Source of the DNA: a virus | Direction: 5' to 3' (one strand) | IMG/VR virus record: IMGVR_UViG_3300037557_000128 | Coordinates: 15,349-79,348 of that record | DNA: 64,000 nt | Shown: positions 1-64,000 of the stretch, piece after piece | Numbering within the stretch: the first letter of the stretch is position 1 | Layout of the letters: the number at the start of each line of letters is the position of its first letter | Notes under the pieces: model-generated | The model's database searches: none | The model's input: only the letters and a program-made list of their open reading frames with translations | What the model was told of the DNA's origin: nothing | Translations under genes and position numbers: made by a program

Positions 1-933
1 TTTACACTCCGACATTATTTCAGTCAAACAGGCGACAAAGTTAATTTCATCGTCCATAGAAAATGCAGCTTTATATTGATAGTCTGCAATAATCAAAACA
101 CACGCAGGAACTGAAGATGGTTCTAGTTCTGTTTCAAGTGCATTGAATAATTTTCTGAATAGTGTAGTAAAATCGTTATCAGAATTCTGACCGACCCACT
201 TTCTCATACCTTTCCAGTTCTTTTCTCTAATCATATTTATGAGAGGTCTAAGTTTCTCTTCATTCAAAGAAGAAAGTAACCCCGAATCAATAACACCACT
301 GACCCCATACCTTTGCATTTCATTTAGAACACGTCTAAAGTCGGGGAAGAATCTCATAATCAATTCTGCAAGGACTGGTTCGTCTGCAGTTATGTTTTCT
401 AGTTCACATATGTTTCTAGTTCTTGCCAACATTTGTTGTGCGAGAACAGGTTTCTCTGAGGGGTTGATTTTGAAATCAATTACAGTTGTTCTAGAGTGTA
501 ATGCAGGAATGATTCTATTCTTATAGTTACAAGTGAATATGAATCTACAATTAGAAGAGAACTCTTCTATGAATCCTCTCAATGCAGGTTGAACACTCTC
601 TGCATTAATATAATCTGCCTCGTCAAGGATAACCACTTTCGGGCCACCACCCAACGACATAGTACTAGCAAAGTTTTTGATTTTGGTTCTGAGTGTATCA
701 ATCAATCGTCCTTCATCAGAACCGTTAATAATAATATAATCTGCACCAAGTTCATTACACAATGCTCTTGCGATTGTAGTTTTACCACAACCTGCTGACC
801 CACTTAAAAGTAAATTAGGGATTTCACCCTGTTTTACAAATTCTTTAAATTGGTCTTTGAAACTTTTAGGTAATATAGTATCGTCAATTGTTTGTGGTCG
901 ATACTTTTCCACATATAAAAATTCTTCAGTCAT
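1..933 (-). CDS. gp44: Clamp loader large subunit (T4 gp44-like), runs off window start; not in ORF track
   Basis: Manual translation from ATG at 933: MTEEFLYVEKYRPQTIDD...GSAGCGKTT (Walker A)...ILDEAD (Walker B)...ALHSR; follows gp45. Confidence 0.93.
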   Translation of the reverse strand, partial: MTEEFLYVEKYRPQTIDDTILPKSFKDQFKEFVKQGEIPNLLLSGSAGCGKTTIARALCNELGADYIIINGSDEGRLIDTLRTKIKNFASTMSLGGGPKVVILDEADYINAESVQPALRGFIEEFSSNCRFIFTCNYKNRIIPALHSRTTVIDFKINPSEKPVLAQQMLARTRNICELENITADEPVLAELIMRFFPDFRRVLNEMQRYGVSGVIDSGLLSSLNEEKLRPLINMIREKNWKGMRKWVGQNSDNDFTTLFRKLFNALETELEPSSVPACVLIIADYQYKAAFSMDDEINFVACLTEIMSECK

Positions 934-969
934 TCATTCCGTCCATAATAAAAAGTCAAAAATCCCCAC

Positions 970-1056
970 CTATTTTTGTGTGTGTATCGCCTGTGTAGAA
1001 TGATGAGAAGGATACACTCCCATGACAAAGTCGAGATAGAACAATTGCCATTTCAT
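970..1056 (-). CDS. Possible 28-aa peptide MKWQLFYLDFVMGVYPSHHSTQAIHTQK
   Basis: ATG..TAG ORF directly behind TATAAATA (1060-1067); no recognisable homology. Confidence 0.3.
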   Translation of the reverse strand: MKWQLFYLDFVMGVYPSHHSTQAIHTQK

Positions 1057-1067
1057 TATTATTTATA

Positions 1068-1733
1068 CTAGGAACCGTATTTTGAATCGGGTTCTAGTGC
1101 AATAAAATACTCTAAATCTATATCTGCATTTTTGAAGTGCGAGATACCTTTAGAGGATACTGATACATCATAATTACCAGTTAGTATTTTAAGATTTTCA
1201 ATCTTAAAGTTCATAGAATACTTAGTTCCATCACCTTCACCCACTACTCGTGAGAAGGTATTAGAAGCTGCATTCTTTTTATCACTTACAGTTAGAGATA
1301 CGGTTGTGCCGTCTGACTCTAACACTAGGTCATTCACACCTAGAACACTTGACGCTTTTTGCAGGTCTCCCAACAATGTTGAGGTAACCTTAAAACTAAT
1401 CTCTGCATCAGGCATTGTTATCATTTTATCGGGTGCAACAACCATTCCTTCAGATGCATAATAGTATGCAAGTTTAGAATTGTTATCTGCAATCGACAAC
1501 GAGGATTCACCAAAGTCAAAATCGGGGTCTTCCATTAAGGAAGTTGCACCCAAGAATTCAGGCAAATTGTATATAGAAAAATTAGTTGGGAACGATTCAC
1601 TTACAGTTGCTACTGCAAGAATATTTTTCATATTGGAAATCGTCTCTAACTTATTTCCTTCTTTAACTCGGATTCCCGAATTAATTGTTGAGAAGTTCTT
1701 TAGAACATCTTTTGTATTATCACTTATTTTCAT
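1068..1733 (-). CDS. gp45: Sliding clamp (T4 gp45-like)
   Basis: MKISDNTKDVLKNFSTINSGI...FKIENLKILTGNYDV...YFIALEPDS; GGAG upstream of ATG 1733; adjacent to gp44. Confidence 0.93.
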   Translation of the reverse strand: MKISDNTKDVLKNFSTINSGIRVKEGNKLETISNMKNILAVATVSESFPTNFSIYNLPEFLGATSLMEDPDFDFGESSLSIADNNSKLAYYYASEGMVVAPDKMITMPDAEISFKVTSTLLGDLQKASSVLGVNDLVLESDGTTVSLTVSDKKNAASNTFSRVVGEGDGTKYSMNFKIENLKILTGNYDVSVSSKGISHFKNADIDLEYFIALEPDSKYGS

Positions 1734-1737
1734 CACG

Positions 1738-2010
1738 TTAATTCTCCAAATCATGAATATATAATTGTATGATAGCATAGTGTAAGACTTTCAATAAATC
1801 TTTTCTATTCTTACCACCCTTTTTTCCATATCGTTGTGCATATTTCAATACATTTCCGAGACAGAATCCTTCACCATGACCAGCGTCGATGATAAATTCA
1901 GTTGCTTGATACTGGTTCAAACTATAATGTTGGTCATAGGTTGAGTCAATATACGATTGGAGCTCCTTAATTAGAGCTCCTTCGTTATATTTGTATTCAG
2001 TTTCAGACAT
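1738..2010 (-). CDS. DUF3310-like protein
   Basis: HY...GFCLGNVLKYAQRYGKKGG...DLLKVLHY pattern; likely start MSETEY at 2010. Confidence 0.7.
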   Translation of the reverse strand: MSETEYKYNEGALIKELQSYIDSTYDQHYSLNQYQATEFIIDAGHGEGFCLGNVLKYAQRYGKKGGKNRKDLLKVLHYAIIQLYIHDLEN

Positions 2011-2011
2011 A

Positions 2012-3280
2012 CTATCCATTATACTCTTCAGACTCTGATTCGTCAATAGGGTTTTCAGTCACAGTATTTTCCTCAAGGTCTATACCGTCATCAACCTTAG
2101 TGTAGAGGTCAAGAATGGACGCTCTAGTCTCAGAATCGAATCTTGAAATGCACATTTCAATGGACTTCATTTTATCACCAAACATTCTGAATGCATTCAC
2201 AATGTGAACCAATCTTCTAGTGGTAACAACATCATCAATCGCACCTTCATAGTAGGATTTTCTGATTATATCTGCCCAGTCCACTAACTTCTCAACGAAG
2301 TCTGAGTCAACCGAACCAGTCAATTCCATTTCTTTCGAAAGAATTGATTTCTCAGTTTTCACTGGTGGATATTCTTGTTGCATTGTAATCGCAAATCTTT
2401 CCAACATGGCTTCGTTCATGATTTGAGTTCCTATGAACTTTCCATCGTCTGAACCTTGACCTTTGGTATTTGCAGTCGCAAGGATTGTAAACCCAGCAGT
2501 AGGTGAAACCCACTCACCAGTTTTCTTGATTAAGTATCCTTTACCCTCAAGAACTGATTGTAAACACATCAATTTGTTTGAACCCAAGTCAACCTCATCA
2601 AGAAGAAGGACAGCGCCTTTCCTCATTGCTTTGATAACTGGGCCTTCTCTAAACATGATGTCGCCACCTTGTAAAGTGTGTCCACCCATTAAATCATCTT
2701 CATCAGTCTCAATGGTAATGTTCACTCTGAACAATTCTCTTTTTAATTGAGCACAAACTTGTTCAACCATTAGGGTTTTACCGTTACCACTCAAACCAGT
2801 TACGAAAACTGGGAAAAAGATTTTGGATTTAATGATTCCTTTAACGTCTTTGAAATGTCCAAAAGGAACATAGTTTGACATTTTTTCAGGAATGATTTTC
2901 ACATTATCCAGTATGTTAAAACTTGAAGTCTTAGCTGCGACTGGCATTTGTGCAGGATTATTCACTGCAGGAACAGGTGCAGGTGCAACTGGCGTTACAG
3001 GAACAATCGGAGTTACGTTTTGTGGTTCATAACCACCGTTGTAACCACTGATTACTGCTTCAAGATTGAAGGTATTCGCACCAACTTTGAAATCATATCT
3101 AGATGATTTACACCAGTAAGGCATTCCACCAATTTTGTCAAAATCTTCCTTAGTGAAGGAAGTTTGATTGGGGAAAGCACCAGTAAGCGCCCCTAGAAAT
3201 TCTTTTCTATCGGGCGTGAAATTGAAATCCTTGTCGCAAATGACAACGGACTCAGACCTATCATAACTTCTATCAGTCAT
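2012..3280 (-). CDS. cobS: CobS-like / MoxR-type AAA+ ATPase
   Basis: GLSGNGKT, LLLDEVD, ATANTKGQG, NEAMLERF, TTRRL motifs. Confidence 0.85.
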   Translation of the reverse strand: MTDRSYDRSESVVICDKDFNFTPDRKEFLGALTGAFPNQTSFTKEDFDKIGGMPYWCKSSRYDFKVGANTFNLEAVISGYNGGYEPQNVTPIVPVTPVAPAPVPAVNNPAQMPVAAKTSSFNILDNVKIIPEKMSNYVPFGHFKDVKGIIKSKIFFPVFVTGLSGNGKTLMVEQVCAQLKRELFRVNITIETDEDDLMGGHTLQGGDIMFREGPVIKAMRKGAVLLLDEVDLGSNKLMCLQSVLEGKGYLIKKTGEWVSPTAGFTILATANTKGQGSDDGKFIGTQIMNEAMLERFAITMQQEYPPVKTEKSILSKEMELTGSVDSDFVEKLVDWADIIRKSYYEGAIDDVVTTRRLVHIVNAFRMFGDKMKSIEMCISRFDSETRASILDLYTKVDDGIDLEENTVTENPIDESESEEYNG

Positions 3281-3567
3281 TACGCTGCCTCCAACATTCC
3301 AAGAGGAACCGAATATCTTCCATTCGGAAGTTCGACAGTCGCCCTTTTGATTTTCACTTTGATAACAGTACCAAGTGTTTTCTTGGTTTTCTGTACCACA
3401 TAAACCTTAGAACCAGCAACTATGGTAGATTTACCAAGTTCGGTTTTAAGGGAATTTACCAAAGAACTAACGGCATTCAATTCCGCTAGAGAACTGAGGG
3501 ATTTCAGTTCTTTTGTCAATTTTGCATTTATCATATTATCTCCTAATTGCAATTTATTTCTCATCAT
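3280..3567 (-). CDS. Hypothetical early protein (SH3-like C-terminus); alternative start at 3534
   Basis: ORF directly behind an early promoter; AGGAG before Met12. Confidence 0.7.
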   Translation of the reverse strand: MMRNKLQLGDNMINAKLTKELKSLSSLAELNAVSSLVNSLKTELGKSTIVAGSKVYVVQKTKKTLGTVIKVKIKRATVELPNGRYSVPLGMLEAA

Positions 3568-3605
3568 GTTTATAGCTTAACAAAAAAGTGTAGTCATTGT
3601 CAAGC
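3568..3605 (-). promoter_or_regulatory. Sigma70-type early promoter
   Basis: gcTTGACA (3598-3603)-18 nt-TAAGCT (3574-3579); one of four similar copies. Confidence 0.85.
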
Positions 3606-3606
3606 T

Positions 3607-3897
3607 TTATTTTATCGGTTGTAGTAAAATTTTGGTGGATTCAATAATAGGTTTGGGATAATTACCCTTCCTATTCTGAAACTTATGTCTTCCATAAACG
3701 TCTTCACCTTCATTAGTCCAAACTCTAAATGCCTTACATTCTACCATTTGTTCAGCACATATTTTCCTATTACTACATTCGAACTTTTCGCATGGTGACG
3801 GCCCAACGTCCGTGATTGCATCAGCAAATGCACTATAGTTTGGGTCATGGTTCTCGTAATACGCTTGGTCTACTCTTAATGGGTCTCTCGTTCTCAT
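3607..3897 (-). CDS. Hypothetical Cys-rich protein
   Basis: PCEKFECSNRKICAEQMVECKAF, four Cys, possible metal site. Confidence 0.7.
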   Translation of the reverse strand: MRTRDPLRVDQAYYENHDPNYSAFADAITDVGPSPCEKFECSNRKICAEQMVECKAFRVWTNEGEDVYGRHKFQNRKGNYPKPIIESTKILLQPIK

Positions 3898-4103
3898 GAT
3901 GTTATCCTATCTAATTCGTCCATAGTTTTAGTTTTATCCAGTAGTGTTACTTCGAAGGTATCCAATACTGTATCATATTCTACTAGGTGTGGAATTTCTA
4001 CACCTTTAGAAGATGCAATATCCACCTTTTGAGTAAATGTCCTGTAGTCTTCACTGGACAATACTGCAGTTATATTTGTCATATTATTATATTCAATTTC
4101 CAT
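3894..4103 (-). CDS. Hypothetical protein
   Basis: 69-aa ORF tightly packed between neighbours (ATGA overlap). Confidence 0.65.
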   Translation of the reverse strand: MEIEYNNMTNITAVLSSEDYRTFTQKVDIASSKGVEIPHLVEYDTVLDTFEVTLLDKTKTMDELDRITS

Positions 4104-4104
4104 T

Positions 4105-6543
4105 TTACGCTATCTCCTTTATAAATTCGTTAGTCAAGAACCTTGAAGTGGTTTTTGACTTTTGGTTTCTTTTGAACGCACCCAAAAGTTTTCTTTTGCT
4201 TGCACCTACTAAGTCATCGTCTAACTCTGAATCACCTGCAACACTAAGTGCAGTAGATGAAGTTAGGAACAACTTGTTATATCCTAGACAATTTACTGCA
4301 ACACCTTCTTTTCTGATTGCTCTCCAAGTGGAGTCAATGTCCATTGTAGGTAAGTTGTATTTCATGTCCCAAAGGTCTTGTTTTCTACCCAAGACAAAGT
4401 ATCCAGTAACAATACAATTAGTCTCTGCAGAAATCCACTCTAGGATATTCTGAGTTTGATTAAATGAACTATTACCACTACAGTCTGAATCGTAGTAAAT
4501 GTAAGACTTGTTATGATATGGGTCAATCAAGTATCTTTTCTTTCTGCTTCTCCAATAACCATCATCACCATCTTGTTGTTCTCTAATTTCTTCATACTCT
4601 GTATCTGATTCTCTAAAACATTGAGACCTATGTGAATACCCGTCCGTGATTACAGTCAAGATTGATTTCTCGATACCGTACTCTGCTGTAAATTCGGGGA
4701 TTAAAACTCTCATTGCAGCTAGTGTATGGTCAAGAGGTGTACCGCCTAAGTGGTATCCTCTAGGTTCCCAGTATCTAGGCATATCATACCAATGACCAGT
4801 ATCGGGGTCGTATTCTAAGTGGTCTATATCACCATACCATTCGTTATGTGCCTCAACTACCTTTTCAAAACTTCTGTACCTTCTACTTTCCCAGTAGTGG
4901 TGACTCCACAAGTGTGAAAAGTTAACGTGTGCTTTTATAAAATCTTTTGAAGACTGTTTATCACTAAACATTTCGACCAATCTAGTTTCACCACTTTTCC
5001 ATTCATCGGGGTCTTCATTGCCAGTCTGATATGCATCAGTAAACAAGTAAACTCTATGTGGTATTTGAACCTTCCTGCAGAAGTCAACAAGAATCATGCA
5101 TTGTTCGATAAGGTCTGAAGCCTCTCTGCAGATTGAACCACTCCAATCCAACATGATTTGTATCCCATGATTTTTACCATCAGGAATCATTGTAACTTTT
5201 CTGAAAATGTCATCAACGATTTGGTATTTTGCAAGTTTGTTCATATCTAACTTACCAGTTTTACCTTCAAACGCTTTAACACTTCTCATTGCAGTTTGTT
5301 TCATTTCAAATTCTTTTGCCATGTGAGCGACAACTTTTTTATTTTTATCTCTTAATTTTCTAGAAGTATGTTGTGCTTTTGCTAACATTGTATCATATTC
5401 TTCTTGGTTTCTATAAGAGTTTTCTAAATTAGGATTCCAATGTAAATCCCAGTCTTTATTAACACTTTTGTAACCAACGACTATGCCTTTAAAATGGTTT
5501 TCTTTTTCAAATTGTTCTTTTAAAAGAAGTGTTGAAGAGTAAATGTTGTCTTCTGAAAGGAATTGTTCTTCGTTGTTATGTGCATGATGTTCAGTGATTG
5601 ATTCTCTCGCACCCTCTTCATCATCATAAGAACCTTCCCATTCCTGAGAATTTCCACCCTCTCTTCCAGTAGTTTTCCTATTTTTATTTGAAGAGTCTTC
5701 ACCTTCTCCACCTTCTGAATCAGCGTCTGATTCTGCTTCATCTTCTGCATTATCATCTTCTGCAGGGTCTCCAGCAGAAGAATCGGTAGGTGGAGTATCG
5801 GGAAGACTATCGTCCTCATCATCATCTTCTATAGGATTATCACCTTCACCAAAATCATCATTATCAGAAGAATCCTCTCCGAAGTCTCCATCATCAGAAT
5901 CCATTTCTTCACCATCTTCATCTTCCATGTCAGGCATATCTAAAGTCTGAGGAATAATTGACTTGTCCATTTCGTCTCTAGTCTCATTTTCTTTAGACCA
6001 TTCGTAAATCGCATTTGCACACTCTTCAACCTCGTCCCAAGTTTTACAGTCTTCTGCCATTTGAAGAAAACTTGCCTCTTCTGAGTTAAGTGTGATTTTT
6101 ACTCTTGAACCAACTTTAGTAATCAAGTTGATTTTATCAATAAGTGATAGACCGTTAACGTCTTTAGATTTAATTCCAAAGAAGTCCAGTCCCATTAATT
6201 CGTTATATGCCTTGAAGAATGACTTCCTAAGGCCAGGATATTTGTTTTTAATTGCTTTCTCAATCCTTACGTCTTCAACAACGTTAAGGTATCCTTTAAG
6301 TGTTCTATTTTTAGTCAATGCAGAATGAACACCTTCATATGGCGTATTCAATGCATGACCAACCTCATGACCCATAAACAAGTCATAAAGTTCATCTGAT
6401 AAATCGTCCTTAAATATAGGGCAACAAAGAATCCTATTTTTCATATCAAAATATGCAGTAGGAACCTTCTTATGAACTATAGTAAGGTTTTCGGTTGCCA
6501 TTAACTTGGCAAGTTGGTCTTTTTGAGTCTTTTTATTTGTCAT
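4105..6543 (-). CDS. Metallopeptidase-vWA (CobT-like) protein
   Basis: N-terminal HEVGH...NVVEDVRIE zincin motif, long D/E-rich linker, vWA MIDAS DWSGS...TPL...ITDG. Confidence 0.8.
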   Translation of the reverse strand: MTNKKTQKDQLAKLMATENLTIVHKKVPTAYFDMKNRILCCPIFKDDLSDELYDLFMGHEVGHALNTPYEGVHSALTKNRTLKGYLNVVEDVRIEKAIKNKYPGLRKSFFKAYNELMGLDFFGIKSKDVNGLSLIDKINLITKVGSRVKITLNSEEASFLQMAEDCKTWDEVEECANAIYEWSKENETRDEMDKSIIPQTLDMPDMEDEDGEEMDSDDGDFGEDSSDNDDFGEGDNPIEDDDEDDSLPDTPPTDSSAGDPAEDDNAEDEAESDADSEGGEGEDSSNKNRKTTGREGGNSQEWEGSYDDEEGARESITEHHAHNNEEQFLSEDNIYSSTLLLKEQFEKENHFKGIVVGYKSVNKDWDLHWNPNLENSYRNQEEYDTMLAKAQHTSRKLRDKNKKVVAHMAKEFEMKQTAMRSVKAFEGKTGKLDMNKLAKYQIVDDIFRKVTMIPDGKNHGIQIMLDWSGSICREASDLIEQCMILVDFCRKVQIPHRVYLFTDAYQTGNEDPDEWKSGETRLVEMFSDKQSSKDFIKAHVNFSHLWSHHYWESRRYRSFEKVVEAHNEWYGDIDHLEYDPDTGHWYDMPRYWEPRGYHLGGTPLDHTLAAMRVLIPEFTAEYGIEKSILTVITDGYSHRSQCFRESDTEYEEIREQQDGDDGYWRSRKKRYLIDPYHNKSYIYYDSDCSGNSSFNQTQNILEWISAETNCIVTGYFVLGRKQDLWDMKYNLPTMDIDSTWRAIRKEGVAVNCLGYNKLFLTSSTALSVAGDSELDDDLVGASKRKLLGAFKRNQKSKTTSRFLTNEFIKEIA

Positions 6544-6581
6544 GGTTATAGCTTAACAAAAAAGCGTATGCATTGTCAAGC
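6544..6581 (-). promoter_or_regulatory. Sigma70-type early promoter (leaderless)
   Basis: TTGACA 6574-6579, 18 nt, TAAGCT 6550-6555, 6 nt, ATG. Confidence 0.85.
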
Positions 6582-6582
6582 A

Positions 6583-6771
6583 TCACCTTTTTAATGTTAT
6601 GAATTTTCTCCTTGATTTTGAGAATAGTGTGGACGGTTTGGAATAGAATATCTCTTCCTTAGTCCCTGTTTTGATATATCCAATATTCTGTTTTTTCTCA
6701 TTGAATATGTAAGTGTGATTGGGTACTTTGTGTTCACCCCAATCCGTGATTTCTTTAAGATAACTATACAT
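6583..6771 (-). CDS. Hypothetical protein
   Basis: MYSYLKEITDW...PNHTYIF...FSKSRRKF; TAATG coupling with upstream gene. Confidence 0.7.
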   Translation of the reverse strand: MYSYLKEITDWGEHKVPNHTYIFNEKKQNIGYIKTGTKEEIFYSKPSTLFSKSRRKFITLKR

Positions 6772-6989
6772 TAAATTGCGAACCAATCGTCAAAATTGTT
6801 GTAGATTTGGTCGGTTAGAATCGTTCTTGCATAATCCACGATGTTTGCACCGTGAGCTGAATCACCAGTGAATTTTGACACTTTGGTCAAGTTTGCTGGA
6901 TTTAGTTTGGATACTACGTCCACATCGGACATAGCTGCGACATCATCAATGATTCCATCTATTATCGCATCGTTTATTGGGTTTGACAT
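6771..6989 (-). CDS. Hypothetical early protein
   Basis: 72-aa ORF with AGGAG RBS behind an early promoter. Confidence 0.7.
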   Translation of the reverse strand: MSNPINDAIIDGIIDDVAAMSDVDVVSKLNPANLTKVSKFTGDSAHGANIVDYARTILTDQIYNNFDDWFAI

Positions 6990-7014
6990 ATTTTCTCCTA
7001 TTTCTTTACTTTAT

Positions 7015-7052
7015 GTTAATAGCTTAACATAAAACAGGAGTCGTTGTCAAGC
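7015..7052 (-). promoter_or_regulatory. Sigma70-type early promoter (leadered)
   Basis: TTGACA 7045-7050, 18 nt, TAAGCT 7021-7026. Confidence 0.85.
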
Positions 7053-7053
7053 T

Positions 7054-7656
7054 TTAATTTTCGTTGCGAATTGAGATTTTGTCTATTTCTAGGTTGTTGG
7101 TGCGTTGATCTGAAGAAATCATATCAGGGTTTTCAGTGAACCACATTGCGATTGTGTGTCTGGCACATCTTCGAACTGGATATACTCCATGAGAATGATA
7201 TAATCCTTGAAATAGGATTCCTTCACACGCAGTAGGTTTGTGTATATAATCTTGGTCGGGAAAATAGGTCTCTCCACTACCATAATTAGAATTAAGTGTT
7301 AATATAAGTGTCCATTCACGACTTGGTTTCTCTTCTTTTTGGTCGTGGTTTATTTCTGCATTTGAGTAAGTGTCTAAGTGTGGCTCTTGAAGACCACCAA
7401 TATCCCACTCATTGAGTGCTGACATTTCGGGATATACTACTTGGTCTGTTTCTTTATAAATTTCTGCGACACTTCGATATGCAATTCTATTGAATATATC
7501 TCTAACCCATTGGGTTTGAATGTGTATTAGGTCTATTGCACGGTAATCTGAACCGTCTCCAATACTACGCTTGTGCTTGTGTGTCTGATGATAATACATC
7601 AGATTGTTCGCTTCCTGACTCGACACTAAGTTCTGAATCGGAATTAGATTGAACAT
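7054..7656 (-). CDS. 2OG-Fe(II) oxygenase (prolyl-4-hydroxylase-like)
   Basis: HLD...YGSGETYF...HGVYPV...RHTIAMW; start uncertain (7656 or 7692). Confidence 0.85.
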   Translation of the reverse strand: MFNLIPIQNLVSSQEANNLMYYHQTHKHKRSIGDGSDYRAIDLIHIQTQWVRDIFNRIAYRSVAEIYKETDQVVYPEMSALNEWDIGGLQEPHLDTYSNAEINHDQKEEKPSREWTLILTLNSNYGSGETYFPDQDYIHKPTACEGILFQGLYHSHGVYPVRRCARHTIAMWFTENPDMISSDQRTNNLEIDKISIRNEN

Positions 7657-8191
7657 TTTGGATGTATTTTGCAAGTGCTTGTCTTTTTTCATACTCTATT
7701 CGTTTCCGTCTTTCTTTTGGACGTGATTTCAATGCACGTTCTAATTTCATTTTTGATGCACGTTGGAGAAATACTATTCCATTCAAATGGTCTATTTCAT
7801 GTTGAACACATCTTGCACCTAATCCGTCAAGTGAAGTTATGTGTTCTTTTCCGTCTGCATCGAAGTATTTCATTTCTACTACTTTACTTCTCTTTATCAT
7901 AAGGTATATATCGGGGAATGATAAACACCCTTCTTTGAGTAGGTCTGTTTCTTGTGAAATTCTAGTGAGTTCAGGATTGAAAAATCCTTGTATGCCGTCT
8001 TGGGTTCTCATTACAAACATTCTGACATCTACCCCAACTTGATTTGCACTTAGTCCAAGACCACCAAATTTTTTCATCGCTTCTGAGAGGTCTTTTTCTA
8101 CTTCTTTTGGGTCGTGAGTTGGGTTTTCAAAATCAAACTCCAACGGTGGGGTTCTTAAAACCTTAGCGGCTTCTTTTACTAATTGATACAT
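7565..8191 (-). CDS. def: Peptide deformylase
   Basis: GLGLSANQVG, EGCLSFP, QHEIDHLNG motifs. Confidence 0.95.
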   Translation of the reverse strand: MYQLVKEAAKVLRTPPLEFDFENPTHDPKEVEKDLSEAMKKFGGLGLSANQVGVDVRMFVMRTQDGIQGFFNPELTRISQETDLLKEGCLSFPDIYLMIKRSKVVEMKYFDADGKEHITSLDGLGARCVQHEIDHLNGIVFLQRASKMKLERALKSRPKERRKRIEYEKRQALAKYIQNVQSNSDSELSVESGSEQSDVLSSDTQAQA

Positions 8192-8193
8192 TA

Positions 8194-9336
8194 TTATCTA
8201 TTTACTACTCCACTATATTGTAATTTTAACATACTAAACTGTGCTAATCTTCCTAGTTTTGCGAGTGCTTTTCCTTCTCTAACTCCTGCATCACTTCTGA
8301 TTGTCATTTTTAATTTTTTCATTTCATCAGGCGTATCTAAATCTATAAACCATTCTTGAACAGAACTTTTATTTAGATATGCTTTAAAACTTGTTACTAG
8401 TGGTAATAGTGATGCAAGGTCATCACCTTTTTGTTCTGCAGTTGACCCAACTGCTTTTACTAATATTAGTGGAACTTTTGCAGGTTTTTGTAGATTAAAG
8501 TTTTCATAAACCCACTTTTTAAACTCTTCTAACTTTAAACTGTTTATTGCTTTACAAACGTGTTCTCTCTGTATTCTTACCATAGCCGCATACAAATTAT
8601 TTGCTTCTGTTTCATTTTGAATATGCAAATCTAAATATAATTGTCTAACATTTGCAGTTATTTTTCGGTCTCCTGATGCATAATTACCTTTGTTTGCAAC
8701 AGTTTCTATGTTTGGTATTTTAGAATAAACTCCGTCCCACAAATCATTCATCATTCCTTTTAGTGCATCTCCCTTTCCCATGTTATTAAGTTGAGTTCTA
8801 ACATAAGAGTTCAATAAAGGTTCTTTAGATGATTTTGTTCCTGCTTTTAATGAGATACCTAATATCTCATTGCCTTTAAAGAATACAAAAATATCTCCTG
8901 CATGACCACTAGGAACTCCACTTGGTTTTGCACGATAACCCCACACAACTTTTGATATTGGTTTTGTTGAACTTAGGTCATAAAGATAGTTTGTAATTCC
9001 TATTGCATTTTCTAGTTTTGTTTTTACAAACCTTTGTTCCATACTAGGAAGTCTTTCTATGAGAGATTCAGCCGCAGGTACATCTGCTGGAGCACAAGCT
9101 TTAGAATACGAACCCTTTTTCAGTTTATAAATGAATTTTTTAAAATCCTCTACACTACTGGGTCTAAATCCTTTGTTAAATGCTATTGCAGGAAATAACT
9201 CTGTTATAGATGCGTTATCTGTAGTCGCACCCATACCCTCAACAAGTTCATTAATTACTTCTTTAGTAGATGTTGTAACATACTCCAACTTGGGTTTGTT
9301 AATTAGGTTGTCTCTGTGTTCTAAAAATGATTTCAT
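8194..9336 (-). CDS. Hypothetical protein, possible PD-(D/E)XK-like nuclease
   Basis: GDIFVFF...GISLK motif; MKSF N-terminus. Confidence 0.5.
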   Translation of the reverse strand: MKSFLEHRDNLINKPKLEYVTTSTKEVINELVEGMGATTDNASITELFPAIAFNKGFRPSSVEDFKKFIYKLKKGSYSKACAPADVPAAESLIERLPSMEQRFVKTKLENAIGITNYLYDLSSTKPISKVVWGYRAKPSGVPSGHAGDIFVFFKGNEILGISLKAGTKSSKEPLLNSYVRTQLNNMGKGDALKGMMNDLWDGVYSKIPNIETVANKGNYASGDRKITANVRQLYLDLHIQNETEANNLYAAMVRIQREHVCKAINSLKLEEFKKWVYENFNLQKPAKVPLILVKAVGSTAEQKGDDLASLLPLVTSFKAYLNKSSVQEWFIDLDTPDEMKKLKMTIRSDAGVREGKALAKLGRLAQFSMLKLQYSGVVNR

Positions 9337-9878
9337 TAGTTCATAAAGACTGCTAGCATTAATCCGCTATCATTTTTGTCTGTTCCAAATGTTGCTGGTT
9401 TTACTCTGTGTGCGTGAACATGGTCAAATAGAACTAAATCGTTTTGAGATAAAGTAACCTCTTCGATTATTGATGCTCCATCTAGGTCATCATCATAAAA
9501 TTCTAATATATTATTTGTTGGACACAACCATAAAATAGCTACATGAGTTGGTTTAAAGTCTGGCTCAAATCCTGTATGAATATCATAATGAACTGCTGGT
9601 TCAGTGGTACTTTTTAGATAGAATTGACAATATGCCACATGATTAGTTACTGTATGACCTTGACCTTCTGTAATAGAAATTACTTCATCTATTGCATCTT
9701 TTATTTCTCCTGAAGAAGGAGTTAAATTTGTTGTTCCAAGATATGTATTAGGAGCTGCCCACTCTAAATCTTCCTTTGTTTCAGGGTGTCCAGTTCTCTC
9801 GTTATAGTCTAAAGCCAACGCTTCAGTTCTTAATGCTGTTGGATTTGAATGTGTATTTGATTTGGTATGTAGTTTCAT
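9336..9878 (-). CDS. Probable 2OG-Fe(II) oxygenase / cupin-fold protein
   Basis: HYDIH...VAILWL...LEFY...LVLFDHVHAHRV. Confidence 0.55.
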   Translation of the reverse strand: MKLHTKSNTHSNPTALRTEALALDYNERTGHPETKEDLEWAAPNTYLGTTNLTPSSGEIKDAIDEVISITEGQGHTVTNHVAYCQFYLKSTTEPAVHYDIHTGFEPDFKPTHVAILWLCPTNNILEFYDDDLDGASIIEEVTLSQNDLVLFDHVHAHRVKPATFGTDKNDSGLMLAVFMN

Positions 9879-9890
9879 AATACTATTTAT

Positions 9891-11606
9891 CTATTCTGCG
9901 AGCCTTGAGAAGTTTTTATATTTCTCGAATCGTAATACATTGTTAAATTTGTCATAGAGTGCTTCTCCTTTATGGCTTATAATAAATGCATTAGTCCTTT
10001 CCGTCAAGGTGTTAAGTAATTTTAAGAAATCGTCTGTTCCTGCAACGTCCAGTGAAGAATCGAACACTTCGTCCAGTATCAGTAGGTTAGTGTTAACTGA
10101 GTTCTTCATTCTTGCGATTGCTCTCCATGTAAACAATAGTGATAAATCAATTCTCATTTTCTCACCTTGCGAGAAGTTATCGTATTTAAATACGTCTCTG
10201 AATCTTGACTTGATTGTTTCTTCGAATGATTCATTCAATTCAAATCCGACATAAAACTCTAATTGTGCGAGATACTTGTTAATCATGTTATTCATGACTG
10301 GAACGTATTGTTTAATAATCTTTTGCTTCACGCCTTGGTCTCGTAGGAGTGTACCTGCAATGTCAAAGTAATGTGCTTGGTCTATCAACGATTCCTTTTT
10401 AGATAATAAAATATTTAACTTCTCTTCATTATCAATCATTTTCTCTGAAGTATCACCGTTATCCGTACCTTCTATTTGAAGGTCTTCAATCTCACTCTGA
10501 AGTTTAGTAATATATTTTTGGTTGGATACAACCTCTGTTTGGATTACTCCGATTTGTTTTTGGAGACTTTCGATTGCAGTGGAGACCTCATTGATTCTGG
10601 CAATGCGTTCCTCAGATTTTCCGATTGTGGTAAGTAGTTGTTCGAGTCCTGCAACCAGTTCACCCTTCTTCGCCTGCTTCTCTGCAACATGATTCTTTTT
10701 GTGTGCTTCATCTATACCCTGCTTACAAGTTGGACAATTGTCATGATTTTCGTAGAATTTTATTTCTTCTAAAACTGTTTTCTTTTTACTTTCTAACTGT
10801 TTGTATAAATCTTTTGCTTCTTTGAAACGATTCTCAATCGTGTCTTGGTCTGATATAGTAGACCGTCTTTCTTCTATATCATTGGTCTTTTCATCGACCT
10901 TTCCTATCAATTCTTCTATGTTTGTCTGAGTTTCTTGTATAGATTCTTCGAATTTCTTAATCTTCTTTTCACGGTTTTCTTGAAGTGCAACCATCTGATT
11001 AGACAATCCACTGATTCTCTCTTCCATAATATTTATCTCATGGTTGGTCTCACGGACTTGTTCTTGATGTGTCGATACTCTCTGTCTTAATATATCCTGC
11101 ATGGTGGAAAAGATACTAATATCCAATAAGTCTTCAACCAGTTTCCTTCTGTCTGTAGCTTTTAACTGCATGAATGGAGTAAAGTTTGCACTTCCTAAAA
11201 TCGCAACCTGCGTGAATGAACGATAGTTCATTTTAAGAATATGTTTCTCTAGGTTTTCTTGGTAGTCTCTGACCGTTGCATTCTGATTAAGTAAATCACC
11301 GTCAAGATAGATTTCAAAAATGTTTGGTTTTGCACCACGAATAACTTTGTAGTTTTTTTGACCAACAGAAAATTCTATTTCTACTAATAATGCTTTCTCG
11401 TTTACACTATTAATAAGTAAATCTTTTTTTAGATTCCTAAATCCACGTCCATACAATCCGAAACATAATGCATCGAGTAGTGTGGATTTACCTGCACCAT
11501 TCTCTCCTAGAATCAATGTGGTTTGGTGCGAGTTTAGTTCTATTTCGGTAAAATTATTTCCCGATGATAGTAAGTTTTTCCATCTAATCTTTTCAAAATT
11601 TATCAT
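9891..11606 (-). CDS. gp46: Recombination endonuclease ATPase subunit (Rad50-like)
   Basis: GENGAGKST, CPTC hook, FSQGE signature, LILDEVFD. Confidence 0.95.
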   Translation of the reverse strand: MINFEKIRWKNLLSSGNNFTEIELNSHQTTLILGENGAGKSTLLDALCFGLYGRGFRNLKKDLLINSVNEKALLVEIEFSVGQKNYKVIRGAKPNIFEIYLDGDLLNQNATVRDYQENLEKHILKMNYRSFTQVAILGSANFTPFMQLKATDRRKLVEDLLDISIFSTMQDILRQRVSTHQEQVRETNHEINIMEERISGLSNQMVALQENREKKIKKFEESIQETQTNIEELIGKVDEKTNDIEERRSTISDQDTIENRFKEAKDLYKQLESKKKTVLEEIKFYENHDNCPTCKQGIDEAHKKNHVAEKQAKKGELVAGLEQLLTTIGKSEERIARINEVSTAIESLQKQIGVIQTEVVSNQKYITKLQSEIEDLQIEGTDNGDTSEKMIDNEEKLNILLSKKESLIDQAHYFDIAGTLLRDQGVKQKIIKQYVPVMNNMINKYLAQLEFYVGFELNESFEETIKSRFRDVFKYDNFSQGEKMRIDLSLLFTWRAIARMKNSVNTNLLILDEVFDSSLDVAGTDDFLKLLNTLTERTNAFIISHKGEALYDKFNNVLRFEKYKNFSRLAE

Positions 11607-12670
11607 AAAAAGGAATGTTCTTCTAATGCTTCATGATATAACGAAGTCATTAAATCGTCTAGGGGCTTTTTCTTACCCTGTATTTCTAATCCCTCAACGT
11701 ATTTGGATAGAATAGTTAACGTGTCTTCAATGTCCTCAATATCATCGTCTCCAAAGAAGTCCATATGTTTGTTGTCGTCTACTACTTGTAAATGTAATGG
11801 ATTTTGTGCGTGTACCTTGTCTAGGTATGCATCAAACCAATAAGGGTTGTCCTTATTAATAACAATAACTTTTACAAATTTACCTGCAATTGCAGAATAG
11901 TCTGCCTTCTGTATTTCTTCAAAAGAAGACTCTGTATCGTCATAAAATGCTTTATGAAACATTGTAATTGGATTATGTACTGGTGTAAGTTCTCTTGTCT
12001 CTGTATCAAAGATATGGAAGTATTTGTTGTCTCCAAAATCACCCCAAGTAAATTCCATTTGACTTCCTAAGTATCTAATGTTTCCTAGTTCTGATTTATG
12101 GTGGAAGTGTCCACTTAGAACTTGCTCAAATCGTTTTACATAAGTGTAATCTAATCCATGTGGACAATTAAATCCAGGCATCATCATTGCACCTTCAAAT
12201 TCAAAATGGCCCCAACATTGAGTAGCTTTAGAATTTAGAATAAATTCAACTGAGTCTGCGTAGTTTTCGGGATTAATCCAAGGCACTAGTGTAATTTCAC
12301 AACCGTCATATTCCTTAGTAATAGGTTCTCCAATCACGTTAATATTGTTATCACCAAATAAAAGAAGTTCGGGTGAGTTAACGTCATTTGTATTCTTATA
12401 ATAAGTATCGTGATTACCCAAGATTAAATCCATTTCAATTCCTCTTTCAATCATAGGGTCAATGAAATGTCTCTTGTTTGCTTGTAGTGATGCAAAATTA
12501 ATAAACTTACGTCTATCAAAATAATCACCTAAGTGAACAATTTGTTTTATGTTGTGTTCGTCAAGATATGGAAAAAATACTTCTTCATAAAAACGTCCCA
12601 TGTAATTAGACATTTCCACCATATCGGCACGGACTCCACAATGTGTGTCGTTTAGTATCGCAATCTTCAA
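11603..12670 (-). CDS. gp47: Recombination endonuclease nuclease subunit (Mre11-like)
   Basis: DTH, GDYFD, GNHD, GHFH phosphoesterase motifs. Confidence 0.95.
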   Translation of the reverse strand: MKIAILNDTHCGVRADMVEMSNYMGRFYEEVFFPYLDEHNIKQIVHLGDYFDRRKFINFASLQANKRHFIDPMIERGIEMDLILGNHDTYYKNTNDVNSPELLLFGDNNINVIGEPITKEYDGCEITLVPWINPENYADSVEFILNSKATQCWGHFEFEGAMMMPGFNCPHGLDYTYVKRFEQVLSGHFHHKSELGNIRYLGSQMEFTWGDFGDNKYFHIFDTETRELTPVHNPITMFHKAFYDDTESSFEEIQKADYSAIAGKFVKVIVINKDNPYWFDAYLDKVHAQNPLHLQVVDDNKHMDFFGDDDIEDIEDTLTILSKYVEGLEIQGKKKPLDDLMTSLYHEALEEHSFL

Positions 12671-12672
12671 AA

Positions 12673-13254
12673 TTAAGTTTCTTTTGTTGGTTTAGAAGTC
12701 ATTTGAGCTTCTAAAGTTCCAGTTTTTTTCTTAGTTGTTTTGGGTTTCTTTTTGGTTTTACGGGGTTCGTAATTGACGTGGTTCATATTCTCCTTTAACC
12801 ATTCTACATTAGTATTGGTTAATGCAGGGTCATATTGACCATCAATGGTTTGGAACGATTCTAAGGAAACGTCCGATTCCATTATTGACTTTTGTTTAAT
12901 GAAAACTTGTTTCTTTTCTTTCTGTATCCTTCTTAAGAAAGCATAGTAACATATCTGAGTCACATATGCGAATGCATTTGATGACTTTTCGATATTGAAG
13001 TTTCCAAGATACTGAATGCAGTTTTCAATTGCATCACAAATCATTTCATCTCTATAAGTGTAGTTGATGAAGTTGGGTCTTGTAGATAATCGAGTCGCAA
13101 TTTTATATACGCACTCTCCTATGTACTCTGACATTCTAGGTGGAGAGTTATCTGCTTCTTTTGCCGCTTTAATTTTGTCTACATACTCGGCAACTGCAGC
13201 TGTGAATTCCTTATTATTAACGTAATGTTCAGGTTTCTTCTTTTCTATTTTCAT
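12673..13254 (-). CDS. gp55: Late-transcription sigma factor
   Basis: HYVNNKEF...RPNFINYTYRDEMICDAIENC...NAFAYVTQICYYAFLRRIQKEKKQ. Confidence 0.95.
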   Translation of the reverse strand: MKIEKKKPEHYVNNKEFTAAVAEYVDKIKAAKEADNSPPRMSEYIGECVYKIATRLSTRPNFINYTYRDEMICDAIENCIQYLGNFNIEKSSNAFAYVTQICYYAFLRRIQKEKKQVFIKQKSIMESDVSLESFQTIDGQYDPALTNTNVEWLKENMNHVNYEPRKTKKKPKTTKKKTGTLEAQMTSKPTKET

Positions 13255-13304
13255 GTCTCTATTATACAGGGAATAGGTTGATTCTGTAAGGTGTTTTATA
13301 AATA
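13255..13304. promoter_or_regulatory. gp55 sigma70-type promoter (minus) with divergent late promoter (plus)
   Basis: Minus: CTTACA 13285-13290, 18 nt, TATAAT 13261-13266, 6 nt, ATG. Plus: TATAAATA 13297-13304. Confidence 0.65.
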
Positions 13305-13388
13305 AAAATAAATTTAATTATTTTCAAAAAACCCCTTTTAAAAATTAAAAAAGTATGAGATAATGCTTATGTCCCAAAGGGATAGAGC

Positions 13389-13526
13389 TTATAAAGGGAT
13401 TGATACTACAATATTAGAATCAACATCTCTTCCCCTCGACAACTTGTCTATCATACCAAATAAGAGCAACCCCATACTAATTGTAAGGGTTACTCCTATT
13501 ATATAGTGTTGCTTTTTTAGGGGCAC
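13389..13526 (-). CDS. Small membrane protein, 45 aa (not in ORF track)
   Basis: GTG start, AAGGA upstream; MPLKKQHYIIGVTLTISMGLLLFGMIDKLSRGRDVDSNIVVSIPL. Confidence 0.5.
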   Translation of the reverse strand: MPLKKQHYIIGVTLTISMGLLLFGMIDKLSRGRDVDSNIVVSIPL

Positions 13527-13706
13527 CTAGAATCCTTGATAGGACAGGTACATCACTAAGAATGGTAAGGCAAAAGGAAGAGTCAAGAGTACTAGAAATT
13601 CGATAATGTCGCATATCTTACAAAGGGAATCTTTCTTTGCAATTGAGTCTACGACTTCTCTAGTTTTTCGCACCATGCTCTTCGCAACTAAGATTGCTGT
13701 GGTCAT
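13527..13706 (-). CDS. Small membrane protein, 59 aa (not in ORF track)
   Basis: AGGA RBS; MTTAILVAKSMVRKTREVVDSIAKKDSLCKICDIIEFLVLLTLPFALPFLVMYLSYQGF; late promoter at 13769-13776. Confidence 0.65.
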   Translation of the reverse strand: MTTAILVAKSMVRKTREVVDSIAKKDSLCKICDIIEFLVLLTLPFALPFLVMYLSYQGF

Positions 13707-13788
13707 GGTTTTCCTATAAACGTAATTTATGTTATATCATTCACAATATCAATGAATGATTTCGCATTTATTTAGACAAGTATAAAGT

Positions 13789-14238
13789 CTAGTGAATTAT
13801 TTTTTTCTCGTCATCTTCGACTGAGAGATAGTCAGGGCCAAGACTGTCTTCTTCTAACATTTCAAATTCCTCTTGACTGAGATTGTCCATCATATCATTG
13901 ATTCGTTCTCTAAGAAACTCTTTTGTACCAGGCAGGGTATTGGTAAGAGGAATGTTTCCTTGTTCAACCATACTCAACCACTTTGAAGAAGCCTCATCAT
14001 AAAAAGGGATAAACTGCTCATTCATATTACTGGTGTGCATAACACTTTCCATTCCAATAGTAAGAATGGGGTCTAGTGAGAGTGGCGCATAAGGAATGAA
14101 CGTTGCAAGGGTATTTGTCGCAGTTACTTTAGTTAACTGACATATCATAGGTAAAGTTATTTCAACAGTGTCATTTGAGTATGATACCATTCCACAAAGT
14201 TCTTGACCTGTTTTAAGTTTAATTACTTCGTATTTCAT
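13789..14238 (-). CDS. Conserved hypothetical protein downstream of uvsW (Sm-like N-terminus)
   Basis: VIKLKTGQELCG N-terminus; usual position after uvsW. Confidence 0.7.
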   Translation of the reverse strand: MKYEVIKLKTGQELCGMVSYSNDTVEITLPMICQLTKVTATNTLATFIPYAPLSLDPILTIGMESVMHTSNMNEQFIPFYDEASSKWLSMVEQGNIPLTNTLPGTKEFLRERINDMMDNLSQEEFEMLEEDSLGPDYLSVEDDEKKIIH

Positions 14239-15647
14239 TTTAGTTCGAATTGCTTAATTTCATATGTAAAACCTTCTTCGTTGTATATATTTATACGGTC
14301 TTTACAGTGGTTGAGAGTATAATTCTTACCCCCTATGTCATCAGCAATATCGAACAGTCTCATACTGTCTTTATCTTTCCCCTTTCTAAGTCCTCTACCA
14401 ATAGATTGTAGATTTCTTATTCTAGATTTGGAAGGAGATGCGAAAATAATGTTATCTATTTTCTTAATGTTTACTCCTGTAGAAAAAGTTCCGTATGACG
14501 CTAGTATGACATTATCATTACTCTTTTCTACAATTGTTCTTACATCTTCTCTGTCGGTCACATCAGTACCACCGAAAACGTAGTGTAGTTTGTCTCCTAG
14601 TCTTTTAAACATTTTACCATGCAATACTTCACCATGTTTCTGAACATACTGGAATAGTACAAGTGTGTTTCCTTTTAGACTATACACTAGGTTACATATA
14701 AACTCATTTCTTGCTTCATTACCTACAAGGTAATCCATTTCCTCTTGGTAAGTAGGTAGTTTAATTTTGGGGTGTTTAAGTATTACTATGTCGATATTCA
14801 AGTTTGCAATGGTTCCCTCTTCCATTAACTCTGCAGTTGTGGTAACTTTCTTAACTGGGCCAAACAATCCTTCTAATTGTAATCTATGAACCTCTGTTCC
14901 GTCCAGTGTACCAGTCGTTCCAAATCGCAATGCAGTGTTCTTCATTTTTTCTAGAATACCTTTCAATACATTTGCTTTAAATAAATGTGCTTCATCACCC
15001 ACAACCATGTCGAATGACTCTAATGTTTTCTTAGGTGCTTTTGCAAATGACTGCCATGTTGTAATTGTAATGGGTGCATCGAATACTGGTTGACCATGAT
15101 AGATTTTACAGATAGGTTCTTTGTATCCATAGTCCACAAAATCTTTACTCAACTGTTCTACCAGTGAAGTTGTCGGAACAATGATTACAGTTTTTTTGTT
15201 GTAGTATCTTGCGAGTAGGTATATGATTAATGATTTGCCACTTGCAGTTGGTGAGAGTAATAGTTGTCTCCCATATTGAATCGCAGTATTAAATGCATCT
15301 ATCTGATATTCTCTAGGTTCAAAGGGAAGGTTCAAATCTGCCAACCATGATTGACTGACCTTCTCTCTTTGTTTAGTTCCAAGAATATCTTCGACACCCT
15401 CAAATTCATAACCCCTCTCCCTGCAGAACTCGTCAACATATGGAAGTAATCCAATATAGATTTTGTGTGTTTTAATAGAGAATAGGTATACCTTACCGTC
15501 CCACATTCTATTCTTATAGGAAGGCATAAATTTTGCGTTGGGTACTTTAAAGGAAAAAAACTCAAACAGTTCTTTTGCGAGTCCATCGTCACAATCAACT
15601 TTAAGAAATACTTCGTTTACCTTAGAAACCTTAACAACATCAGACAT
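14235..15647 (-). CDS. uvsW: SF2 DNA helicase UvsW
   Basis: PTASGKS, DEAH, TTGT, QSIGRGLR. Confidence 0.95.
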   Translation of the reverse strand: MSDVVKVSKVNEVFLKVDCDDGLAKELFEFFSFKVPNAKFMPSYKNRMWDGKVYLFSIKTHKIYIGLLPYVDEFCRERGYEFEGVEDILGTKQREKVSQSWLADLNLPFEPREYQIDAFNTAIQYGRQLLLSPTASGKSLIIYLLARYYNKKTVIIVPTTSLVEQLSKDFVDYGYKEPICKIYHGQPVFDAPITITTWQSFAKAPKKTLESFDMVVGDEAHLFKANVLKGILEKMKNTALRFGTTGTLDGTEVHRLQLEGLFGPVKKVTTTAELMEEGTIANLNIDIVILKHPKIKLPTYQEEMDYLVGNEARNEFICNLVYSLKGNTLVLFQYVQKHGEVLHGKMFKRLGDKLHYVFGGTDVTDREDVRTIVEKSNDNVILASYGTFSTGVNIKKIDNIIFASPSKSRIRNLQSIGRGLRKGKDKDSMRLFDIADDIGGKNYTLNHCKDRINIYNEEGFTYEIKQFELK

Positions 15648-16317
15648 AAGGTTTTCCAGTGAACCAGCATACTAAAGATTTTCTTTGTCCTTTCAATACT
15701 GGTGTAACTTGGTGATATAGAAATGAAGGGAATACCACAACACTTCCGATACTTTTTGAAGAAAAGGATAATGTCTGAATTGCATCTTGCATACTAACTT
15801 GTGGATTTGTTCCATGCATTCTATCAAATTGTTGGTTGGGTTCTAACCACTGAAAGTGTCCACCCTCGTAATCGTCTTGGTCTGATAATTGAACCGTCAT
15901 ACTTAATTTTCTATGCATTCCGTTTCCATAAGGAATTGGCCCTGCATCAGTATGCCATGTATAGAAATCTCCTTTCCTATCAGGTTGTTCATTGTAAACA
16001 GTATATTGAGGATTCTCCATATATTCCCATGTATGATTCCACCTACAATCTTGATTTGCCATGTTTATCGCATCATGTAGTTTATTAGTAAGGTGTGCAG
16101 GCATATCTGAGTCAGTAAACCATTTTATTTTAGAAGAACGAATCGACCAATCTTCCGTACCTTCCTCGTTAGGATTAGGACGGTCTGCATCTTGATTATT
16201 GGGAGCTCCAATCTGCCCAGGCATTTCTTGAATTTTATCAGCTGCGTGTATTAAATCGCCTATTTCTTTAACTGAAAAGAAGTTTGGAGCTTGCCAAACG
16301 TAGTTCTCTAATATCAT
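15640..16317 (-). CDS. 2OG-Fe(II) oxygenase (PKHD/P4H-type)
   Basis: FYTWHTD...RKLSMTVQLS...YEGG...FPSFLYHQVTPV...RKSLVCW. Confidence 0.9.
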   Translation of the reverse strand: MILENYVWQAPNFFSVKEIGDLIHAADKIQEMPGQIGAPNNQDADRPNPNEEGTEDWSIRSSKIKWFTDSDMPAHLTNKLHDAINMANQDCRWNHTWEYMENPQYTVYNEQPDRKGDFYTWHTDAGPIPYGNGMHRKLSMTVQLSDQDDYEGGHFQWLEPNQQFDRMHGTNPQVSMQDAIQTLSFSSKSIGSVVVFPSFLYHQVTPVLKGQRKSLVCWFTGKPYV

Positions 16318-16318
16318 T

Positions 16319-16762
16319 TTAGTTACCCGCCATGAACTTTCTCCAATCGATTGTGTTTCTAATCGTTTGGTGTCTCCATGTAATATTTTGCATACATTCC
16401 TTAAGGAAGTCTACTGTTATCTTCAAGTATTCCATTTTTGCGTTTAATTCCTGAAGGTCTTCATCTGCATTAAAGAAATGGTGCATTTCATTCTTCATAA
16501 CCCTTACACCGTCCAGTGCATCAGGTTTCCAACCATATTCTTTTATAGTGTCATCGTCCATTTTACCATTATACCATAACCACTTATCTCTAAGTAGAGT
16601 ATCGTATTTGAGTTGGTATTGTTTTTGAACCATTAACTTACTGGTTAGTAAGTCTAGGTATTTTGCGTGGAGTTTGGGGACTTCAAGTGATGCAGAATCT
16701 AACTCAATATCATCTATTTCACAATCTTTTGCCCATTCAATTTTCAATTCATCTAAGTTCAT
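16319..16762 (-). CDS. uvsY: Recombination mediator UvsY
   Basis: WAKDCEID...PKLHAKYL...YNGK...IRNTIDWRKFMAG; synteny gp3-uvsY-uvsW. Confidence 0.9.
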   Translation of the reverse strand: MNLDELKIEWAKDCEIDDIELDSASLEVPKLHAKYLDLLTSKLMVQKQYQLKYDTLLRDKWLWYNGKMDDDTIKEYGWKPDALDGVRVMKNEMHHFFNADEDLQELNAKMEYLKITVDFLKECMQNITWRHQTIRNTIDWRKFMAGN

Positions 16763-16800
16763 AATATACCATTATACCACAATATAGTAGTATTTATAAG
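16763..16800 (-). promoter_or_regulatory. Overlapping late and sigma70-type promoters for uvsY
   Basis: TATAAATA 16791-16798; CTTATA-18 nt-(TGg)TATAAT 16771-16776. Confidence 0.6.
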
Positions 16801-16805
16801 GGGTT

Positions 16806-17342
16806 TTAGGACTTGGTTTGTATCTCGTAGAAGTTGAATCTGAACTGAACTTCGCAAGTTACAGGTGCAGTTTCTGCCCCTGATTGCAACTCTAAGGAAC
16901 CAAGTGAAATTGGAAATGCATCATAGAATCTGAAGTATCTATTGGGTATATTCTTGTTAGTATTGGTAACAAGTGTAATCTGAGACGTAGTTTTTAGGTC
17001 ATCTCCGTCCATTGCTGACACACCTAGTGTATTCTTTTTACCGCCAGTTAGTCTTTCATAATCAGATGGACTTGCAACTGGAACAATCTGAGTTATCCAA
17101 TCATACATTTCTTGATAGTTTTTTAAGTCTTCGTCCACTAAAAATGATACATTTAGTGTTTCAAACTCTACTTTATCACCATGAAAATATGCATCAACCC
17201 CAATTCCTGCAGGTTGAACCAGTTCCTGAAACGATAAGCCTGGAATGGATACCGTTTGAACGTAGTATTCAACTGTAGGAACCTTGTCTACTAAAAGACG
17301 AAAATTGTTCTTATTGAGTATTGATTTGTTTATTTCAGCCAT
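16806..17342 (-). CDS. gp3: Tail completion / sheath stabiliser
   Basis: FRLLVDKVPTVEYYVQTVSIPG...FLVDEDLKNYQEMYDWI...FYDAFPISLG. Confidence 0.88.
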   Translation of the reverse strand: MAEINKSILNKNNFRLLVDKVPTVEYYVQTVSIPGLSFQELVQPAGIGVDAYFHGDKVEFETLNVSFLVDEDLKNYQEMYDWITQIVPVASPSDYERLTGGKKNTLGVSAMDGDDLKTTSQITLVTNTNKNIPNRYFRFYDAFPISLGSLELQSGAETAPVTCEVQFRFNFYEIQTKS

Positions 17343-17544
17343 TTAGTTTAACAATCCTTTTAGAAGAAGAGGTATCGAAGTAATCATCACCTCGATACTC
17401 TCTCGTAGATGTTTTTTCACAAAGATAACCGTCCATTTCGTATACAGTAATAGTTGTTCTACTAATTACATTAGTTGTTTCTTCACCATTAGGAAAAGTA
17501 TTCTTTTCCCAAGGCCCCTCTAATACTCTAACATTTTTTTCCAT
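17335..17544 (-). CDS. Hypothetical protein
   Basis: 69-aa ORF, GAGG RBS, late promoter at 17563-17570. Confidence 0.7.
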   Translation of the reverse strand: MEKNVRVLEGPWEKNTFPNGEETTNVISRTTITVYEMDGYLCEKTSTREYRGDDYFDTSSSKRIVKLNG

Positions 17545-17570
17545 GATATCCTCGTGTACTACTATTTAGG

Positions 17571-17786
17571 TTACTTCTCTGTTACAAACTCATTTAACTG
17601 TCTTGCAGTTCTGATAACCTCTTCACCAGTAATTTCTCTTAGTGGTAAAGCTTTCTTATCATTAGGGAAGGTATCGTTGTGTGCGAAGATAGCATCAACT
17701 TCTCTTTGGAAGTTTCCTTCAATTATTCCTTGTGCTTGTGAAAGTAAGTCGGCTCTGATTTCGAACCCTGATTTATTATTTGACAT
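17571..17786 (-). CDS. Conserved small hypothetical protein
   Basis: KSGFEIRADLL...EEVIRTARQLNEFV; AGGAG RBS; late promoter at 17831-17838. Confidence 0.75.
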   Translation of the reverse strand: MSNNKSGFEIRADLLSQAQGIIEGNFQREVDAIFAHNDTFPNDKKALPLREITGEEVIRTARQLNEFVTEK

Positions 17787-17859
17787 ATTTTTCTCCTGTG
17801 TGTATGTGTCATGTACTGTATTGTACCTTGTATTTAGTGCAAAAAAAAGTTGAAAAACC

Positions 17860-17897
17860 GCTTGACAGTGGGGTACGTTTTATGTTAAGCTATAAAC
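17860..17897 (+). promoter_or_regulatory. Sigma70-type early promoter (leaderless)
   Basis: TTGACA 17862-17867, 18 nt, TAAGCT 17886-17891, 6 nt, ATG 17898. Confidence 0.85.
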
Positions 17898-18344
17898 ATG
17901 GAAAAACAAACAATAATCTTTGACGTTGATGGAACTATCGCAGATTGCGAACATAGGAGACATTTCGTTGAAACTCAACCAGCAGACTGGAAGTCATTTA
18001 AAGAACATACTGATATGGATACCCCTGTTCAGTGGGTTTGTGACATTGCAAAAAGACACATTGCCATTGGGGATGATGTTGCATTCTTCTCTGCGAGAAA
18101 CGAATCTCAAAGAGAGATTACCGAATCTCAGATTTCTGCGTGGATTGGTGATGGTCACAAAGGTCTTTTTCTTAGACCCGATGGTGATTTCAGACCTGAT
18201 GAAGAGTTTAAATCCGACCTTGCAGAAAAATTCGAAGAGTTCGGTGGAAAAATCGACATTGTCTTTGACGATAGAAACAAGGTTGTTGATATGTGGAGAG
18301 CGAGAGGAACTACTGTTGTTCAAGTCGCTGATGGAGATTTTTAA
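17898..18344 (+). CDS. HAD-family phosphatase (PseT/PNKP 3'-phosphatase-like, stand-alone)
   Basis: FDVDGT, FSAR, FDDR...VVDMWR...QVADGDF. Confidence 0.85.
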   Translation: MEKQTIIFDVDGTIADCEHRRHFVETQPADWKSFKEHTDMDTPVQWVCDIAKRHIAIGDDVAFFSARNESQREITESQISAWIGDGHKGLFLRPDGDFRPDEEFKSDLAEKFEEFGGKIDIVFDDRNKVVDMWRARGTTVVQVADGDF

Positions 18345-18493
18345 AGTTACGTTGAGAGAAACCGAGGCTCGTTACCTTGCCTGAAAAATGGAGTCAAAAA
18401 CAAATAACGATTGTGAGATAGAAGACCTCAACTAGAGACCCCAGTTAACCTGCTGAAGAGTGAGAAGTGACTGGGGTTTCGCTTATCTGAGAC

Positions 18494-18523
18494 AAAAAAA
18501 AAGGTCTCCGAAGAGACCCTTTT
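18494..18523 (-). terminator. Rho-independent terminator of gp23, probably bidirectional
   Basis: GGTCTC-TTCG-GAGACC followed by a T9 run on minus; TTTT on plus. Confidence 0.9.
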
Positions 18524-18545
18524 AAAGTTAGTTAAAACTTTTGAT

Positions 18546-19841
18546 TTACAGAATGTTAGAAACTGCAAATTTTCTGTAGTATTGGTTTGTTGCCGCTGTA
18601 GCAAGTCCATCAGCTGGTGTAGTACCAACGAAAGGATTTGAAACCATTCCATATCTAGTTTTGAAACCGATTTTTGGTTGGAATGTGTTTTCGCCAACTG
18701 CACGAACCATTTGTAATGGAACGTATGGGCAATAAAACATACCTGCATCATAAGGATTTGTTCCTCTGTAACCAACAGTTAAGTAATCAACACCAGCATA
18801 TGGGTCGATGTATACTTTAACTCTTCCGTTAAGAACACCAGCAAATGTATTGCCTGTGTCATCAACGTTTAGGTTAGTAGAAAGAGCAGGAGCGTAATCT
18901 AATACACCTGCCATTGACAATGCAGAAGCTACGTCTGAAGAACATAGGATAAAGTTACCTTTTCCTCGTCTTGTTTCTTTAGCGATTGCGTTGCTTTCTC
19001 TTTCGATTTGGAATAACAAACCTTTGAATTTCTCAACTGACCAACGTCCGTTAGCGTCAACGTCTAAATTGAACGTACCTGCAACTGCTGCTGCTGATGC
19101 ACCAACTTTTGCTTGTATGTTAACGTTTCTGACAACTTCTCTGTTGATTTCAGCAAGAATTTCTGATGAAAGAATATTTGCTAATTCTGATTCTGCATCA
19201 AGGCCGTGAATTGCTTTAAGGTCTTGTGCAAGTTCGAGTGTGTACTCTGCTTTTAATGCTCTTGACTTAGCAGTAACTGTAGCTTTCTCTATTGAGAAAC
19301 CCATTTGAGCAAAACCGTTGGATGCTTCTACATCACCAAGTGCTTCTGCACTTGCTGTAGACATACCGTCCCCAGTGTCAGATGCATAAGAACCGTTAAA
19401 CGGGTCTTGGTTCTGAGCAGCTAAAGGGCCTGCAGCTGTAGGGTTAACTCCGCCAGAGTAATCACTCTGTACTTCGTCTATTCCCATAGCTTCGGATTTT
19501 GTCAATCTAGTTCCTGATGGATAATCGTTATATCTTGCTTTCATAGCAAAGATTAATCCAGTAGGGCCAGTCATTGGTTGAACTCCACAAATGTCGTATG
19601 CAACGAGATTTGGCATAGCACGTCTTACTAGGGAGATTAAAATCGGATCCCAGTTAGATATGCCTGTTCCAGTAGCATTTAAAGGTGCTGCTTCTTGCAA
19701 GTTCTGCTCTTGTAGAGCTTTCTCTTGGTTTTCTAAGATTACAGCAGTAACAGCTCTCTTGTAGTTATCCTCGATTTTTGGTAAATCGGAATGTTCTAGA
19801 ATAGGTTGCCACTTTTCTTGTAAGTTTTCTGATAAAAACAT
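18546..19841 (-). CDS. gp23: Major capsid protein
   Basis: LQEKWQPILEH...DICGVQPMTGPTGLIFAM...KSRALKAEYTLELAQDLKAIHGLDAE. Confidence 0.98.
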   Translation of the reverse strand: MFLSENLQEKWQPILEHSDLPKIEDNYKRAVTAVILENQEKALQEQNLQEAAPLNATGTGISNWDPILISLVRRAMPNLVAYDICGVQPMTGPTGLIFAMKARYNDYPSGTRLTKSEAMGIDEVQSDYSGGVNPTAAGPLAAQNQDPFNGSYASDTGDGMSTASAEALGDVEASNGFAQMGFSIEKATVTAKSRALKAEYTLELAQDLKAIHGLDAESELANILSSEILAEINREVVRNVNIQAKVGASAAAVAGTFNLDVDANGRWSVEKFKGLLFQIERESNAIAKETRRGKGNFILCSSDVASALSMAGVLDYAPALSTNLNVDDTGNTFAGVLNGRVKVYIDPYAGVDYLTVGYRGTNPYDAGMFYCPYVPLQMVRAVGENTFQPKIGFKTRYGMVSNPFVGTTPADGLATAATNQYYRKFAVSNIL

Positions 19842-19870
19842 TTTATTTTCCTTTAAATTAAAACCTAACC

Positions 19871-21190
19871 TTATAAGGGGTTAAGTTTGGTTATTGCAGA
19901 CGAATACTTATTCATAGTAGGGTCTAATTTCTTCTCAGTTTCTTCAACTTGAAATTCATTTTCACCTTCTTGAACATTAGTTTCCGCCTCAACTTTCTCT
20001 CCGTCTACTTTGAAGTATGCTTCTTTGATTTCAGAAATCTTCTCAGCGAAGTCTTCACCATCTTTGAAATCTACTCCTTCAGCAAGTGAAGAAAGTTTCT
20101 CTTTTTGTGTATCTGTTAAATCTTTCGATGCTTCTGATACAACATTTTGTCTCTTGAGTTGGTCTAACTCTTCAGTGATTGCCATGTTATTAGACACTTC
20201 ACCGTCAAGTTTAGCTTCCATCTCTTCAAGACGATTTGCGAGTTCATCGATAACATCGTACTTATCTTCAGGAACATCAACGTAGTGTTCTACGAATAAT
20301 GTTTTTAAACCTTCGATAAAGTTCTCAGTCATTTCTGACCTCAAACCACGTTCTATTGCTAGTTCGTTTTCTTTCGTCCACTCTTCTGCACAATATGTTA
20401 AGTACTTGTCAACTGCTTCCGAAAGGTCGCCTTTAACTGACTCAACTGTGGTTTTTAACTCTTCTTGATATTTACTATCAAGTTGTTCTTTAACTTCCTG
20501 TACTTTTGATTGTACAGCAGCTTTAAAGATTGTCTTTGCCTTTTCTGAATTTTCTTCAGAAAGGTCTAATGCTTCGGAAATTGCTGATAGGTCGTCATCT
20601 ATCTCAATTTCAACTAGTGAGGATTCAACATCTGCAGAAACTTCTTCTGCAACTGCATCTTCTTCTGCATTTTCTGTAATTTCTTCAGACATAGACTCAA
20701 GGATTTCTCCTACTTTGTCTTCGTCCATAGTCTTCAAAGATTCAACAACTGCTCTCGCAACTTCTGCTTTAGTCAAACTCTCGTCCTCTTCAGATTCAGA
20801 TATTGTAGACAATACTGTTTGAAGTTCTTCCTTAGTCATTTCCTTCATGTTGTTGACGATAGCTTTTATTGATTCCATCTTCGAAGGTTTTGTCTCTTCT
20901 TTGACTTTCTCTTGCTTTTCAGCTTTACCAGCACCTTTCTTCTGAGGGTCGCCTTCATTTGAAGGGACTTTCTTCTCAGCGTCTTTTACTGCTTTAACTG
21001 CTTTGTCAACAGGATTGGTTTCAACTGGGACGACTTCCGCTTTGCCTGCTTCTATTGATTCAGCATCGGATGAACCTTGTTTGACTGGTTTTTTATCACC
21101 TTTCTCAGACTTAGCGTCAGGTTGAGTACCTTCCTCTACAGTCTCAACTACTTCCTCAGTAGTCTCTAGGTTATTTTCTAACTCTGCCAT
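19871..21190 (-). CDS. gp22: Prohead core scaffold protein
   Basis: Acidic coiled-coil; KAKTIFKAAV...EWTKENELAIERGLRSEMTENFIEGLK. Confidence 0.9.
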   Translation of the reverse strand: MAELENNLETTEEVVETVEEGTQPDAKSEKGDKKPVKQGSSDAESIEAGKAEVVPVETNPVDKAVKAVKDAEKKVPSNEGDPQKKGAGKAEKQEKVKEETKPSKMESIKAIVNNMKEMTKEELQTVLSTISESEEDESLTKAEVARAVVESLKTMDEDKVGEILESMSEEITENAEEDAVAEEVSADVESSLVEIEIDDDLSAISEALDLSEENSEKAKTIFKAAVQSKVQEVKEQLDSKYQEELKTTVESVKGDLSEAVDKYLTYCAEEWTKENELAIERGLRSEMTENFIEGLKTLFVEHYVDVPEDKYDVIDELANRLEEMEAKLDGEVSNNMAITEELDQLKRQNVVSEASKDLTDTQKEKLSSLAEGVDFKDGEDFAEKISEIKEAYFKVDGEKVEAETNVQEGENEFQVEETEKKLDPTMNKYSSAITKLNPL

Positions 21191-21241
21191 TTTTTTCTCC
21201 TGTTTTAATACTAATTTGTATTACTTTATTTTATTTATATG

Positions 21242-21889
21242 TTATAGACTCTCAACGAACCTTTTCCATAGATTTAACTTAGTTTCTTCAAGTTGATTTT
21301 TCTTAGCAGAACGTAATTCTTGCCTCATAGTCTCAACTTGAACTCTTGTAAGAATACCATTTTCCATTACCCACTCAACACCTTCCATAATTCCTTCGAC
21401 AAATGCCTCAGGGGCAGAAGGGTCTGCGACTATATCACCTGCAGTTGCAAGTTGAAAATCATTCTTAACATATTGTGCATCTCCCTTTTGTTCTAGTGAA
21501 CCAAGTCCCCTAGAAGATACTCCGAGTTTTGCACCATCGTTTATGAGAGCTTTTACAATCTCTCCGTTTGGAGTACTTAAAACCTTTGCTTTACCCAAAT
21601 AGTTTTTACCTTCCAATTCTAATGATTGGATTAAGTGGGATACTTTATCGAGGTTAATAGTTGGGCCATCAGGGTGTCCGAGCTCACCGAATGCACGGTC
21701 TTTTTCTACGAACTCCTTCTTATATCGGTTAACTTCCTTCTCCATAATTGCTTTAGGATAGACTCTACCGTTACGATTTTTAATATCGGCCTGCATAAAG
21801 ACGCCTTCTATGAAGTAATCTTTTTTACCATTCGCACCCTCTGTAATGATGGGCGATATAGTTTCGTTAAACTCTGCTATTAATTTCAT
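21242..21889 (-). CDS. gp21: Prohead protease
   Basis: NRNGRVYP, GELGHP, GVSSRGLGS, DIVADPSAP. Confidence 0.95.
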   Translation of the reverse strand: MKLIAEFNETISPIITEGANGKKDYFIEGVFMQADIKNRNGRVYPKAIMEKEVNRYKKEFVEKDRAFGELGHPDGPTINLDKVSHLIQSLELEGKNYLGKAKVLSTPNGEIVKALINDGAKLGVSSRGLGSLEQKGDAQYVKNDFQLATAGDIVADPSAPEAFVEGIMEGVEWVMENGILTRVQVETMRQELRSAKKNQLEETKLNLWKRFVESL

Positions 21890-22175
21890 TTACTATTTCC
21901 TCTATATTTACACCAAATTCTTCACCCATATTTTTCATAATTTGTTTGATGTCTTTAAACTCTTTCTTCGCAGTCTTTAGGTCTTTATACGGAGCATCTC
22001 CTGTAAAGTTTTCCCCATTAACAAATGCGTGTACTTTTCCTTCGTACATTGCGTATACTATGTCGACATTCTTACCACTTACATTGACACTGTCTCTATT
22101 GACCTCTTTATGTCCTGTAGGAAGTTTAAACTTTGCCTCGTTTAATTCCTTTACCATAGTGGTAAAACTCTTCAT
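21867..22175 (-). CDS. Prohead core protein (gp68-like position)
   Basis: MKSF...LNEA N-terminus; lies between portal and protease. Confidence 0.55.
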   Translation of the reverse strand: MKSFTTMVKELNEAKFKLPTGHKEVNRDSVNVSGKNVDIVYAMYEGKVHAFVNGENFTGDAPYKDLKTAKKEFKDIKQIMKNMGEEFGVNIEEIVNEINSRV

Positions 22176-22176
22176 A

Positions 22177-22353
22177 TTAACCTTCTGCTACTTCTTCTTT
22201 CTCAACGGTTGACCATGTAGTCGAAGTTTCAACTCTTTTGAAGTCTACTGCTTGTGCAGCCTTTTCCTTGACACCTTGACCGATTAGGTCTTTTGCACTC
22301 TGCAATTCACCCTTCTCTATCGTATCAACTATTTCTCTCGCAATTTTACTCAT
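22177..22353 (-). CDS. Small prohead core protein (gp67-like), 58 aa, not in ORF track
   Basis: MSKIAREIVDTIEKGELQSAKDLIGQGVKEKAAQAVDFKRVE...; TAATG coupling to portal. Confidence 0.7.
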   Translation of the reverse strand: MSKIAREIVDTIEKGELQSAKDLIGQGVKEKAAQAVDFKRVETSTTWSTVEKEEVAEG

Positions 22354-23906
22354 TATTTGTCTCCAATTTCGTTTGAGTCGTAAAACCCGTCTCCGCCACC
22401 AGTGTCTGCACCGTCAGCCTTTTCTTGTTCGATTTGGGAATCAATTTCCTTGATTTCCTCTTCTGTTTGTCGCAAAATATACTTTCTAACGTACTCTTGA
22501 CTGAAGTATTTTCCAACATATTCACTAGCAGTTTGAAGTGCATCTAATCTTTCTCTAAGAATCTCTTGTTCTTTCAATTCTGTAAAGTGGTTGTCTGCAG
22601 TATAGTCATATTGTAAAAAGTCTTTAAACTTGTCAAACTCTTCTGCACTTACAACCTCTTTAAGAACTAACTGAGTTCTTAATAAATCTGTAAAACACCT
22701 CGCAAACTTCTTCTGAAGTCTGTTAGTGAACTTATTAAACTTAAGTTCGTCTCTAGAAATCTCCGAAGAACGACCCATATTGAATCCGTTATCCGACTCC
22801 ATTCTAGAACTTGGAACATTTAATGACTGATATAACTTCTTCTTGAAGTATTCTACATCGTCAATTTCTGCGAGGTTTTGTCCACCAGGCAAGGTTGTAA
22901 TTTCCGTTCCTCTACCACCTTCTCTTCTTGGCAACCAAAAATCTTCCAACATACTCATATGTTTTCTATCATCTTTGATTTCACCAGTATCTGCATTGTA
23001 AACAAGTTTATTTCTATACTTGTTCATTACATCTGCAAGATATTGTTCTGCTTTTGCCTTTGGAAGGTTACCTACGTCAATGTAGAAAATCCTTCTTTCA
23101 GGTGCTCTAGACAATCTATAGATTACTAGTGCATCTTCCATCATTGATAACTGATTTGCAGTCTTCAATGCTTTGTGCAAATACCCAATAACTGCATTCT
23201 TGTTAAAATCTAACAATCCTGAAGTAGTATAAGTCACTGCCTCAGGTGCAATTCTGACTGTTGTACCTTCATTAGTACCAGTCTTGTCGAAACCTTTATC
23301 GTTGAAAATGTAAAATTCTTCCGTCTTCGTGACAATGTCTACACCTTCTTTCTTATCTTTCTTAGTCTCAACATTTCTGACCTTCTTAATCTTAAGAGGG
23401 TCAACCTGTCTGATGTCAACAATACCAGCTTTGGTTCTGTTGCTATCAACTACCTTATGGAAGTAAATCCTTCCATCGATGTACCATTTTCGGAATATTT
23501 CATGAGAGTTCTGATTGAACTTCATCATTGCTAGGATGCTGTAAAACTCGTCTTGCATCTTATTTTTGATGCTATCAGAGAGCTTCACATCTCTGAGGTC
23601 GAGTGTTACTATCCTATCGGCACTATCCGAAGTGATACACTCATTCACTATATCTTCAATAGCCGCATCGCATTCGGGTACTAGGGAAGTTTCTCTGTAT
23701 CTTCGAATAAGTTCAACCTCATTCTTGATACCACCTTCCATATCTACATAGGCACCATAAGCACCACCTGCAATATACCCTGCTTGTTGTGCGACAATGG
23801 GTGTACCATCATCGTCAACTTGAGGAACAAAACTCTTCTGAGAACTGACCTCTGAGGCTCTTAACTCGTCTTTTTTACGAGTGATTTCAAATCCAAATAT
23901 ATCCAT
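22353..23906 (-). CDS. gp20: Portal protein
   Basis: YRLSRAPERRIFYIDVGNLPK...EDFWLPRREGGRGTEITTLPGG. Confidence 0.97.
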   Translation of the reverse strand: MDIFGFEITRKKDELRASEVSSQKSFVPQVDDDGTPIVAQQAGYIAGGAYGAYVDMEGGIKNEVELIRRYRETSLVPECDAAIEDIVNECITSDSADRIVTLDLRDVKLSDSIKNKMQDEFYSILAMMKFNQNSHEIFRKWYIDGRIYFHKVVDSNRTKAGIVDIRQVDPLKIKKVRNVETKKDKKEGVDIVTKTEEFYIFNDKGFDKTGTNEGTTVRIAPEAVTYTTSGLLDFNKNAVIGYLHKALKTANQLSMMEDALVIYRLSRAPERRIFYIDVGNLPKAKAEQYLADVMNKYRNKLVYNADTGEIKDDRKHMSMLEDFWLPRREGGRGTEITTLPGGQNLAEIDDVEYFKKKLYQSLNVPSSRMESDNGFNMGRSSEISRDELKFNKFTNRLQKKFARCFTDLLRTQLVLKEVVSAEEFDKFKDFLQYDYTADNHFTELKEQEILRERLDALQTASEYVGKYFSQEYVRKYILRQTEEEIKEIDSQIEQEKADGADTGGGDGFYDSNEIGDK

Positions 23907-23958
23907 ACTATTATTTATACCACCTAAACATAGTGATATTCACTGTACTGTATCGTAC

Positions 23959-24456
23959 TTAAATTACTCTTTCCCAGTGAGAATATGTAAATGTAACTGC
24001 AAATTCTTCTAAAGCGTTTTCGGTTTCGTAACTTAATGCGATTGAACCGATTTCTTTAGGGAAGCAGTTAAAAAATTCATATCTCGCAAGGACTGAGTCG
24101 TCTTTACCTAACTGTTCGACAAAGGCTCTACTTAATAAGTAGTCTGTTGTCGCCAAACCTGTTGATGTTCCGTGACCTTGTATTTCTTGTTGCCACTGTT
24201 CTAATGCAGTTCTAGCGGAGAATTCATTATCATTGATAATTGTCACTTCCCAATCTGCATAAGTTCTGTCACCAGCAAGTTTAAGTGTAGTTCCTTTAAA
24301 CGGTACTAACACTTCACCGAGTGTAGCAGCAGGTATTGTTGCACCTTTTGCTAGAAACTCGATTTTGTTTCCTGCACGAGGAAGAAAGACTCGGAATCTG
24401 TTTGCCCTTGGGCCACCACCGATTAATTGTGCTTTAAATTGGTCTATTGTTGACAT
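23959..24456 (-). CDS. gp19: Tail tube protein
   Basis: GGGPRANRFRV...LAGDRTYADWEVTIIND...EEFAVTFTY. Confidence 0.93.
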   Translation of the reverse strand: MSTIDQFKAQLIGGGPRANRFRVFLPRAGNKIEFLAKGATIPAATLGEVLVPFKGTTLKLAGDRTYADWEVTIINDNEFSARTALEQWQQEIQGHGTSTGLATTDYLLSRAFVEQLGKDDSVLARYEFFNCFPKEIGSIALSYETENALEEFAVTFTYSHWERVI

Positions 24457-24470
24457 TTATCTTACTCCTG

Positions 24471-26462
24471 TTAAACTGCTGAATAGATTTCTTCAAACTG
24501 AACACCACTTCTAGCAGCGACAAAGTTCAAAGTTATATAGTTGATTGAACGAGCAGGTTTAACGAAGATAGAACATACAAATTCGTTTCTATCCATAACT
24601 GAATCAGTGTTGTTTGTTTCATCACAAACTACTGAGAAGTCAATCAAACCTCTTCTGTTCTTCACATCTCTTAAGAAAGGTTCTATCGCAGCTCTGAACT
24701 GTGCTCTTGTGAATGCATCGTTGTATTCAAAGAGTTGTGCTTGTGCAGCTGTTGATATTGCTTTCTCTAGGACTATGAATAACCTTCTTACATTAATTCT
24801 ATCAAATGCAGAAGGACTTGTTAATGCAGTCTTATCCCCAAATAGGACTGTGCCTTGGCCTGGGAATGTTGTGACTGGGTTAATTCTTGCACGATAAAGG
24901 TCATCTCTTGAACCCTGTTTAGGGTTGTATGCAACCTTAGTGATTCCAAGATATTGTCCTCTTGAGAAACCTGCAGGGGAAACCCACGCATCTCTCATAA
25001 GGTCAGCTCTTGCCATAATACCTGCTGTGTGTCCGTTTGCAGGAATCCAACAGTACCTATCGTTAAATCTATCGTATTGGTAGACCCAAGTTGAGTCTAG
25101 TACTGCAAATGAACTTGAAGTTGCAGTGTTGCAGTCTGCTAATACGTTTGTTGTTTGTGTTGATTCATTAGAAACATTAACCACTGATGCACGTCTTGGA
25201 CTTGCGATTACCATACAATCTTTTCTCTTTTCTGCAATTAAGATTGCTTGGTTAACTTGTGTTGTCCAATCTGCAAGAATATCTTGGTCTGTTCCTGAAC
25301 CGTTATCAGTTCTTGTTGAACCAACGATTAGGAAACTTATATCGACTGAATTTGCATCTTCGAAATGGTCTGCCCATGCAGTTTGTTTTTCTCCTGCAGT
25401 AGCACTTCTTCCGTCAACTCCACCACTTAGTGTTGAATTTTCAGGGCCTGAAGGTCTACCGAAGGCTGCTCCTGCAGAACCAGCGTGTGTTTTCTCACCA
25501 GTTGCACTTGCGTGTGTTCCTGTTGAGTGACTTGCCCAGTATACATAGTCTGATTTTACTTCTAATACGTCTTTGTAGTAGTTTGAAGCACCGTGAGCGT
25601 CTTTACCGTCTGAAGCACATGATAAGAAACCAAATGTTTCTAATACAGTGTTTGCAGTACCTGTAAATGTTCCGTCTTCGTCTATAACTACAACGTGAAT
25701 TTCGTCATCGGAACCACCAGCAGCTGTTGATGTTCCTGATTTGCCTGGAGCTTTACTGAATAAACCGTAGTGTTCCCAATATCTATCGATATTAGCACCG
25801 TTTGCAACTGCAGTTGTTAATCCAACTCCAGCAGGTTGATCCAATGCTTCGATAGTGATTGTTGTTGCTGAAGGAAGAGCTAACACTCTATATTGAGTGG
25901 TGTGCGTTTGTGGAAACGTGATTATATCTCTTAATGTGAATACGTTCGAGGCTGTAACTGTAATTAAAGTTTGTCCAACTGCTTCTGCACCACCTGTAGT
26001 GGTTACTGTATTGTTGAAGTATGCATCACTAGATGCACAAGTCGAAACTTTTAATGAATTACCTTTAGTCCCTGCGTATTTTGAAATGAATTTTCCAACA
26101 GTTCCTGCCTGTCCACCTGCTTTATATGTGTTAACATAGTCATCATGATGTTTAAGTAAAGATGCCCCACCACTTGCGTTAGCAGATTTTAAACCATTTG
26201 AGTTTATTCTTACTACTCTGAGTGATGAACCGTACTTTAGGAAAGATTCCGCTGTGTAAAAATTCTCTGCACCTGCATCTGTATTTACAGGTTGACCAAA
26301 TGTGTCTACTAAGCCCTTTGAATCTGAAACTGTTATTACTTCATCAACAGGGCCCCATTGAAATGAACCAGCGAATGCACCCGTAGTTGTAGAAACTGCT
26401 GGTACAACATTCGTTAAGTCAATCTCGTTGACCTGTACGCCTGGTGATACTTGAAATGCCAT
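24471..26462 (-). CDS. gp18: Tail sheath protein
   Basis: SPGVQVNEIDLT...WVSPAGFSRG...FDRINVRRLF...KPARSINYI. Confidence 0.97.
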   Translation of the reverse strand: MAFQVSPGVQVNEIDLTNVVPAVSTTTGAFAGSFQWGPVDEVITVSDSKGLVDTFGQPVNTDAGAENFYTAESFLKYGSSLRVVRINSNGLKSANASGGASLLKHHDDYVNTYKAGGQAGTVGKFISKYAGTKGNSLKVSTCASSDAYFNNTVTTTGGAEAVGQTLITVTASNVFTLRDIITFPQTHTTQYRVLALPSATTITIEALDQPAGVGLTTAVANGANIDRYWEHYGLFSKAPGKSGTSTAAGGSDDEIHVVVIDEDGTFTGTANTVLETFGFLSCASDGKDAHGASNYYKDVLEVKSDYVYWASHSTGTHASATGEKTHAGSAGAAFGRPSGPENSTLSGGVDGRSATAGEKQTAWADHFEDANSVDISFLIVGSTRTDNGSGTDQDILADWTTQVNQAILIAEKRKDCMVIASPRRASVVNVSNESTQTTNVLADCNTATSSSFAVLDSTWVYQYDRFNDRYCWIPANGHTAGIMARADLMRDAWVSPAGFSRGQYLGITKVAYNPKQGSRDDLYRARINPVTTFPGQGTVLFGDKTALTSPSAFDRINVRRLFIVLEKAISTAAQAQLFEYNDAFTRAQFRAAIEPFLRDVKNRRGLIDFSVVCDETNNTDSVMDRNEFVCSIFVKPARSINYITLNFVAARSGVQFEEIYSAV

Positions 26463-26552
26463 ACTTTTCTCCTGTTAATGTAAAAAGTTATTGTTTACTG
26501 TTTTATTTATAACAATACAGTATCTAACACACCGATTTACATTCTCTATTAT

Positions 26553-28145
26553 TTATGTTCCTTTAACATACCACCTATCTCCTTCGTCATCAACGAATGA
26601 TGTGGCTTCGGGTGTCTGATTTCCAGCTCCAAAGATACCTGCAGGTAGTAGGTCGTTTTCTATTAATTTTTGCTGTTCTGCGTACAAAAGGTCTTTAATT
26701 TGATGGTTGGTTAGGTGGTGAAAATATTCAGTGGTAACAAACCAACTGAATAGTACACAATTCATTACTAAATCATCATGATACCCTTTTGCCGCTTCAA
26801 ACGACATACCTTTATTTATGAATGTCATAAGTTCAGTAATGGTGTTTCTATCGCATAATGAGAGTCTATTTTCTTCTAACAACTCTTTTAACGTAGAACA
26901 CCCTATTCTTTTAATTTTCTTGTTCATGGTTACACCAATATCTTCAGTTTTGGTCATACCTTGAACAAAAACATTATCATATTCTATATCGAAGTGTAGT
27001 TGTGTTGCCACCATACCACCTTCTGCATTGTTCTCAATAATTACTAATGCATTGTTATACGCACTTGCATACTTATTTATAATATCAGGTAACAGCATGG
27101 GACTTATCATACTGTTTCTATACGTTGCAACCTGTTCAAAAGGTTGTGTTGAAATGTCAAATATTGTAAAGGTAGAATAGTCCATACCCCTTCCCTTTGC
27201 AACGTCAACCGTACAGACGTATGTGTGGTCTTCTGCAGGTTGTTTATACATGGAGAAGTCTTCCTTACCCCATTCTGCATCTAATGCTCTCATACCCAAC
27301 AAACAATTAGAACTAATAAGTGTATTACCCGTTCCTAAGAATGAGTTCCCATACTCTTGTTCGAACTGAGTTTCCGAAGTGTTTGCAATAGTTTGTTTCT
27401 TCCACTTTGCATCTCGGCCTGGAACATCGTCCCAATTAATTGTAAATTGTTTATATTCTGATTGTTCATGGACGGCACTTTCGTATATCTTATAGAACAT
27501 ATTACCCACACCATTCGCAGTAGAAGTAATAATAACCTTTGATTCTTTACCTGATGTTACCACTGGATATGTCGCAGTATAGAATTCCTCTGCATTTTCT
27601 ACGAATGCAAACTCATCGAGGTATAGTAAGTTAATTGAAAGACCACGAATCGAACTTGAAGACGTGGCGGCTGCAACCAGTTTACTATCATTCGCAAACT
27701 CTATGTTACCTTTGTTTAGAATCTTAACCCCAGGCTGTAAAAAGAATGGAACAGACTCTAACATCGTTACGATACGAGCAACCATTTCTCTTGCGATTGC
27801 ACCTTTGTTCGCAAGGATAGCAACAGTAACTTCAGGGTGAAACAGTAAGTACCATATTAGATATGCACAAGAAGTGATTGATTTACCCGACTGTCTACTC
27901 GCAAGAACTACATTGAATCTATTATCATTAAAGTGTTGTATTAGTTTATCTTGATACCCACGAAGTTTAAAAGGAATCATACCTTCGTCAAGAGATATGA
28001 TTTGGGTGTAGTTCTCAATAAAGTGTACTGGGTCTTTGGAACACTTAATGTATTCACTCAACTCTTCTTCTGTATACTGAATATCTACTCCAGCCTTTTT
28101 AATTAAGGTATTACCAAGATACCCCTCATTTTTCGCATCAGTCAT
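26553..28145 (-). CDS. gp17: Terminase large subunit
   Basis: RQSGKS, YLDEFAF, ITSTANG, VDVAKG, HDDLVM; no intein or intron. Confidence 0.97.
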   Translation of the reverse strand: MTDAKNEGYLGNTLIKKAGVDIQYTEEELSEYIKCSKDPVHFIENYTQIISLDEGMIPFKLRGYQDKLIQHFNDNRFNVVLASRQSGKSITSCAYLIWYLLFHPEVTVAILANKGAIAREMVARIVTMLESVPFFLQPGVKILNKGNIEFANDSKLVAAATSSSSIRGLSINLLYLDEFAFVENAEEFYTATYPVVTSGKESKVIITSTANGVGNMFYKIYESAVHEQSEYKQFTINWDDVPGRDAKWKKQTIANTSETQFEQEYGNSFLGTGNTLISSNCLLGMRALDAEWGKEDFSMYKQPAEDHTYVCTVDVAKGRGMDYSTFTIFDISTQPFEQVATYRNSMISPMLLPDIINKYASAYNNALVIIENNAEGGMVATQLHFDIEYDNVFVQGMTKTEDIGVTMNKKIKRIGCSTLKELLEENRLSLCDRNTITELMTFINKGMSFEAAKGYHDDLVMNCVLFSWFVTTEYFHHLTNHQIKDLLYAEQQKLIENDLLPAGIFGAGNQTPEATSFVDDEGDRWYVKGT

Positions 28146-28546
28146 TATTCTTTATTTTTCTTCAAGTATTTTTGCAAGTCCGAAGTACTTCCCACATATA
28201 GGTGATTGTGTTGTGTTTTTAGATTTGGGTTTTCGTTTTCTAGTTCTTTTACTTTCTTTTGTAAGTCTAGAAGTTTCTCTGCAGTATCACCAACTGTCTT
28301 TATAAGTTGTCCTGCGACCTCATATGCACGAGGGTGTTCTGTTTCCTTACATAGGTCTAATATACCGTCTATTGCATCTTGTCCCCGTTCTACGAGGTTA
28401 TAGAGGGTCTCACGACCATATTTGTAGTCGTTATCAACCGACTCTGCACGTTGAAGTGCAGGTAGTTTAACTACTTTAGCTTCTTTTTGTATATCGGTAG
28501 AAATATCTAGGATTTCATCCAATTTAGAATCAATATCTTTTGCCAT
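28145..28546 (-). CDS. gp16: Terminase small subunit
   Basis: DYKYGRETLY...HPRAYEVAGQLIK...VGSTSDLQK. Confidence 0.92.
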   Translation of the reverse strand: MAKDIDSKLDEILDISTDIQKEAKVVKLPALQRAESVDNDYKYGRETLYNLVERGQDAIDGILDLCKETEHPRAYEVAGQLIKTVGDTAEKLLDLQKKVKELENENPNLKTQHNHLYVGSTSDLQKYLKKNKE

Positions 28547-28549
28547 AAT

Positions 28550-29599
28550 TTAACTCGCATCTTCTGTCTGATTGTCTGAGTATGTTTTACCCGTTCCGTC
28601 ATCATAGAAATTCACTGTTTCTGCAACTACGAAAGTATCTTCAGGGTCAACAGACCCAACAAACTTAAGTGTAGTTGGTCTTGTAAGTGTTATTGCACTT
28701 GACAATACAATTGTCAATTTATTATTTGCAATACTACTAACTGTAGGATTCGTTGCATTACCTGTATCGAACACTTCGTCTCCAACACTTATAGAACTAT
28801 TTATTGCACTAGCAAAAGTAACTGTTGTACTTGAACTTTGTGCGCTTGCAACTTCTCCGAATGCAGGTTCATAGTGTTTAACTTCTTTCACTAGTCCTGA
28901 TTCTGTTATCTGCGTGGTTGAGAAACCTTTAGTTACATCAGGATTAATGTATGTTCTTTCGATAACGTTCTTAATAATCTTACCGTTGTAGATTGGCCCG
29001 AAGAAGTATAGTTTCATATCAAAGGTAAGTGTATGTTCTATAACCCTTCTTTCTGTAAAGTCTCCCTCATAGGTATCTGTCATTTCTACACCTGTAAGTG
29101 TAATTGGTACATCTCTAACCTCACTCATGTCGTCTATTATCTTCATAGACACTGTATATTCAGGCTGGAAATAAGGAAGTATCTGTTCTACAATTTGAAG
29201 TCCGTCATTAGCTTGTTTTGCAAGAACACTAAGTGTAAAACTTATTGTATAAGGCGCTGGTGCGTATTGAAATCCCCGATTAGATTTATCTGCGTTTAGT
29301 CCACCTTTTTCTGTTCGGATTAGTTTATTTTGTTGTCTATCTGCATCATACTGGAATCCAGTGATTTCAAATGCAAGTCTAGGTAGACTGATTGCACTTC
29401 TATTGTTATCACTTAGATTTGCTTCTTCATTAAGTCTCGCTAACCATTTTGCTTTTGGCCCATATGATATAGGAACTATCTGTTGTGCAAGAACCGTACC
29501 GTCTGCTTTAGTCTTTTTAATCGTAATATTATTAAAGAGTGTACCAAAAATAGATACACTTCTCTTAATAGTTTCATGATAGAAATGCGTTCCAAACAT
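28550..29599 (-). CDS. gp15: Tail terminator / sheath stabiliser
   Basis: FYHETIKR...FGTLFNNI...VPISYGPK...LQIVEQILPYFQP. Confidence 0.92.
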   Translation of the reverse strand: MFGTHFYHETIKRSVSIFGTLFNNITIKKTKADGTVLAQQIVPISYGPKAKWLARLNEEANLSDNNRSAISLPRLAFEITGFQYDADRQQNKLIRTEKGGLNADKSNRGFQYAPAPYTISFTLSVLAKQANDGLQIVEQILPYFQPEYTVSMKIIDDMSEVRDVPITLTGVEMTDTYEGDFTERRVIEHTLTFDMKLYFFGPIYNGKIIKNVIERTYINPDVTKGFSTTQITESGLVKEVKHYEPAFGEVASAQSSSTTVTFASAINSSISVGDEVFDTGNATNPTVSSIANNKLTIVLSSAITLTRPTTLKFVGSVDPEDTFVVAETVNFYDDGTGKTYSDNQTEDAS

Positions 29600-29814
29600 T
29601 ATGCATTCGCCTCTATGTAATCTTTTACTTGTTTAACTGTATGAAGTTGTTCTGCATCTTCGTCATAGATTTCTATACCATACTCCTCTTCTAATTGCAT
29701 AACAATTTCAACAATGTTAAGTGAGTCTGCACCCAAGTCTTTAACCAAGTTTGAATTGTCTTGAACTAAGCCTTGGTCGCAACCAAGTACTTCTGAAATT
29801 ATTTTTTCTACCAT
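29599..29814 (-). CDS. acpP: Acyl carrier protein
   Basis: DLGADSLNIVEIVMQLEEEYGIEI...TVKQVKDYI; phosphopantetheine Ser motif. Confidence 0.92.
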   Translation of the reverse strand: MVEKIISEVLGCDQGLVQDNSNLVKDLGADSLNIVEIVMQLEEEYGIEIYDEDAEQLHTVKQVKDYIEANA

Positions 29815-30671
29815 TATGTTACCTCACCGAATGGGTTTGTCTCTGAGAAATCTAAATAATTGTCTGCCTTAGTCTCAAAGTCTAAGTTATCTGCAGCTCC
29901 GTCATTACTCATAGTCATTACATCTACAATACTTGAGATTGTATGTGATGCACTTCCGTCTGCACCGACAAGTACATCTCCGACAACAAGTGTCTTAGTG
30001 TTATCTCTAATTTTAAGTTGTCTAGTTGTTGGGTTCCAAGAAATAACTTCTCCTACTACAACTGAACTCAATTTAACATTCTCGTTTGCGACATAGTTAC
30101 CTGAACCACCACCAGCCATTGTCATATCAATATGATATGCTTGTTCGTCTTCGATAAGGTCAATATCTGTAACATTAGTATCAAAGTCTTCTCCACTGTA
30201 CTCAAACAATTCGCATTGTAATTTAAATACAAATAGTTTACCGACTTGATAGAATGGATTCTCGTGTTCTACAAATTTAATTTCAAACATTGAACCTGAC
30301 ATAGGGAAGTGTATTAAATCCCCTTCGTTTGGTCTTAATGATGTTGCGAGGTTAGAATCCAAAGATATAAACCTTTCCCAACTTCTTAATGAGATTACAA
30401 AGGTTGCAGTATCCCTAACTGAGACACCAAACTTAGACATTAAGTCTCCTTCACCTTCAAACCCCTCAGAATTTTCAATATACATTTCAACCGAATATGC
30501 ATCACCAAATTTTGACTGAACGTCTTCATTTAATATGGTGTCTTCTTCTATTATTTGTCTAGGTAGATAATGTGTTTCATGTCCATACATTCGTAAAGAC
30601 TCGACAACCAAATCTTCATAAAGATGTTGTTCGGTGTTAACTGCATGGTTGAAAAATACGTTAGTCGGCAT
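29814..30671 (-). CDS. gp14: Neck protein
   Basis: EQHLYEDLVVESLRMYG...RPNEGDLIHFP...FYQVGK. Confidence 0.92.
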   Translation of the reverse strand: MPTNVFFNHAVNTEQHLYEDLVVESLRMYGHETHYLPRQIIEEDTILNEDVQSKFGDAYSVEMYIENSEGFEGEGDLMSKFGVSVRDTATFVISLRSWERFISLDSNLATSLRPNEGDLIHFPMSGSMFEIKFVEHENPFYQVGKLFVFKLQCELFEYSGEDFDTNVTDIDLIEDEQAYHIDMTMAGGGSGNYVANENVKLSSVVVGEVISWNPTTRQLKIRDNTKTLVVGDVLVGADGSASHTISSIVDVMTMSNDGAADNLDFETKADNYLDFSETNPFGEVT

Positions 30672-30675
30672 GACT

Positions 30676-31491
30676 CTATCCCATCATGTCCATAACAGGC
30701 ATTTCGTAATTTAACCTTGACTCTTCCTCTAGTTTTGTGATTTCTTCTTGTGCTTCAGTCATCATACGTTCTGCATCTAGAGTTACACCGCCTGGTAGTG
30801 CAATACCACCAAACTTAGAAAGGTTTTGACCCCATTGATATTTAACTTTTTGGGTTGCATATTTCTTTAACCACATATCGTTATAGACATCAGTCATATC
30901 ATTTGGGTCTATCTTTCTGTAACATTCTATGATAATCCACTCATCTGCAGTCAATTTTGATGCATTATAGTCAATATACAATCTATTAGAATGCATATTA
31001 TATCTTATTGGTATTTGACCTACCAACATTTGATTTAATAATGCAAGGTGTGATTGTACTTGTGAGTAGTACATTACACTTGTAGAAGTTAAATCCCACA
31101 AGTCATTTAGTCTAAGTTGATACTGAATATCAAACATATTAGATTGTGTTCCCGAACTAAATGGGAATAGGTTAATTACTGAAAGAACGTGTTCGGGTAG
31201 TGTTAAATAGTTCTTACCTTCTCCGTAAGTTTGGTTTGCGATTGCTTGAGTTCCAGTTGTTGCAGCTGCGTGTGATTCATTAGTTTTAAATGAATCAATT
31301 TCTGCTTGAGTAATTTGGTGTTTTAGATAGGTTTTGATACTCCCATCGTAATGAAATTCACGAAAATACTGCAGTGCTTCATCGACTCTATCGTCTAATT
31401 GGTCGTCATCGATGTTAATTTCAACAACAGGAGCTCCTAATGCTCTCTTGATGTAATCTTTAAATGTTGCCTTTGAATTAGGTGCTGCCAT
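30676..31491 (-). CDS. gp13: Neck protein
   Basis: LGAPVVEINIDDDQLDDR...WLKKYAT...QWGQNLSKF...LPGGVTL. Confidence 0.93.
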   Translation of the reverse strand: MAAPNSKATFKDYIKRALGAPVVEINIDDDQLDDRVDEALQYFREFHYDGSIKTYLKHQITQAEIDSFKTNESHAAATTGTQAIANQTYGEGKNYLTLPEHVLSVINLFPFSSGTQSNMFDIQYQLRLNDLWDLTSTSVMYYSQVQSHLALLNQMLVGQIPIRYNMHSNRLYIDYNASKLTADEWIIIECYRKIDPNDMTDVYNDMWLKKYATQKVKYQWGQNLSKFGGIALPGGVTLDAERMMTEAQEEITKLEEESRLNYEMPVMDMMG

Positions 31492-31545
31492 AATAGTTTC
31501 CAGTAGTAATAATCTTAACTATTACTATTTATAACGTTTGGGAAC

Positions 31546-31806
31546 CTATTCTTGGAAGTATGTCTTAGATTGTAGTCTATCTATCTTTTCGTCTATTCTT
31601 TCCATAGAATCAATTAAACGTTGGAAGTCTTTCTCAATTTGGTCTCTAGTAACATAATCTTTGGCAACTTCTTCTCTTGTCCTATTGATTAATATAGATA
31701 TTCTTTGTTGTTCAGCTACAATATTCCTCACCAAAAAACCGATGGGGGCTAGAATAAGCGTTAAGATTACATTCCAAATAATGTGAGCGTCTATGATGAT
31801 TTCCAT
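31546..31806 (-). CDS. Small protein with N-terminal TM helix and coiled coil
   Basis: IIWNVILTLILAPIGFLV then heptads ...RIDEKIDRL. Confidence 0.7.
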   Translation of the reverse strand: MEIIIDAHIIWNVILTLILAPIGFLVRNIVAEQQRISILINRTREEVAKDYVTRDQIEKDFQRLIDSMERIDEKIDRLQSKTYFQE

Positions 31807-31827
31807 AGTACTATTTAGATAATCAAA

Positions 31828-32538
31828 CTATCTAATTGCGTTCCCTTTATCATCTATATCAAATAAAAACTCATCGGGGTTATAGTTATCAGCTTCAAGA
31901 CCTTTACAAAATATTGCATCATCGTTTAGATATTTTAAGGTACAATTAAAAGATATACTATATCTCTCTTTGTTTGTTGGGTTGGGTTCTACCATGTGCA
32001 TGAGACCACTTGGGAATAATATACACTCACCAGTATAGGGTTCAAAATATGAAGAAGTTGGTGTTCTAAGACTATGTGGAAAATCTGCAGCCACCTTTTG
32101 ATGCGTATCAATCATTGATATACGACCCTCGTCACCGTCTCCATGAATATAGAATACACCACTATACCAACAACCATTATGTAAATGTGGTGCGTTCCAA
32201 GCACCATTATTGTTAATGTTTGCCCATGAATTGTTTATATCTAACTTACACTCTGAAGGTTTAAGTCCATGAAAAGGCATTACTTCGTCAATAAAAAATT
32301 GTTCTATTCTATTCATGCATTTCTGAAAAGTTGGGCTTCTTTCGCACCCATCTTTTGATTGCCAACCTGTATATTGATTAGAGAGTTGTCTTCCTTTTGG
32401 GTCTCTTCTTCTCATGGCGTCCATTTCGTTTCGCAACATTAGACAATATTCTTTTGAAAATCCCTTATCTTCAGGTAAGCCTTCTTGCGTGAAGTTCCTA
32501 TGGAATACATAAGTTGGGAATAGTAATCTAACTGCCAT
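31828..32538 (-). CDS. Putative 2OG-Fe(II) oxygenase (TIGR02466-like)
   Basis: WANIN...HLH...SGVFYI...LFPSGLMHMVEPN...RYSISFN; likely start MAVRLLFP. Confidence 0.85.
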   Translation of the reverse strand: MAVRLLFPTYVFHRNFTQEGLPEDKGFSKEYCLMLRNEMDAMRRRDPKGRQLSNQYTGWQSKDGCERSPTFQKCMNRIEQFFIDEVMPFHGLKPSECKLDINNSWANINNNGAWNAPHLHNGCWYSGVFYIHGDGDEGRISMIDTHQKVAADFPHSLRTPTSSYFEPYTGECILFPSGLMHMVEPNPTNKERYSISFNCTLKYLNDDAIFCKGLEADNYNPDEFLFDIDDKGNAIR

Positions 32539-33805
32539 TTGGGTCTCTGTTGAACTTCCATACAGTTGTTTCTTCAACTTCTTTTAGAAATTCTATTGGA
32601 ATATTGTGGTCTGATATAACCGTTCCTCTATCACTGATGTTTCCTACACCATACTCACTAATATAATATTTGTTGTCTTTTATAGACAAATTATTAGGAT
32701 AAGCAACATTATACTTATCATGCAGATATATAGGGTACTCATTTTTATCACTATCACTTGTAATTAAATACTTTCTACAATCTTTGTTTTCCCAAGCCTT
32801 TTCAAACAGTGATACATCTTCAAACATACCTTTTAGATATTCATCACCAGTCATAAATGTAGGTGTACTATTAAATATATCAGGTCTTACATTCAGTTCT
32901 AAGAAATACCATTCTCCTTTAGAAGTGTAGGCACCACAAAAACTTCCTTCCCAACTTCCACCCATTTTAGCGATATGTTCTAAATATTTTTCAGACTCTT
33001 TTCTGACTATCTTATCTACGGAAGGACTTAATGGTTTCACATATGTGTCGAAATACCATACTTGTGGGATTACACCTTTATTCAACCCCTCACCTATTAT
33101 CTCTTGGGTATGAGTTATAGAATATTCTCCATTTGAAACTACAAAGAATACATTTGTTTCTATCATATCATGCAAATATTCTTCTATGAAATAATCTGCA
33201 TTTATACATCTCGGCCATTCAGGGTTGGTATTCAAATCTTTAAGGGGTTTTATGTCTTCCTCACTATTAATCACTATTGCAGGATACCAAATATGAGAGG
33301 CTTTCTCTACACATGGAAAGGAAAGTCCCTCACAATAATCTTCATCTAAATATTTTCCGTGTTTAACAATATTAGGAACCCTTACCCCAAGTTGCTTAGC
33401 TGTATCTTTTGCAAATAACTTGTCTGTTTCTAGACGACCTGATTTTTCTGTTGGGCCTATGTACTTAACTTTATCTTTAAAATAGGTATGTAAAAAAGAT
33501 ATATCAGGAATACAGACTTGAAGAATATCAATGTTGTACTTATCAATAAGTCCTTCTATAAATGCACATGATTCTATCTTTCTTTTTTCACTTATTTGAA
33601 TGGGTATATCTTCCACTCTTTCTGGCGAATACTTACCAAGACCAGTTACCCTACGATTTTCTTCTTCAGTTAAAGGGGTTATACCAAGAGAAGATTCGTA
33701 TTCATTTACATACGTCCAATTACTGTAAACTGTATGGCCAGAATTTACTAATTCTATCAAAGTATGAAAATGACAACGAGGAAGATTTAAATTTAGTATA
33801 TTCAC
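32528..33805 (-). CDS. Divergent ATP-grasp ligase (PurD-related fold)
   Basis: IGP...LETDKLFAKD, PCVEKA, FIEEYL, FLELNVR; GTG start coupled to upstream TGA. Confidence 0.75.
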   Translation of the reverse strand: MNILNLNLPRCHFHTLIELVNSGHTVYSNWTYVNEYESSLGITPLTEEENRRVTGLGKYSPERVEDIPIQISEKRKIESCAFIEGLIDKYNIDILQVCIPDISFLHTYFKDKVKYIGPTEKSGRLETDKLFAKDTAKQLGVRVPNIVKHGKYLDEDYCEGLSFPCVEKASHIWYPAIVINSEEDIKPLKDLNTNPEWPRCINADYFIEEYLHDMIETNVFFVVSNGEYSITHTQEIIGEGLNKGVIPQVWYFDTYVKPLSPSVDKIVRKESEKYLEHIAKMGGSWEGSFCGAYTSKGEWYFLELNVRPDIFNSTPTFMTGDEYLKGMFEDVSLFEKAWENKDCRKYLITSDSDKNEYPIYLHDKYNVAYPNNLSIKDNKYYISEYGVGNISDRGTVISDHNIPIEFLKEVEETTVWKFNRDPNGS

Positions 33806-34713
33806 TCTTGTCCGTCCCAATTTAAATCCGTTCTTTTTAGTTGTTCTTCTTTAAAGTCTTTCTTCATTTCACCAGTATTAGGGTCAAAAGGACATTCTGT
33901 TAAATCTTCTTTGAAATCCTTATGTTTTGGTTCCCAAACTTTCCCTCTTTTATAAGGGCCTGCCATATGAGTGGATTCATCTCCAAAACCTATCCTAGAT
34001 AACTCAGTCACCGTCATACGTTTATCAGGGTGTTCTGTAGTGTATTTTGATTGATTAGTTACATAAGACTCATGGTCTTTAACAGTATATGTCGCAACCC
34101 ATTCTTCTCTTTTGTATGGAATGATTTGACAAATAGGTGTACCCTTTGTTATAACAAATGAATGGTCTACTTTGGGGTATAGAATAATTTGTGAATTGTC
34201 TTTATTTGTATTAAACTTATCAGTATCAATAATACCTTGCCATGTCGCAAAGTAATCATTCTGAAATAAGAAAGGGTCTAAGTAGAAACAAGAATAGCCT
34301 GGTGGTGTAGTTATACACCATGCATTAGACATTTTGAATGCATCTTTGACTGGTGCATCCATAGTAGACATATAGTTAAATGCATCATGCATTTGTATAC
34401 TAGGGTGTGTTGCAGATGAATATTTCTCCATTTCAACATGGACTGTATCTTCAGTGTGATAAGATTTAGAATCAGAATCTTCATTTGTTACACCGTTTCT
34501 TATTAATATATCTCTATTTGCAAGAATAAGATACCCTGAAGATAACCAATCTTGCATTGCAGGACAAGACCTTATAGTCTTATTAACTACACCGTTTACA
34601 ACTTCTGCGACCTTTCCTTTTTTCCACCAATCAGGTGTAACAGACTTTGCAAGAACTGGTTTAAAATTCTTTAAAGTTTCTTTATCGTATGTATGAAAGT
34701 CTATCATCGGCAT
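33802..34713 (-). CDS. DUF6065-like protein (possible dUTPase-like fold)
   Basis: TIRSCPAMQDWLSSGY...TPPGYS...GIIDTD...ITKGTPICQIIPYKRE. Confidence 0.6.
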   Translation of the reverse strand: MPMIDFHTYDKETLKNFKPVLAKSVTPDWWKKGKVAEVVNGVVNKTIRSCPAMQDWLSSGYLILANRDILIRNGVTNEDSDSKSYHTEDTVHVEMEKYSSATHPSIQMHDAFNYMSTMDAPVKDAFKMSNAWCITTPPGYSCFYLDPFLFQNDYFATWQGIIDTDKFNTNKDNSQIILYPKVDHSFVITKGTPICQIIPYKREEWVATYTVKDHESYVTNQSKYTTEHPDKRMTVTELSRIGFGDESTHMAGPYKRGKVWEPKHKDFKEDLTECPFDPNTGEMKKDFKEEQLKRTDLNWDGQE

Positions 34714-35392
34714 GATAATTTTCCCCCTCTTCTTCTAATCTGACCTCGTCTCCACGAACCACTAATGAACGTCTATCCATGTACCTCGAACTTGGGTCGG
34801 GTGCATCTGCACCATGTGGTATTCTTCCGTCAAACATAATAAGTCTATTTGGTTTAAAATCAATCTCACCTATTTGGTGATTCTTAATATGTTCATCTCT
34901 ACCGTCTAAACCCTGTTGAGGTTTATCATATAATCTTAATGTTCCACCCCACGCAGGATTCCAATATCTATTTGGGTAATATAGAAATGAAAGATTCCAA
35001 CTGTCTTCTTCTGCACAATCTTGATGTGTAGTTCCCTGTAATCCTTGAGTCTGACTATTTAGGCCTGCGTATTGAAACCTTACCCATTTAAAACCAAACT
35101 CAGTTTGAAGTCTTCTATCTAAGTAATTTGTAAACCAAGTGTCTTCGATTCTGACATCTTTATCGATTTTATGAAAGTTTCTAAAAAATGTTGCACCCCA
35201 AAAACTATGGTGTGGTAAACCAGTTGAAGAACCACTACTGACTTGATTTGTCTTACTCCATATGTTATCAAGAGAGATTCTTTCATCATAATGATGATGT
35301 AATGGTTGAGCCAACCAATCATCTAATACATAAACTTTTGTTAAGGGTAAAGTCTGTATTTTGAAAGGTTCATCTAAATGAACAATCTCCAT
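34682..35392 (-). CDS. 2OG-Fe(II) oxygenase (prolyl-hydroxylase-like)
   Basis: THQD...WGGTLRLY...PNRLIMFDGRIPHGA...RRSLV. Confidence 0.85.
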   Translation of the reverse strand: MEIVHLDEPFKIQTLPLTKVYVLDDWLAQPLHHHYDERISLDNIWSKTNQVSSGSSTGLPHHSFWGATFFRNFHKIDKDVRIEDTWFTNYLDRRLQTEFGFKWVRFQYAGLNSQTQGLQGTTHQDCAEEDSWNLSFLYYPNRYWNPAWGGTLRLYDKPQQGLDGRDEHIKNHQIGEIDFKPNRLIMFDGRIPHGADAPDPSSRYMDRRSLVVRGDEVRLEEEGENYHADDRLSYIR

Positions 35393-35393
35393 A

Positions 35394-35963
35394 CTAACTC
35401 TGTTGGTGGTCTGGCAGTTTAGTTGGTGCTGGTATATGCATTGAATACTCGTCCAATTCCTTTAAAGTATCTTCACGAGTTGCTTTAATTTCTGCACATA
35501 TTTGGTCTAATACACTGTATAGTGCATCACCATATTCCATAACCCTTCTTGCATTAGACCTAAATGGGTGGTTAGAACCCTCTCTACCTGCAAAAGTAAC
35601 CTCACCTAAATCACTAAAACCATGCATATCAATAGTTTCTTTTAGATAATCTCCAACCTGTTCATTTAACCTTGACATAAGTTGATTGTTTAAATTAGTT
35701 CCCAAAGGTGGTTCTGAATTTGCAATATACTGTTCAACCATTTCTTTTTCTGCATCAGATAGGTCTAGTTTTTCTTGCATATCAAAATTTTGTTCTCTGT
35801 CCCACTTCATGATTTTGATTTCTATATCATCATACACCAACATATCATATTCAAACCCTAATTCAGGTTTGTCGACATTTTGAAATTCGTATTCCAATCC
35901 GTTAGGTTTTCTGACAAAGAGGTTGCTATCTTCCGTGAATATTAAAGCGTTTTTTACATTCAT
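35394..35963 (-). CDS. Hypothetical protein, possibly tail-fibre assembly chaperone-like
   Basis: C-terminal HGFSDLGEVTF...PFRSNARRVMEYGDALY loosely resembles phage fibre-assembly proteins. Confidence 0.45.
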   Translation of the reverse strand: MNVKNALIFTEDSNLFVRKPNGLEYEFQNVDKPELGFEYDMLVYDDIEIKIMKWDREQNFDMQEKLDLSDAEKEMVEQYIANSEPPLGTNLNNQLMSRLNEQVGDYLKETIDMHGFSDLGEVTFAGREGSNHPFRSNARRVMEYGDALYSVLDQICAEIKATREDTLKELDEYSMHIPAPTKLPDHQQS

Positions 35964-35997
35964 AATAATTTTCCTATAATCTCTCTATTATACCATA

Positions 35998-37518
35998 TTA
36001 TTGCGTGGAGTCATAGAGGTTTTTGTACTTGTTGTATACTTCAAGATTATTTATAGAGTCAAAATTCATATCATTTATCCAAGGCCCGCCCCTAGTGTAA
36101 TGAATCCCAGTGTAATCCCACTTCTCTTCAGGGTTGTCATAACCTTCGACAAATATATATTTTTGAGGTATTTCAGATATTGCATTAGTCCATTCGAACT
36201 GATGTAGTTGTTTTCCTGTCCAAGTGTTCACAACTTCAGGTGTTAACTTCTTACAGTCCTCATGACTGTTGTTGAAAAACATCATTGAAGACCACAATTT
36301 ACATGGATAATCTATGTTTACTTCTCCATTGAACTTAGACTCGTCATGTTTATATTGTGGGTATTTGATACACGCAACTGCATCATCAGGATTTAGATAA
36401 TAGAACATAGGTAGTAATGACTTCTTAAATATAAAATCGTTATCCACAAATAGACTAAACCCTTCATAGTTCTCTAAGTGTGGTATAAGAAATCTACTGT
36501 ATGTAAATTCAGTACTTTGATTTGCGTACTCCCTATTATAATCGGGAAGTTTAGAAATGTCAAGCAATTTAATGGTTGGACTAAATCTAGTGTACTCTTG
36601 AAACTCACCCAGTGAATGTGCATCTGAGATTGTTTGTGTGATTGACTTTTCACACACTTTCTCTAAATCATTCATTGTACTATCATAACCGATATAAACG
36701 GTTAGTGGTTTACCTGCAGAAAGTTTATGAACCTTTTTATTAAACTTAAAGACATCATCTCTAAATCCAAGTTCTGCTAAATCTGTTTGCCATTCTATCA
36801 CACCCCGACATAGTTGGAATGCAATATTTTTATGTCTTCCTCTTTTGTCTAGTTTATCGCCCCAATACTCTAATACTTCATCAAGTGTTGTACTTGGAAA
36901 ATCTGAGAGTTGTCCAGTCTTATCCCATATCATACACTCCATATCGTCATTTTCCATTTCTTCAAATACGCAAGAACGAACAGAGCCTGGGTGGATTGTT
37001 AATTGAATTAGGTCATCAACTGGATTTGTTGTATAACCTTGAATTGGTGCCCAAAGTCCTTCTTCTTGAATACTTTGAGTTAACCAGTGTGCTTTTGCAC
37101 TATGGTAATAACAAGAACCTACTACTTCTTTTACTCTTGGGTCTTCTTTATGAGACGGTCTAACATTTACAACAGTATCTAAAATGTTAACTTCTTCATC
37201 TTCTTTTTGGAATCCGAATCCTGCGTGATTTCCCACCATGTTTAAACTAGAATAACCATGAGGAAGATACCTATGATAATAATTAGACTTATCTAATAGA
37301 CCATTAAAACTCATGAATCTTTTTTCTTTTCTTAATTGAAGTGTATCACCCCATTTAAAGATTTTAAGTGGTGGAAGAATTTCTTCAAACAACCACTGTA
37401 TGATTTTATATGATTCTTTATCTGTTTCACCAATATTAAGGGAACCTAAATGTAAGGCGTCCATAGTTTCTTTGGTGATAAGAGATTGAGCTTGCTCTAG
37501 TGTAGTAATTTTTTCCAT
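35998..37518 (-). CDS. Fusion of ParB/Srx-like domain and GT-A glycosyltransferase (GT8/CDI-like)
   Basis: C-half VYIGYDS, STEFTYSRFLIP, FVDND (DxD), WSSMMFFN, HYTRGGPW; N-half SIQEEGLWAPI...HPGSVR. Confidence 0.8.
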   Translation of the reverse strand: MEKITTLEQAQSLITKETMDALHLGSLNIGETDKESYKIIQWLFEEILPPLKIFKWGDTLQLRKEKRFMSFNGLLDKSNYYHRYLPHGYSSLNMVGNHAGFGFQKEDEEVNILDTVVNVRPSHKEDPRVKEVVGSCYYHSAKAHWLTQSIQEEGLWAPIQGYTTNPVDDLIQLTIHPGSVRSCVFEEMENDDMECMIWDKTGQLSDFPSTTLDEVLEYWGDKLDKRGRHKNIAFQLCRGVIEWQTDLAELGFRDDVFKFNKKVHKLSAGKPLTVYIGYDSTMNDLEKVCEKSITQTISDAHSLGEFQEYTRFSPTIKLLDISKLPDYNREYANQSTEFTYSRFLIPHLENYEGFSLFVDNDFIFKKSLLPMFYYLNPDDAVACIKYPQYKHDESKFNGEVNIDYPCKLWSSMMFFNNSHEDCKKLTPEVVNTWTGKQLHQFEWTNAISEIPQKYIFVEGYDNPEEKWDYTGIHYTRGGPWINDMNFDSINNLEVYNKYKNLYDSTQ

Positions 37519-37551
37519 AATATAATCCTTTTCAATATTTAGTTACAAGAA

Positions 37552-38412
37552 TTAACTTGTAACTGGTGTAGCAGGCCATTGTTGAGATAGTGTACTATCC
37601 CACCTAATGACTGGTGTTCTACCTTGTCGGGCATAAGTTCCAGGCGTCCTATGTTGATATGTGAACGGTGTCTGACCTTGTCTTGCATATGTGCCAGGCG
37701 TTCTATGTTGATAAGTCGTTGGTGTTTGACCTTGTCTAGCATATGTACTTGGTGTTCTATGTTGATAGGTAAATGGTGTTTGACCTTGTCTCGCATATGT
37801 GCCAGGCGTTCTATGTTGATATGTAGTAGGTGTTTGACCTTGTCTAGCATATGTGCCAGGCTGTCTGTTTTGATATGTAGTAGGTGTCTGACCTTGTCTA
37901 GCATACGTTCCTGGCTGCCTATTACTATATGTAAATGGAGTCTGTCCTTGTCTCGCATATGTTGTAGGTTGACTAGCAATATATGGATATGGATTTTGTC
38001 TATTCGCAATATAAGGTTGTTGTCCAGCTACAGGATTCCTATAGGTAAATGGACTCCTATTATTATATGTGAACGGACTCTGACTATTACTAGGTTGTCT
38101 TGCGTTCGCAGGATACCTTGCGTTATATGTGAATGGACTCTGACTATTACTAGGAGACTGTCCATTAGCAGGATACCTTGCGTTATATGTGAACGGTTGT
38201 CTCGCATTACTAGGAGACTGAGCATTCGCAGGATACCTTGCGTTATAGGTATACGGAGTCCTTGCGTTATAGGTAAATGGACTCTGACTATTACTAGGAG
38301 ACTGTCCATTAGCAGGATACCTTGCGTTATAAGTTCCAGGCTGCCTAGCTGAAGCAATGGCAGGTTGCTGGGTATTAGCGATTACTGGTTGTTGTGCTTG
38401 TCCGATTGCCAT
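37552..38412 (-). CDS. Pro/Tyr/Gln/Arg-rich repeat protein 'B' (partner of 38412-39863)
   Basis: 286 aa, almost all repeats; no K, E or C and one D; coupled to upstream stop. Confidence 0.85.
   Translation of the reverse strand: MAIGQAQQPVIANTQQPAIASARQPGTYNARYPANGQSPSNSQSPFTYNARTPYTYNARYPANAQSPSNARQPFTYNARYPANGQSPSNSQSPFTYNARYPANARQPSNSQSPFTYNNRSPFTYRNPVAGQQPYIANRQNPYPYIASQPTTYARQGQTPFTYSNRQPGTYARQGQTPTTYQNRQPGTYARQGQTPTTYQHRTPGTYARQGQTPFTYQHRTPSTYARQGQTPTTYQHRTPGTYARQGQTPFTYQHRTPGTYARQGRTPVIRWDSTLSQQWPATPVTS
37612..37968 (-). repeat. 54-bp coding tandem repeats (PGTYARQGQTPxTYQHRT, about 6.5 copies)
   Basis: Recurrent gcatatgtgccaggcgttctatgttgat / gtttgaccttgtc. Confidence 0.9.
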
Positions 38413-39863
38413 TATCTTTTATTCCCCCCGCCGTTATGAACTAACACACCTTCTGTAAAGTATGTTTTAGTGTGTTCAACGGAAGTTAAATGATAGACTG
38501 TAGCAGTTCCATTTTCTGTTATGGAGTTAACTGTTACCCCTGATTGACCAACTGTAAAGACTTCGTCTCCTACTGCGAGTTCTCCACTTAGTTCTATTCC
38601 CCAATCAACGTCTTTTAACTCAATATCACACTCTTCCTGATTCGCATATTTCCAACCTGAATCAGTGTGTATTGGGTGTCCACCTGTTACACCTAGTGTT
38701 TTTCCATTTGATAATTCTACGTTCCAAACTTTTATGTTTTCTCTTGGAACCATGACCTCAGTAACATTCTGAGGCATAAGTTTACCATGACTAAAGTCAA
38801 ATGTCATTACTGCATCTCCAACATTAACGTTTTCTATGTTCATATGATTGTTATCAGCCATCAAAATTTGTGTTCCAGCAATGAAACACCCACCACCACC
38901 GCCACCATACGGATAAGTGTATGGATTACGATATGCATACGAAACTGGTGTCCTCTGTTGAAAGGTAAATGGATTCTGACTGTTTGCTATATAAGGAACT
39001 CTGTATGTAAATGGGTTTCTATATGTTCCAGGCTGTCTTGCATTAGCAATGTATGGTTGTCTTGCGTTTGCGATATAAGGAACCCTGTATGTAAATGGGT
39101 TTCTATATGTGAATGGATTTCTTGCATTAGCAATATAAGGAACCCTATATGTAAATGGGTTTCTGTATGTTCCAGGCTGTCTTGCGTTTGCGATATAAGG
39201 AACTCTGTATGTAAATGGGTGTCTGTATGTTCCAGGCTGTCTTGCGTTTGCGATATAAGGTTGCTGTGCGCTTACAGGACTTCTATAGGTAAATGGATTC
39301 CTGTTTTGATATGTACTAGGTGTCTGACCTTGTCTTGCATATGTTGTAGGTTGACTAGCAATATACGGATAAGGTTGTTGTGCATTAGCAATATATGGTG
39401 TTTGATTGCTCGCAATATACGGATAAGGATTTTGTCTATTCGCAATATATGGAGTCTGATTACTTGCTATATACGGGTAAGGGTTTTGTCTATTCGCAAT
39501 ACTTGGGGTCTGATTGCTTGCTATATACGGGTAAGGTTGTTGAGCGTTCGCAATACTTGGAGCTTGAGCATTTGCTATATAAGGGTACGGATTTTGTCTA
39601 TTCGCAATACTTGGGGTCTGACTATTAGCAATGTATGGATAAGGTTGTTGTGCGTTCGCAATACTTGGAGTCTGACTATTAGCAATGTATGGATAAGGTT
39701 GTTGAACTGAAGTCTGACCCGAAGCGTTATTCCAAGTGGAAGGCCCAGTCTTTACATAAACCTGTTCTGCAGCTTTCCAAGTCGTTCCACCCGTCTTTAC
39801 CCACGCACCTTGTGTGGCATTCCAACCTGTAGGTGTTTTGACGTGTTGTTTTCCTGTTGCCAT
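38412..39863 (-). CDS. Repeat protein 'A' with N-terminal VKTxxxW domain and C-terminal Hint domain
   Basis: WVKTGGTTWK/VYVKTGPSTW; repeats aa 56-318; G6 linker; CFIAGTQI...VLVHN. Confidence 0.88.
   Translation of the reverse strand: MATGKQHVKTPTGWNATQGAWVKTGGTTWKAAEQVYVKTGPSTWNNASGQTSVQQPYPYIANSQTPSIANAQQPYPYIANSQTPSIANRQNPYPYIANAQAPSIANAQQPYPYIASNQTPSIANRQNPYPYIASNQTPYIANRQNPYPYIASNQTPYIANAQQPYPYIASQPTTYARQGQTPSTYQNRNPFTYRSPVSAQQPYIANARQPGTYRHPFTYRVPYIANARQPGTYRNPFTYRVPYIANARNPFTYRNPFTYRVPYIANARQPYIANARQPGTYRNPFTYRVPYIANSQNPFTFQQRTPVSYAYRNPYTYPYGGGGGGCFIAGTQILMADNNHMNIENVNVGDAVMTFDFSHGKLMPQNVTEVMVPRENIKVWNVELSNGKTLGVTGGHPIHTDSGWKYANQEECDIELKDVDWGIELSGELAVGDEVFTVGQSGVTVNSITENGTATVYHLTSVEHTKTYFTEGVLVHNGGGNKR
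38433..38888 (-). other. Hint (intein-like) autoprocessing domain, no homing endonuclease
   Basis: Cys1 block CFIAGTQILMAD...IENVNVGD, TGGHPI (TxxH), VYHLT...YFTEGVLVHN. Confidence 0.85.
39375..39698 (-). repeat. 54-bp coding tandem repeats (PYPYIANSQTPSIANAQQ, 6 copies)
   Basis: Recurrent ttcgcaatacttgg..tctga / ggataaggttgttg. Confidence 0.9.
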
Positions 39864-39916
39864 CTATACTGCCTTATAAGTTTTTAAATTATTAATATGG
39901 TATTTATACCCCACTA

Positions 39917-41875
39917 TTAGGAGTATAATACCCACAAATCACCAACTGCACCTGCACCACCTGTAGGAGCAGAAGTAGATTGATGAATATTTCTTGCAGT
40001 TCCACCAGCATTTGTTGCGTTAGTGATTGTAATCGCACCTGAAGCGATTGTACCTACTGAAATATTTGGAGAACCACTTAATCCAGCAGCTGTTCCTGAA
40101 GTATTCTGAGTACCTGATGCATTAACACCTGGCAAGTTGATATTTGCACTACCATTAAATGATACACCACCAATTGTTCTTGCACTAGCAAGAATAGTCG
40201 CTGTAGCAGCATTACCTGTTGTTGAACCTGAACTACCTGAAGTATTTCCTGTTACGTTACCAGTTACATTACCAACGAGGTTTCCTTCAAATGTTCCTGC
40301 AACTATTTTTTCTGAACCAACTGACCATTCGTCTTCTGATTCATCCCATATAAAGGATTTAGTTGCACTTCCACCTCTTAATACTGAGAAACCAGTATCT
40401 TCTGAAGGTGAACCTGAAGTGAAGTTTGAGTTAAGAACAATAATGTTATCTGCAAGGTTAATTGTTTCTGAATTAACTGTAGTTGTTGTTCCTGAAACTG
40501 TTAGCGTTCCTGCAATTGTTACATTATCGTTAAGTGCAACAACACCAGTTCCGTTTGCAGTCAAAGTTAAGTTAGTATTTGCACTTCTTGATTCGATTGC
40601 ATCTACGTCAATTGAGTTTGAGAATGCAATTGCGTTTCCGTCTGAAGATGAAATGTTAGAACCTGCAGTAACTTGTACTGGGCCTTTCAATTCAATCTGA
40701 CCAGTTCCTGTTGGGTCTAATTCAACATCACCTGAACCTGAAGTTGATACTTTTACGTTTTGGTTAGAGTCTGCAGAAATTGTAATTGTTCCTGAATCGT
40801 CTTCAACCACTTTCTGACCGTTAACATATAATGAACCTGGCCCAACAAAGACATCTCTCCACTGTTTACTTGCAGAACCTAAATCGTAAGTATCGTCTGT
40901 GGTCGGTAGGATATGACCACCGATTGTAGAAGCCGCAGTTGTTGTAACACCTGCGAATGAGGGTTTAGCTGAAGTTGCAATGTCCTGACCAATGGATAGT
41001 GAATGTGTTGTACCTTCTCCACTTGTTGCAGCTGATGAAGTAACACCAGTTCCACCAGTTATTGTTCCTACATAATTTCCTGTTGTGTCTGTTCCTAATG
41101 CAACACTATTGGCTGCTATAGTTAATGCAGTTGATAAGTTAGCAGAACCATCAAAACTACCTGTACCTGTTACATCTCCTGTAAATGCTAAAGTTCTTGC
41201 AGTTGTTAAAGTAGCTGCAGAACCTGTAGTACTTTGGTTAAGTGTTCCGACTGTAAAATCAAGCGTTCCGTCTCCGTCCTGATATGCAACTGTAACTCCG
41301 CTCTCTGTATTTGACGATACCATTGCACCGACAATGTCTTGAACTCTCTCTGCGTTTACTGTGACATCACCACTTGAGACTGTAAAGTCTGTTCCGTCAA
41401 ATGTTGCGATACCAGCATTAGTTTCTGTCGCAAGTTCTCCTGCGATTGTTAGTGTAGTTCCAGTTGCAGAAGTGTCAATACCTGCACCACCAGCAATAGT
41501 AAACGATTCAGTATCTAAATCAACATCAATACTTCCACTATCTGATGCAATATCTAAATCTTGTGCGTTAAGTGATGTTGTAACTGCATCTACATATGCT
41601 TTAATTGATTGTTGAGAGGCGAGTGCCGTTGCACTGTTTGACGCCATATTGTCTTCATCGGTAATTGGTACATCAATAACGATTGTATCTGCACCGTCAT
41701 TGTATGTTGCAGTTGCACCACCTGTTGCACTGATTATTCCACCAATCTTATCTGCGATTGCTTCGTTTACTGCAGTTCCAACTCCACCAGCGACCAAGTC
41801 ACCTGATGAGTTAATTACCTCTACACCACCAACGGATAGACCGTTCTTTACGTTAAAATTCTTTTCTCCTGCCAT
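39917..41875 (-). CDS. Tail/appendage fibre protein
   Basis: G/S/T-rich fibre repeats; N-terminal FNVKNGLSVG; C-terminal STSAPTGGAGAVGDLWVLYS. Confidence 0.8.
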   Translation of the reverse strand: MAGEKNFNVKNGLSVGGVEVINSSGDLVAGGVGTAVNEAIADKIGGIISATGGATATYNDGADTIVIDVPITDEDNMASNSATALASQQSIKAYVDAVTTSLNAQDLDIASDSGSIDVDLDTESFTIAGGAGIDTSATGTTLTIAGELATETNAGIATFDGTDFTVSSGDVTVNAERVQDIVGAMVSSNTESGVTVAYQDGDGTLDFTVGTLNQSTTGSAATLTTARTLAFTGDVTGTGSFDGSANLSTALTIAANSVALGTDTTGNYVGTITGGTGVTSSAATSGEGTTHSLSIGQDIATSAKPSFAGVTTTAASTIGGHILPTTDDTYDLGSASKQWRDVFVGPGSLYVNGQKVVEDDSGTITISADSNQNVKVSTSGSGDVELDPTGTGQIELKGPVQVTAGSNISSSDGNAIAFSNSIDVDAIESRSANTNLTLTANGTGVVALNDNVTIAGTLTVSGTTTTVNSETINLADNIIVLNSNFTSGSPSEDTGFSVLRGGSATKSFIWDESEDEWSVGSEKIVAGTFEGNLVGNVTGNVTGNTSGSSGSTTGNAATATILASARTIGGVSFNGSANINLPGVNASGTQNTSGTAAGLSGSPNISVGTIASGAITITNATNAGGTARNIHQSTSAPTGGAGAVGDLWVLYS

Positions 41876-42108
41876 TAGATTGTGCCTCCGTCAATTGCCA
41901 CATTATTGATAGTCTTTGCGGCCGAAGCATTTGCTAAATGGGTATCGACTTTTCCAGTCGTGAAGTATAAATTTGTGGAACCTTCTGATAAGTCATCTGA
42001 GTCTAGTGTTGATAAAGCGGCAGCTGCTAACTTACCTGAACTATCAATTACATCAGCTGTTCCTACTTTTAGCCCGTATTCTATAACGAATTTGTTTTGA
42101 GTTGCCAT
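41875..42108 (-). CDS. Small virion structural/adaptor protein
   Basis: FVIEYGLKVG N-terminus; LSEGSTNLYFT; ends IDGGTI. Confidence 0.7.
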   Translation of the reverse strand: MATQNKFVIEYGLKVGTADVIDSSGKLAAAALSTLDSDDLSEGSTNLYFTTGKVDTHLANASAAKTINNVAIDGGTI

Positions 42109-42208
42109 GAAATTTTCCTATTATATGTGGGTTTATTATAAAACTATACCATTATTTAGTTAAATATTGTCTTGCCAAACCATGATTAATAAAACTTTCT
42201 TAATTATT

Positions 42209-43042
42209 TTATACTGCAATCTCTATTTTCTTAAATTTGAACACTGTAGAATTAGTACTTGCAGGTGTTACCCTGAGTCTAAGTGTCCCAATGTTAATAT
42301 CTACAGTAAATGTTGCAAGAGGAGAAGAACCTGTATGCATTTCTCCGTATTGAACATGGTATCCTGTAGTTCCATTATGTAAAGTTTGTATTTCGATAAC
42401 GTGGTATTCACCCGAAGTCGAATCACTTGCTTGAATTTGGTATTTTGTGCTTCTGTAACTTGCGATTGCCCATGAATCCAAAGTTGCTTGAGACGTTGAT
42501 GTTGTTGTTAGTGTTCCTTCTGTAAGACCACCTGCATCTCCAAATGATAATGCACCACTACCATTTGTTTTTATAAATTGTCCATTTGTTCCATCACTGG
42601 TTGGAAAGGTTATGGAATTACCTGTAAGACCATTTGTTGCAGTTATTGTTGTTGCAGTTAAATCACCAACAAGTAAATCTGCAAGAGCATAATTACTTCC
42701 ACTTAAATCAACTGTAGTTGTGGGTTCTACTTCTAACCCGTCAAATAACTTCCATGTTGAATCTGTTGCATCTCTGAATAAACCCGTGTATTCAGAAACA
42801 CCACTTTCACCACTTAAGCCGTCATTATAGTTTCCATAAAAACCAATATCAATTAAATCTGCAGAAGTGTTTCCACTCGCAAGTTCCATCATGGAATCCA
42901 CAACTGAACTTGTTGTAGAATCGATTATTGTTTGTGTACCTTGTACCGTTAGATTCCCACCAATTGTAAGATTACCATCAATCTCAGTGTGGGTTAACGA
43001 TTTAATACCTAAGTCTGCGTAAAATTTGGATTGAGTAGCCAT
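42209..43042 (-). CDS. Virion fibre/structural protein
   Basis: GNLTIGGNLTVQG, FPTSDGTNGQFIKTNGSG, C-terminal KYQIQA...QYG...LRLRVTP domain. Confidence 0.75.
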   Translation of the reverse strand: MATQSKFYADLGIKSLTHTEIDGNLTIGGNLTVQGTQTIIDSTTSSVVDSMMELASGNTSADLIDIGFYGNYNDGLSGESGVSEYTGLFRDATDSTWKLFDGLEVEPTTTVDLSGSNYALADLLVGDLTATTITATNGLTGNSITFPTSDGTNGQFIKTNGSGALSFGDAGGLTEGTLTTTSTSQATLDSWAIASYRSTKYQIQASDSTSGEYHVIEIQTLHNGTTGYHVQYGEMHTGSSPLATFTVDINIGTLRLRVTPASTNSTVFKFKKIEIAV

Positions 43043-43071
43043 AGTACTATTTATACTTTAAAAGTATGCAG

Positions 43072-43102
43072 AAAAGAAAAGGGACTCCGAAGAGCCCCTT
43101 TA
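43072..43102 (-). terminator. Rho-independent terminator
   Basis: GGGGCTC-TTCG-GAGTCCC followed by TTTTCTTTT. Confidence 0.88.
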
Positions 43103-43121
43103 AATCATGATTTATTGAAGA

Positions 43122-43532
43122 TTAAGCATCTACCAATGTTCTATCAAATTTGATGACCGTTGAGGTATTACTCGCAGGCGTGACCAATAAACGAACATTT
43201 GAACCACTAATATCAGCATCAATTGTTGCAAGGTTGGTATCTTTTAAAGTACCATATGCAGTTAATGTGACTACTGAACCGTCTTGCACCAACATTATTT
43301 CAGTTGAGTGAAAGTTTGTACCTTGACTCATTGCAATAATGTATCTTGCAGCTCGATAATCTGTTTTCGAAAATGTATCTAAACTGAATTGTGCTGTTGA
43401 CGTTTTAGTTTGGTTACCAACCTTCTTACTTTTAGAGTTAATATGTTTAGTAGTAGTTATAACATCTGTTGCGACATCAAACTGAATACCACGAATTAAC
43501 TCAGCGATTTTAAAACTATTTGTCTTAGCCAT
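43122..43532 (-). CDS. Virion structural protein
   Basis: Same C-terminal domain as neighbours: ARYIIAM...EIMLVQDG...YG...VRLLVTP. Confidence 0.75.
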   Translation of the reverse strand: MAKTNSFKIAELIRGIQFDVATDVITTTKHINSKSKKVGNQTKTSTAQFSLDTFSKTDYRAARYIIAMSQGTNFHSTEIMLVQDGSVVTLTAYGTLKDTNLATIDADISGSNVRLLVTPASNTSTVIKFDRTLVDA

Positions 43533-43544
43533 TTGTTAATTCTC

Positions 43545-44366
43545 CTATGTTAATCTAATTTGGAAGGTTTTGAATGTTGTATTTGTATTCGCAGGTGTTG
43601 TTAGCAATCTCATGTTTCCACTATTGATATCCGAAGATAAAGTAAATAGTGAAGACGCTGAGTATGCATCACCGTATTGAGTGAAATACGCATTCGTACC
43701 GTTGTTTATTAATAATACTTCAGCAGCGTGTGTTCCTGTTGAATGGGTTGCAGATATGACATATTTAATTGACTTATTTGCTACTCCGTTCGAACTTAAC
43801 ACTTGATTTGCAGTTGTCGCTGTTAGAGCAGAAGTAGTATAATACCCCTGAACTAAGTTTGAAACTGAAGTCTGCGCTACAACCTGTACGATGTCTCCTG
43901 ACACAGCATTTGCTTGTAGTGTAATTACACTAGTTGAAGTTGTGACATAGTCACTTCCTGCTACTAGTTTTACACCATTTAAGTAAACTCCTTCCAGTCC
44001 AACAGTGTATGCTAAAGTAGCACTGTTGTCATCGGCACCTGAGAACACTGTTTGTGTCCCAGTACAAGTATAGATAAAGGTTGTTAATCCTGATGAAGCT
44101 GCATCAGTAAAACCTATAGTACCTGAACCGTTTGTTGAAAGGATTTGTCCACTTGTTCCATCTGCTGTCGGAAACGTTAAGGCATCATTGATAGTAAAAG
44201 TTTTAGGATTACTCCCAACTTCCACAATGGCTGCTGAACCGTCATTTTTTTCAGTGTAAAACCTACCGTGATAGGTATTTACTGCTAACTCACCAAGTGA
44301 TAAATCACTCGTAGTTGGCAGGGCGTTCTGTGTAGAACTCCTTTTGAATTGAATAACTGTTGCCAT
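43545..44366 (-). CDS. Virion fibre protein with Mtd_N-like N-terminus
   Basis: MATVIQFKRS...P...LSLGELAVN; VYLNGVKL; C-terminal KYVISA...QYG domain. Confidence 0.75.
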   Translation of the reverse strand: MATVIQFKRSSTQNALPTTSDLSLGELAVNTYHGRFYTEKNDGSAAIVEVGSNPKTFTINDALTFPTADGTSGQILSTNGSGTIGFTDAASSGLTTFIYTCTGTQTVFSGADDNSATLAYTVGLEGVYLNGVKLVAGSDYVTTSTSVITLQANAVSGDIVQVVAQTSVSNLVQGYYTTSALTATTANQVLSSNGVANKSIKYVISATHSTGTHAAEVLLINNGTNAYFTQYGDAYSASSLFTLSSDINSGNMRLLTTPANTNTTFKTFQIRLT

Positions 44367-44390
44367 TTTTGACTCCTATTAATGAGTACC

Positions 44391-46031
44391 TTAGAAAGTA
44401 CCGCCGTCTAAAGCTGTTATTGCGACTGCACCTGAAGTTACCGTGAAGTTTGCAGAAGCAAAACTTGCGATACCTTTATTAGCAGTAGTTGCATCCTCTC
44501 CTGAAAGAGTAGCAGTACCACCTGAGTACGCAACGTCCATACCTTCTCCAACTGCGATAATTACAGAACCTAGATTTGAAGCACTGGATACTTCAGTTGC
44601 AATTGTAATTGCACCTGCACCGTTAGTGATGTCGATTCCGTCACCAGCAGTAAGTGTTGCTTTATCAAAAACTCCACCCGATGTATCACCAATTAGTACC
44701 TGTCCGTCTGTAGGAGCTCCACCTGCATAAGATGAGATAGAACCCGTGATTGCAGCTGAACTGATTTCTAATGCACCAAATACAGCAGGCATCGCTGTTC
44801 CTGAGAACACTGATGAAGTATCTGTTGCACTTGTAAGAGCGACAAATTTACCTGTTGAATCGTCCATACCAAAGAAACCAATTTTAGCACCACTAGAGTT
44901 GTACTTAAATTTGATACCTCTGTCTAAGTTATCATCACTTGAATCAGAACCGATTTCGAATACTGGGTCTGCGATATTAACTGTAGTAGAGTTAACTGTT
45001 GTTGTAGTTCCATTAACTGCCAAGTTACCTGTAACTGTTAAGTTTCCTGAAGTAGTCAACGTTGCCGTTGTAATATCATCAGTTACCATGTTTCCACTTA
45101 CTGTTAAGTTTCCACCAACTGTTACGTTGTTAGGTAGACCTACTGTAATAGTTTGTCCACTTGCACTTGTTTCAATTTCGTTCGCTGTACCAGCGATTGT
45201 TAATGATTGAGAGTCTAAATCTACTGCACCTGTTCCTGAATCACCAGCGACATCTAAGTCTTCTAGTGTTGCAGTTGCTTGGATTTTGTCCAAGATAGCT
45301 GCAGAAGTCATAACGGTTGTATCGTTATCTGCGAATGCTTCACCTGAAGTCTGAACTAAAGCGCCTGCTAAAGAACCGAATACAACTGCAGAAGCTGCTA
45401 ATTCGTCAGCACCGACAGCGTCGTCTGCTAACATAGCATTCTCTACTGCACCAGCAGCGATTGTTAGAACACCAGTGTCTGCCATAGTAGCATCACCTGA
45501 CATTATATTATCTATCCATTTAGACGTTCCTGTATCGTATAACATCATTGAACCGTCAGCTGGTGTTGTTAGATTAGTATCTGTTGCACCTGCGACTGTT
45601 GATGTTGTTGATAGGAATGAAAGGGTTCCTGAGCCGTTGGTTCCGATAACTTGGTTAGCTGAACCATCAGCAGAAGGCAATGTCCAAGTTACACTTGAAC
45701 CTAAAGTATCAGCAGCTTTTAACGCAACAAAATTTGTTCCGTTATCTGAATCTTCTAAAAGTTGAAGACTCGCACCTGCAGTTGCACTATTACCAACTTT
45801 AAAGTTGGCAGGAGTTGCACTTGAACCAGCAAGCATATCTGTATAATACTTACCACCAATCGCTTGGATTAATGGAGTAGAGTTATCAGAATCTACTGAC
45901 TCAATGTATAGTTTTGCCCCAGCACCACTATTCGACCTATCCTGTACATATGCTAATTCGCCTTCTGCTAGATTACTCGTAGCTGGCGCACTAGAACCTG
46001 TACTTCGTTTGATTTGAATTACTGTTGCCAT
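44391..46031 (-). CDS. Tail fibre protein with Mtd_N-like N-terminus
   Basis: MATVIQIKRS...LAEGELAY; GNLTVTGNLAVNG repeats; ends LDGGTF. Confidence 0.8.
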   Translation of the reverse strand: MATVIQIKRSTGSSAPATSNLAEGELAYVQDRSNSGAGAKLYIESVDSDNSTPLIQAIGGKYYTDMLAGSSATPANFKVGNSATAGASLQLLEDSDNGTNFVALKAADTLGSSVTWTLPSADGSANQVIGTNGSGTLSFLSTTSTVAGATDTNLTTPADGSMMLYDTGTSKWIDNIMSGDATMADTGVLTIAAGAVENAMLADDAVGADELAASAVVFGSLAGALVQTSGEAFADNDTTVMTSAAILDKIQATATLEDLDVAGDSGTGAVDLDSQSLTIAGTANEIETSASGQTITVGLPNNVTVGGNLTVSGNMVTDDITTATLTTSGNLTVTGNLAVNGTTTTVNSTTVNIADPVFEIGSDSSDDNLDRGIKFKYNSSGAKIGFFGMDDSTGKFVALTSATDTSSVFSGTAMPAVFGALEISSAAITGSISSYAGGAPTDGQVLIGDTSGGVFDKATLTAGDGIDITNGAGAITIATEVSSASNLGSVIIAVGEGMDVAYSGGTATLSGEDATTANKGIASFASANFTVTSGAVAITALDGGTF

Positions 46032-46174
46032 TTTTATATTTCCTATAAAATTAAATTATTGTTGTGACCTTGCACTATTCAGGTCGTGATTACATTATAA
46101 ATTTAACAGTCCACTCACTATGTGGGTCGATACCTCACTGGTTGGTATCCTTGATGTTTGTACTAGTATTTAGA
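46032..46174 (-). promoter_or_regulatory. Late promoter plus three-hairpin 5' leader
   Basis: TCTAAATA 46167-46174; three stems whose loops all contain AGTG. Confidence 0.55.
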
Positions 46175-46191
46175 CAATTGAAATGCCTACA

Positions 46192-46575
46192 TTAGAATCT
46201 TTTGTACCATGCGAAGCCATTATGTGTTACCACAAATGCCTGAGTACCATTCAACCACTTGAGAGCTTTCTCTCTATCAACATCATCTCTATCTAACAGA
46301 TTGTAGATAATTGCATTGCCCACGAGTTTAAGAGCAATTAGATCATGCTTCTCAGGTCTTTTACCTAATATTGGATTCTTTTCTACGAGTGGACAGTGTG
46401 GTCGTTTCTGACAATCTATCATTCTTATTGTCTGAATTGTGTCGATTGTAGATAAGGCTATATAAGAATGCCAAAGCTTTCTTTCTTTTTCAGTCCAGTC
46501 TTTTGATTTTGCGTTTAAAGGTTCGCAGCTACCAGCTGCAGACACAAGAAGCAATATTGTAAATATCCATTTCAC
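46192..46575 (-). CDS. Exported/membrane protein (DUF5658-like)
   Basis: Signal-like MKWIFTILLLVSAAGSC; IDTIQT...EKNPILG. Confidence 0.6.
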   Translation of the reverse strand: MKWIFTILLLVSAAGSCEPLNAKSKDWTEKERKLWHSYIALSTIDTIQTIRMIDCQKRPHCPLVEKNPILGKRPEKHDLIALKLVGNAIIYNLLDRDDVDREKALKWLNGTQAFVVTHNGFAWYKRF

Positions 46576-46591
46576 TCATTTTCTTCCTATC

Positions 46592-46834
46592 TTAAAAAGT
46601 ACCGCCGTCAAGGTTAGTAGTGGTTTCCCACTTATCAGTTGTTGCATTATATGTCAAAAGTCCGTCATCTGTTTCAGAAGCGTTTACATCTGCTAACTCC
46701 TGAATAGATTTCGCAGCTAAACTAACAGTCGTATTTGCGTTACCAATTGCGACTTGTTTTGCACGAACATTTCCTGCCCCAACAACGTTTCCGCCTATAG
46801 TTGCGACTCTACTTAATGTTCCTTTAATTGCCAT
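46592..46834 (-). CDS. Small fibre adaptor protein
   Basis: IQELADVN...DDGLLTYNATTDKW; ends LDGGTF. Confidence 0.7.
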   Translation of the reverse strand: MAIKGTLSRVATIGGNVVGAGNVRAKQVAIGNANTTVSLAAKSIQELADVNASETDDGLLTYNATTDKWETTTNLDGGTF

Positions 46835-46838
46835 AATA

Positions 46839-47177
46839 TTACCTCGTTACGCCTGGTGTTACAATTGCTTGTCCCTCTACTACTCTAGTAGATATACTTG
46901 AAGCGTCTGTTACTATCAAGTCATATACATATCTGCCTGGCGATAATGCCTTAGTTATTGTATCTGTTAAGGACAAAGTTACCTGACCATCTGTTGTTGG
47001 ATTTGATATAGCTGTGGTGAAAGTTGCACTAAGTGTTGAAGACTCATAGGTCTTTCTTATTTGTGCAGCCGCAGTATATCCCGCTAAATTTAACTGATTA
47101 CCATTTACATCAGATACATCTACAGTTATTGAGAAATCTGCGCCTTGGTCTATAAAAATATTTGCAATAATGGCCAT
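46839..47177 (-). CDS. Conserved virion protein (BppU/Ig-like fibre anchor)
   Basis: IDQGADF...LAGYTAAAQIRK...GRYVYD...RVVEG...VTPGVTR. Confidence 0.75.
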   Translation of the reverse strand: MAIIANIFIDQGADFSITVDVSDVNGNQLNLAGYTAAAQIRKTYESSTLSATFTTAISNPTTDGQVTLSLTDTITKALSPGRYVYDLIVTDASSISTRVVEGQAIVTPGVTR

Positions 47178-47195
47178 ATTACTATTTAGTCCAAA

Positions 47196-47912
47196 TTATG
47201 TTTGATACTGTGCCGAAGGAACAGATTGGTGAATTTGTTTTACAGTAGGTGTTCCATCGTTCACATAAACTTTATCCAACTTCCTTAAAGTTCCACCATC
47301 ATTCACGAATACCCCTTTAACTTTTGCAAGAGGCCCAATAGTTCTAGTTGTTGGATAAGTTACCTGATATGCATACGGTTGTTGGAATGTGTACTGTGTC
47401 GTATAGGGAACCTGATAAATGTTTGGTTGTCTTGCTTGTGCGATATAAGGTTGTTGTCCACTTACAGGACTTCTATAAGTTGCAGGCTGTCTGTTTTGAT
47501 ATGTAAACGGAGTCTGACTATTTACAGGACTTCTATAAGTTCCAGGCTGTCTTGACTGATATGTTCCAGGCTGTCTTGCCTGTGCAATATATGGATACGT
47601 TACTTGCCCTTGTCTAGAATATGTAAATGGTAATCGTCCCTGTCTTACATATATGCCTGGCTGTCTCGCTTGACCAATAGACGGTTGTTGTCCAGCTACA
47701 GGACTTCTATAAGTTCCAGGCTGCCTTGCTTGTGCGATATAAGGTGTCTGACTATTTACAGGACTTCTATAAGTTCCAGGCTGTCTCGCATTACCAATAG
47801 ACGGTTGTTGACCACTTACAGGGTTTCTGTAAGTGTTAGGTTGTCTCGCATTACCAATAGAAGGTTGCTGTCCAATTGCAGGGTATGGATATGGTTGTTG
47901 TCCTATAGGCAT
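47196..47912 (-). CDS. Repeat protein 'D' with C-terminal VxVND domain (partner of 48666-49628)
   Basis: Repeats aa 7-187; C-terminus KVKGVFVNDGGTLRKLDKVYVNDG; own late promoter at 47958-47965. Confidence 0.85.
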   Translation of the reverse strand: MPIGQQPYPYPAIGQQPSIGNARQPNTYRNPVSGQQPSIGNARQPGTYRSPVNSQTPYIAQARQPGTYRSPVAGQQPSIGQARQPGIYVRQGRLPFTYSRQGQVTYPYIAQARQPGTYQSRQPGTYRSPVNSQTPFTYQNRQPATYRSPVSGQQPYIAQARQPNIYQVPYTTQYTFQQPYAYQVTYPTTRTIGPLAKVKGVFVNDGGTLRKLDKVYVNDGTPTVKQIHQSVPSAQYQT

Positions 47913-48664
47913 TACGCTACCCCCAAATAGTCTACTTGTTTTGCTTGTTTGACTTCATATTTATAGTTATTACTCCAATTATTTGGGTGCGACTCTTTTA
48001 AACTCTTAATATGATTTTTCGGGAATACATAACATACGTCCATGTTCCAAGCTATAATACTTTTACGTTCATTCGTTTCCATTTTAGGGGCACGGTGTAA
48101 TAACCAAGAAGGGAATATAAGCATATCTCCTTCCTCAGCTTTAGGTTGTATAATTTCTTGCGTTTCAGGATTCAAAAATTCTGTAATATACTTTTGATTT
48201 GGTACTTCTATAAAATATACTGCTGACCATTGACACCATTGATGATTATCCCAACTGATATAATCTGATTGAAACATTTGGTGATACCACATATGCATAA
48301 TATTAAATTTATATTCTAAACCAGTAATTTCTGGCTGTATATGAAACCTTGCGTGGTCATGAAATTTATTCTCTACAGCATCTAAGAACATTTTCTTATA
48401 TTCTATATGAGGATACCCCTTTACATTCATATCCCATTCATCAATATCTCCACTACCACCAGTATAATCATTAATTGAGTCTTGGTATTGCCAACCTGTT
48501 GGTAAGATAGGGGAAGAAGGGTGGTTATGCCCATCAAATTTAGTAATTCCTAAATTATAATCTTGATTACCAATTTGAGTAGGTAAAGCGTCAAAGAAAT
48601 CTAAAAGACTCTTATTAAGTTCTTTATGATTATCAATCGTATATTTGTATATTAAATTATTCAT
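47912..48664 (-). CDS. Putative 2OG-Fe(II) oxygenase (TIGR02466-like)
   Basis: MWYHQM...WDNH...WSAVYFI...EEGDMLIFPSWLLHRAP...RKSIIAWN. Confidence 0.8.
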   Translation of the reverse strand: MNNLIYKYTIDNHKELNKSLLDFFDALPTQIGNQDYNLGITKFDGHNHPSSPILPTGWQYQDSINDYTGGSGDIDEWDMNVKGYPHIEYKKMFLDAVENKFHDHARFHIQPEITGLEYKFNIMHMWYHQMFQSDYISWDNHQWCQWSAVYFIEVPNQKYITEFLNPETQEIIQPKAEEGDMLIFPSWLLHRAPKMETNERKSIIAWNMDVCYVFPKNHIKSLKESHPNNWSNNYKYEVKQAKQVDYLGVA

Positions 48665-48665
48665 G

Positions 48666-49628
48666 TTAACCTAGTAAAGCAAAGTACAAAGATGCACCAT
48701 TACTATTCGGAATATAAATCGGGCTGCCTACAATGGCACCTTGAGATGCCCCAGTATGATGAATACCGCCAGTAACAGTAAAATCTGTGGTTCTTGTTAA
48801 TGTAGTATAATTTGAAGAACTTGACCCGATCCGACAAGTTGTCCAGTTAGTGTTAAGACTACTCCAAGATAATTTTAATCCACCACCGTCACGATGAGAA
48901 TAAACAGTTAAACCATCTCCATCTAGACTCAAAGCTGGAGACATATTTGTTGCTTGAAAATAAACACTAATCTTTCCGCCAGGTTCATATCTAGTAACAT
49001 CTCCATTCGAAGTGAATGTGTAAATGTAAGGTTGTGTCCCTGTTGCTTGATAGGTAAATGGCGACCTGTGATTATATGTAAATGGAGTCTGACTATTTAC
49101 AGGACTTCTATAAGTGAACGGAGTCCTGTGATTATATGTAAATGGAGTCTGACTATTTACAGGATTTCTATAAGTTCCAGGCTGTCTTGCCTGATAGTTA
49201 AACGGAGTCTGACTATTTACAGGATTTCTATAAGTGAACGGAGTCCTGTGTTGATAGGTAAATGGAGTCTGACTATTCGCATTGTAAGGATACGGTTGTT
49301 GGTCGCTAGCAGCATACGGATACGTTGCTTGAGCTTGTCGTGCATATGTAAATGGAGTCTGACTATTAGCAATATATGGAGACTGACTGTTTACAGGATT
49401 TCTGTAAGTGTTAGGTTGTCTTGCGTTTGCGATATAAGGTGTCTGACTATTTACAGGATTTCTATAAGTGAACGGTGACCTGTGAGCGTAAGTGAACGGA
49501 GACTGCTGACTTGCATTTCCTTGTGCATCATATTGTGCAGTAATAGGAGCAGTTCCAATCGCAGGTTGTCTCGCAATATACTGTTGTTGAAAACTAGTAC
49601 CAGTGTTTATAAATATTTCTTTAGACAT
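48666..49628 (-). CDS. Repeat protein 'C' with ~115-aa globular C-terminal domain
   Basis: Repeats aa 22-200 (TYRNPVNSQTP etc.); non-repetitive C-terminus. Confidence 0.85.
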   Translation of the reverse strand: MSKEIFINTGTSFQQQYIARQPAIGTAPITAQYDAQGNASQQSPFTYAHRSPFTYRNPVNSQTPYIANARQPNTYRNPVNSQSPYIANSQTPFTYARQAQATYPYAASDQQPYPYNANSQTPFTYQHRTPFTYRNPVNSQTPFNYQARQPGTYRNPVNSQTPFTYNHRTPFTYRSPVNSQTPFTYNHRSPFTYQATGTQPYIYTFTSNGDVTRYEPGGKISVYFQATNMSPALSLDGDGLTVYSHRDGGGLKLSWSSLNTNWTTCRIGSSSSNYTTLTRTTDFTVTGGIHHTGASQGAIVGSPIYIPNSNGASLYFALLG

Positions 49629-49637
49629 AACATAATC

Positions 49638-50873
49638 TTATATGACGAACCATAAGTGTCCTGTCGCAGTACTACCAACACCGCCTGGTGCTGAATTTAC
49701 AGTTTCGTAATCGAGTTCAATTTTTCCACTGTCAATAGTTAGTCCGTTTGCATGGTCTGTTTTTATTACTCCACTAGAACTGTTATAATCTATACCGTCT
49801 CCACCTGACAATGCGCCTCTAGCATCTGCTTGTGTAAATGTTGCAGCTGGGTTTGAGTTTGTCCATGAACCGCCTCCTACAGTAGTCCAAGATAATACTT
49901 GTCCCGAAGAGGGTGTTGCACTTGCACTTACGTTTGCTAAATTCTGAAGACTGTGTCCAGTTATAGCTGCAGTTGTCGAAGAAGTTGTCGCATTACCTGT
50001 TAAGGCACCAACGAATGTTGTTGAGGTTACACTGGTCAGACCTGTAAAAGTTGTCGCAGTAGCACCCAAAGCAACTGTAGTTGAACCTATAGTAACGTCA
50101 TCGTTTGCTAATCCGCTGTTTGGTATATTTTGAAAAGTGTTATTCGAACCACTCAGTGTTTTATTGGTCACTGTTTGAGTAGAGTTTAAGTAAACACCAT
50201 TTGTTACCGTGTCTGCATTACCGTTTAAGTCTCCAACAAATCGTCCACTTCCACTTGTAGTGACACTCTTATTGTTTGCAAATAACATATCACCTTCTGA
50301 GTATGTCTTACCTGCAAGTTGAATAGTGTATCCACTTTGTAGTTCTACTGTTTGGTTGGGAGAACCATCTCCATTTAAAATAATACCTGCATCATTAAGG
50401 TTATAAATTGTTTCAGCAGCTGTTTCTGTCCAGTGTCCACCACCACCAGCAGTACCATCAGAAGTCCCTAAGTATGAACCAGTAAATGCATAGACAATAA
50501 CAATATCACCTGCACTCGCAGCTGCAGTCAAAACCATATTTGTATAATTTCCTGCAGTATCAGCACCAGTAATGTTAAAGTTTGTTCCTTCTATTAAATG
50601 AACACCATTTTTAAATACTTGAAGTCTATCTTTTCTTAATTTAAGGTGGTTTCCTGCACTATCAGCACCAGTAAATGTTGTTTGAGCTGCAGTTGCAGTA
50701 TAAACAAACTCTTGAAAGAAGAATGCTTTATCTTCTAAACTATTAAGTGCATCAATTACTGTTGCAGTATTAGTTGTTCGTAGGCCAGTCTTGTCCCCTA
50801 CATCTATTGCAAGTTCGTTGTACTTCTTTCTGAAGTCTTCTATTGTACTGAATTGGTCTACTGTTTTAGCCAT
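49638..50873 (-). CDS. Fibre/whisker protein
   Basis: STIEDFRKKYNEL N-terminus, VFKNGVHL domain, TVTNKTL, C-terminal NSAPGGVGSTATGHLWFVI. Confidence 0.75.
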   Translation of the reverse strand: MAKTVDQFSTIEDFRKKYNELAIDVGDKTGLRTTNTATVIDALNSLEDKAFFFQEFVYTATAAQTTFTGADSAGNHLKLRKDRLQVFKNGVHLIEGTNFNITGADTAGNYTNMVLTAAASAGDIVIVYAFTGSYLGTSDGTAGGGGHWTETAAETIYNLNDAGIILNGDGSPNQTVELQSGYTIQLAGKTYSEGDMLFANNKSVTTSGSGRFVGDLNGNADTVTNGVYLNSTQTVTNKTLSGSNNTFQNIPNSGLANDDVTIGSTTVALGATATTFTGLTSVTSTTFVGALTGNATTSSTTAAITGHSLQNLANVSASATPSSGQVLSWTTVGGGSWTNSNPAATFTQADARGALSGGDGIDYNSSSGVIKTDHANGLTIDSGKIELDYETVNSAPGGVGSTATGHLWFVI

Positions 50874-51090
50874 TTACCTTCTCTATTAATGTATGTAATA
50901 AATTTTTAATTTCACTTACTTCATCCTTTAATGTATTTATCTCGTTCTTCTGAACCTTAAATGTTTCTCTTCTTCTTTTATGTAGTTCATAAGAACTCAT
51001 ATCGTTACTTACTATTGCAGTTGAACTCTCATCTCTAAGTAAATTTGAGTGTCCCTCTACTTGAATATACCGAGTCTTAACTGTTGCCAT
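50866..51090 (-). CDS. Conserved small coiled-coil protein
   Basis: VEGHSNLLRDESSTAIVSND...EINTLKDEVSEIKNLL; start MATVKT. Confidence 0.75.
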   Translation of the reverse strand: MATVKTRYIQVEGHSNLLRDESSTAIVSNDMSSYELHKRRRETFKVQKNEINTLKDEVSEIKNLLHTLIEKVNG

Positions 51091-54000
51091 TATGCAATCG
51101 CAATACACCTAAGTGCAGATACCATTGGTACTACTGATGTATTTGTTCCTTGTCCTACTATTTTAATTGAGAATGCACTGAACTCGTTTAAGTCGTCTGT
51201 AGTGAACTCATATTCTTTAAAGTTTCTCGCATCTGCTTCTGTTGTTGTATCAGGAGCACCTGTAGTGTTGAAATACTTCCAACCCAAATCATCAAACGGT
51301 GTTTCGTCATCATTATTAAGAACTTTATATAAAACTTTTAATTCTGTTGTTGGTGGTCTAAAGAAGTCTGCTGTTACTCTCAGTCCTTGTGCAGGAGTCT
51401 TTAAAGACACTTTTCTAGTGATGTATGTCATAACATTACTATCACCGTCAGGTTGCGTAGAATCGATATATGTGGTTCCTGTAGGTACATCTGAAGAACT
51501 ATCAATATTATTGATTCTGTTCATAATACCTAAACCACCAATTGTTGCAACATCTATAACAGGTGATATATTAGGATTATTGGAATATAATTGCAGTCCA
51601 ACTTCAAATGATTTAACACCACTCATGTTGTTCGTTTCATTAATTGGTGATGCAATCACACTTGGGTGCGAGAACCATGAGTTATCATTTAACGTAATGG
51701 GTTTTGATGTAGTGCCTTTAGTGTAAACTGTTCCACTTATAGAACCTTCAGGTGAATACATTGGAGTAGTTTTAACTGTTGCACTTATCTTAGTTCCTTG
51801 TGCAGAAATATTAGGTATCATTGTGTGTAGTGTATCAAAGTAAAAATCTCTTGTTGCTGTAACACCACCAACAACTATTTGTTGATTGTAAGTGGCACTG
51901 TCAGAATCATCATCTTTAGCCCATTCCCTTTCTCCACCACCTACTGTTGATGCAGTTGCAGTGTAACCAGTTTTAAAGTTGTATGCAGACAATGAAGGAG
52001 TTACGCAGAATGTATCTATTCCGATATTCTTCAATGCATTGAATGATGCGTTTATAGCGTCAACTGGCATTCCACCTAGTGTATCACCAACTGAATTTAT
52101 TGCAACAGCTAAATCACAAGCACCATTATAGTTTGTACATACTGCGTTGTTATCAGTTGTTTTGTATCCTGAGCCAGGATTTGTGATTTTTGTTACAATA
52201 GATGAACCTGAACTTGATACTACAATTTCAACCGTCATACCCGAACCTGATCCACCTGTAACTGCAGGAGTATATGTTCCGTCTGCAGGAGTTCCGCCAC
52301 TGTTTGTTGCAGTTATTGTTAATACTGAACCTGTAGTGTCCCCTTTTACATTTGCAATTGTAGTGCTTGAACTAGTGTGATACATACCGTGTGAGTAAGC
52401 ATAAACTTTAACATAGTCTTGACCTGAGAATGTTTGTATTGGATTATCTTGTATTATCTGAGTAGGTATGGCCGCATTGTCAAAAGAGACATAAGGAATC
52501 TTAGTTGTATCAAATACACATCGTTTCAAATGGAATTTTAAGTCGTCTGTTTGTTCTGCAGTCCATGTACTGTTATTTTGTGATTTAAACAATGAACCTG
52601 CGTATGGTTGTTCTGCGATTGTTTGTCCTGTTGCAAGGTCTTTCTCACCCATTCTTGATACAAAACAGTTGTACGAATCTGAGTTAGTGTAAACTACGAA
52701 ACAATACTCGACCCCATCGTCCAAGTATACAGGTGATTCGAAAGTAAATGTTGTTGCAGTTGAACCATCTGTTGAAGTGTTGACATCAGCAGGATTCTTT
52801 GTTATAGTAGAGAATGGTACTACTACATTTGCAGGATAACCATTATGCATTGTTCTGATTTCTACAGAAACAGGCAAGGTGTCATCTTTAGTTTGGAAGT
52901 ATAAGTCTACTGAAGACATAAACATACCACCAGTTGAATCTATTAAGAATGATTGTGCAAGTGGGTCTCTCCAACCTCTCATTTCTCTGAAATCCATCCA
53001 TCTATCAGGTTCCCATAAATCCATTTCATCAAGAGCTCTGCCTGGGCCACTAGGTGGGGCAGGCGGGAACCCACCACCTGTAACTGGATCAGGTTCCGTT
53101 GTATCAACTGGAATTGGTGGTGCATCTTCGTCTACTGGGTTTACGTTTATTGATTCCCCTCTTGAAATTATGTCTCTTTGTTCATTCATTTGTTCGTAAA
53201 CAACTCTACCATTTCTTGTAGAAGTAATTTCGGTTTGAGACGATTGCAATAGTCCTTGTGCTTGATAAACTTCAGCACAAGCAGATGCAGGGTTAGGTAA
53301 GTTATAAAAACTTGAAGTTACTCTCATTTCTCTCATACCAGTTGCAAAGCTTTGCGTAGGATTATTAGGTAATTCAAAGTATGCTCTTATTCTACCTGCT
53401 CCATCTGTTTTACAATGTGAACCAACTGAGGTTCCATTGTCTTGTGAATATGTTGTACTGAAAGGTCTAACATATGCATTTACATCTATACTATCAAAGA
53501 AGAAGTAATGGTTTGTGTTTGGTTTTAAGTTTTCACCGTCAAGTGTAATTGTTCTTGCTCTACAGAAAGGAATAAGAGTAACACTTACTATTCTATCCCC
53601 TCTAGTTTCAACAAAGTCCTCTACGACACTTGTTGTTACACCTGTTCTTGTTTGTGTTTCTACAGTTTCAGTAATCTCTCTAGTTACTTCTTCACCTGCT
53701 TGCCACTCACCACCTTGTGTTGGGTCTCCTGACCAAGAACCATTTGAAGTTGACTGAACTTCAGTTGATACTACAGTAGGTTCTCCGACCCATGTTGTTT
53801 GCCATGCGTTCCAAACTGTTCCTAATGAATTTTCTACTGTAGACTTAATTGCATCAAAGTTACCTTCTCTGTTAATTCTTACTTCAGGAAGTTGTGTAGT
53901 GTCATGCCATATATCTGTTGCAGGCGATAACTTAAGTGAACCCATGAATGAGAATACACTATAAGGGTTAACATTACTTATTCTAGAAGCTTTATCTGCG

Positions 54001-57000
54001 TGTACAAAGGTTGATTCTGTATATGGTAGTGTAATTAAATCACCAGTCTTCTGATAACTGGTAGAAGAAGAAGTGTTTAACTCAATGTCAAAGAATGATT
54101 GATAAGATTGTGGTCTCATTGCACCCGCTTTAACATCTATCGCACATTCGTAATCAGGGTGGGTTACATCACCAACCCTATGTCCTCTGAAGTTATCCAC
54201 TAGGAAACCTGATTTAAATCTATCAAATCCGTCTCCATCTAAAATCTGTTTTGTTTGAGTGTCTCTTTCTAGTAAAGATAGAGAAGTAACTCTTTCTAGG
54301 TTAGTAACCCTGTTATTAATTCTACCAATATCACTCATGGTAAATCTACGGTGGTCTTTAGACCTAATTCTTATGTTCTTTAAATTCTTTGTGAAAGGTG
54401 GAATGTAAAGGTCAAACATTTCAATACTGTCATCGACTGATTTTGGTTTAGTTGGTGATAATGCAGGTGTTCCTTCCGATATTTGGAACTTACCTGATTT
54501 ATGTAAGAACACTTTATCATATCTACCAACGTAGAATGATATATCACCCACCACACTTGACCCTGATACTGGCATATCGTTTGTGTTTGTATTAGTCTCA
54601 GCAATACCTGTTCTTGCACCTAAGAAACTTCTACCTGTAGTATACCCGAATGGTGAGTAAACAGCACCGTTAGTGCTATGTGATAGGTCTACTGGGTTTG
54701 TTACGTCTTGTGCGTTGTTAGAACCAAAAGTAGTTGTTCCAATAATTTGTCCTACAACTGGTCTAAAGTCAACACAATCTGAAAGTTCAAATGTTCCATC
54801 AGGTTCTAAACCACCTAAGTCCACTCTACTTGGTGAATATACTGGTATATCTTTATATTCTATCGCATTATATGAAGATACATCAAAGTAATCTCCTGCA
54901 CCTGAAGGTGTGAAATAATCAAATACTATTAGAATTTTATTATTTGGTTTTGGAGCTCCAGTCTTTAATGTTAATTTCCCAATGTCATAGTATCCGTCTC
55001 TTTGACCATTGTCAAAGAAGTATCTTGACATAATATTTTGTCCACCTGCAGTTACATTACTTAATGTTGCAATTGCATTTGAAGTCTGACCAACCACATT
55101 TTCAGTATTTACTAATGTTCCTGAGATATAGTAGAAGTATGTTGTTCCACCAGTTGCAATAATAATTGCGTGTGCGTTAGAAGTTTGACCTATAACAGTT
55201 TCATAGTTTACAAAAGAACCTGAAGAAACTGTAAATGTTGCACTTGGTGGTAATGGTGTAGTTGCACCACCTGTTGCTTCATAAATTCCTCGAATCTTAT
55301 GTACGTCTGCAACACCTAGTGATATTTCTTCATCGTCATATGCAGTTCCGTAGTATCCATTGGCAACCCTATTACTTTCTACTCCAAGACATCTTGCACT
55401 TCTTAATGTCTTACTTCTTGAAACTGGGTCTACAACATTTGCAGTATATGTAATCTTAAGAACTGCATCATTATTGTTTACGTTTATATTACTAACTGCT
55501 AATGTTTGACCTGAACCACCACCTGAACCACTTACGTTTGTGGTCATATCTTCTATGTTTAGAAGGTCTCCTTTAGAGAAACTTCCACCAGCTTTCTCTT
55601 CTGCAACTGCGATTGTAAAGTTATCAGTATTTAAAGCAGCAAAAGTTCCGTTACTAATTGAAATTGAGAAAGCACCTGAACCAATCTCTACAGTTGTTTG
55701 TCTTCTTATTTGTATTGATTCACCATTGTGGGTTTTAACCCAATCTCTTGGCCATGATGCAATTGCAGCTGTTTGGTCTTGATTGAATACTCTTACCCTT
55801 CTTCGTGTACAATTTGCGTTGGTAAGGTTATTACCAGTTCCACCAATAGTAGCGGCTATATCACTTGTTATTGATGCAACCACTCTTTCAACAGGCGGAA
55901 CTGCCCCATCCATAATGATGTCGCCTTCTTTAAGTTGTGTAGTAAATTTTGTTCCGAAACCTGTAAGAGCAGTATTACCAGTAATAGTACAACTACCTGT
56001 TAGTGTATTGTCTTGGTCTGCATAAATGTCTGCAGTAAAGATTTCTCTTGCACCATTAAGAGGTGTTTGTGTAACTGACCTTGCACGGTCAATATTATAT
56101 GTTCTAACTGCAGTAACGTTTGCGATTACAGCAGTATCGTTTTTTCCGACTGCTGATATAGCATCTGCAGCTGTAAATGTTCCTACAACGTCATGAACTA
56201 ATATAGATGCAGCTCCAGCGGAAGCTGCAACTGCGACTATCCCTGTTGCACCTGAAATAGAACCTACAACCTTATCACCTACAGCAAAAGCTGCAGTTGC
56301 AGTTGTACCTGTAATCTTTGTAAACATCTTAATATCGAAAAGGTACAGTTGGTGTCTAGATGCATCAGTATAAATTCCTGAAGAAGATGTACCAGTATCT
56401 AAATCGATATTTCTTACTCTTGCAAGTCCAATCTGACCTGAAGTAGGTTTAGTTCCACCTACAGGACTGGTCACTGGAATTGTAGAATCCCATATCTCTA
56501 TTGGTTTAAATGGTTCAGTACTATCTTCTCCACCCTCATTTCCAAACTCAGGAAGTGAGTGTGCATTTTTAATCTTAATGTAATTACCTATTCTAACAGG
56601 AGTATTTGCGTTGTCTAAGCTTGTTGCATCTCTTGCTTTCTTAAATGCAATTGTTGATGTTCCAACTTTATCAATCTCATATCCTTTAACATATGCTTTA
56701 CCTGGCGACACTTGCATAACAAATCTATCTTCAGTTCCACCATTTACTTTAGTGTAGAAACCTCTGTTTGTAGTGTCGTCTAAGTGTTCTCTTAAACTAT
56801 GCGTGAATTGTTGTGTAACGAAATCACCACTCGCATCGAATGTTCTTCGTGCCATTGTGTTTTCGATTGCACCGTAAATTGGTTTGTTGATTGCGATTTC
56901 AATAATACCTTTATTGACTCGAATCAATTCAACGAAATCTGTATCGTCTGTAGTAGTAAGTGAGTACTTACTTAATGCTAACTCTATTTTTAATCTATCT

Positions 57001-57770
57001 GCACCTGAAGAGTTCTCGTTTGAAGTACCTTGTGAATTATCTAATAGAGAAGTATCAGATACTTCACTGATTAGTGATTCTTTAATAGTAAGACCTATTC
57101 TATATGAAGGAGCTCCTGAATATTTTTCTAAGATAAGTTCTTGTGCTGGAACCTTGATAAAGAATCCTCTTATGAATATAATACCTTCTTTGATATTTGC
57201 AACAGAACCTAAACCATTTGGGTTGTCTGCATCTGTTTTTGCTTTAACTTCGAACTCATTTTTATTTGCTGTAACAACACTAGGTGTTCCAGTTGCACCC
57301 AAAGTAACCTCTTGTATTTCTTCTACAGGTGTAAATGTGAATGAGTTTTTAGTATCTGTTCCTTGTCTTACATATTTTACAAAAAGAGTAAGTGCATCAT
57401 CTGAAGTTTCTGCAGACGTTGTCATAACTTGTGCAACAACACCTGAAGTTTTTCCTTGATAATATTTTCCTACTGATGCAGTTCTATATGTTTCTGAGTT
57501 TGCATCACCTTCGGCATTTGGGTTTGCAGATTTAACCTTTACATAATAGAGTTCTAAATCAAGTCCTGATTGACAACCTTGAACAATAGACCCTTCTTTG
57601 AATATATGGTCTCCAAATCTTTCGATTTGGTTTTGAAGGATAGATTGGGATTGTATTAATTCACGAGACTGTAACGGTCTACCTGAACGATATAATACCT
57701 TATGGAAGTTCTTGTCTTCCGAAAAATCGTCATAATAGGGGGATACATTTAAATCTGTCTTTTCAGTCAT
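51090..57770 (-). CDS. Giant VrlC/DUF4815-like baseplate-associated protein
   Basis: LNVSPYYDDF...QSILQNQIERFG; RFKSGFLVDNF; DPLAQSF; 2226 aa; follows gp8. Confidence 0.85.
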   Translation of the reverse strand: MTEKTDLNVSPYYDDFSEDKNFHKVLYRSGRPLQSRELIQSQSILQNQIERFGDHIFKEGSIVQGCQSGLDLELYYVKVKSANPNAEGDANSETYRTASVGKYYQGKTSGVVAQVMTTSAETSDDALTLFVKYVRQGTDTKNSFTFTPVEEIQEVTLGATGTPSVVTANKNEFEVKAKTDADNPNGLGSVANIKEGIIFIRGFFIKVPAQELILEKYSGAPSYRIGLTIKESLISEVSDTSLLDNSQGTSNENSSGADRLKIELALSKYSLTTTDDTDFVELIRVNKGIIEIAINKPIYGAIENTMARRTFDASGDFVTQQFTHSLREHLDDTTNRGFYTKVNGGTEDRFVMQVSPGKAYVKGYEIDKVGTSTIAFKKARDATSLDNANTPVRIGNYIKIKNAHSLPEFGNEGGEDSTEPFKPIEIWDSTIPVTSPVGGTKPTSGQIGLARVRNIDLDTGTSSSGIYTDASRHQLYLFDIKMFTKITGTTATAAFAVGDKVVGSISGATGIVAVAASAGAASILVHDVVGTFTAADAISAVGKNDTAVIANVTAVRTYNIDRARSVTQTPLNGAREIFTADIYADQDNTLTGSCTITGNTALTGFGTKFTTQLKEGDIIMDGAVPPVERVVASITSDIAATIGGTGNNLTNANCTRRRVRVFNQDQTAAIASWPRDWVKTHNGESIQIRRQTTVEIGSGAFSISISNGTFAALNTDNFTIAVAEEKAGGSFSKGDLLNIEDMTTNVSGSGGGSGQTLAVSNINVNNNDAVLKITYTANVVDPVSRSKTLRSARCLGVESNRVANGYYGTAYDDEEISLGVADVHKIRGIYEATGGATTPLPPSATFTVSSGSFVNYETVIGQTSNAHAIIIATGGTTYFYYISGTLVNTENVVGQTSNAIATLSNVTAGGQNIMSRYFFDNGQRDGYYDIGKLTLKTGAPKPNNKILIVFDYFTPSGAGDYFDVSSYNAIEYKDIPVYSPSRVDLGGLEPDGTFELSDCVDFRPVVGQIIGTTTFGSNNAQDVTNPVDLSHSTNGAVYSPFGYTTGRSFLGARTGIAETNTNTNDMPVSGSSVVGDISFYVGRYDKVFLHKSGKFQISEGTPALSPTKPKSVDDSIEMFDLYIPPFTKNLKNIRIRSKDHRRFTMSDIGRINNRVTNLERVTSLSLLERDTQTKQILDGDGFDRFKSGFLVDNFRGHRVGDVTHPDYECAIDVKAGAMRPQSYQSFFDIELNTSSSTSYQKTGDLITLPYTESTFVHADKASRISNVNPYSVFSFMGSLKLSPATDIWHDTTQLPEVRINREGNFDAIKSTVENSLGTVWNAWQTTWVGEPTVVSTEVQSTSNGSWSGDPTQGGEWQAGEEVTREITETVETQTRTGVTTSVVEDFVETRGDRIVSVTLIPFCRARTITLDGENLKPNTNHYFFFDSIDVNAYVRPFSTTYSQDNGTSVGSHCKTDGAGRIRAYFELPNNPTQSFATGMREMRVTSSFYNLPNPASACAEVYQAQGLLQSSQTEITSTRNGRVVYEQMNEQRDIISRGESINVNPVDEDAPPIPVDTTEPDPVTGGGFPPAPPSGPGRALDEMDLWEPDRWMDFREMRGWRDPLAQSFLIDSTGGMFMSSVDLYFQTKDDTLPVSVEIRTMHNGYPANVVVPFSTITKNPADVNTSTDGSTATTFTFESPVYLDDGVEYCFVVYTNSDSYNCFVSRMGEKDLATGQTIAEQPYAGSLFKSQNNSTWTAEQTDDLKFHLKRCVFDTTKIPYVSFDNAAIPTQIIQDNPIQTFSGQDYVKVYAYSHGMYHTSSSTTIANVKGDTTGSVLTITATNSGGTPADGTYTPAVTGGSGSGMTVEIVVSSSGSSIVTKITNPGSGYKTTDNNAVCTNYNGACDLAVAINSVGDTLGGMPVDAINASFNALKNIGIDTFCVTPSLSAYNFKTGYTATASTVGGGEREWAKDDDSDSATYNQQIVVGGVTATRDFYFDTLHTMIPNISAQGTKISATVKTTPMYSPEGSISGTVYTKGTTSKPITLNDNSWFSHPSVIASPINETNNMSGVKSFEVGLQLYSNNPNISPVIDVATIGGLGIMNRINNIDSSSDVPTGTTYIDSTQPDGDSNVMTYITRKVSLKTPAQGLRVTADFFRPPTTELKVLYKVLNNDDETPFDDLGWKYFNTTGAPDTTTEADARNFKEYEFTTDDLNEFSAFSIKIVGQGTNTSVVPMVSALRCIAIA

Positions 57771-57818
57771 ATTCCTTAACTCTAAATTTTAGTTAACAGG
57801 GGATTTACTCCCCTATAA

Positions 57819-59291
57819 TTACATTTCAATGATTAACTTAATGTCTTCGATTTGGTCTGCCGCTCTTGTTACTGCACCCCTATTCTCGATATACATTATC
57901 TGTCCTGAATTTTTTACTAATTCAGGGAAGGCTGCATTCACACTTGATACAGTTCCTTTGTTTGAACTTCCCAAGAAAACATTATTTGTAGCTGCAAAGT
58001 TACTAAATCCACCTGCACTATCAGCGATAGGTATATGAGAAACTACATTTCCAGTAATAGAAACTATTCGAGAATTTTTAACACCTGATGCATCTGCGTT
58101 TGCACTTCTAATAACATCGTCAACCGATAAGCCTGATGCATCTGATACAGTCATTTGGTGATAAGCTGCTAGTGAAGTTGCAGTCGCAACTGTTGTTCCA
58201 GTTGAGAATGGGTCTTGAAGTAAACCAATTCGTCTGAAGTCGTTATCAGTTGGGAAATCTCCACCACCTTCACCGAACTCTAATCTTGAGTTTACGATAA
58301 CGTGGTTTCCACCCATTTCTTGTATTGGGTCTGCACCGTGTCCGTATTGAGGTGATATTACAACTTTAACTGTTGCACCATTACCACCACCAATTCCTGA
58401 TAATCCTGTCGTAGTTGTTGCAATTATTATTTGTGCTTCTGTATATCCTGTTCCAAAAGCTGCATTTGTTCCTGTAAATGTAACGTGGGTTACTTTACCA
58501 CCTGCGATAACAACAGTTGCTTTACCACCTGAACCATTACCGACTACTGCAACTTCGTTATAAGTGTTGTTATTGTAACCTGAACCTTCATTGGTAACAA
58601 TTGCGTGGTGACAACCACCATTTACTGCACCATTCTCAACGTCCCATTGTGAAGAACCGTCATTTGTTGCAGTTGTTCCTAATGCACCACTAGCACCGTC
58701 TACTGTAGCCAATGCACCGATTGTTTTAACTGGGATAAAGTCATTAGTTACGAATTTAATTGTATCTGAGGCAGTTACAGTATACATATATTTCCAAAGG
58801 TAACCATACATGGTAGCACCAGTGTCTGAGGTTTCAACTAATGCAGTTGCACTGGTTCCTGTTGGTTTAACAGTTGATGCTACAGTTGTACCACCAGTTG
58901 CTCTTCCTGTTCGAATACATTTATAAACATGATACTCATCAGTCATTACATAGAATCTTGATGCGTATAAAGATGTTGCAGAAGTAGAACTAGATGTGTT
59001 AGATGCACTAATGTCATGTGCATACTCATCATACTTAACTCCTGAAGTCCAATCGTATCTTGTTAATCCATGTGACACATCAGCAGTACCAACTTTTTTC
59101 AATGCAGTCATGTCTGCCCATGCATCAACTTCCTCTGAAGTTCCGTTAACTGGTGTTGGTGGTGAAGTGTCTGTCGGCCACGAATGTGAACGTCCTATAA
59201 ACACATATGTTGAAGAAGCACTTTCTCCAAAATCTTCTTTGAATTGTTTAGCGTTATGTACTCTAAACTTTTCGGTAATAATTGCTGCCAT
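57819..59291 (-). CDS. gp8: Baseplate wedge subunit
   Basis: AIITEKFR...RYDWTSG...YHVYKCI...GYLWKYMY...YIENR...QIEDIKLIIEM. Confidence 0.9.
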   Translation of the reverse strand: MAAIITEKFRVHNAKQFKEDFGESASSTYVFIGRSHSWPTDTSPPTPVNGTSEEVDAWADMTALKKVGTADVSHGLTRYDWTSGVKYDEYAHDISASNTSSSTSATSLYASRFYVMTDEYHVYKCIRTGRATGGTTVASTVKPTGTSATALVETSDTGATMYGYLWKYMYTVTASDTIKFVTNDFIPVKTIGALATVDGASGALGTTATNDGSSQWDVENGAVNGGCHHAIVTNEGSGYNNNTYNEVAVVGNGSGGKATVVIAGGKVTHVTFTGTNAAFGTGYTEAQIIIATTTTGLSGIGGGNGATVKVVISPQYGHGADPIQEMGGNHVIVNSRLEFGEGGGDFPTDNDFRRIGLLQDPFSTGTTVATATSLAAYHQMTVSDASGLSVDDVIRSANADASGVKNSRIVSITGNVVSHIPIADSAGGFSNFAATNNVFLGSSNKGTVSSVNAAFPELVKNSGQIMYIENRGAVTRAADQIEDIKLIIEM

Positions 59292-59309
59292 TTTTCTAAT
59301 CTCCTCAGA

Positions 59310-59346
59310 TATTTATAATACTATTTATGCATTATTGTTATTTATA
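59310..59346 (-). promoter_or_regulatory. Three tandem late promoters before gp8
   Basis: TATAAATA 59339-59346, CATAAATA 59322-59329, TATAAATA 59310-59317. Confidence 0.65.
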
Positions 59347-59349
59347 ACA

Positions 59350-62300
59350 TTAGGCAGACTTAATGTATGCGCTATATGTAATATTTGTTCTTTTTCTTTC
59401 TTGGTTTTCAAATTCAGGGATAAACATATTCGGATAATACTCTGTTAAATCCTGCATTCTCAATCCTTCAGGTTTTGAATCCTCTCTCATTAGGAACGAA
59501 CTACCTGCACTATTGTAATCCGATTCACCGAAAGGTATTCCGTCTTCTAATGCAATGTCATCTCCATGTGTTCCTGAATTGCTTGCAGTTCCATTTTCCT
59601 GTTTAAATAGATATGCAATGTTATAAGTCTGTTGACCTGTAATAGTATTTAGTGAACGAAAAGTACTTCCAAAAGGAACATATGAAGTTATTCCAACCTC
59701 TGACATATCCTCTTGAATAAAGACTTGTTCTGTTTCAGATACTACTCTATCTCCGTCTTCATAATATAAACCACCACTTTCTAATTCTATACTTCTTTCT
59801 GTTGTGAAGTGTGTTATTTCTAAAGTTGTGGTTGCATCTTCTAAACATATTAAATCACTTCCGTCTTCACCTAAAATTCTTTCACCAAACTCTCCTTGAT
59901 GATATACATTTTCTGCAAGTCTGTCGTCCATTCTTAAATAATTTGGTACAGGTTCGTCTAATATCAAACCACCGTCTTCTAATATTAAGTCTTCTTCAAC
60001 TGGTGTGTTTATCTGAATAACCTTGCCTTGGTCTCTAGGTCGTTGTTCATTTTCTATGACCAACCAATCATAATCTTTATTTGCAATGTTCAATACTGAC
60101 ATCACGTTGTCTAGTCTTGGTGAACTCTGAGCTCCATATACAGTTGCAAAGGAATTAATAACATTAATGTTCCAATGACGACTTCTCATCATAGAGTCGT
60201 ACATTTCTGTTCCTTCACCAGTCTGAATACCGTCAACCATTGCGAATGATGATACTGCGTTACCTGTTCTTGGGTCGGTGTTATATGCAGGTTGTCCTGC
60301 CTCTCTTAATAAAGCGAATACGTCAAGTGCTGTTATAAAATCTTCGCAGTCAACAGTACTTCCGTCTTCCATTAAGAGACCATGATTATCTTCTAATAAT
60401 ATGTTTTCTGCAATTGTGTATATCTTAGTAGTAGTTCTCTTATATGTAATCGCTCCTTGTTCGGGTGCTTCTTCTAATACTATATTATGTCTCATGTCAT
60501 AATGCGACAATTCAGAAGTTGGGTTTCCGTCCTCGTCTAATACATATGTTTCATGAGAACTTTCTAACATTATTTCTGAGACATCGTCTCTCAGTAAACT
60601 TTCTTCACCTTCTAAAGAAAAATTATATGATGGTTCTGCATTAATAACAATAACAGGTCTGAATGTAGAAGTCATTGCACTGTCTATATTTTTTTGAATC
60701 GCAACTTCACCAAATACAATATGGCCTGCAGGGTGAAGTAAGTCTTTTACAATACCTCTCCATTTGTTAATTGACTCTCCGACCTTGACAACGTATGAGT
60801 GAGTTTGATATAGTAGACCGTCTTGGATTCTTGATGCGTTTGCGTTAAGTGTTCCATAATCTCCGACTATTTGTTCTTCGATTATACCTTCACCTGCGTA
60901 CAATCCTCTACCGTCAAAGTTATTTCCCTTTATAGTATAGAATGAATCAGCTGCGTTGAATGTAACTTTCTCGTTGTCATAGAACTGACCGTCTAAATCT
61001 CTATAAGTTAGAATGTGTCTATCTGCATCATATGAAACAACTTTTGCAGTAGTTCCTGATAGGGTTCCAGTAATAACCAAATCCCTTAATAGATTGGCAC
61101 TAGGTGTCTTAATGAGTATATTAAAATATGAACTCGAAGAAACTAAACCATCATAATTAAAGTGATTGCCTTGGTCTGTAATGTTTATTGAACCAACACC
61201 ACCAATATCATCTGAGTATGCGAATAGTTTTGCACCTGTTCCTGAAGATACATTATGTTGAACAATTGTTCCTGTAACTGCTGATGGATTAGCAGTAATA
61301 ACTTCACCGACAGCAAAAACACCAGTGTGGGTTGGAAGTCTTTTAATTATAAGTCTATTGTTTTCTGTATCAATACTAGAGATAGTTCCTTTTGCAGTAC
61401 TCGTACCACCTGTAACAACTTCCCCTGCTGTAAATCCTGAAACATCACTTAAGTAAATATAACCGCCTGGAAAAACTTTTGGTATCTCTGTAAATCTTCC
61501 ACCGTCTCTCATTAAGATACTTCTTATTCTTCCGTCATCTGAATTATAGTCAACAACACTTCCGTCTTCGTATGTAACTCTGTTGTATTCAGTATAAAGT
61601 TCTACTAATTGACCAGCTGTCAATGCAGTTTGGAATGTGACTCTATCATTTTGCCAAGTGTAATCTGTAGTAGGTGTTTTTAATACTCCGTCAACATATA
61701 CATCTACTGAGTTGTCATTGAATATAATGTAATGACTATTATCGTCTTTGACTCCTGGCCCACCAATAAGTGTTTTACCTGAAGACGGGTTATTAATCAT
61801 AGCTGCAGTCACAGTAATTTCATAATGTCCAAATACAGACCCACCTTCTAGTAACATTTCATCACCAGTAGAACCAATAATTGCCTCTGCGTTACCACCG
61901 ACTCCGTCTTCGAAGACAATCATATCTCCTGCTTCGTAATTTATGCCTGGCGTTTCAATCATAATCTCTTTGATTGAACCTTCAGTTAAACCATTAACTT
62001 TTGATTTTGTTTCTACTGTATCTGTATCTAATTTAGAACCAGTAATATTGATTAAGTGGTTTAATGAGTATAATGAACCATAAGGATTTGGATTTGTTTC
62101 TAATAATAATCCTGCACCGTCTTCTAAAAGCAAATCACCGTCATCATCATGTTGTAGATAAGTTGAAGAACCTGTAATCACGTCTGATATGATACCGTTG
62201 ACTGTTCCAGTTAGGGTTGTTATACCGTCACGGTCAAGTATTTTAATTGTTGAACCTTCAGTAAAAGTTCCAACATGATTGTTCATAATCTCTAAACTGT

Positions 62301-63195
62301 ATAGTCCAACAGTTGCATTATCAACAAAAACGTTTTCTATAACTGCTTGTGCTTCTATTGTAATTCCAGTAGATGCGTCATATTGGGTTATCTTATCGTT
62401 TGCTTCAGGAATACCATTTGGTATGTTAACTCTCATTCTTCTCTGTTGAGAGTATCCTGATTCACTCACATGAATTGTTTCATCAATAGGGTGTCTTATT
62501 GTTGCATCTTGTTGATACAATATTCTCATTAAGAATTGTACTGATTCTGCAGTACCTTTTTTCTTATAGAGGTCTTTAATATTTTTTATTGTTAATCGTT
62601 TATTTTTTACAGATGCCAAATCGATTGAAGGCATAAAGTCTTGTTGGAAGTAATCTAAGAAATCTTCTGTAGTTTTATCAATATCAGAATAGTCTAGTAG
62701 TCTATTACTTGCAAGAATACTATTTTCTTTATAAGATTTAACTACTGCAGTTTGGTTAGATTTTCTTCCTGTAACCGTCTCACTTGATGCGAAACCATTA
62801 CCTGAAATAGATTTGAGGTATAGTGTATTGCCGTTGATTACCTCAATTTTCGCAACGGACTTACTTGTATTACCGACAAGATACTCTCCTACTTCTAAAG
62901 GGTCTGCATCAGCATCAGGGTTATTCGAGGTTCTCTCGTATAAGATTTTTGATGAATCTTCATCGGGCGAAGGCGATACGGTAGCGCTCTCATAGAGAGC
63001 ACTACCAGTACCATCTTCTAGTTGTAAACTGTCTATATCGCTTTGACTTGAAAGTACTAATACTTCCGCCTCAAGAAACTCAAAATATGCTTTTAGGAAT
63101 GCTTCAAATGCAGGTGATTCTTCTCGTAAATACTCAGGGAGCAACGATGGAATCCTGTATGAGAGTCTATCCTTAAGATATTTGTCATGCGACAT
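59350..63195 (-). CDS. gp7: Baseplate wedge initiator (gp7-like)
   Basis: LPEYLRE...FLKAYFEFLE; IKDLYKKKGT...FLMRILY; IQDGLLYQTHSYVVK...LLHPAG. Confidence 0.8.
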   Translation of the reverse strand: MSHDKYLKDRLSYRIPSLLPEYLREESPAFEAFLKAYFEFLEAEVLVLSSQSDIDSLQLEDGTGSALYESATVSPSPDEDSSKILYERTSNNPDADADPLEVGEYLVGNTSKSVAKIEVINGNTLYLKSISGNGFASSETVTGRKSNQTAVVKSYKENSILASNRLLDYSDIDKTTEDFLDYFQQDFMPSIDLASVKNKRLTIKNIKDLYKKKGTAESVQFLMRILYQQDATIRHPIDETIHVSESGYSQQRRMRVNIPNGIPEANDKITQYDASTGITIEAQAVIENVFVDNATVGLYSLEIMNNHVGTFTEGSTIKILDRDGITTLTGTVNGIISDVITGSSTYLQHDDDGDLLLEDGAGLLLETNPNPYGSLYSLNHLINITGSKLDTDTVETKSKVNGLTEGSIKEIMIETPGINYEAGDMIVFEDGVGGNAEAIIGSTGDEMLLEGGSVFGHYEITVTAAMINNPSSGKTLIGGPGVKDDNSHYIIFNDNSVDVYVDGVLKTPTTDYTWQNDRVTFQTALTAGQLVELYTEYNRVTYEDGSVVDYNSDDGRIRSILMRDGGRFTEIPKVFPGGYIYLSDVSGFTAGEVVTGGTSTAKGTISSIDTENNRLIIKRLPTHTGVFAVGEVITANPSAVTGTIVQHNVSSGTGAKLFAYSDDIGGVGSINITDQGNHFNYDGLVSSSSYFNILIKTPSANLLRDLVITGTLSGTTAKVVSYDADRHILTYRDLDGQFYDNEKVTFNAADSFYTIKGNNFDGRGLYAGEGIIEEQIVGDYGTLNANASRIQDGLLYQTHSYVVKVGESINKWRGIVKDLLHPAGHIVFGEVAIQKNIDSAMTSTFRPVIVINAEPSYNFSLEGEESLLRDDVSEIMLESSHETYVLDEDGNPTSELSHYDMRHNIVLEEAPEQGAITYKRTTTKIYTIAENILLEDNHGLLMEDGSTVDCEDFITALDVFALLREAGQPAYNTDPRTGNAVSSFAMVDGIQTGEGTEMYDSMMRSRHWNINVINSFATVYGAQSSPRLDNVMSVLNIANKDYDWLVIENEQRPRDQGKVIQINTPVEEDLILEDGGLILDEPVPNYLRMDDRLAENVYHQGEFGERILGEDGSDLICLEDATTTLEITHFTTERSIELESGGLYYEDGDRVVSETEQVFIQEDMSEVGITSYVPFGSTFRSLNTITGQQTYNIAYLFKQENGTASNSGTHGDDIALEDGIPFGESDYNSAGSSFLMREDSKPEGLRMQDLTEYYPNMFIPEFENQERKRTNITYSAYIKSA

Positions 63196-63212
63196 ATTAG
63201 TTTCCTATACTA

Positions 63213-63680
63213 TTAACTGATTGTTGAACCAGTGTTGGAAAGTATAAACCATTTGCTTCCGTTCCAATACAGAATCGCAGTTTCACCGATAGCATTGAAC
63301 AATATTGTATCAAAACTAGCTGAAGCTGGACTTGTAATAGTAACAGTCGCAGTATGACCACTTCCATGTACTGAAGAACAATACATGACTTTCAATTGAC
63401 CAGTATCTGTACCGTTATCAAGTGTAGGTGTGATGTTACCTGAAGCTGCTGAGAGACTGAAATCAGTCGCAAAGGAACTTGCAAGGTTAGTCGCACTTGT
63501 TGATACAACAGTAATATCGTCAACTGCTAAGTGAGTTGGGATATTTTCAAATATCTGACCAATGGTCATTTTTTTGTTTACAGGTGTGCCGCCTGGATTG
63601 TCCACAATGTGTAACAAATCATCTGCACCGATGTCAGCGTCTGCTACTTGTGTTAATGCACTTATTTTCTTATCTGCCAT
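63213..63680 (-). CDS. Virion structural protein (KISxL N-terminus)
   Basis: MADKKISAL...DDLLHIVD...NKKMT; C-terminal LYWNGSKWFIL. Confidence 0.7.
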   Translation of the reverse strand: MADKKISALTQVADADIGADDLLHIVDNPGGTPVNKKMTIGQIFENIPTHLAVDDITVVSTSATNLASSFATDFSLSAASGNITPTLDNGTDTGQLKVMYCSSVHGSGHTATVTITSPASASFDTILFNAIGETAILYWNGSKWFILSNTGSTIS

Positions 63681-63763
63681 TTTTGTTTTCTCCTATAAAA
63701 ACCAAGTTAATGGGATGCTACTCTGAGCATGGAACCTACCATCTCAGACCACCTTATACATAA

Positions 63764-64000
63764 TTAATATGTAGAGGAAGACGTAGATTTAAAACCTACA
63801 CCTGCACTACTTTCACCACTTGCGATGGTGTCTACTTCACCGACAACCTTAACATCGGAAGTCGAAATATCAATTAAGATACCTCGTGTCGCAACAACAT
63901 CGTTTCCGTTAGGTATCATGGTGAAGTCAATCGTTGAGTCAACATTAACGGTAGACGTTATGTTAATCGCATTGATTGTAATTAGTCCTGTCGAATAGTC
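63764..64000 (-). CDS. gp6: Baseplate wedge gp6, 3' end only
   Basis: Manual translation ...DYSTGLITINA...IPNGNDVVATRGILIDI...SSTY*; position upstream of gp7/gp8. Confidence 0.75.
   Translation of the reverse strand, partial: DYSTGLITINAINITSTVNVDSTIDFTMIPNGNDVVATRGILIDISTSDVKVVGEVDTIASGESSAGVGFKSTSSSTY

What the first reader, a model, noticed from the sequence alone, without database searches (positions are those of the whole stretch)
47196..49628. Second pair obeys the same antiparallel complementarity code (172 residues)
Seen in sequence (spacing plus Pro+3 residue): C (48666-49628, P28-P200) reversed is 10Y,8Y,6S,6Y,8Y,6S,6Y,8Y,6S,6Y,8Y,(8A+2),(8A+12Y),8A,6S,6Y,8A,6S,6Y,8Y,16. D (47196-47912, P7-P179) forward is (2+2+6G),8G,6Y,6G,8G,6Y,6S,8A,6Y,6G,8G,10Y,(12Y+8A),8Y,6Y,6S,8Y,6Y,6G,8A,(6+10). 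Every block has equal length, every scored Tyr segment faces a Gly/Ala/Ser segment, and both total 172 aa. The pattern differs from pair 1, so the rule replicates with a different 'barcode' that could stop A/D or C/B mispairing. Inference: a second, shorter (about 58 nm) filament.
Basis: partly seen in the sequence, partly recalled or inferred. Interest (0 to 1): 0.93.

Follow-up and report, generated by a model that had tools for sequence, protein, structure and literature searches.

The report
Mirror-matched two-protein phage fibre, pair two
Two neighbouring genes of an uncultured marine T4-like phage encode repeat proteins whose proline spacing is the exact mirror image of each other, a rule kept in dozens of related gene pairs and in natural single-chain fusions, so the two chains most likely zip head-to-tail into a thin fibre of a design not described before.

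Summary
C (P28-P200) read backwards and D (P7-P179) read forwards have the listed Pro spacings and Pro+3 residues, both spanning 172 residues. One gapless antiparallel register puts 22 prolines opposite prolines, with 28 aromatic/small and 1 aromatic/aromatic facing pairs.

This pair alone is weak evidence. Its 8-6-6 unit is nearly palindromic, so parallel C-D (19 Pro matches) and antiparallel C-C or D-D (20 each) score almost as well.

The family evidence is strong:
- Among 43 non-redundant adjacent gene pairs from viral contigs, antiparallel beats parallel in 42.
- The register always places the downstream protein's C-terminal motif at the same N-terminal position of the upstream protein.
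- Repeat lengths co-vary from about 170 to 540 residues.
- At least 14 protein clusters are natural single-chain fusions with two equal arms.

The best reading is an antiparallel C+D beta-ribbon fibre shaft in the phage's host-recognition gene cluster. No structure prediction confirmed it, and stoichiometry is unknown. The "barcode" claim holds against pair 1 but does not exclude C-C or D-D pairing.

This scan has already noted the same mirror rule on other genomes. I found no published description.

The parts
48666..49628 (-). Gene C (320 aa), the upstream 'X' member of pair 2
   Evidence: ORF. Six full-length orthologues at 55-62% identity.
49566..49628 (-). C N-terminal motif (residues 1-21, MSKEIFINTGTSFQQ...), conserved in all C/D-type X proteins
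   Evidence: BLAST aligns it with D's C-terminal hairpin motif KGVFVNDGGTLRK.
49029..49547 (-). C repeat region P28-P200 (172 residues, Pro spacing always even, mostly 8-6-6 units)
   Evidence: AlphaFold2 leaves it unstructured when C is folded alone (pLDDT about 30).
48669..49028 (-). C C-terminal domain (residues 201-320), a predicted small beta domain and the presumed distal tip
   Evidence: Conserved in orthologues and in a 159-aa protein of L009. AlphaFold2 pLDDT 50-80, all beta. No clear fold match, Z at most 4.2.
47912..48664 (-). 2OG-Fe(II) oxygenase gene inserted between C and D. Its start lies 1 nt after C's stop, and its TAA stop overlaps D's ATG (TAATG).
   Evidence: PF13759 at 39.7 bits against a cutoff of 27, and phrog_81 at E=1.7e-25. 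Junctions read.
47958..47965 (-). T4-type late-promoter-like TATAAATA, 46 nt upstream of D's ATG, inside the 3' end of the oxygenase gene
   Evidence: The window holds 16 copies against 6.3 expected.
47196..47912 (-). Gene D (238 aa), the downstream 'Y' member of pair 2
   Evidence: ORF. Relatives found in 79 viral loci.
47376..47894 (-). D repeat region P7-P179 (172 residues)
47199..47375 (-). D C-terminal domain (residues 180-238), with two xVxVNDxGT hairpin motifs and HQSVPSAQYQT
   Evidence: Invariant block in alignment A2. In the Pro-derived register its start faces X residue 13-14 in 22 of 27 C/D-type pairs.
49638..50873 (-). Upstream fibre gene (411 aa, ends ...GHLWFVI). The same gene precedes the X gene in relatives.
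46839..47177 (-). Downstream LtfC-like small protein (tail-fibre assembly family), syntenic in relatives
   Evidence: phrog_1084 and phrog_3304 at E=1e-25 to 1e-28. Synteny.
38412..39863 (-). Protein A (pair 1 X member, 483 aa, C-terminal Hint domain), used here as a comparison
37552..38412 (-). Protein B (pair 1 Y member, 286 aa), used here as a comparison

Best explanation
C and D are the two chains of one fibre shaft. Their 172-residue repeat regions lie side by side in opposite directions as long extended beta strands.

Inferred geometry:
- Every proline sits opposite a proline, on the face whose backbone groups point away from the partner. This costs no inter-strand hydrogen bond and caps the ribbon's free edges.
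- On the other face, a Tyr or Phe of one chain sits opposite a Gly, Ala or Ser of the other.
- The conserved end is built jointly from C's N-terminal hairpin motif and D's two C-terminal hairpin motifs. It presumably docks on the preceding fibre protein.
- The variable end carries C's C-terminal beta domain beside D's N-terminus. It is presumably the distal tip.

Shown: mirror spacing, length matching, a fixed end register, obligate gene pairing and natural fusions.

Inferred: the beta-ribbon geometry, the number of ribbons per fibre (possibly three), the length of about 58 nm, which end is proximal, and any role of the intervening oxygenase in modifying the chains.
For: 1. Exact mirror spacing and equal 172-residue spans in C and D.
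2. Antiparallel C-D gives 28 aromatic/small and 1 aromatic/aromatic facing pairs. Parallel gives 12 and 15.
3. In 43 non-redundant adjacent X+Y pairs from viral contigs, antiparallel Pro matches exceed parallel in 42. They exceed X-X or Y-Y self-pairing in 37 each (Wilcoxon p<1e-6). Up to 70 of 73 prolines match over about 520 residues (L041). The cognate partner ranks first for most pairs.
4. The register derived from prolines alone puts the start of the Y C-terminal motif opposite the same X position: 11 of 11 A/B-type pairs and 22 of 27 C/D-type pairs. Y length ranges from 236 to 559 aa across these.
5. The X residue facing Y's residue 1 lies within 12 residues of the composition-defined end of X's repeat in 26 of 31 C/D-type pairs and 8 of 12 A/B-type pairs (r=0.75 and 0.997). 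Related phages show compensated length changes, for example L041 to L069 (+16 in both) and L073 to L067 (+36 in Y and in the register).
6. Natural fusions: L080:4278-5807 sits in the same syntenic slot, and at least 14 protein clusters carry the X N-terminus, two repeat arms and the Y C-terminus in one chain. Their best self-mirror centre gives equal arms of 210/214, 212/217, 225/230, 194/198 and 272/276 residues.
7. AlphaFold2 on the fusion P0029 is low confidence (mean pLDDT 37). Its only long strands are mirror-symmetric N- and C-terminal arms: 14-38/416-440, 44-49/405-410 and 53-77/377-401.
8. No DNA inverted repeat explains the mirror, and C and D are ordinary parallel paralogues at 47-49% identity. 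The mirror therefore cannot come from duplication or gene conversion.
9. The genes lie in a late structural operon between a DUF4815/VrlC-like protein and the neck gene. This is the 'host recognition cluster' described in PMC7029224.
Against: - For this particular pair, antiparallel homodimers fit almost as well: C-C gives 20 Pro matches with 24 aromatic/small and 2 aromatic/aromatic pairs, and D-D gives 20 with 22 and 2.
- A subgroup of C/D-type pairs (L064, L071, L075, L082, L087) shows only 29-37% Pro matches in a single gapless register.
- The L059 X protein has one extra 20-residue unit that is not compensated in Y.
- The aromatic/small rule is an enrichment, not unique to the chosen register; some shifted registers score as high.
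- The strand register in the AlphaFold2 fusion model (i+j=454) is two residues off the Pro-Pro register (456).
- There is no experimental or confident computational structure. The family was not found in any cultured phage, so no virion proteomics exists.
Confidence: 0.7

Rival explanations
1. C and D each form their own antiparallel homo-oligomeric ribbon, giving two separate fibres or whiskers. Their adjacency reflects shared regulation, not hetero-pairing.
For: C-C and D-D antiparallel registers give 20 Pro matches and 22-24 aromatic/small pairs with only 2 clashes, nearly equal to C-D. D has its own late-promoter-like site.
Against: - In the family at large, hetero pairing beats self pairing in 37 of 43 pairs, and A-A is very poor (0 aromatic/small pairs, 111-residue overlap).
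- X and Y always occur as one of each. They have different, complementary end motifs and matched lengths.
- Single-chain X-Y fusions exist.
Confidence: 0.1
2. C and D run parallel in one ordinary, for example trimeric, phage fibre or beta-helix. Their equal lengths simply reflect a shared shaft.
For: Phage fibres are usually parallel trimers (general knowledge). C and D are parallel paralogues at 47-49% identity. The parallel register still gives 19 Pro matches.
Against: - Parallel is worse than antiparallel in 42 of 43 pairs.
- Parallel C-D gives 15 aromatic/aromatic and 16 small/small facings.
- In A/B-type pairs the 18-residue and 20-residue zones lie at opposite ends of the two chains.
- The hairpin end motifs sit at X's N-terminus and Y's C-terminus.
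- The fusions have mirror-symmetric arms.
Confidence: 0.08
3. The repeats are disordered, Pro-rich spacers or decorated 'hairs', possibly hydroxylated or glycosylated by the neighbouring enzymes, with no defined pairing. The mirror pattern is a by-product of near-palindromic repeats.
For: - AlphaFold2 predicts no structure for C's repeat alone.
- A 2OG oxygenase sits between C and D, and more oxygenases plus a GT8-like domain lie beside pair 1.
- For C/D the mirror signal is barely above the palindromic background.
Against: - Strictly even Pro spacing over hundreds of residues, a fixed end register and length co-variation over 170-540 residues are not expected of disordered spacers.
- In long A/B-type pairs 94-96% of Y prolines match, against about 65% in the parallel register.
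- The oxygenase is not linked to the pairs in other phages.
Confidence: 0.07

Closest known systems
Needle domain of the T4 long-tail-fibre tip, gp37 (Bartual et al. 2010, PDB 2XGF; cited from memory)
   Same: It is a very thin phage fibre segment made of long, nearly straight antiparallel beta strands that run out to the tip and back. Small and large inward residues alternate.
   Different: - gp37 is a homotrimer in which each chain makes the turn itself.
- It is held by His-x-His iron sites.
- It is about 100 residues per arm, and it has no proline register.
- Here the out and back strands are two gene products (or a fusion), there are no HxH motifs, and arms reach 170-540 residues.
- No sequence similarity was found.
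Adenovirus fibre and reovirus sigma1 triple beta-spiral shafts (cited from memory)
   Same: They are repetitive 15-20-residue units with Pro or Gly at fixed positions, and they build a thin viral attachment fibre whose length is set by repeat number.
   Different: Those are parallel homotrimers with strand-turn-strand units. Here the even Pro phase runs uninterrupted through the whole region, and the matching partner is a second protein read in reverse.
Side-by-side heteromeric fibrous proteins with a pairing code: heterodimeric coiled coils and the antiparallel spectrin alpha/beta dimer (analogy, cited from memory)
   Same: Two different chains of matched repeat number associate laterally, and register and partner choice are encoded in a periodic residue pattern.
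   Different: Those are alpha-helical. This one has beta-strand periodicity (period 2, Pro every 6-10 residues). No beta-strand equivalent was found in the literature searches.
Two-protein chain-like fibres of Pseudomonas podophage A1002 (PMC13730344)
   Same: It is a phage fibre built from more than one gene product.
   Different: There, globular dimers are strung along a rope protein. There is no lengthwise strand-to-strand zipper and there are no mirror repeats.
Chlorovirus PBCV-1 prolyl 4-hydroxylase with viral Pro-rich repeat proteins (Eriksson et al. 1999; cited from memory and named in earlier scan note e1-5826796)
   Same: A virus encodes a 2OG-Fe(II) oxygenase together with proline-periodic repeat proteins.
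   Different: The oxygenase here belongs to PF13759, of unknown substrate. It lies between X and Y only in this phage, and no hydroxylation has been shown.

Membership tests
Mirror-matched X/Y repeat-protein pairs of marine T4-like phages (unnamed family defined in this scan) | Adjacent same-strand genes: X (N-terminal motif, repeat, variable C-terminal domain) followed by Y (repeat from about residue 7, conserved C-terminal motif) | tested here: met
   C and D have the C/D-type end motifs. The one deviation is an oxygenase gene between them.
Mirror-matched X/Y repeat-protein pairs of marine T4-like phages (unnamed family defined in this scan) | A gapless antiparallel register with Pro opposite Pro, anchored at X N-terminus / Y C-terminus, with equal repeat lengths | tested here: met
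   22 matches. D's C-terminal motif start faces C index 13, as in 22 of 27 relatives. C's repeat end lies 3 residues from the position facing D's Met1.
Mirror-matched X/Y repeat-protein pairs of marine T4-like phages (unnamed family defined in this scan) | Physical hetero-complex of X and Y | not testable with these tools
   See Tried and rejected for the complex-prediction job. Co-expression is needed.
T4-like phage tail-fibre / host-recognition-cluster structural genes | Location in the late structural operon between the VrlC-like gene and the neck gene, with late promoters | tested here: met
   DUF4815 protein at 51090-57770, gp8 at 57819-59291 and the neck protein at 29814-30671. TATAAATA sites. 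Layout as described in PMC7029224.
T4-like phage tail-fibre / host-recognition-cluster structural genes | Presence in virions | not testable with these tools
   No cultured phage with these genes was found.
T4 gp37-type needle | Periodic His-x-His metal sites and sequence similarity to gp37 | tested here: not met
   There is no HxH periodicity in the C or D sequences, and no Pfam hit to fibre-tip families.
Collagen-like triple helix | Gly at every third residue (Gly-X-Y) | tested here: not met
   Pro spacing is 2, 6, 8, 10 or 12 and always even, and Gly is not periodic at 3.
Curli / functional amyloid repeats | Strand-loop-strand units with conserved Ser/Gln/Asn/Gly ladder motifs and no regular proline | tested here: not met
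   Proline occurs every 6-8 residues, and there is no curlin Pfam hit.
Hint / intein-like autoprocessing domain at the C-terminus of X | Cys-start Hint fold ending in His-Asn | tested here: not met
   C has no Hint hit. Protein A and the C-type X proteins of L010 and L023 do.
2OG-Fe(II) oxygenase, PF13759 (middle gene 47912-48664) | Profile match above the Pfam gathering score | tested here: met
   39.7 bits against a cutoff of 27, and phrog_81 at E=1.7e-25. The substrate is unknown.

The most novel reading that the evidence does not exclude
X/Y pairs are a new class of fibrous protein. The proposed form is a heteromeric antiparallel beta-ribbon.
- Its register, partner choice and length (170-540 residues, roughly 60-180 nm) are written in a readable residue code.
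- In that code Pro faces Pro, Ile faces Arg, Gln faces Thr, Phe faces Gln and Tyr faces Gly/Ala, with Arg-Arg never seen.
- One phage can then carry two orthogonal fibres (A/B and C/D).
- New partners could be designed from the code, as for coiled coils.
- In Hint-bearing members, the autoprocessing domain sits exactly where the partner's N-terminus ends. It may trim or even join the two chains.
Probability: 0.45. Interest if true: 0.92.

Novelty: categorically new. Interest (0 to 1): 0.8.

Why it matters
If the two chains really zip antiparallel over their whole length, this is a fibrous-protein principle with no described counterpart. It is not a coiled coil, collagen, a beta-helix, a triple beta-spiral or an amyloid. 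Its register and length are encoded in a simple periodic pattern that evolution has scaled three-fold in length and also fused into one chain.

- It would explain conserved but unannotated genes in the host-recognition cluster of abundant uncultured marine T4-like phages.
- It would give a testable model of how one phage keeps two fibre systems from mispairing.
- It would offer a designable beta-strand pairing code.

For this specific finding, the value is that the rule replicates in a second, differently patterned pair in the same genome. The caveat is that this pair's pattern is nearly self-complementary.

Tried and rejected
- **Complex prediction, C 18-215 with D 1-195.** No verdict (score 0.00, partner pLDDT below 50). 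I do not count it either way.
- **AlphaFold2 of C alone.** The repeat is unstructured. Only the C-terminal domain folds, with modest confidence.
- **Fold search of that model against 48,161 PDB representatives.** Best Z is 4.2, for a phiKZ baseplate chain and generic beta-sandwiches. No usable match.
- **AlphaFold2 of the natural fusion P0029 with a 43-row alignment.** Mean pLDDT 37. I use it only as a weak hint.
- **tblastn against 50,697 cultured-phage records.** Queries were D, D's non-repeat C-terminal domain and A's N-terminal domain. No match. BLAST's low-complexity filter may hide hits within the repeats.
- **blastn of 46000-51000.** Only a 51-nt tail-fibre hit.
- **Literature searches.** No description of such pairs.
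- **DNA inverted repeat as the source of the mirror.** Rejected. Only 20-22-nt imperfect arms were found, and a reverse-complemented Pro codon would not encode Pro.
- **Oxygenase as an obligate partner.** Rejected. Its 65% orthologue in L009 sits beside an ATP-grasp gene with no repeat pair, and none of the other pairs has a gene of that size between X and Y.
- **Composition-run length measure.** It failed for C/D-type proteins because scattered Asp/Glu/Lys break the runs. I replaced it with the measure.
- **Segment-shuffle null.** Judged too lenient for periodic repeats. The parallel, self and non-cognate controls carry the weight.
Full report
**Setting**

The window is part of a 79-kb IMG/VR viral contig rated about 44% complete. 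All genes in the region are on the minus strand. The layout is T4-like:
- a gp8 baseplate gene (57819-59291);
- a 2226-aa DUF4815/VrlC-like protein (51090-57770);
- a run of fibre genes;
- a neck protein (29814-30671).

This is the hypervariable "host recognition cluster" described for pelagimyophages and cyanomyophages (PMC7029224). The T4 late-promoter motif TATAAATA is over-represented, with 16 copies against 6.3 expected. It occurs 38 nt upstream of gene A and 46 nt upstream of gene D.

The nearest cultured relatives by a head-scaffold protein are Methylophilales phage Melnitz and Synechococcus myophages, at about 40% identity.

**The observation**

C is 48666-49628(-), 320 aa. D is 47196-47912(-), 238 aa.

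In the register where C residue i faces D residue 207-i:
- 22 prolines face prolines over 173 positions;
- 28 facing pairs are aromatic against Gly/Ala/Ser, and one is aromatic against aromatic;
- D's first residue faces C residue 206, where C's repeat gives way to its conserved C-terminal domain.

**How strong is this pair by itself?**

It is weaker than it looks. C and D are ordinary parallel paralogues (47-49% identity) built mainly of one 20-residue unit: an octad, a Tyr hexad and a small-residue hexad. Read backwards, that unit is nearly itself.

| Pairing | Pro-Pro matches | Aromatic/small | Aromatic/aromatic |
|---|---|---|---|
| C-D antiparallel | 22 | 28 | 1 |
| C-D parallel | 19 | 12 | 15 |
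| C-C antiparallel | 20 | 24 | 2 |
| D-D antiparallel | 20 | 22 | 2 |

- The hexad part of "Tyr faces small" is automatic in any antiparallel pairing of such units.
- Both proteins have small-type octads in their N-terminal half and Tyr-type octads in their C-terminal half, so each is also self-complementary.
- What the pair does show on its own is antiparallel rather than parallel packing.
- It also shows a poor fit to pair 1. A-D and C-B give 13-15 matches and 5-9 aromatic clashes, with lengths of 258 against 172.
- Shuffling D's segments gives at most 17 matches in 300 trials, but that null breaks the periodicity and is lenient.

**Family evidence**

A search of viral contigs with an alignment of D and two relatives returned 79 loci. 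Wherever the contig allows, the proline-repeat proteins occur as an adjacent pair on one strand. The upstream X protein has a variable C-terminal domain, and the downstream Y protein's repeat starts near residue 7.

Forty-three pairs are non-redundant by proline positions. They fall into two types:
- **A/B-type.** X has an N-terminal triple "VKT...GW" motif, and Y ends in "RWDG..QQWP".
- **C/D-type.** X starts "M-S-D/K-E-I-Y/F-V/I-N-T-G-T", and Y ends in two "VxVNDxGT" hairpin motifs plus "HQSVP.AQ".

Across the 43 pairs:
- A single gapless antiparallel register beats the best parallel register in 42 pairs.
- It beats X-X or Y-Y self-pairing in 37 pairs each.
- In long A/B-type pairs, 94-96% of Y's prolines face an X proline over as much as about 530 residues. 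L041 has 70 of 73, against 50 in parallel and a shuffle mean of 26.
- The cognate partner ranks first among all partners for most pairs.

**Two checks that do not reuse the proline count**

First, the proline-derived register always puts the start of Y's C-terminal motif opposite the same X residue. This holds in 11 of 11 A/B-type pairs and 22 of 27 C/D-type pairs, including C/D, although Y length ranges from 236 to 559 residues.

Second, the X residue that faces Y's residue 1 coincides with the end of X's repeat as defined by composition alone. It lies within 12 residues in 26 of 31 C/D-type pairs and 8 of 12 A/B-type pairs, and within 23 residues in all A/B-type pairs (r=0.75 and 0.997).

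So repeat lengths are matched from about 170 to 540 residues. Related phages show compensated changes, for example +16 in both chains from L041 to L069, and +36 from L073 to L067.

The end motifs also fit. C's N-terminal "KEIFINTGTSFQQ" aligns with D's "KGVFVNDGGTLRK". In A/B-type pairs the distribution is three copies on X and one on Y. This is as expected if X's N-terminus and Y's C-terminus form one joint end structure.

**Natural fusions**

L080 sits in the same syntenic slot, after a fibre gene ending GHLWFV and before the LtfC-like gene. It encodes a single 510-aa protein with the X-type N-terminus, two repeat arms around a Pro/Gly-rich middle, and the Y-type C-terminus.

A database search found many full-length relatives. 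At least 14 clusters carry both end motifs. In most of them the best self-mirror centre gives equal arms of 210/214, 212/217, 225/230, 194/198 and 272/276 residues. A fused chain whose two halves mirror each other and whose ends meet is most simply a hairpin.

AlphaFold2 on one fusion with 43 aligned sequences was of low confidence (mean pLDDT 37). Its only long strands are three mirror-symmetric N- and C-terminal pairs, and their register is two residues off the Pro-Pro register.

**Why the mirror needs selection**

Both genes are on the same strand. No significant DNA inverted repeat links them, and a reverse-complemented Pro codon does not encode Pro. Duplication and gene conversion give parallel similarity, which is present but fits worse as a pairing. 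I see no explanation other than physical antiparallel apposition.

**Likely mechanism (inferred)**

- Strictly even Pro spacing puts all prolines on one face of an extended strand.
- In a two-stranded antiparallel ladder, residues of one parity point their backbone NH and CO away from the partner.
- Prolines placed there, opposite each other, cost no inter-strand hydrogen bond. They also cap the free edges, which is a known negative design against edge aggregation (Richardson and Richardson 2002, from memory).
- The other face is aromatic, with Tyr or Phe facing Gly, Ala or Ser.
- Pooled facing-pair counts over 20 pairs show strong, chemically sensible preferences. P-P is 625 against 208 expected, I-R 243 against 58, Q-T 406 against 128, F-Q 270 against 36 and G-Y 185 against 65. 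R-R is 0 against 41 expected. Repeats and relatedness inflate these numbers.
- Whether one ribbon or several (for example three around an axis, as in the gp37 needle) make the fibre is unknown.
- A span of 172 residues at about 0.33-0.35 nm per residue gives 57-60 nm if fully extended.
- C's variable beta domain would sit at the tip beside D's N-terminus. The conserved joint end would dock on the virion or on the preceding fibre protein.

**The oxygenase**

A PF13759 2OG-Fe(II) oxygenase gene is wedged between C and D with coupled stop and start codons. None of the other pairs has such an insertion. Its 65% orthologue in L009 lies beside an ATP-grasp gene without repeat proteins. A role in modifying C and D is possible but not supported by linkage.

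**Prior art**

I found no Pfam family for the repeats, no cultured-phage homologue and no paper describing such pairs. Earlier notes of this scan on other genomes (e1-5879396, e1-5826796) reached the same mirror-pair reading. My tests are independent of them and agree.

**Verdict**

- The antiparallel two-chain fibre is the best-supported reading, at about 0.7.
- The "barcode" idea holds between pair 1 and pair 2 but not between C and D themselves.
- Direct structural proof is missing.

Noticed in passing
window 38412-39863 (-), residues about 320-483: Protein A carries a C-terminal Hint/intein-like domain directly after a GGGGGG|C junction. In the antiparallel model this lies beside B's N-terminus. 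Some A-type relatives (L067, L073, L081) lack the Hint domain and simply end shortly after a poly-Gly run, as A would after self-cleavage. C-type X proteins of L010 and L023 also carry a Hint domain.
   Followed up: partly
L080:4278-5807 (+), and proteins P0028, P0029, P0047, P0050, P0055, P0121 and others: These are natural single-chain fusions of the X and Y members: X N-terminus, two mirror arms around a Pro/Gly-rich middle of about 80 residues, and Y C-terminus. L080 sits in the same syntenic slot.
   Followed up: yes
L009:2255-2734 (+): A free-standing 159-aa protein shares C's C-terminal domain (TDWTS... and ...YIPNSxG.S motifs). It sits next to an ATP-grasp gene and the 65% orthologue of the C/D oxygenase, in a phage locus without repeat pairs.
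   Followed up: partly
window 31828-37518 (-): Downstream of pair 1 lies an enzyme cassette. It contains a 506-aa protein with a GT8-like glycosyltransferase part, a 2OG-FeII_Oxy_3 protein (34682-35392) and a second PF13759 oxygenase (31828-32577), plus unknown proteins. With 47912-48664 the window holds three 2OG oxygenases.
   Followed up: partly
L064, L071, L075, L082, L087 (C/D-type pairs): This subgroup has only 29-37% of prolines matched in one gapless register. In four of them the end register is shifted by 8 residues. This suggests bulges or inserts that break the single register, or a looser version of the rule.
   Followed up: no
L059 compared with L041: The X protein of L059 has one extra 20-residue unit at the distal end with no matching change in Y, so length matching is not absolute.
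   Followed up: partly
window 46192-46575 (-): This 127-aa ORF has a signal-peptide-like start ending in a possible lipobox (…LLVSAAGS|C). It may be a phage lipoprotein inside the fibre gene array. It has no Pfam or PHROG hit.
   Followed up: no
window 49638-50873 and 39917-41875 (-); L010, L012, L080: Each repeat pair is preceded by a fibre gene whose product ends in a shared G(H/D)LW motif (…GHLWFVI, …GDLWVLYS). This ending is conserved in relatives and may be the docking site for the pairs' joint end.
   Followed up: partly
L041, L047, L072, L085 and relatives: In several A/B-type loci, X and Y are separated by a spacer of about 280-330 bp instead of overlapping. I did not examine its content.
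   Followed up: no
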